Positions 1 through 64,000 of a stretch of DNA of 64,000 nucleotides are shown piece after piece. Position 1 is the stretch's first letter. Every line of letters starts with the position of its first letter. Both the position numbers and the translations under genes were made by a program. The stretch is taken from assembly GCA_032718475.1 (NCBI GenBank), contig JAUCBJ010003419.1:38200-102199 (forward strand). Reading direction: 5' to 3'. Source of the stretch: Nemertoderma westbladi. Its lineage: Eukaryota > Animalia > Xenacoelomorpha. A model generated the notes under the pieces. It was not told the DNA's origin. It saw only the letters and a list, made by a program, of their open reading frames with translations, and searched no databases.

Positions 1-290
1 AGTTTAAGTCCTTTTTGGTCTCTAACTTCGTTTTTCGACGTTAAGTCTTTTTTTAGTCTTAATGGGCTATTCTTTTACACAATATAAAAAAATTCCGATT
101 GGCAGATCAGTACCACCATTATTTGTTTACATTGCTTTATGACTGAACCCCAATGGAAATGAATAATGTTTGTCTAATGAGAAGCAACCATTCAATACAG
201 CCAAATATATAATTTAATAATATATAATATATATATAAATATATATATATATATAATATATGATTTAATAATACAATAATAATTAATATA

Positions 291-1469
291 ATGGATAAAA
301 TAGTTTATCTACAAACTGGTTCTAAATTGGTATACATTAACTTATCACGGGTACAACAAGATGAAGGTGATAATACTGGAGAGTCTATGGACCTCGATGT
401 AATAAATGGTGACGTTGTATGTGTTTTTCCAAAACCTACCAAATTCAATGTAGCAACATTGCATGAAAATGAATTTGATAAGTTTGTGACGAAAAATGCG
501 AATCAATTTAGTTATGGAGAAGATAAGATTAATTATCAAGGATGTTTTTTATGGGATTTCGGGAACTTAGTTAAAGGATATTGGTTTCCTCTGGGAAAGA
601 TCTGTTTCGGCTCCATCGCTTACGATGCTGATAACTTGAACCTCCTACTACTCGGCGATAAAGAAATTTCTAAAGCCATAATGGCTATTTCTTCACCAAT
701 TTTTGATAAGACTGGTAAATCAGCAGTAACTAGGAGTTTATCCAGAGTTAAAGAAATATTAAACGAGGTGGCACCCCATTTACCTGAAGCCAAAGTATTG
801 CTTAATATGATAGAAAAGAGAATCACCTGCATGGGAGATGTGAAGGACGACTCAAAACTAAGAAAGTTTAAATTTATTGTTATTGAAGGCTTGGATGGAG
901 CAGGGAAATCTACTCTAGTGAAAAATTTAGCGAACCATATTGGTGGGACGGCATTGAAATGTCCGGGTAATTCGGTGCGTCACTTAGCGGACGGGTTCAG
1001 TGTCTACAAATTGGGAGTTGTATGGAGGGCGTACTACTACGCTAGCAGTTATATAACCGCTGCAGACGTGATTACTGCACTCAGGAAAGGTCCCGTTGTG
1101 TTAGACCGGTTTCGACAGACGACCACGTCGTTCGGAATGTCCACATTTCTGGGGGGACTCGATCTCAGTTACCTCCCCAGCACTGGGGATCCCATTTACG
1201 AATGGCCTGGCGATTTAATCACTCCCGACGTGGAACTTTATATTGTGGTGTCGGAAGATGAAAGGAACAGAAGATTAAGGAAACGCCCCGAACTTGTTAC
1301 GGTAACGGAAGAGCGGTTGGAGAAGGATTGGTTGTTTCGAAACGGAATAACTGAGGTTTATAGTAGATTACGTGACTCAGCAACCTTCCCATGTGAATTT
1401 ATTGATGGGTCTGGGCCTACTGAACAGGTGCAGTTAGCTGCCCTACAAGCACTATCAGATATAAATTAG
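291..1469 (+). CDS. CMPK2: UMP-CMP kinase 2 / thymidylate-kinase-family protein (CMPK2-like), single exon
   Basis: P-loop IVIEGLDGAGKST, then PVVLDRF, LP..GDPIYEWPGDLITPD and V.EDER.RRL..R follow the CMPK2 kinase domain (human VAIEGLDATGKTT, PVIVDRY, HPVYQWPEDLLKPD). The start may be 291 or the ATG at 387. Confidence 0.85.
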   Translation: MDKIVYLQTGSKLVYINLSRVQQDEGDNTGESMDLDVINGDVVCVFPKPTKFNVATLHENEFDKFVTKNANQFSYGEDKINYQGCFLWDFGNLVKGYWFPLGKICFGSIAYDADNLNLLLLGDKEISKAIMAISSPIFDKTGKSAVTRSLSRVKEILNEVAPHLPEAKVLLNMIEKRITCMGDVKDDSKLRKFKFIVIEGLDGAGKSTLVKNLANHIGGTALKCPGNSVRHLADGFSVYKLGVVWRAYYYASSYITAADVITALRKGPVVLDRFRQTTTSFGMSTFLGGLDLSYLPSTGDPIYEWPGDLITPDVELYIVVSEDERNRRLRKRPELVTVTEERLEKDWLFRNGITEVYSRLRDSATFPCEFIDGSGPTEQVQLAALQALSDIN

Positions 1470-2220
1470 AAGTTAAATGAGAAATGCCTTGGTTTGAGAT
1501 TAATACTCAACTTATTTGGAATATTTTGGGTTCTATATAATTTTACATTCCACCTTTAATTTAATTTAATTCAATTTCTTAAATTAGTGTCAAATTATTT
1601 GGTTACTGCGACAAAATTCAACTGACTGCAATGCAATATTATTATTCTACTGCAGCGTGTATCGTTTCTTATTATGTTAATCATTCATAATTATTTGTTA
1701 TTTATACATAAAAATAATAATAATTATTACATATTAATAATTTATTAATGATAAGAAAATTATTTTTTACAAGGAATATATTGTTTTAATTAAGGTAAGG
1801 TGAGGTGACCCCCACTAACGAAATTCAAACATACAGGGTGTTCGCCAGAATATGTTACGGTTTCATTCTTTAACTCTCCTGCACTTTGACGAAAATTGTT
1901 CATTTTGGTTCCAATTGAAAGCCAGATTATAAACTTAGACTTTGGTATAAAACAGGGTTGTTTGATATAAATCATTTGATTTAAATCACATATAGAAAAT
2001 CAAAAAAATCAGATTTTTTTGATTTTTTTAAAATCATGAATTTTATCAACCATACTGTAACGCCAGGAGAAACATTGCATTATTGATTATTAATAAATGA
2101 TTGAAATTAACTACATATTTACATGAAAATACAGTATCCATATGTCACATTTTCAATACCATACAGTATGCAGAGGCCCATTAATTAAGTTGTAGTAGTC
2201 CTATTCAGTTTGTTGTTTAT

Positions 2221-2633
2221 TTAGTTTATATTCGAATTCGGGATTTCCGGGATCGGGACCGGGATTATCACTCTCGAGATCCCGTTTTACGGGATCGGTA
2301 TTGCAATTTTGGATTAAATTCATCAAAGGTAATAGTATATGTGCGCGTTTTCGGTAACACTCACTTTATCTTACACTTCTGAAATATTACTGTACTAAGA
2401 TAAAGTTATATTAAAATTATCTTATAAATTATTACTGGATGGTTTACTGAAATAAAAATTAGATATAATCAAAACATTTCCGTTCTGCTGGAATTTTTTT
2501 TTAGATGTTCAACAAATTTAATTAACCATTTAAACTTCGGGATCCCGTTCCAAAAAAGTCTGAATCGGGATTGGATATTTCGCTGGGATTCCGGTTTTTC
2601 GGTATAAGGATCGGGATCCCGTATAAACATTAG
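2221..2633. mobile_element. Probable MITE remnant with CGGGATCCCG-type subterminal motifs
   Basis: Clusters of CGGGAT/ATCCCG motifs at both ends and loosely inverted termini; no TSD resolved. Confidence 0.45.
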
Positions 2634-2752
2634 TGCAAGAAGTTTTCACAATGTTTTCATATAAAATCTGATTTAAATAAAAAAATCTGATTTAAATAAA
2701 AAAATCTGATTTAAATAAAAAAATCTGATTTGAATAAAAAAGTGATTTAAAT

Positions 2753-3109
2753 GGGTGACTACAAAACAAAGACCAAAGACCCAAATAATAAAGACCTGCA
2801 TAAATCTTGAAACATGTGTTAACTTTCGTTTATTGTGGTTCCCCCAACAAGCCTCTGTAACATGCTCCTTTACTAACTTGTTCCTTTAAATGTCAATGTA
2901 ATCTAACGCTCTTTGGGACCTGTACAAAATAAAGAGGTAAAGTCGCGTTACGTCCTAAAGGGCGTTAGGTCCCATTGCCATTTACAGTAGCAGGTTAGTA
3001 AAGGAGTAGGTTACAGAGGCGTGTTGGGGGAGCCAAAACAATAAACGAAAGTTAACATATGTGTTTCGTACAGGTCTTTGTTATTTGGGTCTTTGCTTTG
3101 TAGTCACCC
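2753..3109. mobile_element. Mutator-like foldback MITE
   Basis: GGGTGACTACAAA...TTTGTAGTCACCC with long inverted arms; 9-bp TSD GATTTAAAT at 2744-2752 and 3110-3118. Confidence 0.8.
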
Positions 3110-4659
3110 GATTTAAATAAAAAAAATCTGATTTAAATAAAAAAATCTGATTTTTTTGATTTTTTTTTAAATCATGATTTTTATCAACCCTGGTATAAAA
3201 CATGATGTGGTTCTCGAATGCCATCATTGCCATAGCAACGCTTAAAAACAAATCCAGTATTGTGATATGATCATCAATGTGATATTAATATGATATTGAT
3301 GCGATGTTAATTAATTTCATTTTTAAATGACATAACAGTTTGTTAGAAAATTTCACAGTTTAAAACAAACAAATTAAAGTGGAGCTAGAACAAAAGTCAG
3401 TATACTTCGATGTGGGCGCCACCAACAGCTTGGACCTTCTTCAGTCCTTGTTTCATTTCACCATGAGATCTTTTGTAAATGAGACAGAGGGACATCCTGG
3501 AATGCCTGACAAATGGCAGTCTGGAGCTCATTAAAGAGTACAAGTTAAGAATACAACATTTTTTTTAATGTACGTAATTCCTACGTATATGTGTAAAAGT
3601 CCTATATGTATTTTGTATGTATTGATTTTTATGTACAAATATGAAATACAATGTAAACTTGAAATTAATAAGTACTATTTAATACACCACGTTTGCATTT
3701 TTTGTCACTTATTTATAATATTATTATCTATAGTATTATAAAAAAAGTTCATCTTAATTCATTCAATTTTAAATCTCCTTTTAATTAAAATATATTTGGT
3801 AAACATTCTGGTGCTTAGGCTGTAATGATTATCTTTAATTAGTGCAATATTCAAATGTTTACAATGCAAACTTGTTAATTAATAAGTATTATTAAATACA
3901 TCCCATTTTAATTTTTTGTAACTTTTTTTTATAATATTATTATCGTATTATAAAAAGTTCCCTTTTTTAGCAGCTGCCCCCGTCGCACAAATTTGCTTCC
4001 GGCGCCCCTGCCAGTACCTAAAGCAACACGTCGCAATGATGTTCGTGGGTTATTCTGTAAGGTTTGTTTTATGCTGTCTACTTGTTCTTGCGTTAGTGAT
4101 GTGTGTCCTGAGCCACGCTTCCTCAATAGAGTCTTTTCATTGTGGAACTTTAATACCAGCCTTGCGATATCCATGCGAACTGGACGCCGTTGGTTTGGAT
4201 ACTCATGGCCAAACTGTAAAGCAGTTAGCTTTTAAGTAAGTTTTGATTATAAACGCTTTCTGATCAACTGTAAACATTGTTACAGCATTAAAATAACAAC
4301 AAAAATCCACGAAAATAACACGAAAATAGAAACCTAAACAAGACTAAAATAACCACAAAAACAACCACAATTTACTGTTTGTTGTAAAATAAGCCAGTCT
4401 GGAATATAACTTGTTATCTAGTAACAGTAACTAATTCAAAATGTTTAAACCTTTTTTTAGTTTTTACCTTTTTTTAGAACCTTTTCATTTTAAAGCGTTG
4501 CTATGGCAATGATGGCATTCGAGAACCACATCATGTTTTATACCAAAGTCTAAGTTTATAATCTGGCTTTCAATTGGAACCAAAATGAACAATTTTCGTC
4601 AAAGTTCAGGAGAGTTATTAAAGAATGAAACCGTAACATATTCTGGCGAACACCCTGTA

Positions 4660-4889
4660 TTTAAAATACTTTGCATGTCCAGCTTTCCATCGGTACGTTA
4701 CGGAGAAACGTTTTGGAAATTCGTGTACCTATAATTTTAAATCGAAAATTACAATTCTGGCTACCCAGTAAGGACGAGTTTGTGAAACTATCTCTGTTTC
4801 AAATTTCATGCAATCTCATTAACATTTGTAGACAAATTTGACGGGCTGTGGGTCACTGAATTATGAAACTATACTCCGATGCACGGTGT
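4660..4889. mobile_element. Partial arm of the foldback family seen at 11285-12231; target of the Tc1/mariner insertion
   Basis: TGTGAAACTATCTCTGTTTCAAATTTCATGCAATCTCA resembles ~12085-12120. ACATA|TTTAAAATACTTTGCATGTCCAGCTTTC, rejoined across the Tc1 insertion, resembles the reverse complement of ~11562-11593. Confidence 0.6.
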
Positions 4890-6436
4890 TGTAGTGTCGC
4901 TAAAGGGTCGTCCTTAAATTACGTAACGCTTTTTGGAGGGTTTTTGACCCCTCCCTCCCTCCCCACTCATCACAAAGTGTCACGATAGCTCCAAATATAC
5001 CAAATTGTTCACGCAATATGTTCCAAATTTAATAACAATGTATTTATCTGAATATTAACATGAAATAATATTTATTCTTGTCCATTACGTTTTGGTCAGC
5101 ACATTTAAAACTTAGTGGCGTACGGGGTAAACGGAAGTCGCAGCAAAATCGTGAATGATATGAGCATCGAGGACAGGACGGAAGCGTTTGTATCGCGTAT
5201 CAAAACCCATTCCGAGAATATAAACCAGTGCATCAAATACCAGTTATTGCAATCCCCGTCTTCTCCATAATCAGTATCGTCCTGATCGCGACACAGAACT
5301 ACAGTACGTATACCAAACAGAATGTCCTGTAAAATTTCCCTCTCCATTTAACTCCAATAATATATTGATGATCTTCTGCAAAGAGACGTGAATGTCTCCA
5401 CATTAATAAACAGCTCTGATTATTCTGAGTTTTTGTAGAGCATGCAACAGTATGTTGGGAACCATGGTCAGCACTTACGTATTGACCAAGTGCAGGGTCC
5501 TGAGGCTCATTGGCCGTTCTGCTGCTCCCAGATGAGTAATATGCCAGTACATAAAAGTTCGAGGTATACCTGGGGGTATTTGATTTGCCTATCAGTCTTT
5601 TACACATACATCACATGGAAACATTTATTTCCCAAACATGGGTCATTCTTAAAAAAAACAGTTAAAGAAACCTCCACATTCCTATTTTAGAAATCCCCCC
5701 TGTTTGATCGTTACATAGATGTGGTTGAACACTTCGCGCGTCTTATAATATCCGGGAGACCGATTTTATTCACATAGACAGCCGAGGTTGGCGCCATAAC
5801 TTCACATCGGATTGACCCACATTGTGGTACCCATGGTAAAGAGACCCACAGGCGGGGGCCAGATCCCGTATCCTTCGAGGGTCGTCCCATCACATACAGA
5901 GTAGCCTACTGATGACGAATGGCTTTCTTTACTAGTATATCAAGGAAATCTTTTTCGAGAAAGGGCAGAGCCATTTTTTTGTTTTTTAAATTTTTTACAG
6001 TTGTTACAAAATTCAGATAATATTAAACAATACCCAGCACCAGCTGACGTTACTAGGCAACAAATGTTAGAGGGAACTTGGAAAATGAAAAGTGTACTTT
6101 GCCCGCCCCCAACACAGAAAGTCTCTATGATGTATGGAGCATACTACTGTACTACCCCACCCTGCCGAACTGCGCCAACACCCCCGGTCTGAGTCCGCGT
6201 TAGCCAACCGGATCGACGAGTCGGTGACTGCCTCCCGCACCGGTCGCCTAGCAGCCGAACGGTAACCGCGCAAACCTATTACACAATGTATGGAATAAAG
6301 TTTGTAATTAATATTTGAATTATTTAATATATACATACAATATTGTTTGTACAATTATTTACAAAACTTTTTACATTTACAGGTTATTATTAATACTTAA
6401 ACCGTCTAAAACCCTAAAAGTAGGAGTTTATGTGAG

Positions 6437-8371
6437 TTAAACAGCTTCGATTATGACTCCGAGTTCTATTAATATTTTTTTCTGAAACTCTTCGAACTCA
6501 TCGAACTCCATTCGATCCTTCTGATTCAATTCCTCCTCGGTAGGGACGGGTATGGCAGCGTTAGCGCGTTCCTTCGACTCATGCGATTCGCGCTCCCGTT
6601 TTATTCTGAGTCCTTCCAACTTCCGTTCCTCAACATACGTGATCCGTTTGGTCTCTCGGTCCAGATAGTACGACATACTCTCCTCCTCTCTTGGTAACGG
6701 GTGTCTCAGACTCCAAGGCACTTCTAAAACGTGTAGGGTCCCAATAGAGTCGGCCGCGGCTAATAGCTGTTGCTTCTTACTGATTCGCCACGGGGAGAGA
6801 CACATTATAGAGTGCGGAGAAACGTCCTGCACCATCGATGCTTCCTGAGTTTTATCGAGTAAGTCGTAGACTTGTATTTGCCCGTCTTCCCGTCCCACGT
6901 AGAATACCGACGGGCGCGTGGGACTCCAGGCCCCCGACGTGAGTCTGTGTTGGGAGGGAGCGCTGCTTAGCAACGGACCTTCCTCTATCCCTTCCTTCCA
7001 GATACAGAAGTTCCACCCGCCGACTGAGAGTAGAATATCGCGGAAGAAAGGACTCCGTTGCAGCGTGTTAACCGGCCCGTCGTGGACCGAACGCACGAAC
7101 AGGGGCCGCCTGTGAGTCATGCGACCTGTGTCTGGGTCCTTCTCGACCGACCAATCACAGTAAACCAACTCCCCGTCCTCAGTACCAACGTAAAATTTCG
7201 TAGAAATTTCATCCAAAGCTATTTTCGATTTCTCCGGCACTTTAGTGTATCCATACTTGGATACGGATTTGCTCGGCCTTTGTTCCTTCACAGACGGCTC
7301 TTCTTTCTTCGGCAGGCTACTCCTATCCCCTTGGACTTCGGGATGGGAGTACCTTGTAGGAGCAAACTCCCCACTTCCGTCTAGTTTCGGAGTAGAAATC
7401 TTCATAATGGGTTTCCAAGTTAAATCCAAGTGTTTAAAGGTGGTGGGAGTGGCCAGTGGGTTGTCCTGCGTGGGATTGGGAGCGGCTCCTTTAGGGAGCC
7501 GAGTCTCCCAATACATAACGCTCCCGTCCGTGGAGGTGGAGACCAACTGGACCGATTGCAACTTGGGGTTCTCGAAGACCTGCCCCGTTCGCGTGATTTC
7601 GATGTGATCCGGTAGCCAATGTATGTCGGACACGCACATAGCGTGCCCGGACTCGACGCTGGACAGCGCGCAATAACGGACAACTGGAGTCTCTATGAGA
7701 CTCTCGTCTTGGTATCCTGGTAACGACATCATGGTGTTCCTTTGGTCGCGTTTACTATGTCTTGATGATTTCAGCCGCTCCATCCATCTACTCATGTCCC
7801 ACAAGACAACCTGACCGTTTACGCAGCCTCCCGCAACTATATGAGGCTCCGTGGCCGAGAACTTGAAACAGAAGATATCGTCAGGCGCTTCTAGTATAAT
7901 CTGTGGGTGGATGGGGTCCTGGAAGCTCCAAATGAGAATGAGTGCGGGGTTCATTATCATTTTGTGGGAATTATCGACACGCTCGTCGAATGAGGCCCGC
8001 TCGGCGCAGGCCACCGCCACAATTCCTTTAATAGTCGGATGCCACTCGGCCGCCGTTATAGTTTTATCACGAGAGAAGACGAGATCCGTGAAGCTCTGGT
8101 ACTCTTTAAGATGATTTTCGGCTTTGTTGCCGAATGCGTCATCCTGCCCTAAGGCCAACCAGTCGTCTATGAATGGGTTCATTATCTCGTTCTGCTGAAG
8201 GGCCCTTTCGAACCGCGGACAAACTTCCTCCATGAACTCTTTGAGGTTGAGATCGAGTAGCATGTCTTCAGATTCGGCTTCGGTGAAGGTTCGCGGTTCG
8301 TACTGGACCGCTGCGTTCTTGGGATAGTGCCACTCCGTCTGGGCCGTTCTATTAATTACTTCGGGTACCGC
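6437..8371 (-). CDS. DNAI3: Dynein axonemal intermediate chain 3 (WDR63), coding exon 2 (WD40 region)
   Basis: Acceptor ttttcag|GCG at 8371. Reads AVPEVINRTAQTEWHYPKNAAVQYEPR..., LKEYQSFTDL, LILIWSFQDPIHPQIILEAPDDIFCFKF, GGCVNGQVVLWD, FYVGTEDGELVY, QRSPFFRDILLSVGGW, WSPTRPSVF; these motifs are typical of WDR63. Confidence 0.93.
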   Translation of the reverse strand, partial: AVPEVINRTAQTEWHYPKNAAVQYEPRTFTEAESEDMLLDLNLKEFMEEVCPRFERALQQNEIMNPFIDDWLALGQDDAFGNKAENHLKEYQSFTDLVFSRDKTITAAEWHPTIKGIVAVACAERASFDERVDNSHKMIMNPALILIWSFQDPIHPQIILEAPDDIFCFKFSATEPHIVAGGCVNGQVVLWDMSRWMERLKSSRHSKRDQRNTMMSLPGYQDESLIETPVVRYCALSSVESGHAMCVSDIHWLPDHIEITRTGQVFENPKLQSVQLVSTSTDGSVMYWETRLPKGAAPNPTQDNPLATPTTFKHLDLTWKPIMKISTPKLDGSGEFAPTRYSHPEVQGDRSSLPKKEEPSVKEQRPSKSVSKYGYTKVPEKSKIALDEISTKFYVGTEDGELVYCDWSVEKDPDTGRMTHRRPLFVRSVHDGPVNTLQRSPFFRDILLSVGGWNFCIWKEGIEEGPLLSSAPSQHRLTSGAWSPTRPSVFYVGREDGQIQVYDLLDKTQEASMVQDVSPHSIMCLSPWRISKKQQLLAAADSIGTLHVLEVPWSLRHPLPREEESMSYYLDRETKRITYVEERKLEGLRIKRERESHESKERANAAIPVPTEEELNQKDRMEFDEFEEFQKKILIELGVIIEAV

Positions 8372-9526
8372 CTGAAAATGATTATTATAAAAAATATTAC
8401 CAAAATATAAAAACTGATAGCAGAGATAGTCTGACTCTTAATTAAATTATTTATATTAATTATAAATTGAATGCGACCCCTAGATAAAGCAACGGTATAC
8501 AGACGTTTCGGTCTAGGACGTTTCGGTCCAGGACGTTTCGGCCCGGACATTTCGGCCCGGACGATTCGGCCCGGACGATTCGGCCCGGACGTTTCGGCCC
8601 ATGACTGTAACCGAATGAAAAGGCCAACTTGTTTGATATGATAATAATTATTCATTAAAATTATAATTATTTCACAATAACATACAAACACTTAATGAAA
8701 TATCTTTCATGAAATGGCTATTTAATTTATTTAAATCAAAATAAAATACACATTATGCATGTGGTGCTCTGCCCCATTATGTTTTGCGGCCGAAAAAATG
8801 CAAGTCAGAACAAAACGTTTGGTACCGAGTACCACATTGCTAATAAACTACTAAAGCGAATCAATTTCACGAACCATTTAGGGCTTAAATCTCGTGTGAT
8901 CGATATATTTTGGAGATACTTCATTAGTTTAATTAAACATTACTCAATTAATAATTCTTGTAGCTGGACAGTGTATTGCAGCTATGTCTTAATGATCTGT
9001 TGAAACAATAACTCTCATCTCGATGATAGATGATTTATACCCATGGATAACGACGTATAATGCGTTTATTAATACATATTTTATTTCACTTCACATCCAC
9101 TCTGGTCCTTTTAATACGCATATAATTCCTCTAAATTTAAATTTAATACCCATATATTTCATCTAAATTTAAATTTAATACCCATATATTTCATCTAAAT
9201 TTAAATTTAATACGCATATATTTTATCTCATTCTATATGACATCCAGTCTATGTCATAATTATTAGCAATGCTCCTTTAATGGAATATTTCTTATCTATT
9301 ATATTTTTAAGTCTAACATTAAAATACAGTAATAATTTTAATTCGGTGTAATTTAATCTACTTTATTTATTGACTCACATTTTAAAATACTGTACGTATG
9401 TTTTTAACTATTACTTTACCTTTATTACTTTACCTATTACCTTTACTATTACTAACTTTTAACTATCTAACTGTATTAACTAAAGTTAATTTGTCAGCAT
9501 ATGTTATCTTTGTTCTAAGTTACAGT

Positions 9527-9753
9527 GTAAAGATGATAGAAAAAATAATAAAGTATTGAGGGTCTTTAGCTGGTTATATTATATTAGTCTGATTATAATA
9601 GTCTGATGCAGACCGGTAGGTCGAAAACGTTTACTATTGTATCTTTATCTAATATAATATAACCAGCTAAAGACCCTCAATACTTTATTATTTTTTCTAT
9701 CATCTTTACACTATGCTGCCGCTGGTGAATGCCTACCACTTCATCCGTTCGTT
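9527..9753 (+). mobile_element. Penelope-like retroelement fragment (inverted pLTR-like structure)
   Basis: 14-bp direct repeat TTCTAAGTTACAGT at 9513-9526 and 9754-9767; perfect ~64-bp inverted arms (9524-9587 and 9649-9712) enclosing a hammerhead motif. Confidence 0.6.
9594..9641 (+). ncRNA. Minimal type I hammerhead ribozyme-like motif
   Basis: Stem I TATAATAGT/ACTATTGTA, core CTGATG(C)A, stem II GACC-GGTA-GGTC, GAAA, palindromic stem III AACGTT, then UH. The core deviates from consensus at one position. Confidence 0.6.
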
Positions 9754-10114
9754 TTCTAAGTTACAGTATGGTGTAAATTTATATTAATAAATAATAATAA
9801 TAATAATATTACATTAGTTATTATTTATAAATATAATGTAGAACTTCGATCTTAACGACTTTGAAACAAGTGTCGGAGCAGTTCCTACTGACAACTCCTC
9901 TTGTAACGAACGTAACAACTACAAAACAAATATATTGAATAACTTATTATTAATAGCTTATTTAAGGGAGTAAAGTGAATCTTTGGGCCAAAACGTCCGA
10001 CAAGCAAATCTTGTATTTCATTTATTGGGCCGAAACGTCCTAGGCCAAAACGTCTTAGACCGAAACGTCTGTTACCCAAAGCAACACTGTTTGGTCACTT
10101 TTTTTAAATTGTTG

Positions 10115-10290
10115 TAGCCTAGCTCAACCCATGCTTTCACCCTTGACAGGTCGATAAATGGGAACCAAGAACAGAGTGGAAGAAGGATTTACTGTGGAAG
10201 ATCACACAAGGCATTTCCTGGCTTAATGACCCCAGAAGATTCCCATTAATGTAAGTAATTGTTAGTGCAATAATAAATAAAATAAATAAG
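10115..10290 (+). mobile_element. SINE 3' fragment (Nin/Deu-domain-like) with (AATA)n tail
   Basis: GCTTTCACCCTTGACAGGTCGATAAATGGGAACCA resembles the conserved CCTTTCATCCTT..GGTCGATAAAATGAGTACCA core of invertebrate SINEs (recalled, not searched); A-rich tail follows. Confidence 0.45.
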
Positions 10291-10715
10291 TATTGTACAC
10301 ATGGTTTTATTTTGTCCGCGATCTAACCTCTGTAAAATATTTACTTTCAGTTCATGTATACACATTAAGTTTTGTAGTTTTCGATTGATAATTCGCAACA
10401 AGATTACATTGTAATCTAATTACTTAATTAATTTCCAATCCCCCCTGGTGCAGATTTTTATGAGTATTTTAAAATTTCAAATCGTTTGTTAATAGCTAAT
10501 GTAGTTAAAAAGTTATAACCTTAACCTTACTCTGTGTAAGAGTCTGTGAAACCTGTCAGTCTGGGATTGTGTTTCTGACAGTTTGTCTGTCAAAATATAA
10601 CAAAAGGATTATTTTTCTTTCTAGCTCAAAATTTTGTTATGGTGGTTTTCCTGGTCGATGATTTAATTGCAATCGTCAGTTTTCACTTTTAACGAAAACT
10701 ATTATATCTATATCG

Positions 10716-10936
10716 GGGTCAGAGTAAAACGCGGATCCGGATTCTACATTTAACATTGTCCGGTACGGAAGTCGATATTTTTTTACATTTTTATAACTCC
10801 CAAAAATAAAACTATAACCTGTTCAATTGACTTTAGTTTATTGTTTTGGTTAAAATAACGTGCCACTGTAACCTGCTCCTTTCCCTTAATTCATAATTTT
10901 GGAATCCGGATCCGGATCCGCGTTTTACACCTACCC
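10716..10936. mobile_element. Mutator-like MITE
   Basis: GGGTCAGAGTAAAACGCGGATCCGGA...TCCGGATCCGCGTTTTACACCTACCC with exact 9-bp TSD TCTATATCG at 10707-10715 and 10937-10945. Confidence 0.85.
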
Positions 10937-11284
10937 TCTATATCGGTCTATATGTCTGTCTGTCTTTTGTCCGGCGAACTGTCTGTCAAGGTAATAGGAA
11001 GTAATCCAAATTTATTGCAAAATCTGTTGAAAATCTGGCAAAAAATAGGTTTTTTTAAAATAATTTTTGGACATATAGGCATTTATCAAAATTATGGTAA
11101 TAGCGTCGTTTCATGATGTCATTGTACGCAAATGATGTACTTTTGGGCACTTGATAGCCATCCCTCTAAAAGCCTTTAAAATCCCTTTAAAAAAACAATT
11201 GCATAAACTATGTTAATTAGGTTAAAATTAAAAATTTTGAAAAAAAAATTGAAAATTGCTTTCCATACATGACACATGTGTAGG

Positions 11285-12231
11285 CACACCATGTACTGGA
11301 ATATAGTGTGTCGTTATTCAGGTACTTGGTTATCCAGCCAACCCAACCTCTTCTACAAATCTTAATGATATTGCATGAAATTTGAAACATATATATATAG
11401 TTTCCATCAACTCCTCCTGGGTGGGTGAGTCGGAATTTATATTTTATATTTTTGCTCTCATTCTTTACCTACAAACGTTTAGAAAATGTGTCTCCTGTGA
11501 TATTTCATCAGTTACATTGAAGTTAATCTTCAATCATATAGTGATTTGTTGGGTACGAGTAGAAAGCTGGCCATGCAAGGATTCCGAATATGTAACACAA
11601 TCTGAATTTCGTTTTAAAGTAACTGAGATATGAGCGCTCAAAAGATGCATGGTTTTTGCAGCTGCGCGAGGCTATTTTTTTCTATTAAATAAAACCACAA
11701 TATTCTAGAACATTTTGTTTATGTATGAATGGCTATGTAAGAGTATGATTAGATATTGCATTGTTGCCTAGCTACGTATGGGATAAACAAAATTTTCAGA
11801 TATGGTGTATTTATTCAATAGAATAAAATGGCCTCGCTCATATGCAAAACCATGCAACTTTTTAACGCTCATATCTCAGCAGTTATTTTAAGACAAATTG
11901 AGATTATGTTACATATTTGGAATCCTTTCATGGCCAGCAATGTCCATTGCATGGCCATGACATTGCATGTCCATGTCCTGCAGCAATATCGCCGGAGCCA
12001 CCTTTTCTAAACCCAATGCTTGTAGATGAAAAATGTGAGCAAAAGTAAAAATACTGACTAACCCACGGAGGAGTTGCGTCTGCGTGAAACTATCACTGTT
12101 TCAAATTTCATGTAATCTCACTAAGATTTGTAGAAAAAATTAGAAAAAAAATTTTTTTTTTTTTGGGGGGGGGGTGGTGGGGAGTGGGCCAAATACCTGA
12201 ATTACGACACTATCTTTCCGGACATGGTGTA
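11285..12231. mobile_element. ~950-bp palindromic foldback element
   Basis: CACCATGT...ACATGGTG ends. Inverted similarity continues inward (e.g. CTGAGATATGAGCG / CGCTCATATCTCAG), with the centre near 11760. Confidence 0.75.
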
Positions 12232-12349
12232 CCAAATGTTAATAAATTTGGGTAAAACGAAGTCTCCTAGATAAGGGAACGAAAATTTTTAGTTAACTAG
12301 TCACCCCCCCCCCCCCCCCCCCCCTTTAAACCAATAATAAAATACTTCC

Positions 12350-13441
12350 CTGTGTTCCAGAATCCAACTCCATACGATCGACGACAGCCGCGCGTTCAGC
12401 AGCCGGGGTGCACTCTATATAGCCGTCCTTAGAGTCCTTGACGTCTCTGTTGGACAGTTTGAGAGGCGCCCCAAACTCCGATCTAATACGAGACACCCTG
12501 AACCTCTGAAGCGCCCGAGTATCTCTCACGGACTCGTCAACTACCTCCAACTCGCTTCCCAGACTCTCCCAAGGTTTACTCTCAGGCGGTTCATACTTGT
12601 AGACCGTGGTATCAACCTCCTCACCCCCGCTCTCACCCTCCACATCGCTTTCCTCTGCAATATCTTCCTGCATTTGAATAACAGACGCTTTAAAATCCTC
12701 GCTAGTCACGAGAAGGAAATTCTCTCCGAACTTATAACTAGAATCGAAAATAATCATAATTTCCTCGCCGGGGTAGCTGTTTACCGTTCCTTTGAAGGGA
12801 CTCCAATCACTGACGGCAGCTCGCGACTTCATATCAGCGACTATAGTTGCTTTGGGGATGAGTTTAACAGGATTATCGGTAGTAACATCGGTATCAGTCA
12901 CGCAACTAAATATTTCCTGAGTTTTACTCGAGAGGAATAAAGGAACTGCGCCTTGCGGTGGAGTCGACTGCCCCTCTGCAACTCCTTCCTCGAGCTGCAT
13001 AAACTCTAGCGTCCGAATTTTCTTTGGTTTCTTTGCAGGTTCCGCGACGGATTCCGAAACGGCAGCGGTTGTAGCGGTGGAGGGTTTGCTTCCGGCGCTG
13101 GAGGGTTTACTCCGAGCGCTACCCGTTCGAGGTCGTCCCCCGGACGAGGCCGGAGTACCGGTACCAGTCCTCCTCGCCGAGGACTTCGCGGACAACGCTT
13201 TAGGGGATCGCTTAGCTGCCTGTCCGGGGGAAGGGGGTACAGGGCCGTCCGGACCGGGGGAAGTGGGTATGGGGGCCACCTGTCCGGGAGAAGGGGGTAC
13301 GGGGACGTCCTGTCCGGCGGAGGGTGGACCTGGCGCGGGGGACGATACCTTGTCTCCGACGTCGTCAGTCGCGGCGGAATTCGTTTCGGGTTGTGGTTCT
13401 TGTGATTCCGAACTTTCTTTTTTATCTTCGTTATCAGCCAT
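12350..13441 (-). CDS. DNAI3: DNAI3/WDR63 coding exon 1
   Basis: ATG at 13441 (MADNEDK); Pro/Ser-rich extension, then PLFLSSKTQEIF, DMKSRAAVSDWSP, PWESLGSELEV, R.RSEFGAP. It joins exon 2 in phase 0 (DSGTQ|AVP) for a product of ~1008 aa. Confidence 0.88.
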
Positions 13442-14028
13442 ATTTATTTTCACGATACTTTAAAGGATATGCCTAATATCTGAATATAAACCGTATTTAA
13501 AATATAATAGTATGCGTTAACTAGTTAGTCTACAAAACAAACTAAAATACACGTACATAACAGCAAAACTAACTATACTATGAAACATTAAATTTAAGAA
13601 CGGATATTTCTGTAAAGACAGAGCATATTATATAGACTGAAACAGCGACATGTAGATAGTGACAGCAATGTGAATGTGTTGTAGGTCATGCGTGACATCG
13701 GGCAATGGTGAATCACCAACTCAGTGATGAGCAAAAACGCCCTTGTCATAGTACAGTAGTCAGGTAGTGGGGGAGGAGTGGTGTCGGTGTGGGCCTAATT
13801 GTTCCGGGTTACGAAAATGGTATTCGCAACTGCATTCTGAACATCATATTTGTTGTATTTATGTTACTATAGGTAGTCCAGTAGTCTTTACCAACCTTTA
13901 CAGCTACAATCTGCGATATCCAAGCCTACCTCTAGGCCTAGCTACTGAGCTACGCACGGTACTGTTGTCATTCTTGCAGTCTCACCCATGGCCTGTCTCA
14001 CCCCACGCTGACATTGTTATTATTTTAT

Positions 14029-14041
14029 GTTGCCATGCAAC
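14029..14041. promoter_or_regulatory. RFX X-box-like element upstream of ciliary gene DNAI3
   Basis: GTTGCCATGCAAC is one base short of the ideal palindrome GTTGCCATGGCAAC and lies ~590 bp upstream of the DNAI3 ATG. Confidence 0.5.
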
Positions 14042-14347
14042 ACATATAGCAATGCTATATTTAATTTAGAGCGCATTTATAGCTAATTAATACCAACCGG
14101 TAACTAATCGTTTGATTCTATAAACAATCATACGCTGAAATTTGTCTGCTACTATACTAGTAAGAAAAACAACTATTATATGATAAGCGATGACGAGTTT
14201 ATATCTTATTTAAATATTTAATCGAAGAACAATCACTTCAACAATGTTGAAAATCCATTGTCATCGACATTTGAAACCAAGTACAGATTGCGGAAGTAGG
14301 TCTGCCAGGTAATCTACAAATATTTATATAGGAAAATGGAAGGAAGC

Positions 14348-17300
14348 TGGAGAGTAACTAGTGGCTCCTCGTGTTGGAGATATTTGAACTTGTGGTTCGG
14401 GCAGGAGAGTAACTTGTGGTTCAGGCAGGTGAGTAACTTGTAGCTCGGACAGGAGAGTAACTTGTGGTTCAGGCAGGAGAGTAACTTGTGGTTCGGGCAG
14501 GAGAGTAACTTGTGGTTCGGGCAGGAGAGTAACTTGTAGCTCAGGCAGGAGAGTAACTTGTAGCTCAGGCAGGAGAGTAACTTGTAGCTCAGGCAGGAGA
14601 GTAATTTGCGGTTCGGGCAGGAGAGTAACTTGTAGACCAGGCAGGAGAGTAACTTGTGGTTCGGGCAGGAGAGTAACTTGTGGTTCGGGCAGGAGAGTAA
14701 CTTGTGGTTCGTGCACGAGAGTAACTTGTAGCTCAGGCAGGAGAGTAACTTGTAGCTCAGGCAGGAGAGTAACTTGTAGCTCAGACAGGAGAGTAACTTG
14801 CGGTTTGGGCAGGAGAGTAACTTGTAGACCAGGCAGGAGAGTAACTTGTGGTTCGGGCAGGAGAGTAACTTGTAGCTCAGGCAGGAGAGTAACTTGTAGC
14901 TCAGGCAGGAGAGTAACTTGTAGCTCAGGCAGGAGAGTAACTTGGGGTTCGGGCAGGAGAGTAACTTGTAGACCAGGCAGGAGAGTAACTTGGGGTTCAG
15001 GCAGGAGAGTAACTTGTAGCTTGTACTTGTAACTTGTGGTTCGGGCAGGAGAGTAACTTGTGGTTCGGGCAGGAGTGTAACTTGTAGCTCAGGCAGGAGA
15101 GTAACTTGTAGCTCAGGCAGGAGAGTAACTTGTAGCTCAGGCAGGAGAGTAACTTGCGGTTCGGGCAGGAGAGTAACTTGTAGACCAGGCAGGAGAGTAA
15201 CTTGGGGTTCAGGCAGGAGAGTAACTTGTAGCTCAGGCAGGAGAGTAACTTGTAGACCAGGCAGGGGAGTAACTTGGGGTTCGGGCAGGAGAGTAACTTG
15301 TGGTTCGTGCACGAGAGTAACTTGTAGCTCAGGCAGGAGAGTAACTTGGAGTTCAGGCAGGAGAGTAACTTGTGGTTCGGGCAGGAGAGTAACTTGTGGT
15401 TCGAGCAGGAGAGTAACTTGTAGCTCAGGCAGGAGAGTAACATGTAGCTCAGGCAGGATAGTAACTTTGGGTTCGGGCAGGAGAGTAACTTGGGGTTTGG
15501 GCAGGATAGTAACTTGTAGCTCAGGCAGGAGAGTAACTTGCGGTTCGGGCAGGAGAGTAACTTGTGGTTCGGGCAGGAGAGTAACTTGTGGTTCGGGCAG
15601 GAGAGTAACTTATAGCTCAGGCAGGAGAGTAACTTGTAGCTCAGGCAGGAGAATAACTTGTAGCTCAGGCAGGAGAGCAACTTGCGGTTCGGGCAGGAGA
15701 GTAACTTGTAGAACAGGCAGGAGAGTAACTTGGGGTTCAGGCAGGAGAGTAACTTGTAGCTCAGGCAGGAGAGTAACTTGTAGACCAGGCAGGGGAGTAA
15801 CTTGGGGTTCGGGCAGGAGAGTAACTTGTGGTTCGTGCACGAGAGTAACTTGTAGCTCAGGCAGGAGAGTAACTTGGGGTTCGGGCAGGAGAGTAACTTG
15901 TAGACCAGGCAGGAGAGTAACTCGGGGTTTGGGCAGGAGAGTAACTTGTAGCTCAGGCAGGAGAGTAACTTGGGGTTCAGGCAGGAGAGTAACTCGGGGT
16001 TCGGGCAGGAGAGTAACTTGGGGTTCGGGCAGGAGAGTAACTTGTAGACCAGGCAGGAGAGTAACTTGGGGTTCGGGCAGGAGAGTAACTTGTGGTTCAG
16101 GCAGGAGAGTAACTTGTGGTTCATGCACGAGAGTAACTTGGGGTTCAGGCAGGAGAGTAACTTGTGGTTCAGACAGGAGAGTAACTTGTGGTTCGGGCAG
16201 GAGAGTAACTTGTGGTTCGGGCATGAGAGTAACTTGTGGTTTGGACAGGAGAGTAACTTGTAGCTCAGGCAGGAGAGTAACTTGGGGTTCTGGCAGGAGA
16301 GTAACTTGTAGCTTGTGAAGGAGAGTAACTTGTAGCTCAGGCAGGAGAGTAACGTGTAGCTCAGACAGGAGAGTAACTTGTGGTTCATGCAGGATAGTAA
16401 CTTGGGCTTCGGGCAGGAGAGTAACTTGTAGCTCAGGCAGGAGAGTAACTCGGAGTTCGGGCAGGAGAGTAACTTGTAGCTCAGGAAGGAGAGTAAGTTG
16501 GGGTTCAGGCAGGAGAGTAACTCAGGGTTCGGGCAGGAGAGTAACTTGTGGTTCAGGCAGGAGAGTAACTTGTAGCTCGGACAGGAGAGTAACTTGTGGT
16601 TCAGGAAGGAGAGTAACTTGTGGTTTGAGCAGGAGCGTAACATGTGGTTCGGGCAGGAGAGTAACTTGTAGCTCAGGCAGGAGAGTAACTTGTAGCTCAG
16701 GCAGGAGAGTAACTTGTAGCTCAGGCAGGAGAGTAACTTGGGGTTCAGGCAGGAGAGTAACTTGTGGTTCAGGCAGGAGAGTAACTTGGGGTTCAGGCAG
16801 GAGAGAAACTTGTGGTTTGGGCAGGAGAGTAACTTGTGGTTCGGGCAGGAGAGTAACTTGTGGTTCGTGCACGAGAGTAACTTGTAGCTCAGGCAGGAGA
16901 GTAACTTGCGGTTCGGGCAGGAGAGTAACTTGTGGTTCGGGCAGGAGAGTAACTTGTGGTTCAGGCAGGAGAGTAACTTGTAGCTCAGACAGGAGAGTAA
17001 CTTGTAGCTCAGGCAGGAGAATAACTTGTAGCTCAGGCAGGAGAGAAACTTGCGGTTCGGGCAGAAGAGTAACTTGTAGACCAGGCAGGAGAGTAACTTG
17101 GGGTTCAGGCAGGAGAGTAACTTGTAGACCAGGCAGGGGAGCAACTTGGGGTTCGGGCAGGAGAGTAACTTGTGGTTCGGGCAGGAGAGTAACTTGTAGC
17201 TCAGGCAGGAGAGTAAGTTGGGGTTCGGGCAGGAGAGTAACTTGTAGACCAGGCAGGAGAGTAACTCGGGGTTAGGGCAGGAGAGTAACTTGTAGCTCAG

Positions 17301-20300
17301 GCAGGAGAGTAACTCGGGGTTCGGGCAGGAGAGTAACTTGGGGTTCGGGCAGGAGAGTAACTTGTAGACCAGGCAGGAGAGTAACTTGGGGTTCAGGCAT
17401 GAGAGTAACTCAGGGTTTGGGCAGGAGAGTAACTTGGGGTTCGGGCAGGAGAGTAACTTGTGGTTCAGGCAGGAGAGTAACTTGTGGTTCATGCACGAGA
17501 GTAACTTGGGGTTCAGGCAGGAGAGTAACTTGTGGTTCAGACAGGAGAGTAACTTGTGGTTCGGGCAGGAGAGTAACTTGTGGTTCGGGCAGGAGAGTAA
17601 CTTGTGGTTCGTGCAGGAGAGTAACTTGTAGCTCAGGCAAGAGAGTAACTCGGGGTTCAGGCAGGAGAGTAACTTTTAGACCAGGCAGGAGAGTAACTTG
17701 GGGTTCGGGCAGGAGAGTAACTTGTGGTTCGGGCAGGAGTGTAATTTGTGGTTCGTGCAGGAGAGTAACTTGGGGTTCAGACAGGATAGTAACTTGTGGT
17801 TCATGCACAAGAGTAACTTGGGGTTCAGGCAGGAGAGTAACTTGTGGTTCAGACAGGAGAGTAACTTGTGGTTCGGGCAGGAGAGTAACTTGTGGTTCGG
17901 GCAGGAGAGTAACTTGTGGTTCGTGCAGGAGAGTAACTTGTAGAACAGGCAGGAGAGTAACTTGGGGTTCGGGCATGAGAGTAACTTGTGGTTTGGACAG
18001 GAGAGTAACTTGTAGCTCAGGCAGGAGAGTAACTTGGGGTTCTGGCAGGAGAGTAACTTGTAGCTTGTGAAGGAGAGTAACTTGTAGCTCAGGCAGGAGA
18101 GTAACGTGTAGCTCAGGCAGGAGAGTAACTTGTGGTTCATGCAGGATAGTAACTTGGGCTTCGGGCAGGAGAGTAACTTGTAGCTCAGGCAGGAGAGTAA
18201 CTTGGGATTCGGGCAGGAGAGTAACTTGTAAACCAGACAGGAGAGTAACCCGGGGTTCGGGCAGGAGAGTAACTTGTAGGTCAGGAAGGAGAGTATGTTG
18301 GGGTTCAGGCAGGATAGTAACTCAGGGTTCGGGCAGGAGAGTAACTTTGGGTTTGGGCAGGAGAGTAACTTGTAGACCAGGCAGGAGAGTAACTTGGGGT
18401 TCAGGCAGGAGAGTAACTCAGGGTTCGGGCAGGAGAGTAACTTGGGGTTCGGGCAGGAGAGTAACTTGTGGTTCAGGCAGGAGAGTAACTTGTGGTTCAT
18501 GCACGAGAGTAACTTAGGGTTCAGGCAGGAGAGTAACTTGTGGTTCAGACAGGAGAGTAACTTGTGGTTCGGGCAGGAGAGTAACTTGTGGTTCGGGCAG
18601 GAGAGTAACTTATGGTTCGTGCAGGAGAGTAACTTGTAGCTCAGGCAAGAGAGTAACTCGGGCTTCGGGCAGGAGAGTAACTTGTAGACCAGGCAGGATA
18701 GTAACTTGTGGTTCGGGCAGGAGAGTAATTTGTGGTTCGTGCAGGAGAGTAACTTGGGGTTCAGGCAGGATAGTAACTTGTGGTTTGGGCAGGAGAGTAA
18801 CTTGTAGCTCAGGCAGGAGAGTAACTTGGGGTTCGGGCAGGAGAGTAACTTGTAGCTCAGACAGGAGAGTAACGTGTAGCTCAGGCAGGAGAGTAACTTG
18901 TAGCTCAGGCAGAGAGTAACTTGGGTTTAGGGCAGGAGAGTAACTTTGTAGACCAGGCAGGAGAGTAACTGGGGGTTCGGGCAGGAAAGAAACTTGTAGC
19001 TCGGGCAGGTGAGTAACTTCTAGCTCAGGCAGGAGAGTAACTTGGGGTTCGGGCAGGAGAGTAACTTGGGGTTCGGATAGGAGAGTAACTTGTGGTTCGT
19101 GCAGGAGAGTAACTTGTAGCTCAGGCAGGAGAGTAACTTGGGGTTTGGGCAGGAGAGTAACTTGTAGCTCAGGCAGGAGAGTAACTTGTAGCTCAGGCAG
19201 GAGAGTAACTTGCAGTTCGGGCAGGAGAGTAACTTGTAGACCAGGCAGGAGAGTAACTTGGGGTTCGGGCAGGAGAGTAACTTGTAGAACAGGCAGGAGA
19301 GTAACTTGTAGACCAGGCAGGGGAGTAACTTGGGGTTCGGGCAGGAGAGTAACTTGTGGTTCGTGCACGAGAGTAACTTGTAGCTCAGGCAGGAGAGTAA
19401 CTTGGGGTTCGGGCAGGAGAGTAACTTGTAGACCAGGCAGGAGAGTAACTCGGGGTTTGGGCAGGAGAGTAACTTGTAGCTCAGGCAGGAGAGTAACTTG
19501 GGGTTCAGGCAGGAGAGTAACTCGGGGTTCGGGCAGGAGAGTAACTTGGGGTTCGGGCAGGAGAGTAACTTGTAGACCAGGCAGGAGAGTAACTTGGGGT
19601 TCGGGCAGGAGAGTAACTTGTGGTTCAGGCAGGAGAGTAACTTGTGGTTCATGCACGAGAGTAACTTGGGGTTCAGGCAGGAGAGTAACTTGTGGTTCAG
19701 ACAGGAGAGTAACTTGTGGTTCGGGCAGGAGAGTAACTTGTGGTTCGGGCATGAGAGTAACTTGTGGTTCGGGCAGGAGAGTAACTTGTAGCTCAGGCAG
19801 GAGAGTAACTTGTAGCTCAGGCAGGATAATAACTTGTAGCTCAGGCAGGAGAGCAACTTGCGGTTCGGGCAGGAGAGTAACTTGTAGAACAGGCAGGAGA
19901 GTAACTTGGGGTTCAGGCAGGAGAGTAACTTGTAGCTCAGGCAGGAGAGTAACTTGTAGACCAGGCAGGGGAGTAACTTGGGGTTCGGGCAGGAGAGTAA
20001 CTTGTGGTTCGTGCACGAGAGTAACTTGTAGCTCAGGCAGGAGAGTAACTTGGGGTTCGGGCAGGAGAGTAACTTGTAGACCAGGCAGGAGAGTAACTCG
20101 GGGTTTGGGCAGGAGAGTAACTTGTAGCTCAGGCAGGAGAGTAACTTGGGGTTCAGGCAGGAGAGTAACTCGGGGTTCGGGCAGGAGAGTAACTTGGGGT
20201 TCGGGCAGGAGAGTAACTTGTAGACCAGGCAGGAGAGTAACTTGGGGTTCGGGCAGGAGAGTAACTTGTGGTTCAGGCAGGAGAGTAACTTGTGGTTCAT

Positions 20301-23300
20301 GCACGAGAGTAACTTGGGGTTCAGGCAGGAGAGTAACTTGTGGTTCAGACAGGAGAGTAACTTGTGGTTCGGGCAGGAGAGTAACTTGTGGTTCGGGCAT
20401 GAGAGTAACTTGTGGTTTGGACAGGAGAGTAACTTGTAGCTCAGGCAGGAGAGTAACTTGGGGTTCTGGCAGGAGAGTAACTTGTAGCTTGTGAAGGAGA
20501 GTAACTTGTAGCTCAGGCAGGAGAGTAACGTGTAGCTCAGACAGGAGAGTAACTTGTGGTTCATGCAGGATAGTAACTTGGGCTTCGGGCAGGAGAGTAA
20601 CTTTTAGACCAGGCAGGAGAGTAACTTGGGGTTCGGGCAGGAGAGTAACTTGTGGTTCGGGCAGGAGTGTAATTTGTGGTTCGTGCAGGAGAGTAACTTG
20701 GGGTTCAGACAGGATAGTAACTTGTGGTTCATGCACAAGAGTAACTTGGGGTTCAGGCAGGAGAGTAACTTGTGGTTCAGACAAGAGAGTAACTTGTGGT
20801 TCGGGCAGGAGAGTAACTTGTGGTTCGGGCAGGAGAGTAACTTGTGGTTCATGCAGGAGAGTAACTTGTAGAACAGGCAGGAGAGTAACTTGGGGTTCGG
20901 GCATGAGAGTAACTTGTGGTTTGGACAGGAGAGTAACTTGTAGCTCAGGCAGGAGAGTAACTTGGGGTTCTGGCAGGAGAGTAACTTGTAGCTTGTGAAG
21001 GAGAGTAACTTGTAGCTCAGGCAGGAGAGTAACGTGTAGCTCAGGCAGGAGAGTAACTTGTGGTTCATGCAGGATAGTAACTTGGGCTTCGGGCAGGAGA
21101 GTAACTTGTAGCTCAGGCAGGAGAGTAACTTGGGATTCGGGCAGGAGAGTAACTTGTAGGTCAGGAAGGAGAGTAAGTTGGGGTTCAGGCAGGATAGTAA
21201 CTCAGGGTTCGGGCAGGAGAGTAACTTTGGGTTTGGGCAGGAGAGTAACTTGTAGACCAGGCAGGAGAGTAACTTGGGGTTCAGGCAGGAGAGTAACTTG
21301 TAGCTCAGACAGGAGAGTAATTTGTGGTTCGTGCAGGAGAGTAACTTGGGGTTCAGGCAGGATAGTAACTTGTGGTTTGGGCAGGAGAGTAACTTGTAGC
21401 TCAGGCAGGAGAGTAACTTGGGGTTCGGGCAGGAGAGTAACTTGTAGCTCAGACAGGAGAGTAACGTGTAGCTCAGGCAGGAGAGTAACTTGTAGCTCAG
21501 GCAGAGAGTAACTTGGGTTTAGGGCAGGAGAGTAACTTTGTAGACCAGGCAGGAGAGTAACTGGGGGTTCGGGCAGGAAAGAAACTTGTAGCTCGGGCAG
21601 GTGAGTAACTTCTAGCTCAGGCAGGAGAGTAACTTGGGGTTCGGGCAGGAGAGTAACTTGGGGTTCGGATAGGAGAGTAACTTGTGGTTCGTGCAGGAGA
21701 GTAACTTGTAGCTCAGGCAGGAGAGTAACTTGGGGTTTGGGCAGGAGAGTAACTTGTAGCTCAGGCAGGAGAGTAACTTGTAGCTCAGGCAGGAGAGTAA
21801 CTTGCAGTTCGGGCAGGAGAGTAACTTGTAGACCAGGCAGGAGAGTAACTTGGGGTTCGGGCAGGAGAGTAACTTGTAGAACAGGCAGGAGAGTAACTTG
21901 TAGACCAGGCAGGGGAGTAACTTGGGGTTCGGGCAGGAGAGTAACTTGTGGTTCGTGCACGAGAGTAACTTGTAGCTCAGGCAGGAGAGTAACTTGGGGT
22001 TCGGGCAGGAGAGTAACTTGTAGACCAGGCAGGAGAGTAACTCGGGGTTTGGGCAGGAGAGTAACTTGTAGCTCAGGCAGGAGAGTAACTTGGGGTTCAG
22101 GCAGGAGAGTAACTCGGGGTTCGGGCAGGAGAGTAACTTGGGGTTCGGGCAGGAGAGTAACTTGTAGACCAGGCAGGAGAGTAACTTGGGGTTCGGGCAG
22201 GAGAGTAACTTGTGGTTCAGGCAGGAGAGTAACTTGTGGTTCATGCACGAGAGTAACTTGGGGTTCAGGCAGGAGAGTAACTTGTGGTTCAGACAGGAGA
22301 GTAACTTGTGGTTCGGGCAGGAGAGTAACTTGTGGTTCGGGCATGAGAGTAACTTGTGGTTCGGGCAGGAGAGTAACTTGTAGCTCAGGCAGGAGAGTAA
22401 CTTGTAGCTCAGGCAGGAGAATAACTTGTAGCTCAGGCAGGAGAGCAACTTGCGGTTCGGGCAGGAGAGTAACTTGTAGAACAGGCAGGAGAGTAACTTG
22501 GGGTTCAGGCAGGAGAGTAACTTGTAGCTCAGGCAGGAGAGTAACTTGTAGACCAGGCAGGGGAGTAACTTGGGGTTCGGGCAGGAGAGTAACTTGTGGT
22601 TCGTGCACGAGAGTAACTTGTAGCTCAGGCAGGAGAGTAACTTGGGGTTCGGGCAGGAGAGTAACTTGTAGACCAGGCAGGAGAGTAACTCGGGGTTTGG
22701 GCAGGAGAGTAACTTGTAGCTCAGGCAGGAGAGTAACTTGGGGTTCAGGCAGGAGAGTAACTCGGGGTTCGGGCAGGAGAGTAACTTGGGGTTCGGGCAG
22801 GAGAGTAACTTGTAGACCAGGCAGGAGAGTAACTTGGGGTTCGGGCAGGAGAGTAACTTGTGGTTCAGGCAGGAGAGTAACTTGTGGTTCATGCACGAGA
22901 GTAACTTGGGGTTCAGGCAGGAGAGTAACTTGTGGTTCAGACAGGAGAGTAACTTGTGGTTCGGGCAGGAGAGTAACTTGTGGTTCGGGCATGAGAGTAA
23001 CTTGTGGTTTGGACAGGAGAGTAACTTGTAGCTCAGGCAGGAGAGTAACTTGGGGTTCTGGCAGGAGAGTAACTTGTAGCTTGTGAAGGAGAGTAACTTG
23101 TAGCTCAGGCAGGAGAGTAACGTGTAGCTCAGACAGGAGAGTAACTTGTGGTTCATGCAGGATAGTAACTTGGGCTTCGGGCAGGAGAGTAACTTGTAGC
23201 TCAGGCAGGAGAGTAACTCGGAGTTCGGGCAGGAGAGTAACTTGTAGCTCAGGAAGGAGAGTAAGTTGGGGTTCAGGCAGGAGAGTAACTCAGGGTTCGG

Positions 23301-26300
23301 GCAGGAGAGTAACTTGTGGTTCAGGCAGGAGAGTAACTTGTAGCTCGGACAGGAGAGTAACTTGTGGTTCAGGAAGGAGAGTAACTTGTGGTTTGAGCAG
23401 GAGCGTAACATGTGGTTCGGGCAGGAGAGTAACTTGTAGCTCAGGCAGGAGAGTAACTTGTAGCTCAGGCAGGAGAGTAACTTGTAGCTCAGGCAGGAGA
23501 GTAACTTGGGGTTCAGGCAGGAGAGTAACTTGTGGTTCAGGCAGGAGAGTAACTTGGGGTTCAGGCAGGAGAGAAACTTGTGGTTTGGGCAGGAGAGTAA
23601 CTTGTGGTTCGGGCAGGAGAGTAACTTGTGGTTCGTGCACGAGAGTAACTTGTAGCTCAGGCAGGAGAGTAACTTGCGGTTCGGGCAGGAGAGTAACTTG
23701 TGGTTCGGGCAGGAGAGTAACTTGTGGTTCAGGCAGGAGAGTAACTTGTAGCTCAGACAGGAGAGTAACTTGTAGCTCAGGCAGGAGAATAACTTGTAGC
23801 TCAGGCAGGAGAGAAACTTGCGGTTCGGGCAGAAGAGTAACTTGTAGACCAGGCAGGAGAGTAACTTGGGGTTCAGGCAGGAGAGTAACTTGTAGACCAG
23901 GCAGGGGAGTAACTTGGGGTTCGGGCAGGAGAGTAACTTGTGGTTCGGGCAGGAGAGTAACTTGTAGCTCAGGCAGGAGAGTAAGTTGGGGTTCGGGCAG
24001 GAGAGTAACTTGTAGACCAGGCAGGAGAGTAACTCGGGGTTAGGGCAGGAGAGTAACTTGTAGCTCAGGCAGGAGAGTAACTCGGGGTTCGGGCAGGAGA
24101 GTAACTTGGGGTTCGGGCAGGAGAGTAACTTGTAGACCAGGCAGGAGAGTAACTTGGGGTTCAGGCATGAGAGTAACTCAGGGTTTGGGCAGGAGAGTAA
24201 CTTGGGGTTCGGGCAGGAGAGTAACTTGTGGTTCAGGCAGGAGAGTAACTTGTGGTTCATGCACGAGAGTAACTTGGGGTTCAGGCAGGAGAGTAACTTG
24301 TGGTTCGGGCAGGAGAGTAACTTGTGGTTCGTGCAGGAGAGTAACTTGTAGCTCAGGCAAGAGAGTAACTCGGGGTTCAGGCAGGAGAGTAACTTTTAGA
24401 CCAGGCAGGAGAGTAACTTGGGGTTCGGGCAGGAGAGTAACTTGTGGTTCGGGCAGGAGTGTAATTTGTGGTTCGTGCAGGAGAGTAACTTGGGGTTCAG
24501 ACAGGATAGTAACTTGTGGTTCATGCACAAGAGTAACTTGGGGTTCAGGCAGGAGAGTAACTTGTGGTTCAGACAGGAGAGTAACTTGTGGTTCGGGCAG
24601 GAGAGTAACTTGTGGTTCGGGCAGGAGAGTAACTTGTGGTTCGTGCAGGAGAGTAACTTGTAGCTCAGGCAAGAGAGTAACTCGGGGTTCAGGCAGGAGA
24701 GTAACTTTTAGACCAGGCAGGAGAGTAACTTGGGGTTCGGGCAGGAGAGTAACTTGTGGTTCGGGCAGGAGTGTAATTTGTGGTTCGTGCAGGAGAGTAA
24801 CTTGGGGTTCAGACAGGATAGTAACTTGTGGTTCATGCACAAGAGTAACTTGGGGTTCAGGCAGGAGAGTAACTTGTGGTTCAGACAAGAGAGTAACTTG
24901 TGGTTCGGGCAGGAGAGTAACTTGTGGTTCGGGCAGGAGAGTAACTTGTGGTTCATGCAGGAGAGTAACTTGTAGAACAGGCAGGAGAGTAACTTGGGGT
25001 TCGGGCATGAGAGTAACTTGTGGTTTGGACAGGAGAGTAACTTGTAGCTCAGGCAGGAGAGTAACTTGGGGTTCTGGCAGGAGAGTAACTTGTAGCTTGT
25101 GAAGGAGAGTAACTTGTAGCTCAGGCAGGAGAGTAACGTGTAGCTCAGGCAGGAGAGTAACTTGTGGTTCATGCAGGATAGTAACTTGGGCTTCGGGCAG
25201 GAGAGTAACTTGTAGCTCAGGCAGGAGAGTAACTTGGGATTCGGGCAGGAGAGTAACTTGTAGGTCAGGAAGGAGAGTAAGTTGGGGTTCAGGCAGGATA
25301 GTAACTCAGGGTTCGGGCAGGAGAGTAACTTTGGGTTTGGGCAGGAGAGTAACTTGTAGACCAGGCAGGAGAGTAACTTGGGGTTCAGGCAGGAGAGTAA
25401 CTCAGGGTTCGGGCAGGAGAGTAACTTGGGGTTCGGGCAGGAGAGTAACTTGTGGTTCAGGCAGGAGAGTAACTTGTGGTTCATGCACGAGAGTAACTTA
25501 GGGTTCAGGCAGGAGAGTAACTTGTGGTTCAGACAGGAGAGTAACTTGTGGTTCGGGCAGGAGAGTAACTTGTGGTTCGGGCAGGAGAGTAACTTATGGT
25601 TCGTGCAGGAGAGTAACTTGTAGCTCAGGCAAGAGAGTAACTCGGGCTTCGGGCAGGAGAGTAACTTGTAGACCAGGCAGGATAGTAACTTGTGGTTCGG
25701 GCAGGAGAGTAATTTGTGGTTCGTGCAGGAGAGTAACTTGGGGTTCAGGCAGGATAGTAACTTGTGGTTTGGGCAGGAGAGTAACTTGTAGCTCAGGCAG
25801 GAGAGTAACTTGGGGTTCGGGCAGGAGAGTAACTTGTAGCTCAGACAGGAGAGTAACGTGTAGCTCAGGCAGGAGAGTAACTTGTAGCTCAGGCAGAGAG
25901 TAACTTGGGTTTAGGGCAGGAGAGTAACTTTGTAGACCAGGCAGGAGAGTAACTGGGGGTTCGGGCAGGAAAGAAACTTGTAGCTCGGGCAGGTGAGTAA
26001 CTTCTAGCTCAGGCAGGAGAGTAACTTGGGGTTCGGGCAGGAGAGTAACTTGGGGTTCGGATAGGAGAGTAACTTGTGGTTCGTGCAGGAGAGTAACTTG
26101 TAGCTCAGGCAGGAGAGTAACTTGGGGTTTGGGCAGGAGAGTAACTTGTAGCTCAGGCAGGAGAGTAACTTGTAGCTCAGGCAGGAGAGTAACTTGCAGT
26201 TCGGGCAGGAGAGTAACTTGTAGACCAGGCAGGAGAGTAACTTGGGGTTCGGGCAGGAGAGTAACTTGTAGAACAGGCAGGAGAGTAACTTGGGGTTCGG

Positions 26301-29300
26301 GCATGAGAGTAACTTGTGGTTTGGACAGGAGAGTAACTTGTAGGTCAGGCAGGAGAGTAACTTGGGGTTCTGGCAGGAGAGTAACTTGTAGCTTGTGAAG
26401 GAGATTAACTTGTAGCTCAGGCAGGAGAGTAACGTGTAGCTCAGGTAGGAGAGTAACTTGTGGTTCATGCAGGATAGTAACTTGGGCATCGGGCAGGAGA
26501 GTAACTTGTAGCTCAGGCAGGAGAGTAACTTGTAGCTCAGGCAGGAGAGTAACTTGGGATTCGGGCAGGAGAGTAACTTGTAAACCAGGCAGGAGAGTAA
26601 CTCAGGGTTCGGGCAGGAGAGTAACTTGTAGCTCAGGAAGGAGAGTAAGTTGGGGTTCAGGCAGGAGAGTAACTCAGGGTTCAGGCAGGAGAGTAACTTG
26701 GGGTTCGGGCAGGAGAGTAACTTGTAGACCAGGCAGGAGAGTAACTTGGGGTTCAGGCAGGAGAGTAACTCTGGGTTCGGGCAGGAGAGTAACTTGGGGT
26801 TCGGGCAGGAGAGTAACTTATGGTTCAGGCAGGAGAGTAACTTGTGGTTCATGCACGAGAGTAACTTAGGGTTCAGGCAGGAGAGTAACTTGTGGTTCAG
26901 ACAGGAGAGTAACTTGTGGTTCGGGCAGGAGAGTAACTTGTGGTTCGGGAAGGAGAGTAACTTATGGTTCGTGCAGGAGAGTAACTTGTAGCTCAGGCAA
27001 GAGAGTAACTCGGGCTTCGGGCAGGAGAGTAACTTGTAGACCAGGCAGGAGAGTAACTTGGGGTTCGGCAGGAGAGTAACTTGTGGTTCGGGCAGGAGAG
27101 TAACTTGTAGCTCAGGCAGGAGAGTAACTTGTAGCTCAGGCAGGAGAGTAACTTGGGGTTCGGGTAGGAGAGTAACTTGTAGCTCAGACAGGAGAGTAAC
27201 TTGGGGTTCGGGCAGGAGAGTAACTTGTAGCTCAGACAGGAGAGTAACTTGTGGTTCGGGCAGGAGAGTAACTTATGGTTCGTGCAGGAGAGTAACTTGT
27301 AGCTCAGGCAGGAGTGTAATTTGTGGTTCGTGCAGGAGAGTAACTTGGGGTTCAGACAGGATAGTAACTTGTGGTTCATGCACAAGAGTAACTTGGGGTT
27401 CAGGCAGGAGAGTAACTTGTAGAACAGGCAGGAGAGTAACTTGGGGTTCGGGCATGAGAGTAACTTGTGGTTTGGACAGGAGAGTAACTTGTAGCTCAGG
27501 CAGGAGAGTAACTTGGGGTTCTGGCAGGAGAGTAACTTGTAGCTTGTGAAGGAGAGTAACTTGTAGCTCAGGCAGGAGAGTAACGTGTAGCTCAGGCAGG
27601 AGAGTAACTTGTGGTTCATGCAGGATAGTAACTTGGGCTTCGGGCAGGAGAGTAACTTGTAGCTCAGGCAGGAGAGTAACTTGGGATTCGGGCAGGAGAG
27701 TAACTTGTAAACCAGACAGGAGAGTAACCCGGGGTTCGGGCAGGAGAGTAACTTGTAGGTCAGGAAGGAGAGTAAGTTGGGGTTCAGGCAGGATAGTAAC
27801 TCAGGGTTCGGGCAGGAGAGTAACTTTGGGTTTGGGCAGGAGAGTAACTTGTAGACCAGGCAGGAGAGTAACTTGGGGTTCAGGCAGGAGAGTAACTCAG
27901 GGTTCGGGCAGGAGAGTAACTTGGGGTTCGGGCAGGAGAGTAACTTGTGGTTCAGGCAGGAGAGTAACTTGTGGTTCATGCACGAGAGTAACTTAGGGTT
28001 CAGGCAGGAGAGTAACTTGTGGTTCAGACAGGAGAGTAACTTGTGGTTCGGGCAGGAGAGTAACTTGTGGTTCGGGCAGGAGAGTAACTTATGGTTCGTG
28101 CAGGAGAGTAACTTGTAGCTCAGGCAAGAGAGTAACTCGGGCTTCGGGCAGGAGAGTAACTTGTAGACCAGGCAGGATAGTAACTTGTGGTTCGGGCAGG
28201 AGAGTAATTTGTGGTTCGTGCAGGAGAGTAACTTGGGGTTCAGGCAGGATAGTAACTTGTGGTTTGGGCAGGAGAGTAACTTGTAGCTCAGGCAGGAGAG
28301 TAACTTGGGGTTCGGGCAGGAGAGTAACTTGTAGCTCAGACAGGAGAGTAACGTGTAGCTCAGGCAGGAGAGTAACTTGTAGCTCAGGCAGAGAGTAACT
28401 TGGGTTTAGGGCAGGAGAGTAACTTTGTAGACCAGGCAGGAGAGTAACTGGGGGTTCGGGCAGGAAAGAAACTTGTAGCTCGGGCAGGTGAGTAACTTCT
28501 AGCTCAGGCAGGAGAGTAACTTGGGGTTCGGGCAGGAGAGTAACTTGGGGTTCGGATAGGAGAGTAACTTGTGGTTCGTGCAGGAGAGTAACTTGTAGCT
28601 CAGGCAGGAGAGTAACTTGGGGTTTGGGCAGGAGAGTAACTTGTAGCTCAGGCAGGAGAGTAACTTGTAGCTCAGGCAGGAGAGTAACTTGCAGTTCGGG
28701 CAGGAGAGTAACTTGTAGACCAGGCAGGAGAGTAACTTGGGGTTCGGGCAGGAGAGTAACTTGTAGAACAGGCAGGAGAGTAACTTGGGGTTCGGGCATG
28801 AGAGTAACTTGTGGTTTGGACAGGAGAGTAACTTGTAGGTCAGGCAGGAGAGTAACTTGGGGTTCTGGCAGGAGAGTAACTTGTAGCTTGTGAAGGAGAG
28901 TAACTTGTAGCTCAGGCAGGAGAGTAACGTGTAGCTCAGGTAGGAGAGTAACTTGTGGTTCATGCAGGATAGTAACTTGGGCATCGGGCAGGAGAGTAAC
29001 TTGTAGCTCAGGCAGGAGAGTAACTTGTAGCTCAGGCAGGAGAGTAACTTGGGATTCGGGCAGGAGAGTAACTTGTAAACCAGGCAGGAGAGTAACTCAG
29101 GGTTCGGGCAGGAGAGTAACTTGTAGCTCAGGAAGGAGAGTAAGTTGGGGTTCAGGCAGGAGAGTAACTCAGGGTTCAGGCAGGAGAGTAACTTGGGGTT
29201 CGGGCAGGAGAGTAACTTGTAGACCAGGCAGGAGAGTAACTTGGGGTTCAGGCAGGAGAGTAACTCAGGGTTCGGGCAGGAGAGTAACTTGGGGTTCGGG

Positions 29301-32300
29301 CAGGAGAGTAACTTATGGTTCAGGCAGGAGAGTAACTTGTGGTTCAGACAGGAGAGTAACTTGTGGTTCGGGCAGGAGAGTAACTTGTGGTTCGGGAAGG
29401 AGAGTAACTTATGGTTCGTGCAGGAGAGTAACTTGTAGCTCAGGCAAGAGAGTAACTCGGGCTTCGGGCAGGAGAGTAACTTGTAGACCAGGCAGGAGAG
29501 TAACTTGTAGCTCAGGCAGGAGAGTAACTTGGGATTCGGGCAGGAGAGTAACTTGTAAACCAGGCAGGAGAGTAACTCAGGGTTCGGGCAGGAGAGTAAC
29601 TTGTAGCTCAGGAAGGAGAGTAAGTTGGGGTTCAGGCAGGAGAGTAACTCAGGGTTCAGGCAGGAGAGTAACTTGGGGTTCGGGCAGGAGAGTAACTTGT
29701 AGACCAGGCAGGAGAGTAACTTGGGGTTCAGGCAGGAGAGTAACTCAGGGTTCGGGCAGGAGAGTAACTTGGGGTTCGGGCAGGAGAGTAACTTATGGTT
29801 CAGGCAGGAGAGTAACTTGTGGTTCAGACAGGAGAGTAACTTGTGGTTCGGGCAGGAGAGTAACTTGTGGTTCGGGAAGGAGAGTAACTTATGGTTCGTG
29901 CAGGAGAGTAACTTGTAGCTCAGGCAAGAGAGTAACTCGGGCTTCGGGCAGGAGAGTAACTTGTAGACCAGGCAGGAGAGTAACTTGGGGTTCGGCAGGA
30001 GAGTAACTTGTGGTTCGGGCAGGAGAGTAACTTGTAGCTCAGGCAGGAGAGTAACTTGTAGCTCAGGCAGGAGAGTAACTTGGGGTTCGGGTAGGAGAGT
30101 AACTTGTAGCTCAGACAGGAGAGTAACTTGGGGTTCGGGCAGGAGAGTAACTTGTAGCTCAGACAGGAGAGTAACTTGTGGTTCGGGCAGGAGAGTAACT
30201 TATGGTTCGTGCAGGAGAGTAACTTGTAGCTCAGGCAAGAGAGTAACTCGGGCTTTGGGCAGGAGTGTAACTTGTAGACCAGGCAGGAGAGTAACTTGGG
30301 GTTCAGGCAGGATAGTAACTTGTGGTTCGGGCAGGAGAGTAACTTGTAGCTCAGGCAGGAGAGTAACTTGTAGCTCAGGCAGGAGAGTAACTTGGGGTTC
30401 GGGTAGGAGAGTAACTTGTAGCTCAGACAGGAGAGTAACTTGGGGTTCGGGCAGGAGAGTAACTTGTAGCTCAGACAGGAGAGTAACTTGGGGTTCGGGC
30501 AGGAGAGTAACTTGGGGTTCGGATAGGAGAGTAACTTGTGGTTCGTGCAGGAGAGTAACTTGTAGCTCAGGCAGGAGAGTAACTTGGGGTTCGGGCACGA
30601 GAGTAACTTGTAGCTCAGGCAAGAGAGTAACTCGGGTTTCGGGCAGGAGAGTAACTTGTAGACCAGGCAGGAGAGTAACTTGGGGTTCGGGCAGGAGAGT
30701 AACTTGTGGTTTGGGCAGGAGTGTAATTTGTGGTTCGTGCAGGAGAGTAACTTGGGGTTCAGACAGGATAGTAACTTGTGGTTCGGGCAGGAGAGTAACT
30801 TGTAGCTCAGGCAGGAGAGTAACTTGTAGCTCAGGCAGGGGAGTAACTTGTAGCTCAGGCAGGAGAGTAACTTGGGGTTCGGGCAGGAGAGTAACTTTGT
30901 AGACCAGGCAGGAGAGTAACTGGGGGTTCGGGCAGGAAAGAAACTTGTAGCTCGGGCAGGTGAGTAACTTGTAGCTCAGGCAGGAGAGTAACTTGGGGTT
31001 CGGGCAGGAAAGTAACTTGGGGTTTGGGTAGGAGAGTAACTTGTGGTTCGTGCAGGAGAGTAACTTGTAGCTCAGGCAGGAGAGTAAATTGGGGTTCAGG
31101 CAGGATAGTAACTTGTGGTACGGGCAGGAGAGTAACTTGTAGCTCAGGCAGGAGAGTAACTTGCAGCTCAGGCAGGAGAGTAACTTGGGGTTCGGGCAGG
31201 AGAGTAACTTGTGGTTCGGGCAGGAGAGTAACTTATGGTTCGGGCAGGAAAGTAACTTGTAGCTCAGGCAGGAGAGTAACTTGTAGCTCAGGCAGGAGAG
31301 TAACTTGTAGCTCAGGCAGGAGAGTGACTTGCAGTTCGGGCAGGAGAGTAACTTGTAGACCAGGCAGGAGAGTAACTTGTGGTTCGGGCAGGAGAGTAAT
31401 TTGTGGTTCGTGCAGGAGAGTAACTTGGGGTTCAGGCAGGATAGTAACTTGTGGTTCGGGCAGGAGAGTAACTTGTAGCTCAGGCAGGAGAGTAACTTGT
31501 AGCTCAGGCAGGAGAGTAACTTGGGGTTCGGGCAAGGGAGTAACTTGTAGCTCAGACCGGAGAGTAACTTGTAGCTCAGGCAGGAGAGTAACTTGTAGCT
31601 CAGGCAGGAGAATAACTTGGGGTTCGGGCAGGAGAGTAACTTGTAGCTCAGGCAGGAGAGTAACGTGTAGCTCAGGCAGGAGAGTAACTTGTAGCTCAGG
31701 CAGGAGAGTAACTTGGGGTTCGGGCAGGAGGGTAACTTTGTAGACCAGGCAGGAGAGTAACTGGGGGTTCGGGCAGGAAAGAAACTTGTAGCTCGGGCAG
31801 GTGAGTAACTTGTAGCTCAGGCAGGAGAGTCACTTGGGGATTGGGCAGGAGAGTAACTTGGGGTTCGGATAGGAGAGTATCTTGTGGTTCGTGCAGGAGA
31901 GTAACTTGTAGCTCAGGCAGGAGAGTAACTTGGGGTTCGGGCAGGAGAGTAACTTGTAGACCAGGCAGGAGAGTAACTTGGGGTTCAGGCAGGAGAGTAA
32001 CTTGTAGCTTGTACTTGTAACTTGTGGTTCGGGCAGGAGAGTAACTTGTGGTTCGGGCAGGAGTGTAACTTGTAGCTCAGGCAGGAGAGTAACTTGTAGC
32101 TCAGGCAGGAGAGTAACTTGTAGCTCAGGCAGGAGAGTAACTTGCGGTTCGGGCAGGAGAGTAACTTGTAGACCAGGCAGGAGAGTAACTTGGGGTTCAG
32201 GCAGGAGAGTAACTTGTAGCTCAGGCAGGAGAGTAACTTGTAGACCAGGCAGGGGAGTAACTTGGGGTTCGGGCAGGAGAGTAACTTGTGGTTCGTGCAC

Positions 32301-35300
32301 GAGAGTAACTTGTAGCTCAGGCAGGAGAGTAACTTGGAGTTCAGGCAGGAGAGTAACTTGTGGTTCGGGCAGGAGAGTAACTTGTGGTTCGAGCAGGAGA
32401 GTAACTTGTAGCTCAGGCAGGAGAGTAACATGTAGCTCAGGCAGGATAGTAACTTTGGGTTCGGGCAGGAGAGTAACTTGGGGTTTGGGCAGGATAGTAA
32501 CTTGTAGCTCAGGCAGGAGAGTAACTTGCGGTTCGGGCAGGAGAGTAACTTGTGGTTCGGGCAGGAGAGTAACTTGTGGTTCGGGCAGGAGAGTAACTTG
32601 TAGCTCAGGCAGGAGAGTAACTTGTAGCTCAGGCAGGAGAATAACTTGTAGCTCAGGCAGGAGAGCAACTTGCGGTTCGGGCAGGAGAGTAACTTGGGGT
32701 TCAGGCAGGAGAGTAACTTGTAGCTCAGGCAGGAGAGTAACTTGTAGACCAGGCAGGGGAGTAACTTGGGGTTCGGGCAGGAGAGTAACTTGTGGTTCGT
32801 GCATGAGAGTAACTTGTAGCTCAGGCAGGAGAGTAACTTGGGGTTCGGGCAGGAGAGTAACTTGTAGACCAGGCAGGAGAGTAACTCGGGGTTTGGGCAG
32901 GAGAGTAACTTGTAGCTCAGGCAGGAGAGTAACTTGGGGTTCAGGCAGGAGAGTAACTCGGGGTTCGGGCAGGATAGTAACTTGGGGTTCGGGCAGGAGA
33001 GTAACTTGTAGACCAGGCAGGAGAGTAACTTGGGGTTCGGGCAGGAGAGTAACTTATGGTTCAGGCAGGAGAGTAACTTGTGGTTCATGCACGAGAGTAA
33101 CTTGGGGTTCAGGCAGGAGAGTAACTTGTGGTTCAGACAGGAGAGTAACTTGTGGTTCGGGCAGGAGAGTAACTTGTGGTTCGGGCATGAGAGTAACTTG
33201 TGGTTTGGACAGGAGAGTAACTTGTAGCTCAGGCAGGAGAGTAACTTGGGGTTCTGGCAGGAGAGTAACTTGTAGCTTGTGAAGGAGAGTAACTTGTAGC
33301 TCAGGCAGGAGAGTAACGTGTAGCTCAGGCAGGAGAGTAACTTGTGGTTCATGCAGGATAGTAACTTGGGCTTCGGGCAGGAGAGTAACTTGTAGCTCAG
33401 GCAGGAGAGTAACTCGGAGTTCGGGCAGGAGAGTAACTTGTAGCTCAGGAAGGAGAGTAAGTTGGGGTTCAGGCAGGAGAGTAACTCAGGGTTCGGGCAG
33501 GAGAGTAACTTGTGGTTCAGGCAGGAGAGTAACTTGTAGCTCGGACAGGAGAGTAACTTGTGGTTCAGGAAGGAGAGTAACTTGTGGTTTGAGCAGGAGC
33601 GTAACATGTGGTTCGGGCAGGAGAGTAACTTGTAGCTCAGGCAGGAGAGTAACTTGTAGCTCAGGCAGGAGAGTAACTTGTAGCTCAGGCAGGAGAGTAA
33701 CTTGGGGTTCAGGCAGGAGAGTAACTTGTGGTTCAGGCAGGAGAGTAACTTGGGGTTCAGGCAGGAGAGAAACTTGTGGTTTGGGCAGGAGAGTAACTTG
33801 TGGTTCGGGCAGGAGAGTAACTTGTGGTTCGTGCACGAGAGTAACTTGTAGCTCAGGCAGGAGAGTAACTTGCGGTTCGGGCAGGAGAGTAACTTGTGGT
33901 TCGGGCAGGAGAGTAACTTGTGGTTCAGGCAGGAGAGTAACTTGTAGCTCAGACAGGAGAGTAACTTGTAGCTCAGGCAGGAGAATAACTTGTAGCTCAG
34001 GCAGGAGAGAAACTTGCGGTTCGGGCAGAAGAGTAACTTGTAGACCAGGCAGGAGAGTAACTTGGGGTTCAGGCAGGAGAGTAACTTGTAGACCAGGCAG
34101 GGGAGTAACTTGGGGTTCGGGCAGGAGAGTAACTTGTGGTTCGGGCAGGAGAGTAACTTGTAGCTCAGGCAGGAGAGTAAGTTGGGGTTCGGGCAGGAGA
34201 GTAACTTGTAGACCAGGCAGGAGAGTAACTCGGGGTTAGGGCAGGAGAGTAACTTGTAGCTCAGGCAGGAGAGTAACTCGGGGTTCGGGCAGGAGAGTAA
34301 CTTGGGGTTCGGGCAGGAGAGTAACTTGTAGACCAGGCAGGAGAGTAACTTGGGGTTCAGGCATGAGAGTAACTCAGGGTTTGGGCAGGAGAGTAACTTG
34401 GGGTTCGGGCAGGAGAGTAACTTGTGGTTCAGGCAGGAGAGTAACTTGTGGTTCATGCACGAGAGTAACTTGGGGTTCAGGCAGGAGAGTAACTTGTGGT
34501 TCAGACAGGAGAGTAACTTGTGGTTCGGGCAGGAGAGTAACTTGTGGTTCGGGCAGGAGAGTAACTTGTGGTTCGTGCAGGAGAGTAACTTGTAGCTCAG
34601 GCAAGAGAGTAACTCGGGGTTCAGGCAGGAGAGTAACTTTTAGACCAGGCAGGAGAGTAACTTGGGGTTCGGGCAGGAGAGTAACTTGTGGTTCGGGCAG
34701 GAGTGTAATTTGTGGTTCGTGCAGGAGAGTAACTTGGGGTTCAGACAGGATAGTAACTTGTGGTTCATGCACAAGAGTAACTTGGGGTTCAGGCAGGAGA
34801 GTAACTTGTGGTTCAGACAGGAGAGTAACTTGTGGTTCGGGCAGGAGAGTAACTTGTGGTTCGGGCAGGAGAGTAACTTGTGGTTCGTGCAGGAGAGTAA
34901 CTTGTAGAACAGGCAGGAGAGTAACTTGGGGTTCGGGCATGAGAGTAACTTGTGGTTTGGACAGGAGAGTAACTTGTAGCTCAGGCAGGAGAGTAACTTG
35001 GGGTTCTGGCAGGAGAGTAACTTGTAGCTTGTGAAGGAGAGTAACTTGTAGCTCAGGCAGGAGAGTAACGTGTAGCTCAGGCAGGAGAGTAACTTGTGGT
35101 TCATGCAGGATAGTAACTTGGGCTTCGGGCAGGAGAGTAACTTGTAGCTCAGGCAGGAGAGTAACTTGGGATTCGGGCAGGAGAGTAACTTGTAAACCAG
35201 ACAGGAGAGTAACCCGGGGTTCGGGCAGGAGAGTAACTTGTAGGTCAGGAAGGAGAGTAAGTTGGGGTTCAGGCAGGATAGTAACTCAGGGTTCGGGCAG

Positions 35301-38300
35301 GAGAGTAACTTTGGGTTTGGGCAGGAGAGTAACTTGTAGACCAGGCAGGAGAGTAACTTGGGGTTCAGGCAGGAGAGTAACTCAGGGTTCGGGCAGGAGA
35401 GTAACTTGGGGTTCGGGCAGGAGAGTAACTTGTGGTTCAGGCAGGAGAGTAACTTGTGGTTCATGCACGAGAGTAACTTAGGGTTCAGGCAGGAGAGTAA
35501 CTTGTGGTTCAGACAGGAGAGTAACTTGTGGTTCGGGCAGGAGAGTAACTTGTGGTTCGGGCAGGAGAGTAACTTATGGTTCGTGCAGGAGAGTAACTTG
35601 TAGCTCAGGCAGGAGAGTAACTCGTGGCTTCGGGCAGGAGAGTAACTTGTGGTTCGGGCAGGAGAGTAACTTGTGGTTCGTGCAGGAGAGTAACTTGTAG
35701 CTCAGGCAGGAGAGTAACTTGGGGTTCAGGCAGGAGAGTAACTTGTAGCTCAGGCAGGAGAGTAACTTGGGGTTCGGGCAGGAGAGTAACTTGTAGCTCA
35801 GGCAGGAGAGTAACTTGTGGTTCAGGCAGGAGAGTAACTTGTAGCTCAGGCAGGAGAGTAACTTGGTGGTTCAGGCAGGAGAGTAACTTGGGGTTCAGGG
35901 CAGGAGAGTAACTTGTAGCTCAGGCAGGAGAGTAACTTGGGGTTCGGGCAGGAGAGTAACTTGTGGTTCGGGCAGGAGAGTAACTTGTGGTTCGTGCAGG
36001 AGAGTAACTTGTAGATCAGGCAGGAGAGTAACTTGGGGTTCGGGCAGGAGAGTAACTTGTGGTTCAGGCAGGAGAGTAACTTGTAGCTCAGGCAGGAGAG
36101 TAACTTGGGGTTCGGGCAGGAGAGTAACTTGTAGCTTGTGAAGGAGAGTAACTTGTAGCTCAGGCAGGAGAGTAACTTGTAGCTCAGGCAGGAGAGTAAC
36201 TTGTGGTTCATGCAGGATAGTAACTTGGGTTCGGGCAGGAGAGTAACTTGTAGCTCAGGCAGGAGAGTAACTTGGGATTCGGGCAGGAGAGTAACTTGTA
36301 AACCAGGCAGGAGAGTAACTCGGGGTTCGGGCAGGAGAGTAACTTGTAGCTCAGGAAGGAGAGTAAGTTGGGGTTCAGGCAGGAGAGTAACTCAGGGTTC
36401 GGGCAGGAGAGTAACTTGGGGTTCGGGCAGGAGAGTAACTTGTAGACCAGGCAGGAGAGTAACTTGGGGTTCAGGCAGGAGAGTAACTCAGGGTTCGGGC
36501 AGGAGAGTAACTTGGGGTTCGGGCAGGAGAGTAACTTGTGGTTCAGGCAGGAGAGTAACTTGTGGTTCATGCACGAGAGTAACTTGGGTTCAGGCAGGAG
36601 AGTAACTTGTGGTTCAGACAGGAGAGTAACTTGTGGTTCGGGCAGGAGAGTAACTTGTGGTTCGGGCAGGAGAGTAACTTGTGGTTCGTGCAGGAGAGTA
36701 ACTTGTAGCTCAGGCAGAGAGTAACTCGGGCTTCGGGCAGGAGAGTAACTTGTAGACCAGGCAGGAGAGTAACTTGGGTTCGGGCAGGAGAGTAACTTGT
36801 GGTTCGGCAGGAGAGTAACTTGGGGTTCAGGCAGGAGAGTAACTTGTGGTTCGGCAGGAGAGTAACTTGTAGCTCAGGCAGGAGAGTAACTTGGGGTTCG
36901 GGCAGGAGAGTAACTTGTAGCTCAGGCAGGAGAGTAACTTGTAGCTCAGGCAGGAGAGTAACTTGGGGTTTCGGGCAGGAGAGTAACTTGTAGACCAGGC
37001 AGGAGAGTAACTCGGGGTTTAGGGCAGGAGAGTAACTTGTAGCTCAGGCAGGAGAGTAACTTGCAGTTCGGGCAGGAGAGTAACTTGTAGACCAGGCAGG
37101 AGAGTAACTTGGGGTTCGGGCAGGAGAGTAACTTGTAGAACAGGCAGGAGAGTAACTTGGGGTTCGGGCATGAGAGTAACTTGTGGTTTGGACAGGAGAG
37201 TAACTTGTAGGTCAGGCAGGAGAGTAACTTGGGGTTCTGGCAGGAGAGTAACTTGTAGCTTGTGAAGGAGAGTAACTTGTAGCTCAGGCAGGAGAGTAAC
37301 GTGTAGCTCAGGTAGGAGAGTAACTTGTGGTTCATGCAGGATAGTAACTTGGGCATCGGGCAGGAGAGTAACTTGTAGCTCAGGCAGGAGAGTAACTTGT
37401 AGCTCAGGCAGGAGAGTAACTTGGGATTCGGGCAGGAGAGTAACTTGTAAACCAGGCAGGAGAGTAACTCAGGGTTCGGGCAGGAGAGTAACTTGTAGCT
37501 CAGGCAGGAGAGTAACGTTGTGGTTCAGGCAGGAGAGTAACTCTGTGGTTCAGGCAGGAGAGTAACTTGGGCTTCGGGCAGGAGAGTAACTTGTAGACCA
37601 GGCAGGAGAGTAACTTGGGGTTCAGGCAGGAGAGTAACTCTGTGGTTCGGGCAGGAGAGTAACTTGGGGTTCGGGCAGGAGAGTAACTTGTGGTTCAGGC
37701 AGGAGAGTAACTTGTGGTTCATGCACGAGAGTAACTTGGGGTTCAGGCAGGAGAGTAACTTGTGGTTCAGACAGGAGAGTAACTTGTGGTTCGGGCAGGA
37801 GAGTAACTTGTGGTTCGGGAAGGAGAGTAACTTATGGTTCGTGCAGGAGAGTAACTTGTAGCTCAGGCAAGAGAGTAACTCGGGCTTCGGGCAGGAGAGT
37901 AACTTGTAGACCAGGCAGGAGAGTAACTTGGGGTTCGGCAGGAGAGTAACTTGTGGTTCGGGCAGGAGAGTAACTTGTAGCTCAGGCAGGAGAGTAACTT
38001 GTAGCTCAGGCAGGAGAGTAACTTGGGTTCGGGTAGGAGAGTAACTTGTAGCTCAGACAGGAGAGTAACTTGGGGTTCGGGCAGGAGAGTAACTTGTAGC
38101 TCAGACAGGAGAGTAACTTGTGGTTCGGGCAGGAGAGTAACTTATGGTTCGTGCAGGAGAGTAACTTGTAGCTCAGGCAGGAGAGTAACTCGGGTTCGGG
38201 CAGGAGTGTAACTTGTAGACCAGGCAGGAGAGTAACTTGGGGTTCAGGCAGGATAGTAACTTGTGGTTCGGGCAGGAGAGTAACTTGTAGCTCAGGCAGG

Positions 38301-40415
38301 AGAGTAACTTGTAGCTCAGGCAGGAGAGTAACTTGGGGTTCGGGTAGGAGAGTAACTTGTAGCTCAGACAGGAGAGTAACTTGGGGTTCGGGCAGGAGAG
38401 TAACTTGTAGCTCAGACAGGAGAGTAACTTGGGGTTCGGGCAGGAGAGTAACTTGGGGTTCGGATAGGAGAGTAACTTGTGGTTCGTGCAGGAGAGTAAC
38501 TTGTAGCTCAGGCAGGAGAGTAACTTGGGGTTCGGGCACGAGAGTAACTTGTAGCTCAGGCAAGAGAGTAACTCGGGTTTCGGGCAGGAGAGTAACTTGT
38601 AGACCAGGCAGGAGAGTAACTTGGGGTTCGGGCAGGAGAGTAACTTGTGGTTTGGGCAGGAGTGTAATTTGTGGTTCGTGCAGGAGAGTAACTTGGGGTT
38701 CAGACAGGATAGTAACTTGTGGTTCGGGCAGGAGAGTAACTTGTAGCTCAGGCAGGAGAGTAACTTGTAGCTCAGGCAGGAGAGTAACTTGTAGCTCAGG
38801 CAGGAGAGTAACTTGGGGTTCGGGCAGGAGAGTAACTTTGTAGACCAGGCAGGAGAGTAACTGGGGGTTCGGGCAGGAAAGAAACTTGTAGCTCGGGCAG
38901 GTGAGTAACTTGTAGCTCAGGCAGGAGAGTAACTTGGGGTTCGGGCAGGAGAGTAACTTGGGGTTCGGGCAGGAGAGTAACTTGTGGTTCGGGCAGGAGA
39001 GTAACTTGTGGCTCAGGCAGGAGAGTAAATTGGGGTTCAGGCAGGATAGTAACTTGTGGTTCGGGCAGGAGAGTAACTTGTAGCTCAGGCAGGAGAGTAA
39101 CTTGCAGCTCAGGCAGGAGAGTAACTTGGGGTTCGGGCAGGAGAGTAACTTGTGGTTCGGGCAGGAGAGTAACTTATGGTTCGGGCAGGAGAGTAACTTG
39201 TAGCTCAGGCAGGAGAGTAACTTGTAGCTCAGGCAGGAGAGTAACTTGTAGCTCAGGCAGGAGAGTGACTTGCAGTTCGGGCAGGAGAGTAACTTGTAGA
39301 CCAGGCAGGAGAGTAACTTGTGGTTCGGGCAGGAGAGTAATTTGTGGTTCGTGCAGGAGAGTAACTTGGGGTTCAGGCAGGATAGTAACTTGTGGTTCGG
39401 GCAGGAGAGTAACTTGTAGCTCAGGCAGGAGAGTAACTTGTAGCTCAGGCAGGAGAGTAACTTGGGGTTCGGGCAAGGGAGTAACTTGTAGCTCAGACCG
39501 GAGAGTAACTTGTAGCTCAGGCAGGAGAGTAACTTGTAGCTCAGGCAGGAGAATAACTTGGGGTTCGGGCAGGAGAGTAACTTGTAGCTCAGGCAGGAGA
39601 GTAACGTGTAGCTCAGGCAGGAGAGTAACTTGTAGCTCAGGCAGGAGAGTAACTTGGGGTTCGGGCAGGAGGGTAACTTTGTAGACCAGGCAGGAGAGTA
39701 ACTGGGGGTTCGGGCAGGAAAGAAACTTGTAGCTCGGGCAGGTGAGTAACTTGTAGCTCAGGCAGGAGAGTCACTTGGGGATTGGGCAGGAGAGTAACTT
39801 GGGGTTCGGATAGGAGAGTATCTTGTGGTTCGTGCAGGAGAGTAACTTGTAGCTCAGGCAGGAGAGTAACTTGGGGTTCGGGCAGGAGAGTAACTTGTAG
39901 ACCAGGCAGGAGAATAACTTGGGGTTTGGGCAGGAGAGTAACTTGTGGTTCGGGCAGGAGAGTAATTTGTGGTTCGTACAGGAGAGTAACTTGGGGTTCA
40001 GGCAGGATAGTAACTTGTGGTTCGGGCAGGAGAGTAACTTGTAGCTCAGGCAGGAGAGTAACTTGTAGCTCAGGCAGGAGAGTAACTTGGGGTTCGGGCA
40101 GGAGAGTAACTTGTAGCTCAGGCAGGAGAGTAACTTGTAGCTCAGGCAGGAGAGTAACTTGTAGCTCAGGCAGGAGAGTAACTTGGGGTTCGGGCAGGAT
40201 AGTAACTTTGCAGACCAGGCAGGAGAGTAACTGAGGGTTCGGGCAGGAGAGAAACTTGTAGCTCGGGCAGGAGAGTAACTTGTAGCTTAGGCAGGAGAGT
40301 AACTTGTGGTTCGTGCAGGAGAGTAAACTTGGGGTTCAGGCAGGAGAGTAACTTGTGGTTCGTGCAGGAGAGTAACTTGTGGTTCGTGCAGGAGAGTAAC
40401 TTGTGGTTCAGGCAG
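14348..40415. repeat. ~26-kb tandem array of a 24-bp unit (~1,085 copies) with higher-order duplications
   Basis: Constant GCAGGAGAGTAACT plus a variable segment (TGTAGCTCAG / TGGGGTTCGG / TGTGGTTCGG / TGTAGACCAG etc.); degenerate units at the left edge. Confidence 0.98.
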
Positions 40416-41054
40416 ATAGTATAATCAATATAAGTATAGTCAAAACAATACTCGTCTCCTTCATTAACATCGTTGCGCACATCCTGTTTTGTTTCAAAAT
40501 ATTTTTCCTTTTTTATAACTATGCAAAGTCCCGAATCTGTGCGAGTAACAGCTGATTTATGCCAGATGGATACTCGTATCCACCGCAAAACTCGTGGCGT
40601 TCGTTCGTTTTTGACTAAACTTCAGATTATTTCCAAACTTTTGAATGACTACATATGTACTGGTACCAAGTTTGGTTTAATTTGATCAAGAAATGGCCGA
40701 GTTATTAACGATCAAAAAATTATGACAACGACAGACAACTCGTTAATGGTACCAATATGCTAAGGGTTTTATTAAGCCTTTCTTACTTAGTAGCTCGCCC
40801 CAAAGTACAGAAGTATAGGCTAGCTTAAAATACTAATTGCAGAATAGGCTTACCGGTCTGCCTTTAGTTCTGTTAATTTAACCTACAACAGATAAGTACT
40901 GCTGTACTGAAGTAAGCCTACCGCAGTACTGCTGTACTGCAGTACTGGTACCGTAGTACAGTAGTACAGACACATCTACTACTGTACTAGTACTACCGGT
41001 ACACATACACAAGCTTTCGATATTTTGCATCCCAATTTTATTCACCATCTGGCC

Positions 41055-41717
41055 ATGGGTAAACCTGCGGACACAACAACGGCTGCACCAACAACGTCCA
41101 ACGCTCCCACCGACAAAATTCAAGAAGTATGGCAGGACAACATCGACGACGCGTTTAAAGAGATTCGCCAACTTGTACAGACTTACTGCTACGTCGCCAT
41201 GGACACAGAATTCCCCGGAGTGGTAGCTCGTCCGATCGGGGACTTTCGATCCAACGCTGAGTACCAGTACCAACTCCTTCGCTGCAACGTTGACCTCCTA
41301 AAGATAATCCAATTGGGTTTAACTTTCTCTGACGAGAACGGGAAATACCCCCCTGGTGTCTGCGCCTTCCAGTTTAACTTTAAGTTCAACTTAACGGAAG
41401 ATATGTACGCCGAGGACTCTATAGAACTACTGCAGCAGTCCGGGATTCAGTTCCAACGACACGAGGAACACGGAATAGACGTTTCGTATTTCGCCGAACT
41501 TCTGATGATGTCCGGAGTGATCCTAATGGATCGAGTTAAGTGGATCTCGTTCCACAGCGGTTACGATTTCGGCTACCTTCTTAAGATCCTTACGAACAAC
41601 CATCTTCCCTCCGAAGAAAGCGAATTCTTCGACTTGCTTCACACCTACTTTCCTTCCATATACGATGTTAAGTATCTTATGAAGAGTTGTAAAAGTCTTA
41701 AAGGCGGTTTACAGGAG
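41055..41717 (+). CDS. CNOT7: CCR4-NOT deadenylase CAF1 (CNOT7/8), coding exon 1
   Basis: VAMDTEFPGVVARPIG, YQYQLLRCNVDLLKIIQLGLTF, FHSGYDFGYL, LKGGLQE; donor GAG|gtgaga at 41718. Confidence 0.96.
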
Positions 41718-42476
41718 GTGAGAGCGATTTATTAATAAAAAAAACGCAGGTGGCAGGGTGGGGTGTGGGGCTCCTCCTCCTATTGAATCCGAAATTCATC
41801 CCTCTTAGGGGAAATCGACTCAATACACTTTCGTTTATTATTTTGGCTTGAATAACGTGCACCTGTAGCTGTAAAACCTGTTCCTTTCCATTAATTGATA
41901 TTTAACACTGTTTATTCGCCCCATATTCATCCCCCCCCCCCCCCTTTCAAAAGACCATGATGTATGTAAGAAATTTATGATACAGGTCGTACGGATTTAT
42001 AACAATTAACATAAGCGTGGGCTGGGCCCAATAAAATATATATTTTTATAATAACCTCTAGTTTGTAGCTTGGTAATCCAATACATACGATACTACATAA
42101 TATATCGTATGTAGAGCAGTAATATAAAAATAATATAGATCTGTTTATTTCCATAAAATAAGTTAAGAAGAGATATAAAAACTAAACAAACTAGCTTAAC
42201 CTTTGCTAGGGGGGAAATAATTTCCAATCAATTAATTAATTTTCATAAAAACGAAAGTATTTTGAAATAAATGATTCTAATCTAAATAACTTAAATTTCG
42301 AATTTAAATAGTTATCGGTATTTATTATAATAGAAACATAAAAATGTATTTATATTATATAAATAAAATACGTTCCTGTGTATTAACTAAACGAAACTAA
42401 ATTGTTAAAAGTATAATAAAAACAGGTCGAGAGAAAAAAATCAGCGTTAAACAAATAGTTTGATTTGGGTTGCTAG

Positions 42477-42749
42477 GTGGCGGACCAGATGGAGTTAGAG
42501 CGTATTGGGCCGCAGCACCAGGCCGGCAGCGATAGTCTGCTAACCGCCGAATCGTTCTTCCGCATGAGGGAGATGTACTTCGAGGATAACATCGACGACA
42601 CAAAGTACTGCGGCCATCTCTACGGGCTGGGGACCCCGTACGTACTCCAGAACGCTAATAATCTACCCACTGCTTCTACTCTAGAGTCGAATTCTACTGC
42701 TACTTCTACCGGGAACTCAAATAAGGACGATACATCATCTAATTCATAA
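42477..42749 (+). CDS. CNOT7: CNOT7/8 coding exon 2
   Basis: Acceptor ctag|GTG; VADQMELERIGPQHQAGSDSLLT...KYCGHLYGLG; stop ends at 42749. Confidence 0.96.
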   Translation: MADQMELERIGPQHQAGSDSLLTAESFFRMREMYFEDNIDDTKYCGHLYGLGTPYVLQNANNLPTASTLESNSTATSTGNSNKDDTSSNS

Positions 42750-43417
42750 TTAAATTCATTATTACGATAATTGAGTTATTATTGGAGTAAATATACCAGC
42801 CTAAGTGTAATATAATGTAGATTACTGTTCTGTACTTCAGTCATTATTATTGAGTATTCTATTCTACCTAAATAAATCTTTATAGATATTTCCTTCATAT
42901 ATTTTAATTATTTATTGATGGCGGACTAACAATTTATTGTGCGGGTCAAACTAAACGATCAGCAAAACAGCAAGTTAAATAATTTACTGGCGAGTCAAAA
43001 CCGCGAACCAACAGGCGACACACGAACCATTATAATTTTACAATGGCCGTTTTCCAAAAGTCCGTGGGGTGTATGAGTGTCAGTGTGTGTGTGTGTCGGG
43101 TACTAACAATTAGCACCCCTTCCTGATTACCAGCCATGGTGCACGAAGGCCACATACGTGACTGTAGTTTAAAATAAATTTTAGAACAGCACAAGCTTTG
43201 TTCGTTATTTATACCACGTCAATCTAAAGAAAGGAATTTCCGCATGTCGGAGTGAAATTTTTAAAATCCCACGTCCCATTAAAACATTTTTAAACTTTCT
43301 ATATCCAACGTTTAGTGAATGTTTTCCGACATTTATTGCTGCACCATTTACGGTTATTCTTTGGAACAATGGTGTAACAGGATTTGATACTTGTAATAGG
43401 TATTTTGATATACTAAC

Positions 43418-43640
43418 ACTGAACCATTATCATATAAAGTTCCACTGTACACAGACACGGCTGTTGGAGGCGCTCGCCCCGTTTCAGTAAACCCAGTAAC
43501 TCGTCTTTAGCTATCCGATCATACGGTACCTCCCCGAACGTGGTGATCTCCCACAAAGTTACACCGAACGACCACACATCAGACTGGTGAGTAAACTCTC
43601 GGTACTCTAGACTCTCCAGAGCAAACCATTGCTGGTGATT
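43418..43640 (-). CDS. EGFR/ErbB-like kinase C-lobe exon (equivalent to human EGFR exons 22+23)
   Basis: [40 protein letters not shown]...[20 protein letters not shown]; 223 nt; tag acceptor and T|gttagt donor. Confidence 0.92.
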
Positions 43641-44244
43641 CTATTGGCGAAATATTATATTAATTAATTTTAGAGAGCTTGAGCTAAAAAGTAATTGTGA
43701 AAAAAGTATGGTTTAAAAAAGATAATAATTTAACTAATGTAAAAATCTGACATCATTGAAAATTTAAGATACGACCATTCAAATATAATATGTCAATTTA
43801 TCCAACGATTTCAGACGTGGTTTATATCTTGAAAACAACAAATTTTAATTAAATTTTAACACTAAAATTAATTGTGTCAAGAAGACCAAGTTATATTTCT
43901 TTTAAGATGACATTCTACCAATTAATATTCTACCAATGATCTTCTATCAGTGGCAATTATAGACAGAGTAGCTCGAAAAACAAGATGGAATTTGGGAACA
44001 ATTATAATAATCGTACCGGAAATTATGCAGAGCTTCTTTATTATTAACTGTTTAAGCAAGGTAATATAAGGGTAGAGGTAATAAAATGTAACCTTGTATT
44101 AATTATTAGAGGTAAAAATATCCTTGTATTATATATTTTACTAAGAAATGCTACTTTCGTAATTGCCGTAAAATGTATAACTCAGATGATTGTACATATT
44201 TCATATAAAATCGATGAATGTGTGTTAGCTGTCTCTCCTCGCAC

Positions 44245-44400
44245 CTTATCTGCAATCGATATTAGTTCGTTGTTCAATGTTTCCAGTATCTTTGCCGCCC
44301 CGAAGTCTGTAATCTTTATCTGACCTGGTCTTTGAACTAATATGTTCTTGGCTGAGAGATATCGATGTACAATCCGTCGTTCTTCTAAATATCCCATTCC
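44245..44400 (-). CDS. EGFR/ErbB-like kinase exon (equivalent to human exon 21)
   Basis: [37 protein letters not shown]...DK; 156 nt, phase 0/0. Confidence 0.93.
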
Positions 44401-44459
44401 CTATGAACAAAATCATTACAAAAATATATGACCTTATTGTAACAGAGAACTTCGCAGGA

Positions 44460-47400
44460 CTCACCTACTTCAGCTACAGTATTTGTTTACACCAGTCCCA
44501 CTCACCTACCTCGGCTATTTGTTTACACCAGTCCCACTCACCTACCTCAGCTATTTGTTTACACCAGTCCCACTCACCTACCTCAGCTATTTGTTTACAC
44601 CAGTCCCACTCACCTACCTCGGCTATTTGTTTACACCAGTCCCACTCACCTACCTCAGCTATTTGTTTACACCAGTCCCACTCACCTACCTCAGCTATTT
44701 GTTTACACCAGTCCCACTCACCTACCTCAGCTATTTGTTTACACCAGTCCCACTCACCTACCTCAGCTATTTGTTTACACCAGTCCCACTCACCTACCTC
44801 AGCTATTTGTTTACACCAGTCCCACTCACCTACCTCAGCTATTTGTTTACACCAGTCCCACTCACCTACCTCAGCTATTTGTTTACACCAGTCCCACTCA
44901 CCTACCTCAGCTATTTGTTTACACCAGTCCCACTCACCTACCTCAGCTATTTGTTTACACCAGTCCCACTCACCTACCTCAGCTATTTGTTTACACCAGT
45001 CCCACTCACCTACCTCAGCTATTTGTTTACACCAGTCCCACTCACCTACCTCAGCTATTTGTTTACACCAGTCCCACTCACCTACCTCAGCTATTTGTTT
45101 ACACCAGTCCCACTCACCTACCTCAGCTATTTGTTTACACCAGTCCCACACACCTACCTCAGCTATTTGTTTACACCAGTCCCACTCACCTACCTCAGCT
45201 ATTTGTTTACACCAGTCCCACTCACCTACCTCAGCTATTTGTTTACACCAGTCCCACTCACCTACCTCAGCTATTTGTTTACACCAGTCCCACTCACCTA
45301 CCTCGGCTATTTGTTTACACCAGTCCCACTCACCTACCTCAGCTATTTGTTTACACCAGTCCCACTCACCTACCTCAGCTATTTGTTTACACCAGTCCCA
45401 CTCACCTACCTCAGCTATTTGTTTACACCAGTCCCACTCACCTACCTCAGCTATTTGTTTACACCAGTCCCACTCACCTACCTCAGCTATTTGTTTACAC
45501 CAGTCCCACTCACCTACCTCAGCTATTTGTTTACACCAGTCCCACACACCTACCTCAGCTATTTGTTTACACCAATCCCACTCACCTACCTCAGCTATTT
45601 GTTTACACCAGTCCCACTCACCTACCTCAGCTATTTGTTTACACCAGTCCCACACACCTACCTCAGCTATTTGTTTACACCAGTCCCACTCACCTACCTC
45701 GGCTATTTGTTTACACCAGTCCCACTCACCTACCTCGGCTATTTGTTTACACCAGTCCCACTCACCTACCTCAGCTATTTGTTTACACCAGTCCCACTCA
45801 CCTACCTCAGCTATTTGTTTACACCAGTCCCACACACCTACCTCAGCTATTTGTTTACACCAGTCCCACACACCTACCTCAGCTATTTGTTTACACCAGT
45901 CCCACTCACCTACCTCGGCTATTTGTTTACACCAGTCCCACTCACCTACCTCGGCTATTTGTTTACACCAGTCCCAATCACCTACCTCAGCTATTTGTTT
46001 ACACCAGTCCTACTCACCTACCTCGGCTATTTGTTTACACCAGTCCCACTCACCTACCTCGGCTATTTGTTTACACCAGTCCCACTCACCTACCTCAGCT
46101 ATTTGTTTACACCAGTCCCACTCACCTACCGCAGCTATTTGTTTACACCAGTCCCACTCACCTACCTCAGCTATTTGTTTACACCAGTCCCACTCACCTA
46201 CCTCGGCTATTTGTTTACACCAGTCCCACTCACCTACCTCGGCTATTTGTTTACACCAGTCCCACTCACCTACCTCGGCTATTTGTTTACACCAGTCCCA
46301 CTCACCTACCTCGGCTATTTGTTTACACCAGTTCCACTCACCTACCTCAGCTATTTGTTTACACCAGTCCCAATCACCTACCTCAGCTATTTGTTTACAC
46401 CAGTCCCACTCACCTACCTCAGCTATTTGTTTACACCAGTCCCACACACCTACCTCGGCTATTTGTTTACACCAGTCCCACTCACCTACCTCAGCTATTT
46501 GTTTACACCAGTCCCACTCACCTACATCAGCTATTTGTTTACACCAGTCCCACTCACCTACCTCAGCTATTTGTTTACACCAGTCCCACTCACCTACCTC
46601 AGCTATTTGTTTACACCAGTCCCACTCACCTACCTCAGCTATTCGTTTACACCAGTTCCACTCACCTACCTCAGCTATTTGTTTACACCAGTCCCACACA
46701 CCTACCTCAGCTATTTGTTTACACCAGTCCCACTCACCTACCTCAGCTATTTGTTTACACCAGTCCCACTCACCTACCTCAGCTATTTGTTTACACCAGT
46801 CCCACTCACCTACCTCAGCTATTTGTTTACACCAGTCCCACTCACCTACATCAGCTATTTGTTTACACCAGTCCCACTCACCTACCTCAGCTATTTGTTT
46901 ACACCAGTCCCACTCACCTACCTCAGCTATTTGTTTACACCAGTCCCACTCACCTACCTCGGCTATTTGTTTACACCAGTCCCACTCACCTACCTCGGCT
47001 ATTTGTTTACACCAGTCCCACTCACCTACCTCAGCTATTCGTTTACACCAGTCCCACTCACCTACCTCGGCTATTTGTTTACACAAGTCCCACTCACCTA
47101 CCTCAGCTATTTGTTTACACCAGTCCCACTCACCTACCTCGGCTATTTGTTTACACCAGTCCCACTCACCTACCTCAGCTATTTGTTTACACCAGTCCCA
47201 CTCACCTACCTCAGCTATTTGTTTACACCAGTCCCACTCACCTACCTCGGCTATTTGTTTACACCAGTCCCACTCACCTACCTCGGCTATTCGTTTACAC
47301 CAGTCCCACTCACCTACCTCAGCTATTTGTTTACACCAGTCCCACTCACCTACCTCAGCTATTTGTTTACACCAGTCCCACTCACCTACCTCAGCTATTT

Positions 47401-50400
47401 GTTTACACCAGTCCCACTCACCTACCTCGGCTATTTGTTTACACCAGTCCCACTCACCTACCTCAGCTATTTGTTTACACCAGTCCCACTCACCTACCTC
47501 AGCTATTTGTTTACACCAGTCCCACTCACCTACCTCGGCTATTTGTTTACACCAGTCCCACTCACCTACCTCGGCTATTCGTTTACACCAGTCCCACTCA
47601 CCTACCTCGGCTATTTGTTTACACCAGTCCCAGTCACCTACCTCAGCTATTTGTTTACACCAATCCCACTCACATACCTCAGCTATTTGTTTACACCAGT
47701 CCCACTCACCTACATCAGCTATTTGTTTACACCAGTCCCACTCACCTACCTCAGCTATTTGTTTACACCAGTCCCACTCACCTACCTCAGCTATTTGTTT
47801 ACACCAGTCCCACTCACCTACCTCAGCTATTTGTTTACACCAGTCCCACTCACCTACCTCGGCTATTTGTTTACACCAGTCCCACTCACCTACCTCGGCT
47901 ATTCGTTTACACCAGTCCCACTCACCTACCTCAGCTATTTGTTTACACCAGTCCCACTCACCTACCTCGGCTATTCGTTTACACCAGTCCCACTCACCTA
48001 CCTCAGCTATTCGTTTACACCAGTCCCACTCACCTACCTCGGCTATTTGTTTACACCAGTCCCACACACCTACCTCAGCTATTTGTTTACACCAGTCCCA
48101 CTCACCTACCTCAGCTATTTGTTTACACCAGTCCCACTCACCTACCTCGGCTATTTGTTTACACCAGTCCCACTCACCTACCTCGGCTATTCGTTTACAC
48201 CAGTCCCACTCACCTACCTCAGCTATTTGTTTACACCAGTCCCACTCACCTACCTCAGCTATTTGTTTACACCAGTCCCACTCACCTACCTCAGCTATTT
48301 GTTTACACCAGTCCCACTCACCTACCTCAGCTATTTGTTTACACCAGTCCCACTCACCTACCTCGGCTATTTGTTTACACCAGTCCCACTCACCTACCTC
48401 GGCTATTCGTTTACACCAGTCCCACTCACCTACCTCGGCTATTTGTTTACACCAGTCCCAGTCACCTACCTCAGCTATTTGTTTACACCAATCCCACTCA
48501 CATACCTCAGCTATTTGTTTACACCAGTCCCACTCACCTACATCAGCTATTTGTTTACACCAGTCCCACTCACCTACCTCAGCTATTTGTTTACACCAGT
48601 CCCAATCACCTACCTCAGCTATTTGTTTACACCAGTCCCACTCACCTACCTCGGCTATTTGTTTACACCAGTCCCACTCACCTACCGCAGCTATTTGTTT
48701 ACACCAGTCCCACTCACCTACCTCAGCTATTTGTTTACACCAGTCCCACTCACCTACCTCAGCTATTTGTTTACACCAGTCCCACTCACCTACCTCAGCT
48801 ATTTGTTTACACCAGTCCCACTCACCTACCGCAGCTATTTGTTTACACCAGTCCCACTCACCTACCTCAGCTATTTGTTTACACCAGTCCCACTCACCTA
48901 CCTCAGCTATTTGTTTACACCAGTCCCACTCACCTACCTCAGCTATTTGTTTACACCAGTCCCACTCACCTACCTCAGCTATTTGTTTACACCAGTCCCA
49001 CTCACCTACCTCAGCTATTTGTTTACACCAGTCCCACTCACCTACCTCAGCTATTTGTTTACACCAGTCCCACTCACCTACCTCGGCTATTTGTTTACAC
49101 CAGTCCCACTCACCTACCGCAGCTATTTGTTTACACCAGTCCCACTCACCTACCTCAGCTATTTGTTTACACCAGTCCCACTCACCTACCTCAGCTATTT
49201 GTTTACACCAGTCCCACACACCTACCTCAGCTATTTGTTTACACCAGTCCCACACACCTACCTCAGCTATTTGTTTACACCAGTCCCACTCACCTACCTC
49301 GGCTATTTGTTTACACCAGTCCCACTCACCTACCTCGGCTATTTGTTTACACCAGTCCCAATCACCTACCTCAGCTATTTGTTTACACCAGTCCTACTCA
49401 CCTACCTCGGCTATTTGTTTACACCAGTCCCACTCACCTACCTCGGCTATTTGTTTACACCAGTCCCACTCACCTACCTCAGCTATTTGTTTACACCAGT
49501 CCCACTCACCTACCGCAGCTATTTGTTTACACCAGTCCCACTCACCTACCTCAGCTATTTGTTTACACCAGTCCCACTCACCTACCTCGGCTATTTGTTT
49601 ACACCAGTCCCACTCACCTACCTCGGCTATTTGTTTACACCAGTCCCACTCACCTACCTCGGCTATTTGTTTACACCAGTCCCACTCACCTACCTCGGCT
49701 ATTTGTTTACACCAGTTCCACTCACCTACCTCAGCTATTTGTTTACACCAGTCCCAATCACCTACCTCAGCTATTTGTTTACACCAGTCCCACTCACCTA
49801 CCTCAGCTATTTGTTTACACCAGTCCCACACACCTACCTCGGCTATTTGTTTACACCAGTCCCACTCACCTACCTCAGCTATTTGTTTACACCAGTCCCA
49901 CTCACCTACATCAGCTATTTGTTTACACCAGTCCCACTCACCTACCTCAGCTATTTGTTTACACCAGTCCCACTCACCTACCTCAGCTATTTGTTTACAC
50001 CAGTCCCACTCACCTACCTCAGCTATTCGTTTACACCAGTTCCACTCACCTACCTCAGCTATTTGTTTACACCAGTCCCACACACCTACCTCAGCTATTT
50101 GTTTACACCAGTCCCACTCACCTACCTCAGCTATTTGTTTACACCAGTCCCACTCACCTACCTCAGCTATTTGTTTACACCAGTCCCACTCACCTACCTC
50201 AGCTATTTGTTTACACCAGTCCCACTCACCTACATCAGCTATTTGTTTACACCAGTCCCACTCACCTACCTCAGCTATTTGTTTACACCAGTCCCACTCA
50301 CCTACCTCAGCTATTTGTTTACACCAGTCCCACTCACCTACCTCGGCTATTTGTTTACACCAGTCCCACTCACCTACCTCGGCTATTTGTTTACACCAGT

Positions 50401-53400
50401 CCCACTCACCTACCTCAGCTATTCGTTTACACCAGTCCCACTCACCTACCTCGGCTATTTGTTTACACAAGTCCCACTCACCTACCTCAGCTATTTGTTT
50501 ACACCAGTCCCACTCACCTACCTCGGCTATTTGTTTACACCAGTCCCACTCACCTACCTCAGCTATTTGTTTACACCAGTCCCACTCACCTACCTCAGCT
50601 ATTTGTTTACACCAGTCCCACTCACCTACCTCGGCTATTTGTTTACACCAGTCCCACTCACCTACCTCGGCTATTCGTTTACACCAGTCCCACTCACCTA
50701 CCTCAGCTATTTGTTTACACCAGTCCCACTCACCTACCTCAGCTATTTGTTTACACCAGTCCCACTCACCTACCTCAGCTATTTGTTTACACCAGTCCCA
50801 CTCACCTACCTCGGCTATTTGTTTACACCAGTCCCACTCACCTACCTCAGCTATTTGTTTACACCAGTCCCACTCACCTACCTCAGCTATTTGTTTACAC
50901 CAGTCCCACTCACCTACCTCGGCTATTTGTTTACACCAGTCCCACTCACCTACCTCGGCTATTCGTTTACACCAGTCCCACTCACCTACCTCGGCTATTT
51001 GTTTACACCAGTCCCAGTCACCTACCTCAGCTATTTGTTTACACCAATCCCACTCACATACCTCAGCTATTTGTTTACACCAGTCCCACTCACCTACATC
51101 AGCTATTTGTTTACACCAGTCCCACTCACCTACCTCAGCTATTTGTTTACACCAGTCCCACTCACCTACCTCAGCTATTTGTTTACACCAGTCCCACTCA
51201 CCTACCTCAGCTATTTGTTTACACCAGTCCCACTCACCTACCTCGGCTATTTGTTTACACCAGTCCCACTCACCTACCTCGGCTATTCGTTTACACCAGT
51301 CCCACTCACCTACCTCAGCTATTTGTTTACACCAGTCCCACTCACCTACCTCGGCTATTCGTTTACACCAGTCCCACTCACCTACCTCAGCTATTCGTTT
51401 ACACCAGTCCCACTCACCTACCTCGGCTATTTGTTTACACCAGTCCCACACACCTACCTCAGCTATTTGTTTACACCAGTCCCACTCACCTACCTCAGCT
51501 ATTTGTTTACACCAGTCCCACTCACCTACCTCGGCTATTTGTTTACACCAGTCCCACTCACCTACCTCGGCTATTCGTTTACACCAGTCCCACTCACCTA
51601 CCTCAGCTATTTGTTTACACCAGTCCCACTCACCTACCTCAGCTATTTGTTTACACCAGTCCCACTCACCTACCTCGGCTATTTGTTTACACCAGTCCCA
51701 CTCACCTACCTCGGCTATTCGTTTACACCAGTCCCACTCACCTACCTCGGCTATTTGTTTACACCAGTCCCACTCACCTACCTCAGCTATTTGTTTACAC
51801 CAGTCCCACTCACCTACCTCAGCTATTTGTTTACACCAGTCCCACTCACCTACCTCAGCCTATTTGTTTACACCAGTCCCACTCACCTACCTCAGCTATT
51901 TGTTTACACCAGTCCCACTCACCTACCTCAGCTATTTGTTTACACCAGTCCCACTCACCTACCTCAGCTATTTGTTTACACCAGTCCCACTCACCTACCT
52001 CGGCTATTTGTTTACACCAGTCCCACTCACCTACCGCAGCTATTTGTTTACACCAGTCCCACTCACCTACCTCAGCTATTTGTTTACACCAGTCCCACTC
52101 ACCTACCTCAGCTATTTGTTTACACCAGTCCCACTCACCTACCTCGGCTATTTGTTTACACCAGTCCCACTCACCTACCTCGGCTATTCGTTTACACCAG
52201 TCCCACTCACCTACCTCAGCTATTTGTTTACACCAGTCCCACTCACCTACCTCAGCTATTTGTTTACACCAGTCCCACTCACCTACATCAGCTATTTGTT
52301 TACACCAGTCCCACTCACCTACCTCAGCTATTTGTTTACACCAGTCCCACTCACCTACCTCAGCTATTTGTTTACACCAGTCCCACTCACCTACCTCAGC
52401 TATTCGTTTACACCAGTTCCACTCACCTACCTCAGCTATTTGTTTACACCAGTCCCACACACCTACCTCAGCTATTTGTTTACACCAGTCCCACTCACCT
52501 ACCTCAGCTATTTGTTTACACCAGTCCCACTCACCTACCTCAGCTATTTGTTTACACCAGTCCCACTCACCTACCTCAGCTATTTGTTTACACCAGTCCC
52601 ACTCACCTACATCAGCTATTTGTTTACACCAGTCCCACTCACCTACCTCAGCTATTTGTTTACACCAGTCCCACTCACCTACCTCAGCTATTTGTTTACA
52701 CCAGTCCCACTCACCTACCTCGGCTATTTGTTTACACCAGTCCCACTCACCTACCTCGGCTATTTGTTTACACCAGTCCCACTCACCTACCTCAGCTATT
52801 CGTTTACACCAGTCCCACTCACCTACCTCGGCTATTTGTTTACACAAGTCCCACTCACCTACCTCAGCTATTTGTTTACACCAGTCCCACTCACCTACCT
52901 CGGCTATTTGTTTACACCAGTCCCACTCACCTACCTCAGCTATTTGTTTACACCAGTCCCACTCACCTACCTCAGCTATTTGTTTACACCAGTCCCACTC
53001 ACCTACCTCGGCTATTTGTTTACACCAGTCCCACTCACCTACCTCGGCTATTCGTTTACACCAGTCCCACTCACCTACCTCAGCTATTTGTTTACACCAG
53101 TCCCACTCACCTACCTCAGCTATTTGTTTACACCAGTCCCACTCACCTACCTCAGCTATTTGTTTACACCAGTCCCACTCACCTACCTCGGCTATTTGTT
53201 TACACCAGTCCCACTCACCTACCTCAGCTATTTGTTTACACCAGTCCCACTCACCTACCTCAGCTATTTGTTTACACCAGTCCCACTCACCTACCTCGGC
53301 TATTTGTTTACACCAGTCCCACTCACCTACCTCGGCTATTCGTTTACACCAGTCCCACTCACCTACCTCGGCTATTTGTTTACACCAGTCCCAGTCACCT

Positions 53401-56400
53401 ACCTCAGCTATTTGTTTACACCAATCCCACTCACATACCTCAGCTATTTGTTTACACCAGTCCCACTCACCTACATCAGCTATTTGTTTACACCAGTCCC
53501 ACTCACCTACCTCAGCTATTTGTTTACACCAGTCCCACTCACCTACCTCAGCTATTTGTTTACACCAGTCCCACTCACCTACCTCAGCTATTTGTTTACA
53601 CCAGTCCCACTCACCTACCTCGGCTATTTGTTTACACCAGTCCCACTCACCTACCTCGGCTATTCGTTTACACCAGTCCCACTCACCTACCTCAGCTATT
53701 TGTTTACACCAGTCCCACTCACCTACCTCGGCTATTCGTTTACACCAGTCCCACTCACCTACCTCAGCTATTCGTTTACACCAGTCCCACTCACCTACCT
53801 CGGCTATTTGTTTACACCAGTCCCACACACCTACCTCAGCTATTTGTTTACACCAGTCCCACTCACCTACCTCAGCTATTTGTTTACACCAGTCCCACTC
53901 ACCTACCTCGGCTATTTGTTTACACCAGTCCCACTCACCTACCTCGGCTATTCGTTTACACCAGTCCCACTCACCTACCTCAGCTATTTGTTTACACCAG
54001 TCCCACTCACCTACCTCAGCTATTTGTTTACACCAGTCCCACTCACCTACCTCGGCTATTTGTTTACACCAGTCCCACTCACCTACCTCGGCTATTCGTT
54101 TACACCAGTCCCACTCACCTACCTCGGCTATTTGTTTACACCAGTCCCACACACCTACCTCAGCTATTTGTTTACACCAGTCCCACTCACCTACCTCAGC
54201 TATTTGTTTACACCAGTCCCACTCACCTACCTCACCTATTTGTTTACACCAGTCCCACTCACCTACCTCAGCTATTTGTTTACACCAGTCCCACTCACCT
54301 ACCTCAGCTATTTGTTTACACCAGTCCCACTCACCTACCTCAGCTATTTGTTTACACCAGTCCCACTCACCTACCTCGGCTATTTGTTTACACCAGTCCC
54401 ACTCACCTACCGCAGCTATTTGTTTACACCAGTCCCACTCACCTACCTCAGCTATTTGTTTACACCAGTCCCACTCACCTACCTCAGCTATTTGTTTACA
54501 CCAGTCCCACTCACCTACCTCAGCTATTTGTTTACACCAGTCCCACTCATCTACCTCGGCTATTTGTTTACACCAGTTCCACTCACCTACCTCAGCTATT
54601 TGTTTACACCAGTCCCAATCACCTACCTCAGCTATTTGTTTACACCAGTCCCACTCACCTACCTCGGCTATTTGTTTACACCAGTCCCACTCACCTACCG
54701 CAGCTATTTGTTTACACCAGTCCCACTCACCTACCTCAGCTATTTGTTTACACCAGTCCCACTCACCTACCTCAGCTATTTGTTTACACCAGTCCCACTC
54801 ACCTACCTCAGCTATTTGTTTACACCAGTCCCACTCACCTACCTCGGCTATTCGTTTACACCAGTCCCACTCACCTACCTCAGCTATTTGTTTACACCAG
54901 TCCCACTCACCTACCTCAGCTATTTGTTTACACCAGTCCCACTCACCTACCTCGGCTATTCGTTTACACCAGTCCCACTCACCTACCTCAGCTATTTGTT
55001 TACACCAGTCCCACTCACCTACCTCAGCTATTTGTTTACACCAGTCCCACTCACCTACCTCAGCTATTTGTTTACACCAGTCCCACTCACCTACCTCAGC
55101 TATTTGTTTACACCAGTCCCACTCACCTACCTCGGCTATTTGTTTACACCAGTCCCACTCACCTACCTCAGCTATTTGTTTACACCAGTCCCAATCACCT
55201 ACCTCAGCTATTTGTTTACACCAGTCCCACTCACCTACCTCGGCTATTTGTTTACACCAGTCCCACTCACCTACCGCAGCTATTTGTTTACACCAGTCCC
55301 ACTCACCTACCTCAGCTATTTGTTTACACCAGTCCCACTCACCTACCTCAGCTATTTGTTTACACCAGTCCCACTCACCTACCTCAGCTATTTGTTTACA
55401 CCAGTCCCACTCACCTACCTCGGCTATTCGTTTACACCAGTCCCACTCACCTACCTCAGCTATTTGTTTACACCAGTCCCACTCACCTACCTCAGCTATT
55501 TGTTTACACCAGTCCCACTCACCTACCTCGGCTATTCGTTTACACCAGTCCCACTCACCTACCTCAGCTATTTGTTTACACCAGTCCCACTCACCTACCT
55601 CAGCTATTTGTTTACACCAGTCCCACTCACCTACCTCAGCTATTTGTTTACACCAGTCCCACTCACCTACCTCAGCTATTTGTTTACACCAGTCCCACTC
55701 ACCTACCTCGGCTATTTGTTTACACCAGTCCCACTCACCTACCGCAGCTATTTGTTTACACCAGTCCCACTCACCTACCTCAGCTATTTGTTTACACCAG
55801 TCCCACTCACCTACCTCAGCTATTTGTTTACACCAGTCCCACTCACCTACCTCGGCTATTTGTTTACACCAGTCCCACTCACCTACCTCAGCTATTTGTT
55901 TACACCAGTCCCACTCACCTACCTCAGCTATTTGTTTACACCAGTCCCACTCACCTACCTCAGCTATTTGTTTACACCAGTCCCACTCACCTACCTCGGC
56001 TATTTGTTTACACCAGTCCCACTCACCTACCGCAGCTATTTGTTTACACCAGTCCCACTCACCTACCTCGGCTATTTGTTTACACCAGTCCCACTCACCT
56101 ACCGCAGCTATTTGTTTACACCAGTCCCACTCACCTACCTCAGCTATTTGTTTACACCAGTCCCACTCACCTACCTCAGCTATTTGTTTACACCAGTCCC
56201 ACTCACCTACCTCAGCTATTTGTTTACACCAGTCCCACTCACCTACCTCAGCTATTTGTTTACACCAGTCCCACTCACCTACCTCAGCTATTTGTTTACA
56301 CCAGTCCCACTCACCTACCTCAGCTATTTGTTTACACCAGTCCCACTCACCTACCTCGGCTATTTGTTTACACCAGTCCCACTCACCTACCGCAGCTATT

Positions 56401-59400
56401 TGTTTACACCAGTCCCACTCACCTACCTCAGCTATTTGTTTACACCAGTCCCACTCACCTACCTCAGCTATTTGTTTACACCAGTCCCACTCACCTACCT
56501 CAGCTATTTGTTTACACCAGTCCCAATCACCTACCTCAGCTATTTGTTTACACCAGTCCCACTCACCTACCTCGGCTATTTGTTTACACCAGTCCCACTC
56601 ACCTACCGCAGCTATTTGTTTACACCAGTCCCACTCACCTACCTCAGCTATTTGTTTACACCAGTCCCAATCACCTACCTCAGCTATTTGTTTACACCAG
56701 TCCCACTCACCTACCTCGGCTATTTGTTTACACCAGTCCCACTCACCTACCGCAGCTATTTGTTTACACCAGTCCCACTCACCTACCGCAGCTATTTGTT
56801 TACACCAGTCCCACTCACCTACCTCAGCTATTTGTTTACACCAGTCCCACTCACCTACCTCAGCTATTTGTTTACACCAGTCCCACTCACCTACCTCGGC
56901 TATTCGTTTACACCAGTCCCACTCACCTACCTCGGCTATTTGTTTACACCAGTCCCACTCACCTACCTCAGCTATTTGTTTACACCAGTCCCACTCACCT
57001 ACCTCGGCTATTTGTTTACACCAGTCCCACTCACCTACCTCAGCTATTTGTTTACACCAGTCCCACTCACCTACCTCAGCTATTTGTTTACACCAGTCCC
57101 ACTCACCTACCTCAGCTATTTGTTTACACCAGTCCCACTCACCTACCTCGGCTATTCGTTTACACCAGTCCCACTCACCTACCTCAGCTATTTGTTTACA
57201 CCAGTCCCACTCACCTACCTCAGCTATTTGTTTACACCAGTCCCACTCACCTACCTCGGCTATTCGTTTACACCAGTCCCACTCACCTACCTCGGCTATT
57301 TGTTTACACCAGTCCCACTCACCTACCTCAGCTATTTGTTTACACCAGTCCCACTCACCTACCTCGGCTATTTGTTTACACCAGTCCCACTCACCTACCT
57401 CAGCTATTTGTTTACACCAGTCCCACTCACCTACCTCAGCTATTTGTTTACACCAGTCCCACTCACCTACCTCGGCTATTTGTTTACACCAGTCCCACTC
57501 ACCTACCTCGGCTATTCGTTTACACCAGTCCCACTCACCTACCTCGGCTATTTGTTTACACCAGTCCCACACACCTACATCAGCTATTTGTTTACACCAG
57601 TCCCACTCACCTACCTCACCTATTTGTTTACACCAGTCCCACTCACCTACCTCAGCTATTTGTTTACACCAGTCCCACTCACCTACCTCAGCTATTTGTT
57701 TACACCAGTCCCATTCACCTACCTCAGATATTTGTTTACACCAGTCCCACTCACCTACCTCAGCTATTTGTTTACACCAGTCCCACTCACCTACCTCAGC
57801 TATTTGTTTACACCAGTCCCACTCACCTACCTCGGCTATTTGTTTACACCAGTTCCACTCACCTACCGCAGCTATTTGTTTACACCAGTCCCACTCACCT
57901 ACCTCAGCTATTTGTTTACACCAGTCCCACTCACCTACCTCAGCTATTTGTTTACACCAGTCCCACTCACCTACCTCAGCTATTTGTTTACACCAGTCCC
58001 ACTCACCTACCTCAGCTATTTGTTTACACCAGTCCCACTCACCTACCTCAGCTATTTGTTTACACCAGTCCCACTCACCTACCTCGGCTATTTGTTTACA
58101 CCAGTCCCACTCACCTACCGCAGCTATTTGTTTACACCAGTCCCACTCACCTACCTCAGCTATTTGTTTACACCAGTCCCACTCACCTACCTCAGCTATT
58201 TGTTTACACCAGTCCCACTCACCTACCTCAGCTATTTGTTTACACCAGTCCCACTCACCTACCTCGGCTATTTGTTTACACCAGTTCCACTCACCTACCT
58301 CAGCTATTTGTTTACACCAGTCCCAATCACCTACCTCAGCTATTTGTTTACACCAGTCCCACTCACCTACCTCGGCTATTTGTTTACACCAGTCCCACTC
58401 ACCTACCTCGGCTATTTGTTTACACCAGTTCCACTCACCTACCTCAGCTATTTGTTTACACCAGTCCCAATCACCTACCTCAGCTATTTGTTTACACCAG
58501 TCCCACTCACCTACCTCGGCTATTTGTTTACACCAGTCCCACTCACCTACCTCAGCTATTTGTTTACACCAGTCCCACTCACCTACCTCAGCTATTTGTT
58601 TACACCAGTCCCACTCACCTACCTCAGCTATTTGTTTACACCAGTCCCACTCACCTACCTCAGCTATTTGTTTACACCAGTCCCACTCACCTACCTCGGC
58701 TATTTGTTTACACCAGTCCCACTCACCTACCTCAGCTATTTGTTTACACCAGTCCCACTCACCTACCTCAGCTATTTGTTTACACCAGTCCCACTCACCT
58801 ACCTCAGCTATTTGTTTACACCAGTCCCACTCACCTACCTCAGCTATTTGTTTACACCAGTCCCACTCACCTACCTCAGCTATTTGTTTACACCAGTCCC
58901 AGTCACCTACCTCAGCTATTTGTTTACACCAGTCCCACTCACCTACCTCGGCTATTTGTTTACACCAGTCCCACTCACCTACCTCAGCTATTTGTTTACA
59001 CCAGTCCCAGTCACCTACCTCAGCTATTTGTTTACACCAGTCCCACTCACCTACCTCAGCTATTTGTTTACACCAGTCCCACTCACCTACCTCAGCTATT
59101 TGTTTACACCAGTCCCACACACCTACCTCGGCTATTTGTTTACACCAGTCCCACTCACCTACCTCGGCTATTTGTTTACACCAGTCCCACTCACCTACCT
59201 CAGCTATTTGTTTACACCAGTCCCACTCACCTACCTCGGCTATTTGTTTACACCAGTCCCACTCACCTACCTCAGCTATTTGTTTACACCAGTCCCAGTC
59301 ACCTACCTCAGCTATTTGTTTACACCAGTCCCACTCACCTACCTCAGCTATTTGTTTACACCAGTCCCACTCACCTACCTCGGCTATTTGTTTACACCAG

Positions 59401-59507
59401 TCCCACTCACCTACCTCAGCTATTTGTTTACACCAGTCCCAGTCACCTACCTCAGCTATTTGTTTACACCAGTCCCACTCACCTACCTCGGCTATTTGTT
59501 TACACCA
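44460..59507 (-). repeat. ~15-kb tandem array of a 36-bp unit (~418 copies) derived from the exon/intron junction
   Basis: Sense-strand unit TGGTGTAAACAAATAGCYGAG|GTAGGTGAGTGGGAC; the first 21 nt are the end of exon 59487-59675. Confidence 0.98.
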
Positions 59508-59675
59508 TGTTGCCAATATCGAGGTTCCAATTTTCTCTTTATTTTCCCTCAAGTAATCCAATAGGTTGCCTAGCGACATAAGTTGTGTAACTAGCGACAG
59601 TCCCTGCGACGTCACTGATACTCCGAGTAGACGAGTTAAACTTGGGTGAAGCAACGTCGATATTACGTAACACGC
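59487..59675 (-). CDS. EGFR/ErbB-like kinase exon (equivalent to human exon 20)
   Basis: ACYVISTLLHPSLTRLLGVSVTSQGLSLVTQLMSLGNLLDYLRENKEKIGTSILATWCKQIAE; ttcag acceptor and GAG|gtaggt donor. Confidence 0.92.
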
Positions 59676-59833
59676 CTGAAAAAAGGAGAAACATAAGTTA
59701 AACATTCTTATTATTTTTTCTATTTGAAAAATTTTCTCTAAAAAGGAGGAATTTGTTTGGCCTTCATTATAATTTTTATTATTTGTTAAGAAATTTACTT
59801 TATTCCCGAATATTTCTAATTTCTTTACCAAAT

Positions 59834-61068
59834 GGGTCATTGTCACTAAAAGTGCCCCAAACAGACTTCGTTCAGTACCTTAATGTTGGAAGTTTCACAA
59901 AAACCAAATTGCAGAAAATACATTATGGGTGCTAAAAATTAATTTATATGGTAAAAATGGCTATTTTAAAATGTCCGCAAGTAAAGTACAGGTTAGATTT
60001 GTAATTGTTGAGGGAACAGTTTTCTAAATAGTTCTGCTAATGATGCATTATGGTCCACATCGGTTTAAAAGGTAAAGCACCTCAGCAATAACCGAGTGTC
60101 CGCAGATTTTGGCATATTTCGTGACCATTTCGTATCAGAAAACGAACTGCCAATGTGGATGAGATAGCGATTTAAAGTTGTCCTGAATTTAATACATAAC
60201 GCGAGCCTACTGTAAAGTTGTCCTGAATTTAATACATACCGCGAACCTACTGTAAAGTTGTCCTGAATTTAATACATAACGTGAGCCTACTGTAAAGTTG
60301 TCCTGAATTTAATACATAACGCGAGCCTACTGTAAAGTTGTCCTGAATTTAATACATAACGCGAGCCTACTGTAAAGTTGTCCTGAATTTAATACATACC
60401 GCGAGCCTACTGTAATGTAAAGTTTTTAGGACCGAATTGGTAATTACAACAATAATTTTATATCAATATGAATACAGCTAGGTTTGGCGGACACGATGAT
60501 TTGTCCTTCATGTAACGGTCGTATTATTATTTGTAATATCTTAGGAGTACATTTTGAGGTAAATAGTAAATGTTTATCGTACTCTTCAGCTCATTGCGCA
60601 TGTAATGATGTATAAAAATTTCCTAATTCGTTATCTGTGAAATATTTACAATTACAAGCATTGAACGAGATGCGTCCATTCATATAAACACGTCCACATT
60701 ACATGAACAACCGTTACATGACAGGAACGTCCTTCATGTAACGCTCCGGACACACTTAGCATTGTACCGAAGGGTGGTCCAATCAATCCATGTCTGGTTC
60801 AGGTATATTGCAGTATTGGAGCCTTTGGTCCCACAGTTAACTTCACTTCTGGAGTAGATTGTATGTTTATACGGACATTTTTGTTACATGAAGGACACTC
60901 TTTCAACCCTAACTTTATATTTTTATTTTTCTAAAGAGGTTGGCAACTACCACCATTGAGTTCATCTCAGAAAGATCTTTCAAATGATTTAAGTTTTCCA
61001 TATATCTGAGAACTTAATTTTTGGTCTAAAATCAACCTCGGTTTGGGCAGCTTTAGTAAGATTGACCC
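59834..61068. mobile_element. Non-autonomous DNA transposon with 4-bp AAAT TSD (possibly Sola-like)
   Basis: Imperfect TIRs: GGGTCATTGTCACTAAAAGTGCCCCAAAC on the left versus GGGTCAATCTTACTAAAGCTGCCCAAAC (reverse complement of the right end). AAAT on both sides; internal GTCCTTCATGTAAC inverted motifs. Confidence 0.6.
60173..60415. repeat. 40-bp minisatellite, 6 copies
   Basis: TAAAGTTGTCCTGAATTTAATACATAACGCGAGCCTACTG x6. Confidence 0.95.
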
Positions 61069-61238
61069 AAATTAATTATTGATCCCATCATGTTTACAGC
61101 ATATTGTAATTAAAAAAGGCTTAACCTATTATACCATAGAAGTTGCATTGTTTGTATTGGTTTCTATGAAATAATCACAACAAAAGGGAATTTGCCATTC
61201 CAGATTATAATTAGCTCAAGTTAAATTAAAGAACTAAC

Positions 61239-61478
61239 ATCAAGAAATCTTCTTCCGCCACTAGTCTCGGTGTTACTTCCGTTTTTGATTTCTTTAAGAG
61301 CGACGGGTATTTTTATTTTCGAATGAGATTTCTGAGGACCCCCTTCCGGCGTCCACAATCCTCTGTAAACGAGTCCAAACGATCCTGAGCCGATCTCATT
61401 TAGTTTAAGTAAACTCGCTTCGTTTATAAGATGTAGCTGAACCACTTCTCGGGAGACTTTAGGCCAGTTGTTCAACGG
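61239..61478 (-). CDS. EGFR/ErbB-like kinase N-lobe exon (equivalent to human exons 18+19)
   Basis: PLNNW...IGSGSFGLVYRGLWTPEG...IKIPVALKEI...RRFLD; 240 nt, phase 0/0. Confidence 0.92.
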
Positions 61479-62209
61479 CTGAAAATGACATATATAATCT
61501 ATACATTACAAACATATAAATGTCAACGCCAATGTCAATCTAAGATAGTCTGCACTCTGCATATATGCCGTGGGAAAAATTTATACAGATGTGCATTATA
61601 ATACATGGGACTCCTGTAGTTAAAAGATAGGATAGGCACGTTCCTATTTTTCTAGTTATATTAGGGTCGTCCAAAATATTTAAACTACCAATTAATTATT
61701 TAATCAATTAATTATTATTTCATCATAAATTTCGACCCCCCCCCCCCCCCCTCCATCTTAATTAAAGCCAAATCTTTAAATCAGATAAATTCTAAAATCA
61801 CAAACTTAACCAAACAAAGGAAACCAAATTGAATGAAAAATAATGATTGAATAAAAAATCTACATCAATTTCTATTTATTGTGAAATATCGATAGATACT
61901 ATCGTTTATTGATTGATATTTTCCAATATTGGTCGAAAATATAGCATGTATTAAAATGTAGCAGAATAAGTCTAGGTAAGCACTCAAGTCACACTGAAAT
62001 TTATACAGACTTCGATGACATAACCATAGATGTCTATATAATAGGTCTTGACCACATTGAGATGCGCCTTCACTTCCTTTTGTTTCAGCCACGCCGCCAC
62101 AGTGGCACACAATCGAGGCACTGAGGGACTCAGCTACGGCCACAATGTGTATAACAAGAAAGCCTATGGACTCAGATAATATGTAGTCCATGTCGCCTTG
62201 ACGACTGAC

Positions 62210-62366
62210 CTTTAAGGTGACGCCATCGATATCGGAAAACTGTCGGCTGATTATCCGGTATTCTCGTTTTATCGCCCTCTTGCGGCACAAGTAGGTAACG
62301 GAAATGGCGAATATTGTAAACGCGGCGAGTGCTAGACCTATACCGACAGATGCCGAAGTAGAAATG
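62210..62366 (-). CDS. EGFR/ErbB-like transmembrane and juxtamembrane exon
   Basis: ISTSASVGIGLALAAFTIFAISVTYL followed by the basic stop-transfer CRKRAIKR; AAG|gtcagt donor; phases fit the neighbouring exons. Confidence 0.85.
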
Positions 62367-62659
62367 CTAAAAACAACAAAAAGTTCGAAAGTTTAACTGT
62401 AGGGGTAACAAAAAATAGTTATGTAGTGTAAAAAGTATTAAAGGAGATAAATAGCAAACGAATGGTAAGCCATAGCGCCCTTCTCCTCGATGACTTGAAC
62501 TAAAAAGACGAACCGACTAAAAACAAACAACAACATCTCAGCTTTATACAAAAATGTCCCAAACGTCGTGACTCAGCCCATTAATAACATTGACATTATT
62601 TTGGAAATTATATTTAAATTGTATGTGATATGAAAAAATAATAATATTGAAATACAAAC

Positions 62660-62786
62660 CTTAGTATATTGACACATTTCTTGTTCTCTGGTCTTGTAAA
62701 TTGAGGGCAACTTTTAAGACATTGTCCGAAGTAGCTGTAATCAAGGCAACTTACACAGTTCTGATTAGACGGTCCTGTACATCCGT
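62660..62786 (-). CDS. EGFR/ErbB-like furin-type Cys-rich exon
   Basis: GCTGPSNQNCVSCLDYSYFGQCLKSCPQF...KKC; phase 1/2. Confidence 0.85.
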
Positions 62787-63193
62787 CTATAAAATACAGT
62801 TTTAAAGGAATTTAATAATCTTGTAATTGAAAGTACATTATGTGTATCTCAATCACCCTACGGCAATATAGCAGATAATTCCCGCTAAAAAGGCGCTGCC
62901 ACTTACGTCTCGCCTCGCATCCTTATTAACCAAACTTTAACAAACTGTAACTAAGTGCGCTAACTGCACTGTAACCGCATTACACTGCAAACATTTTCGC
63001 ATAATTTATATATCGACAAATGTATTTTCTATAAACTAGATACCCGTGCGCGCATGAGAGAGAGATTTCAGCTCGTATCGCGTTTGTTACATTTTTGCAG
63101 CAAAACATTCTTAAGTTTGTTGTCGAGTTATCCATCCATGTCCATTTCACAATATTACACTAATTTAATTATTCATAAACGTATTTTTGTAAC

Positions 63194-63332
63194 CTTTGCA
63201 TTCCTCAGCGCACTGACTGCAGTTTCGGGGTGCATCTGGGTTTGGGAAGGTATTTTTCTGACAGCGCTCATGGCAGACTCCCTCTAGAAGGTAAGGTACG
63301 TCGCTAGGGCATTCGCTGAGACATACACTCCC
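63194..63332 (-). CDS. EGFR/ErbB-like Cys-rich exon
   Basis: GSVCLSECPSDVPYLLEGVCHERCQKNTFPNPDAPRNCSQCAEECK; phase 0/1. Confidence 0.85.
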
Positions 63333-63782
63333 CTAAAATAATAAGAAAGTAAATGAACAGCAATAAATTGTTAACAAACTATATCTTTACAGCTCTATAT
63401 ACTACGATTGACGCGGTAACCTAACCTCAGTCAACACACCCTTTTATTATTATTAAAGTTAAATAATATCCAATACCAGGTAATCTGACGTAACATTTGT
63501 GATAACTTACGCCTCCGTGGAGGAAATCTTTCTATTTTTGTCCAAACTATCTACTTTTCATCTTTTTAAACAAACCACTTGGATCAGCACAGTGTAATGT
63601 GCTATACTTTACTTACCAGTACAAGTATGTAAATAGTTATTTCATTAATAATTAAACCGCTTGCGGTTGGGGCAATGGGAGCCCTGAACTATTAAAGATG
63701 ACTACATGAAAAATACCAGTAATGAATAGTTTCTAGATATATGATAAGGATTGGATTTAGGCTCCTAGAATCTACCATATAC

Positions 63783-63914
63783 CTGATCAGGTTGCCCACT
63801 AACGAGGTATCGTTTCACGTTACGGCACTCCCCGTCACACCCAGTCGCAAGGCCATTACTGCATCTTCCAACACATTCAGGGTGACATCTGATACATGTT
63901 ACATTATCATCTCC
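63783..63914 (-). CDS. EGFR/ErbB-like Cys-rich exon (gene continues beyond the window)
   Basis: GDDNVTCIRCHPECVGRCSNGLATGCDGECRNVKRY...; ccag acceptor and CAG|gtatat donor. Confidence 0.85.
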
Positions 63915-64000
63915 CTGGAATATATTGGAAAATCACGATTTTAAGGGCTGTAGAGCTGCTATAACAGCTGTAATATTTATACACTATAATATTGTCATGG

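Follow-up and report, generated by a model that had tools for sequence, protein, structure and literature searches.

An intron of an EGFR-like gene in Nemertoderma westbladi is filled almost entirely by a minisatellite of 418 copies, whose unit spans the 5' splice site of that same intron. Our preferred explanation, which we consider probable, is a likely neutral amplification within an intron that was once short, in an EGFR paralogue predicted to be kinase-dead; this intron is likely removed whole via its first donor. Positions below refer to the window, i.e. the whole stretch of 64,000 nucleotides that was analysed.

Architecture of the array

The features of the array are as follows.

44401..59486, (-) strand: intron at the human EGFR exon 20/21 position, phase 0, GT..AG, 15,086 nt
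44459..59507, (-) strand: 36-bp donor-spanning minisatellite with 418 unit starts, the first being the exon end at 59507 and the last a degenerate copy at 44494
59477..59486, (-) strand: authentic donor GAG/GTAGGT (+1) with nested TAG/GTGAGT (+5, out of frame)
45755..54143, (-) strand: higher-order blocks, in which a run of 70 units recurs unchanged (219-288 and 313-382), with further identical runs of 53 and 50 units
51839..51875, (-) strand: unit 213, whose 1-nt insertion closes the reading frame (first stop at 51857); from here on, donors 213-418 lie out of frame or beyond the stop
44401..44494, (-) strand: the degenerate final copy, with -1 G>A and a 5-nt insertion that brings in an in-frame TAG, together with the remaining 68 nt of intron, acceptor included

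TRF reports a 36-bp array at 44480-59507 (417.4 copies, 97% matches), and parsing gives 418 unit starts, from 59507, where the unit is the exon's own last 21 nt, to the degenerate copy at 44494. This agrees with the preliminary description, which had proposed about 418 copies of a unit joining 21 exon-end nucleotides (WCKQIAE) to 15 intron nucleotides, the latter beginning GTAGGTGAGT. It had also placed some 60-70 nt of unique intron before the acceptor at 44401, and we measure 68 nt from the last donor; everything else in the 15,086-nt intron (99.5%) is array. The residual 68 nt are likely the ancestral short intron. After the last GTAGGTGAGT the unique intron continues with CCTGC where the unit has GGGAC, and hence the last five nucleotides of the unit are probably a junction filler rather than old intron. 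The filler and the start of the old intron form an exact 5-nt inverted match, which may mark template switching and is too short to be trusted.

Identical runs of up to 70 units are found within the higher-order blocks, as compared with a longest run of 12 in 30 shuffles. Restriction sites GATC, GANTC, TTAA and CATG are all absent from the array. The window also holds a second giant array (TRF: 24 bp x 1,085, ~26 kb) only 4 kb from the 36-bp array, indicating that giant arrays are a local trait.

The host gene

The best PDB matches of the kinase exons are EGFR and ErbB4. A Cys-rich ectodomain, one TM helix and EGFR-type kinase exons place the gene, whose 5' part lies beyond the window, in the EGFR/ErbB family.

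About 62660-63900, (-) strand: Cys-rich exons, upstream of the TM exon
62210..62366, (-) strand: TM and juxtamembrane exon, a hydrophobic stretch followed by basic residues (TM called by eye)
61239..61478, (-) strand: equivalent of EGFR exons 18+19, with Gly loop GSGSFG and the VALK lysine kept
59487..59675, (-) strand: equivalent of EGFR exon 20, 189 nt, ACYVIS...WCKQIAE, its first residue standing in place of the alphaC Glu
44245..44400, (-) strand: equivalent of EGFR exon 21, 156 nt, HRYLSAKN for HRDLAARN, DFG kept
43418..43640, (-) strand: equivalent of EGFR exons 22+23, NHQQW for MPIKW, ending MVQC and then TAG if unspliced

In the alignment with EGFR entry 9p9u, the array-bearing intron separates the residues matching chain positions 128 and 129, which is the K823/G824 boundary; exon 20 of human EGFR is given as residues 762-823 in the relevant part of PMC9479138. 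The intron position is thus shared with human EGFR exons 20/21, as had been claimed, and the array grew inside an old intron also present in that gene.

The description of the host as a kinase holds for its EGFR-type exons but not for its catalytic residues. The Lys and DFG are retained, while the HRD Asp, present in all five EGFRs compared, is replaced in HRY, the alphaC Glu is absent and the C-lobe appears incomplete. Judged from these residues, the host is likely an EGFR-like pseudokinase, predicted to be kinase-dead, and insertions at helix alphaE would not tune kinase activity because the domain is predicted catalytically dead. The protein seems to stop after helix alphaH and to lack a tail; an AATAAA follows the exon 22+23 equivalent at 43337-43332 on the (-) strand, and a search of the window for an exon-24 equivalent gave none (best E 0.86; control 3.9e-18). 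At 42800, a possible last exon (AG/GC TGG, WYIYSNNN...) was rejected, having no profile support and no joint to it among the joints listed.

The host exons look maintained: there are no stops or frameshifts in five exons, both listed exonic variants are silent, and variant density is 2/379 in exons vs 16/892 in introns (p=0.12). Searches for an orthologue found none: one scored 0 of 83 candidates, another gave 14 matches among 60 candidates (best 61%, a sea cucumber EGFR), and a further one 28 matches at 36-52% identity, none of them close.

Donors, reading frame and unit variants

The +1/+2 GT is intact in 417/417 full units and also in the last copy, and the 9-mer GAGGTAGGT is identical to the authentic donor in 383 of the 417, leaving intact donors throughout the array. 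A second GT donor, TAG/GTGAGT, lies 4 nt downstream of the first in each unit (GT intact in 416/417), and relative to the acceptor at 44400 it is out of frame in all 418 copies. The duplex energies with the U1 motif are -11.2 (+1) and -11.7 kcal/mol (+5), equal in every consensus unit. The observation that no unit has lost its GT therefore stands, but the conservation is not significant: with only 16 distinct substitutions among the units, an untouched +1/+2 is expected by chance (P=0.37), and selection on the GT was rejected.

From the exon the frame stays open until the first stop at 51857, matching the earlier estimate of about 212 units to ~51855. Because of the 1-nt insertion in unit 213 (start 51875) and the stop that follows, the frame of exon 21 is kept by 212 of the 418 donors. 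Such an open frame needs no selection, since 36 is a multiple of 3 and just 9 of 108 possible substitutions create stops. The unit variants look neutral (12 nonsynonymous, 3 synonymous and 1 stop, vs 82/17/9 possible); together with the 1-nt and 5-nt insertions, this spectrum does not resemble a coding minisatellite under protein-level selection, a comparison of low power with 16 events.

Two other ideas about the donors were rejected. Masking by RNA structure is not indicated by three folds, which are ordinary (z 0.70, 0.23 and -0.47). A recursive splice-site (ratchet) array was considered in view of TAG/GTGAGT, but pyrimidine-rich acceptor tracts are absent: 6-8 of the 20 nt upstream of this motif are pyrimidines, as against 11-17 of 20 at seven of eight candidate acceptors of the gene (7 at the eighth, uncertain site).

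Transcript evidence for the first donor

Six public runs were listed, of which X1, X2, X3 and X4 were analysed and X5 and X6 (share 0.00) left out. X4, automatically labelled 'DNA?', appears to be RNA: a GT..AG intron of CNOT7 is skipped at depth 9054, a poly(A) loose end lies at 42899, and the EGFR-like intron 43641-44244 is skipped. The run was available as contigs, with a depth of about 25 for the EGFR-like one.

In this 1,829-nt contig (depth 24.9), 44399 is joined to a 22-letter match at 44509-44530, which ends where exon and unit diverge (CAACA vs GGGAC), whereas a typical unit donor would give 27 letters. Contig depth on the unit is confined to these 22 exon-end letters, and the bin depth of 4.53 equals 24.9x22/121. 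Five of 417 array donors could also stop the match at 22 letters, but they lie in units 170-388 and are ruled out because the contig has only 1,496 upstream letters. Since the 22 letters fit the true exon end and not an array unit, donor 1 is likely the main donor, as seen in one contig of one run and from the exon-21 side of the junction. The contig has 0 differing letters over the exon 21 equivalent (44245-44399), and the exon 22+23 equivalent is spliced to it. By this evidence the gene appears to be transcribed, a point on which the preliminary description had raised a doubt. The missing unit cover in X4 is uninformative on its animal's array, since CNOT7 intron bins are zero at exon depths in the thousands.

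An unlikely alternative is that donor 1 dominates while low-level use of donors 2-3 inserts a single VGEWDWCKQIAE-type block, or two of them, in frame and as functionless noise. Donors 1-212 are in frame with equal U1 pairing, exons of 225-261 nt are plausible, and two extra donors are used in human 6-16 and CBS, as cited in the portion of PMC1557585 concerned. Minor splice forms drop out of contigs, and a low-level ladder would escape this evidence. However, the X4 contig runs unbroken over the junction in the direct form, and the authentic donor alone is used in F7, LMNB2 and PDGF (in the same portion of PMC1557585) and in amphioxus (in the corresponding part of PMC3087553).

The stronger proposal, that many donors are used under selection to give a length ladder or a tuned receptor output, is very improbable. 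It could draw on the 212 in-frame donors, the 12-codon unit without a stop and the maintained look of the host exons, yet we find no sign of selection at the unit's coding or GT positions, the assembled form is the direct junction, the kinase lacks its catalytic Asp, and the RNA folds are ordinary. The ladder or rheostat of the preliminary description accordingly receives no positive evidence, the unit variants looking neutral and the host domain being predicted dead. In a broader version, to which we give little credence, the roughly 800 U1-binding sites of the array would act as a block of variable length. This block would set the level of an EGFR decoy receptor that lacks both kinase activity and a tail, or would add a 12-residue insertion ladder to a fraction of it. 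If this were true, the array would be a natural splicing rheostat >10x larger than the cases compared.

The array in public DNA runs

Summed unit depth relative to single copy is about 2,400-3,500x in X1 and 830-1,290x in X3, values good to an order of magnitude only, and simulation of the window's array gives 890-1,460x. X2 shows 35-46x though it is filed under X3's sample, a low depth that may reflect library bias or length polymorphism. The depth ratios of X1, X3 and X2 differ about 80-fold, and summed contig depth is not copy number. In both X1 and X3 there are contigs that lead from exon 21 across the degenerate copy and on into the following unit, with flanking alleles unlike those of the window. 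As the array occurs in the window, X1 and X3 on differing flanking alleles, long arrays appear to be common.

These depths bear on assembly inflation, the possibility, already raised in the preliminary description, that the real array is much shorter. Mis-tiling could have produced the two identical 70-unit runs (2.5 kb each), and the depth in X2 is low. Nevertheless, X1 and X3 equal or exceed the 418-copy simulation and the larger higher-order blocks differ in 11/66 and 15/94 units, making inflation extremely unlikely.

We also regard as quite improbable a polymorphic, mildly harmful expansion, in which long arrays cause mis-splicing or low expression of the gene in their carriers, the clean X4 transcript having come from a short-array or array-free animal. 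Relative to single copy, the unit is covered about 30-fold less deeply in X2 than in X3, there is no listed DNA run for X4's sample, and growth of an intron from 68 nt to 15 kb would require a change from intron definition to exon definition. Against this, long arrays are common by the evidence above, and the DNA runs show no array-free joint among the loose ends listed, where such a joint is detectable as a loose end only.

Origin and splicing of the array

Under the preferred reading of neutral amplification, a 31-nt exon-end/donor segment and the 5-nt filler would first have been duplicated in the roughly 68-nt intron. Unequal exchange may then have amplified the unit, sometimes copying 66-94 units as one block, while the copy at the edge decayed. 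The donor beside the 189-nt exon would win because it is the first to be transcribed and can pair with the upstream acceptor across that exon; later donors would yield exons of 225 to 15,207 nt. By analogy with human F7, the choice might be made by oriented scanning or exon definition; the F7 rule was established in mammalian cells for no more than 12 copies and would here be extended to a xenacoelomorph. Splicing errors would be cheap, because half of the +1 and all of the +5 donors lead to a frameshift or a stop, and because the kinase domain would be inactive anyway.

Comparison with known repeats

The array is a head-to-tail tandem repeat with its first unit across an exon/intron boundary, as in the F7/CBS type and the amphioxus 'mirages'. 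Donor-spanning minisatellites with first-donor use are an already known type, and what is new is size (418 copies vs 5-26 in the human cases compared). Among such repeats this array is unusually large and probably harmless. A literature search that left out most subscription papers turned up no donor-spanning array reaching hundreds of copies. One study of human VNTRs reportedly describes effects on splicing at UPF3A and NOC4L.

The preliminary description considered use of the most upstream donor by an unexplained rule; this option fits the X4 contig but is not unprecedented. For the 37-bp VNTR in human F7 intron 7, an analysis based on 50 constructs revealed that the most upstream donor is selected (Borensztajn et al. 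2006, PMC1557585), and the mirages leave splicing undisturbed (PMC3087553); the molecular trigger is still called open in that literature. Judged by those parts, F7 resembles our case in a first unit spanning the boundary, identical downstream pseudo-donors, a similar unit length (37 vs 36 bp) and use of the most upstream donor, which is likely here. It differs in having 5-9 copies and 4 exonic nt against 418 and 21, whereas here the unit is of whole codons with two donors each, fills 99.5% of the intron and sits in an invertebrate host (PMC1557585). The 31-bp VNTR of CBS intron 13, c.1444_1467+7(16_21), is likewise mostly exon end (24 exonic and 7 intronic nt) with single-base unit variants, but has 16-21 copies (from the section of PMC2630376 concerned), and the two extra donors used in CBS and 6-16 (PMC1557585, in part) have no counterpart seen here. 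The mirages (Adh3 and the globins BflGb6 and BflGb9) are also invertebrate tandem copies of exon/intron boundaries with normal splicing, and their edge copies escape homogenisation, comparable to our degenerate last copy; BflGb6 has 3-6 units, and block-level growth to 15 kb is not described in the relevant sections of PMC3087553.

If a single donor is picked from 418 identical copies spread along 15 kb, or from about 835 when the nested site is counted, the first-donor rule holds far past 5-26 copies and outside mammals. The array pits exon definition (first donor) against acceptor proximity (last donor) in an intron likely grown from about 68 nt, and its unit variants are barcodes for assigning the donor used.

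The host itself recalls the inactive-kinase EGFR family (human ErbB3; planarian and limpet paralogues) as covered in part of PMC4914847, being a paralogue that lacks catalytic residues and is nevertheless transcribed and spliced, but it seems to end after helix alphaH with no tail. The table of EGFRs in that part enters no inactive EGFR for four xenacoelomorphs (PMC4914847), and an expressed, apparently truncated EGFR pseudokinase in this group is a separate small novelty.

Array and host intron

The intron between the host exons equivalent to human EGFR exons 20 and 21 is 15,086 nt long and carries a tandem array of period 36, for which TRF gave 417.4 copies with 97% matches (44480-59507) and our own parsing 418 unit starts. 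The first unit, on the minus strand, consists of the last 21 nt of the 189-nt exon 59675-59487 followed by the start of the intron, as the preliminary description had proposed for ~418 copies, and the last donor lies 68 nt from the acceptor at 44401. The reading frame from exon 20 stays open as far as 51857, close to the ~51855 first claimed, and is closed by a 1-nt insertion in unit 213; TAG is present in units 281 and 375. Against human EGFR, one flanking exon covers chain positions 68-127 and the other starts from 129; with exon 20 given as residues 762-823 in PMC9479138, the alignment places the intron at the K823/G824 boundary, a position common to the human exons 20/21 as already suggested.

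Higher-order blocks are also seen: identical runs of 70, 53 and 50 units (at most 12 in 30 shuffles) are nested in larger blocks with 11/66 and 15/94 mismatched units. The array ends in a damaged copy, and the unique intron then reads CCTGC where the units read GGGAC, which suggests that the array may have started in an ancestral intron of ~68 nt, where 31 nt were duplicated and 5 nt of filler added.

Read support for the array

Six runs stand under one organism label, four of which were compared with 40500-44535. In two public DNA runs (X1 and X3), whose flanking alleles are unlike those of the window at several sites, contigs pass from exon 21 through the degenerate last copy into the next unit. 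Their summed depth on the unit bin is ~23,000 against 7-28 for single copy, and the ratio of unit to single-copy depth (2,400-3,500x in X1, 830-1,290x in X3) matches or exceeds that of unitigs simulated from the 418-copy array (890-1,460x); because summed contig depth is not a copy number and may include unit copies at other loci, it is read as hundreds of copies and nothing finer. A third DNA run (X2), with the same sample label as X3, has the unit at just 35-46x. Library bias or a short allele could account for this, and an enzyme-based library could be the bias, as the array has zero GATC sites. Assembly inflation might appeal to X2, but is set against X1 and X3 and is barely credible; a harmful polymorphism is improbable. 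At 44415-44535, unit depth relative to single copy is ~30 times lower in X2 than in X3, while the dispersed repeat (40500-40770) reaches greater depth in X2.

Donor-spanning repeats are known elsewhere. In the 37-bp VNTR of human F7, the first of 5-9 identical donors is alone used, even when the copies number 12 or the sites downstream are stronger (PMC1557585), and the same article relays the cases of 6-16 (25 pseudo-sites, two used), CBS (15-20 pseudo-sites, two used), and LMNB2 and PDGF (first donor only). The CBS unit is described as 24 exonic plus 7 intronic nt in 16-21 copies (PMC2630376), and splicing of the amphioxus 'mirages', with their unhomogenised edge copies, as normal (PMC3087553). 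Here, by comparison, there are 418 copies with two donors per unit, the unit has 21 plus 15 nt, and the last copy is damaged. No donor-spanning case with hundreds of copies was found in our literature search, which had most subscription papers outside its scope. The array is real, and a new, very large example of a known repeat type.

Donors and donor choice

Each unit has two donors, GAG/GTAGGT and, 4 nt downstream, TAG/GTGAGT, a duality overlooked in the preliminary description. Their pairing with U1 is near-equal (-11.2 and -11.7 kcal/mol, respectively). TAG/GTGAGT is out of frame in 418/418 copies, while GAG/GTAGGT is in frame in 212 and out of frame in 206. An AG read by eye 16 nt into exon 21 (44384-44400, minus strand) is a candidate partner of the downstream (+5) donor, a pairing that would restore the frame with the loss of four residues.

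Of the 16 distinct unit substitutions, 12 are nonsynonymous, 3 are synonymous and 1 creates a stop (82, 17 and 9 of the 108 possible), and the probability of no +1/+2 substitution by chance is 0.37; hence these 16, a number of low power, give no sign of selection on the unit peptide or GT. Donor-weakening variants occur at -2, -1, +4 and +5.

Donor use can be read in a further run, X4, labelled 'DNA?'. We take it as RNA because it skips both the GT..AG intron of the neighbouring CNOT7 and the EGFR-like intron 43641-44244, and has a loose end with poly(A) at 42899. One X4 contig (1,829 nt, depth 24.9; exon 21 at contig positions 1497-1651) passes from 44399 into 22 letters that match 44509-44530, and the bin depth of 4.53 equals 24.9x22/121. 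The compared stretch had 5 letters beyond the match: with a typical unit the match would have gone on through these to 27, whereas it is exactly there that the true exon end differs. Upstream letters that could also end the match at 22 precede 5/417 array donors, all in units 170-388, too far into the array for a 1,829-nt contig and thus impossible. Seen from the exon-21 side in one run, whose contigs omit minor forms and whose animal is presumed to carry the array, the assembled form therefore most likely uses donor 1, the most upstream one. This part of the earlier reading fits the contig, whereas the isoform ladder is without support, and a leaky version of it is unlikely. The selected rheostat with many donors in use fares worse, having neither a sign of selection nor this junction in its favour, and is highly improbable.

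Beyond the observed array, donors, blocks, missing residues and one direct junction, we infer that the exon end and donor were duplicated, that unequal exchange would have amplified the segment neutrally, and that the first donor would be selected for being transcribed ahead of the others and for the 189-nt exon that it defines; later donors would require exons of 225-15,207 nt. Such a neutral array with first-donor splicing is, in our judgement, probable. Folding gave no support to masking of donors by RNA structure, and recursive splicing likewise had none.

Host gene

The host gene is EGFR-like, with Cys-rich and TM exons upstream. Its catalytic loop reads HRYLSAKN (HRDLAARN in 5/5 fetched EGFRs), MPIKW is replaced by NHQQW, and the alphaC Glu is absent (FLD/ACY against FLE-EAK). 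The X4 contig has no other letters over exon 21, and HRY is therefore transcribed. A search of the window found no exon-24 equivalent (best E 0.86, against 3.9e-18 for the control), while the five relatives continue for 282-354 residues past this point. Left unspliced, the exon runs into TAG directly past MVQC, with AATAAA 76 nt further; the X4 depth arithmetic is compatible with a contig reading ~75 nt into the intron after MVQC, as it is with other solutions. The protein is likely truncated, ending directly after MVQC without a tail.

As the exons are free of stops and both exonic variants among those listed are silent, the host may be no pseudogene but a pseudokinase that has been maintained; the density among the listed variants is 2/379 in exons and 16/892 in introns (p=0.12). 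Homologue searches found no close relative, and among four xenacoelomorphs Table 1 of PMC4914847 records no inactive EGFR. The gene (43332-62366, minus strand), expressed in X4, is a candidate decoy or ErbB3-like partner.

Neighbouring features

264-1469, plus strand: thymidylate-kinase-like frame (PF02223), 401 codons uninterrupted
6437-8437 and 12326-13441, minus strand: DNAI3/WDR63 gene, 666-codon uninterrupted frame
14387-40415 (26 kb): 24-bp unit repeated 1,085 times, 83% matches; flanked by the DNAI3-like and CNOT7-like genes at their likely 5' ends
40500-40770: high-copy dispersed repeat adjoining the 24-bp array, depth 8,000-36,000 in the DNA runs
41055-42899, plus strand: CNOT7/CAF1 gene (PF04857), convergent with the EGFR-like gene
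60173-60415: 40-bp tandem repeat, six copies, in the intron that precedes exon 20

This region tends to form giant arrays: the 24-bp and 36-bp ones together occupy 64% of the window. One minus-strand reading of the 24-bp array gives VTLLPEPQ-type repeats; with 99-727 stops in each of the six frames (longest open stretch 927 codons), it is likely non-coding. The DNAI3 best matches are hemichordates (55%), and in a quick tree of 27 of the 120 listed matches, selected by taxon, DNAI3 falls with an acoel (SH-aLRT 86, unstarred); the animal is likely, though with weak support, a xenacoelomorph. The CNOT7 poly(A) at 42899 in X4 lies ~430 nt from the likely poly(A) signal of the EGFR-like gene. A 371-codon frame upstream of the 666-codon frame is the likely 5' part of DNAI3/WDR63, which, like the thymidylate-kinase-like gene, is an intron-poor neighbour.
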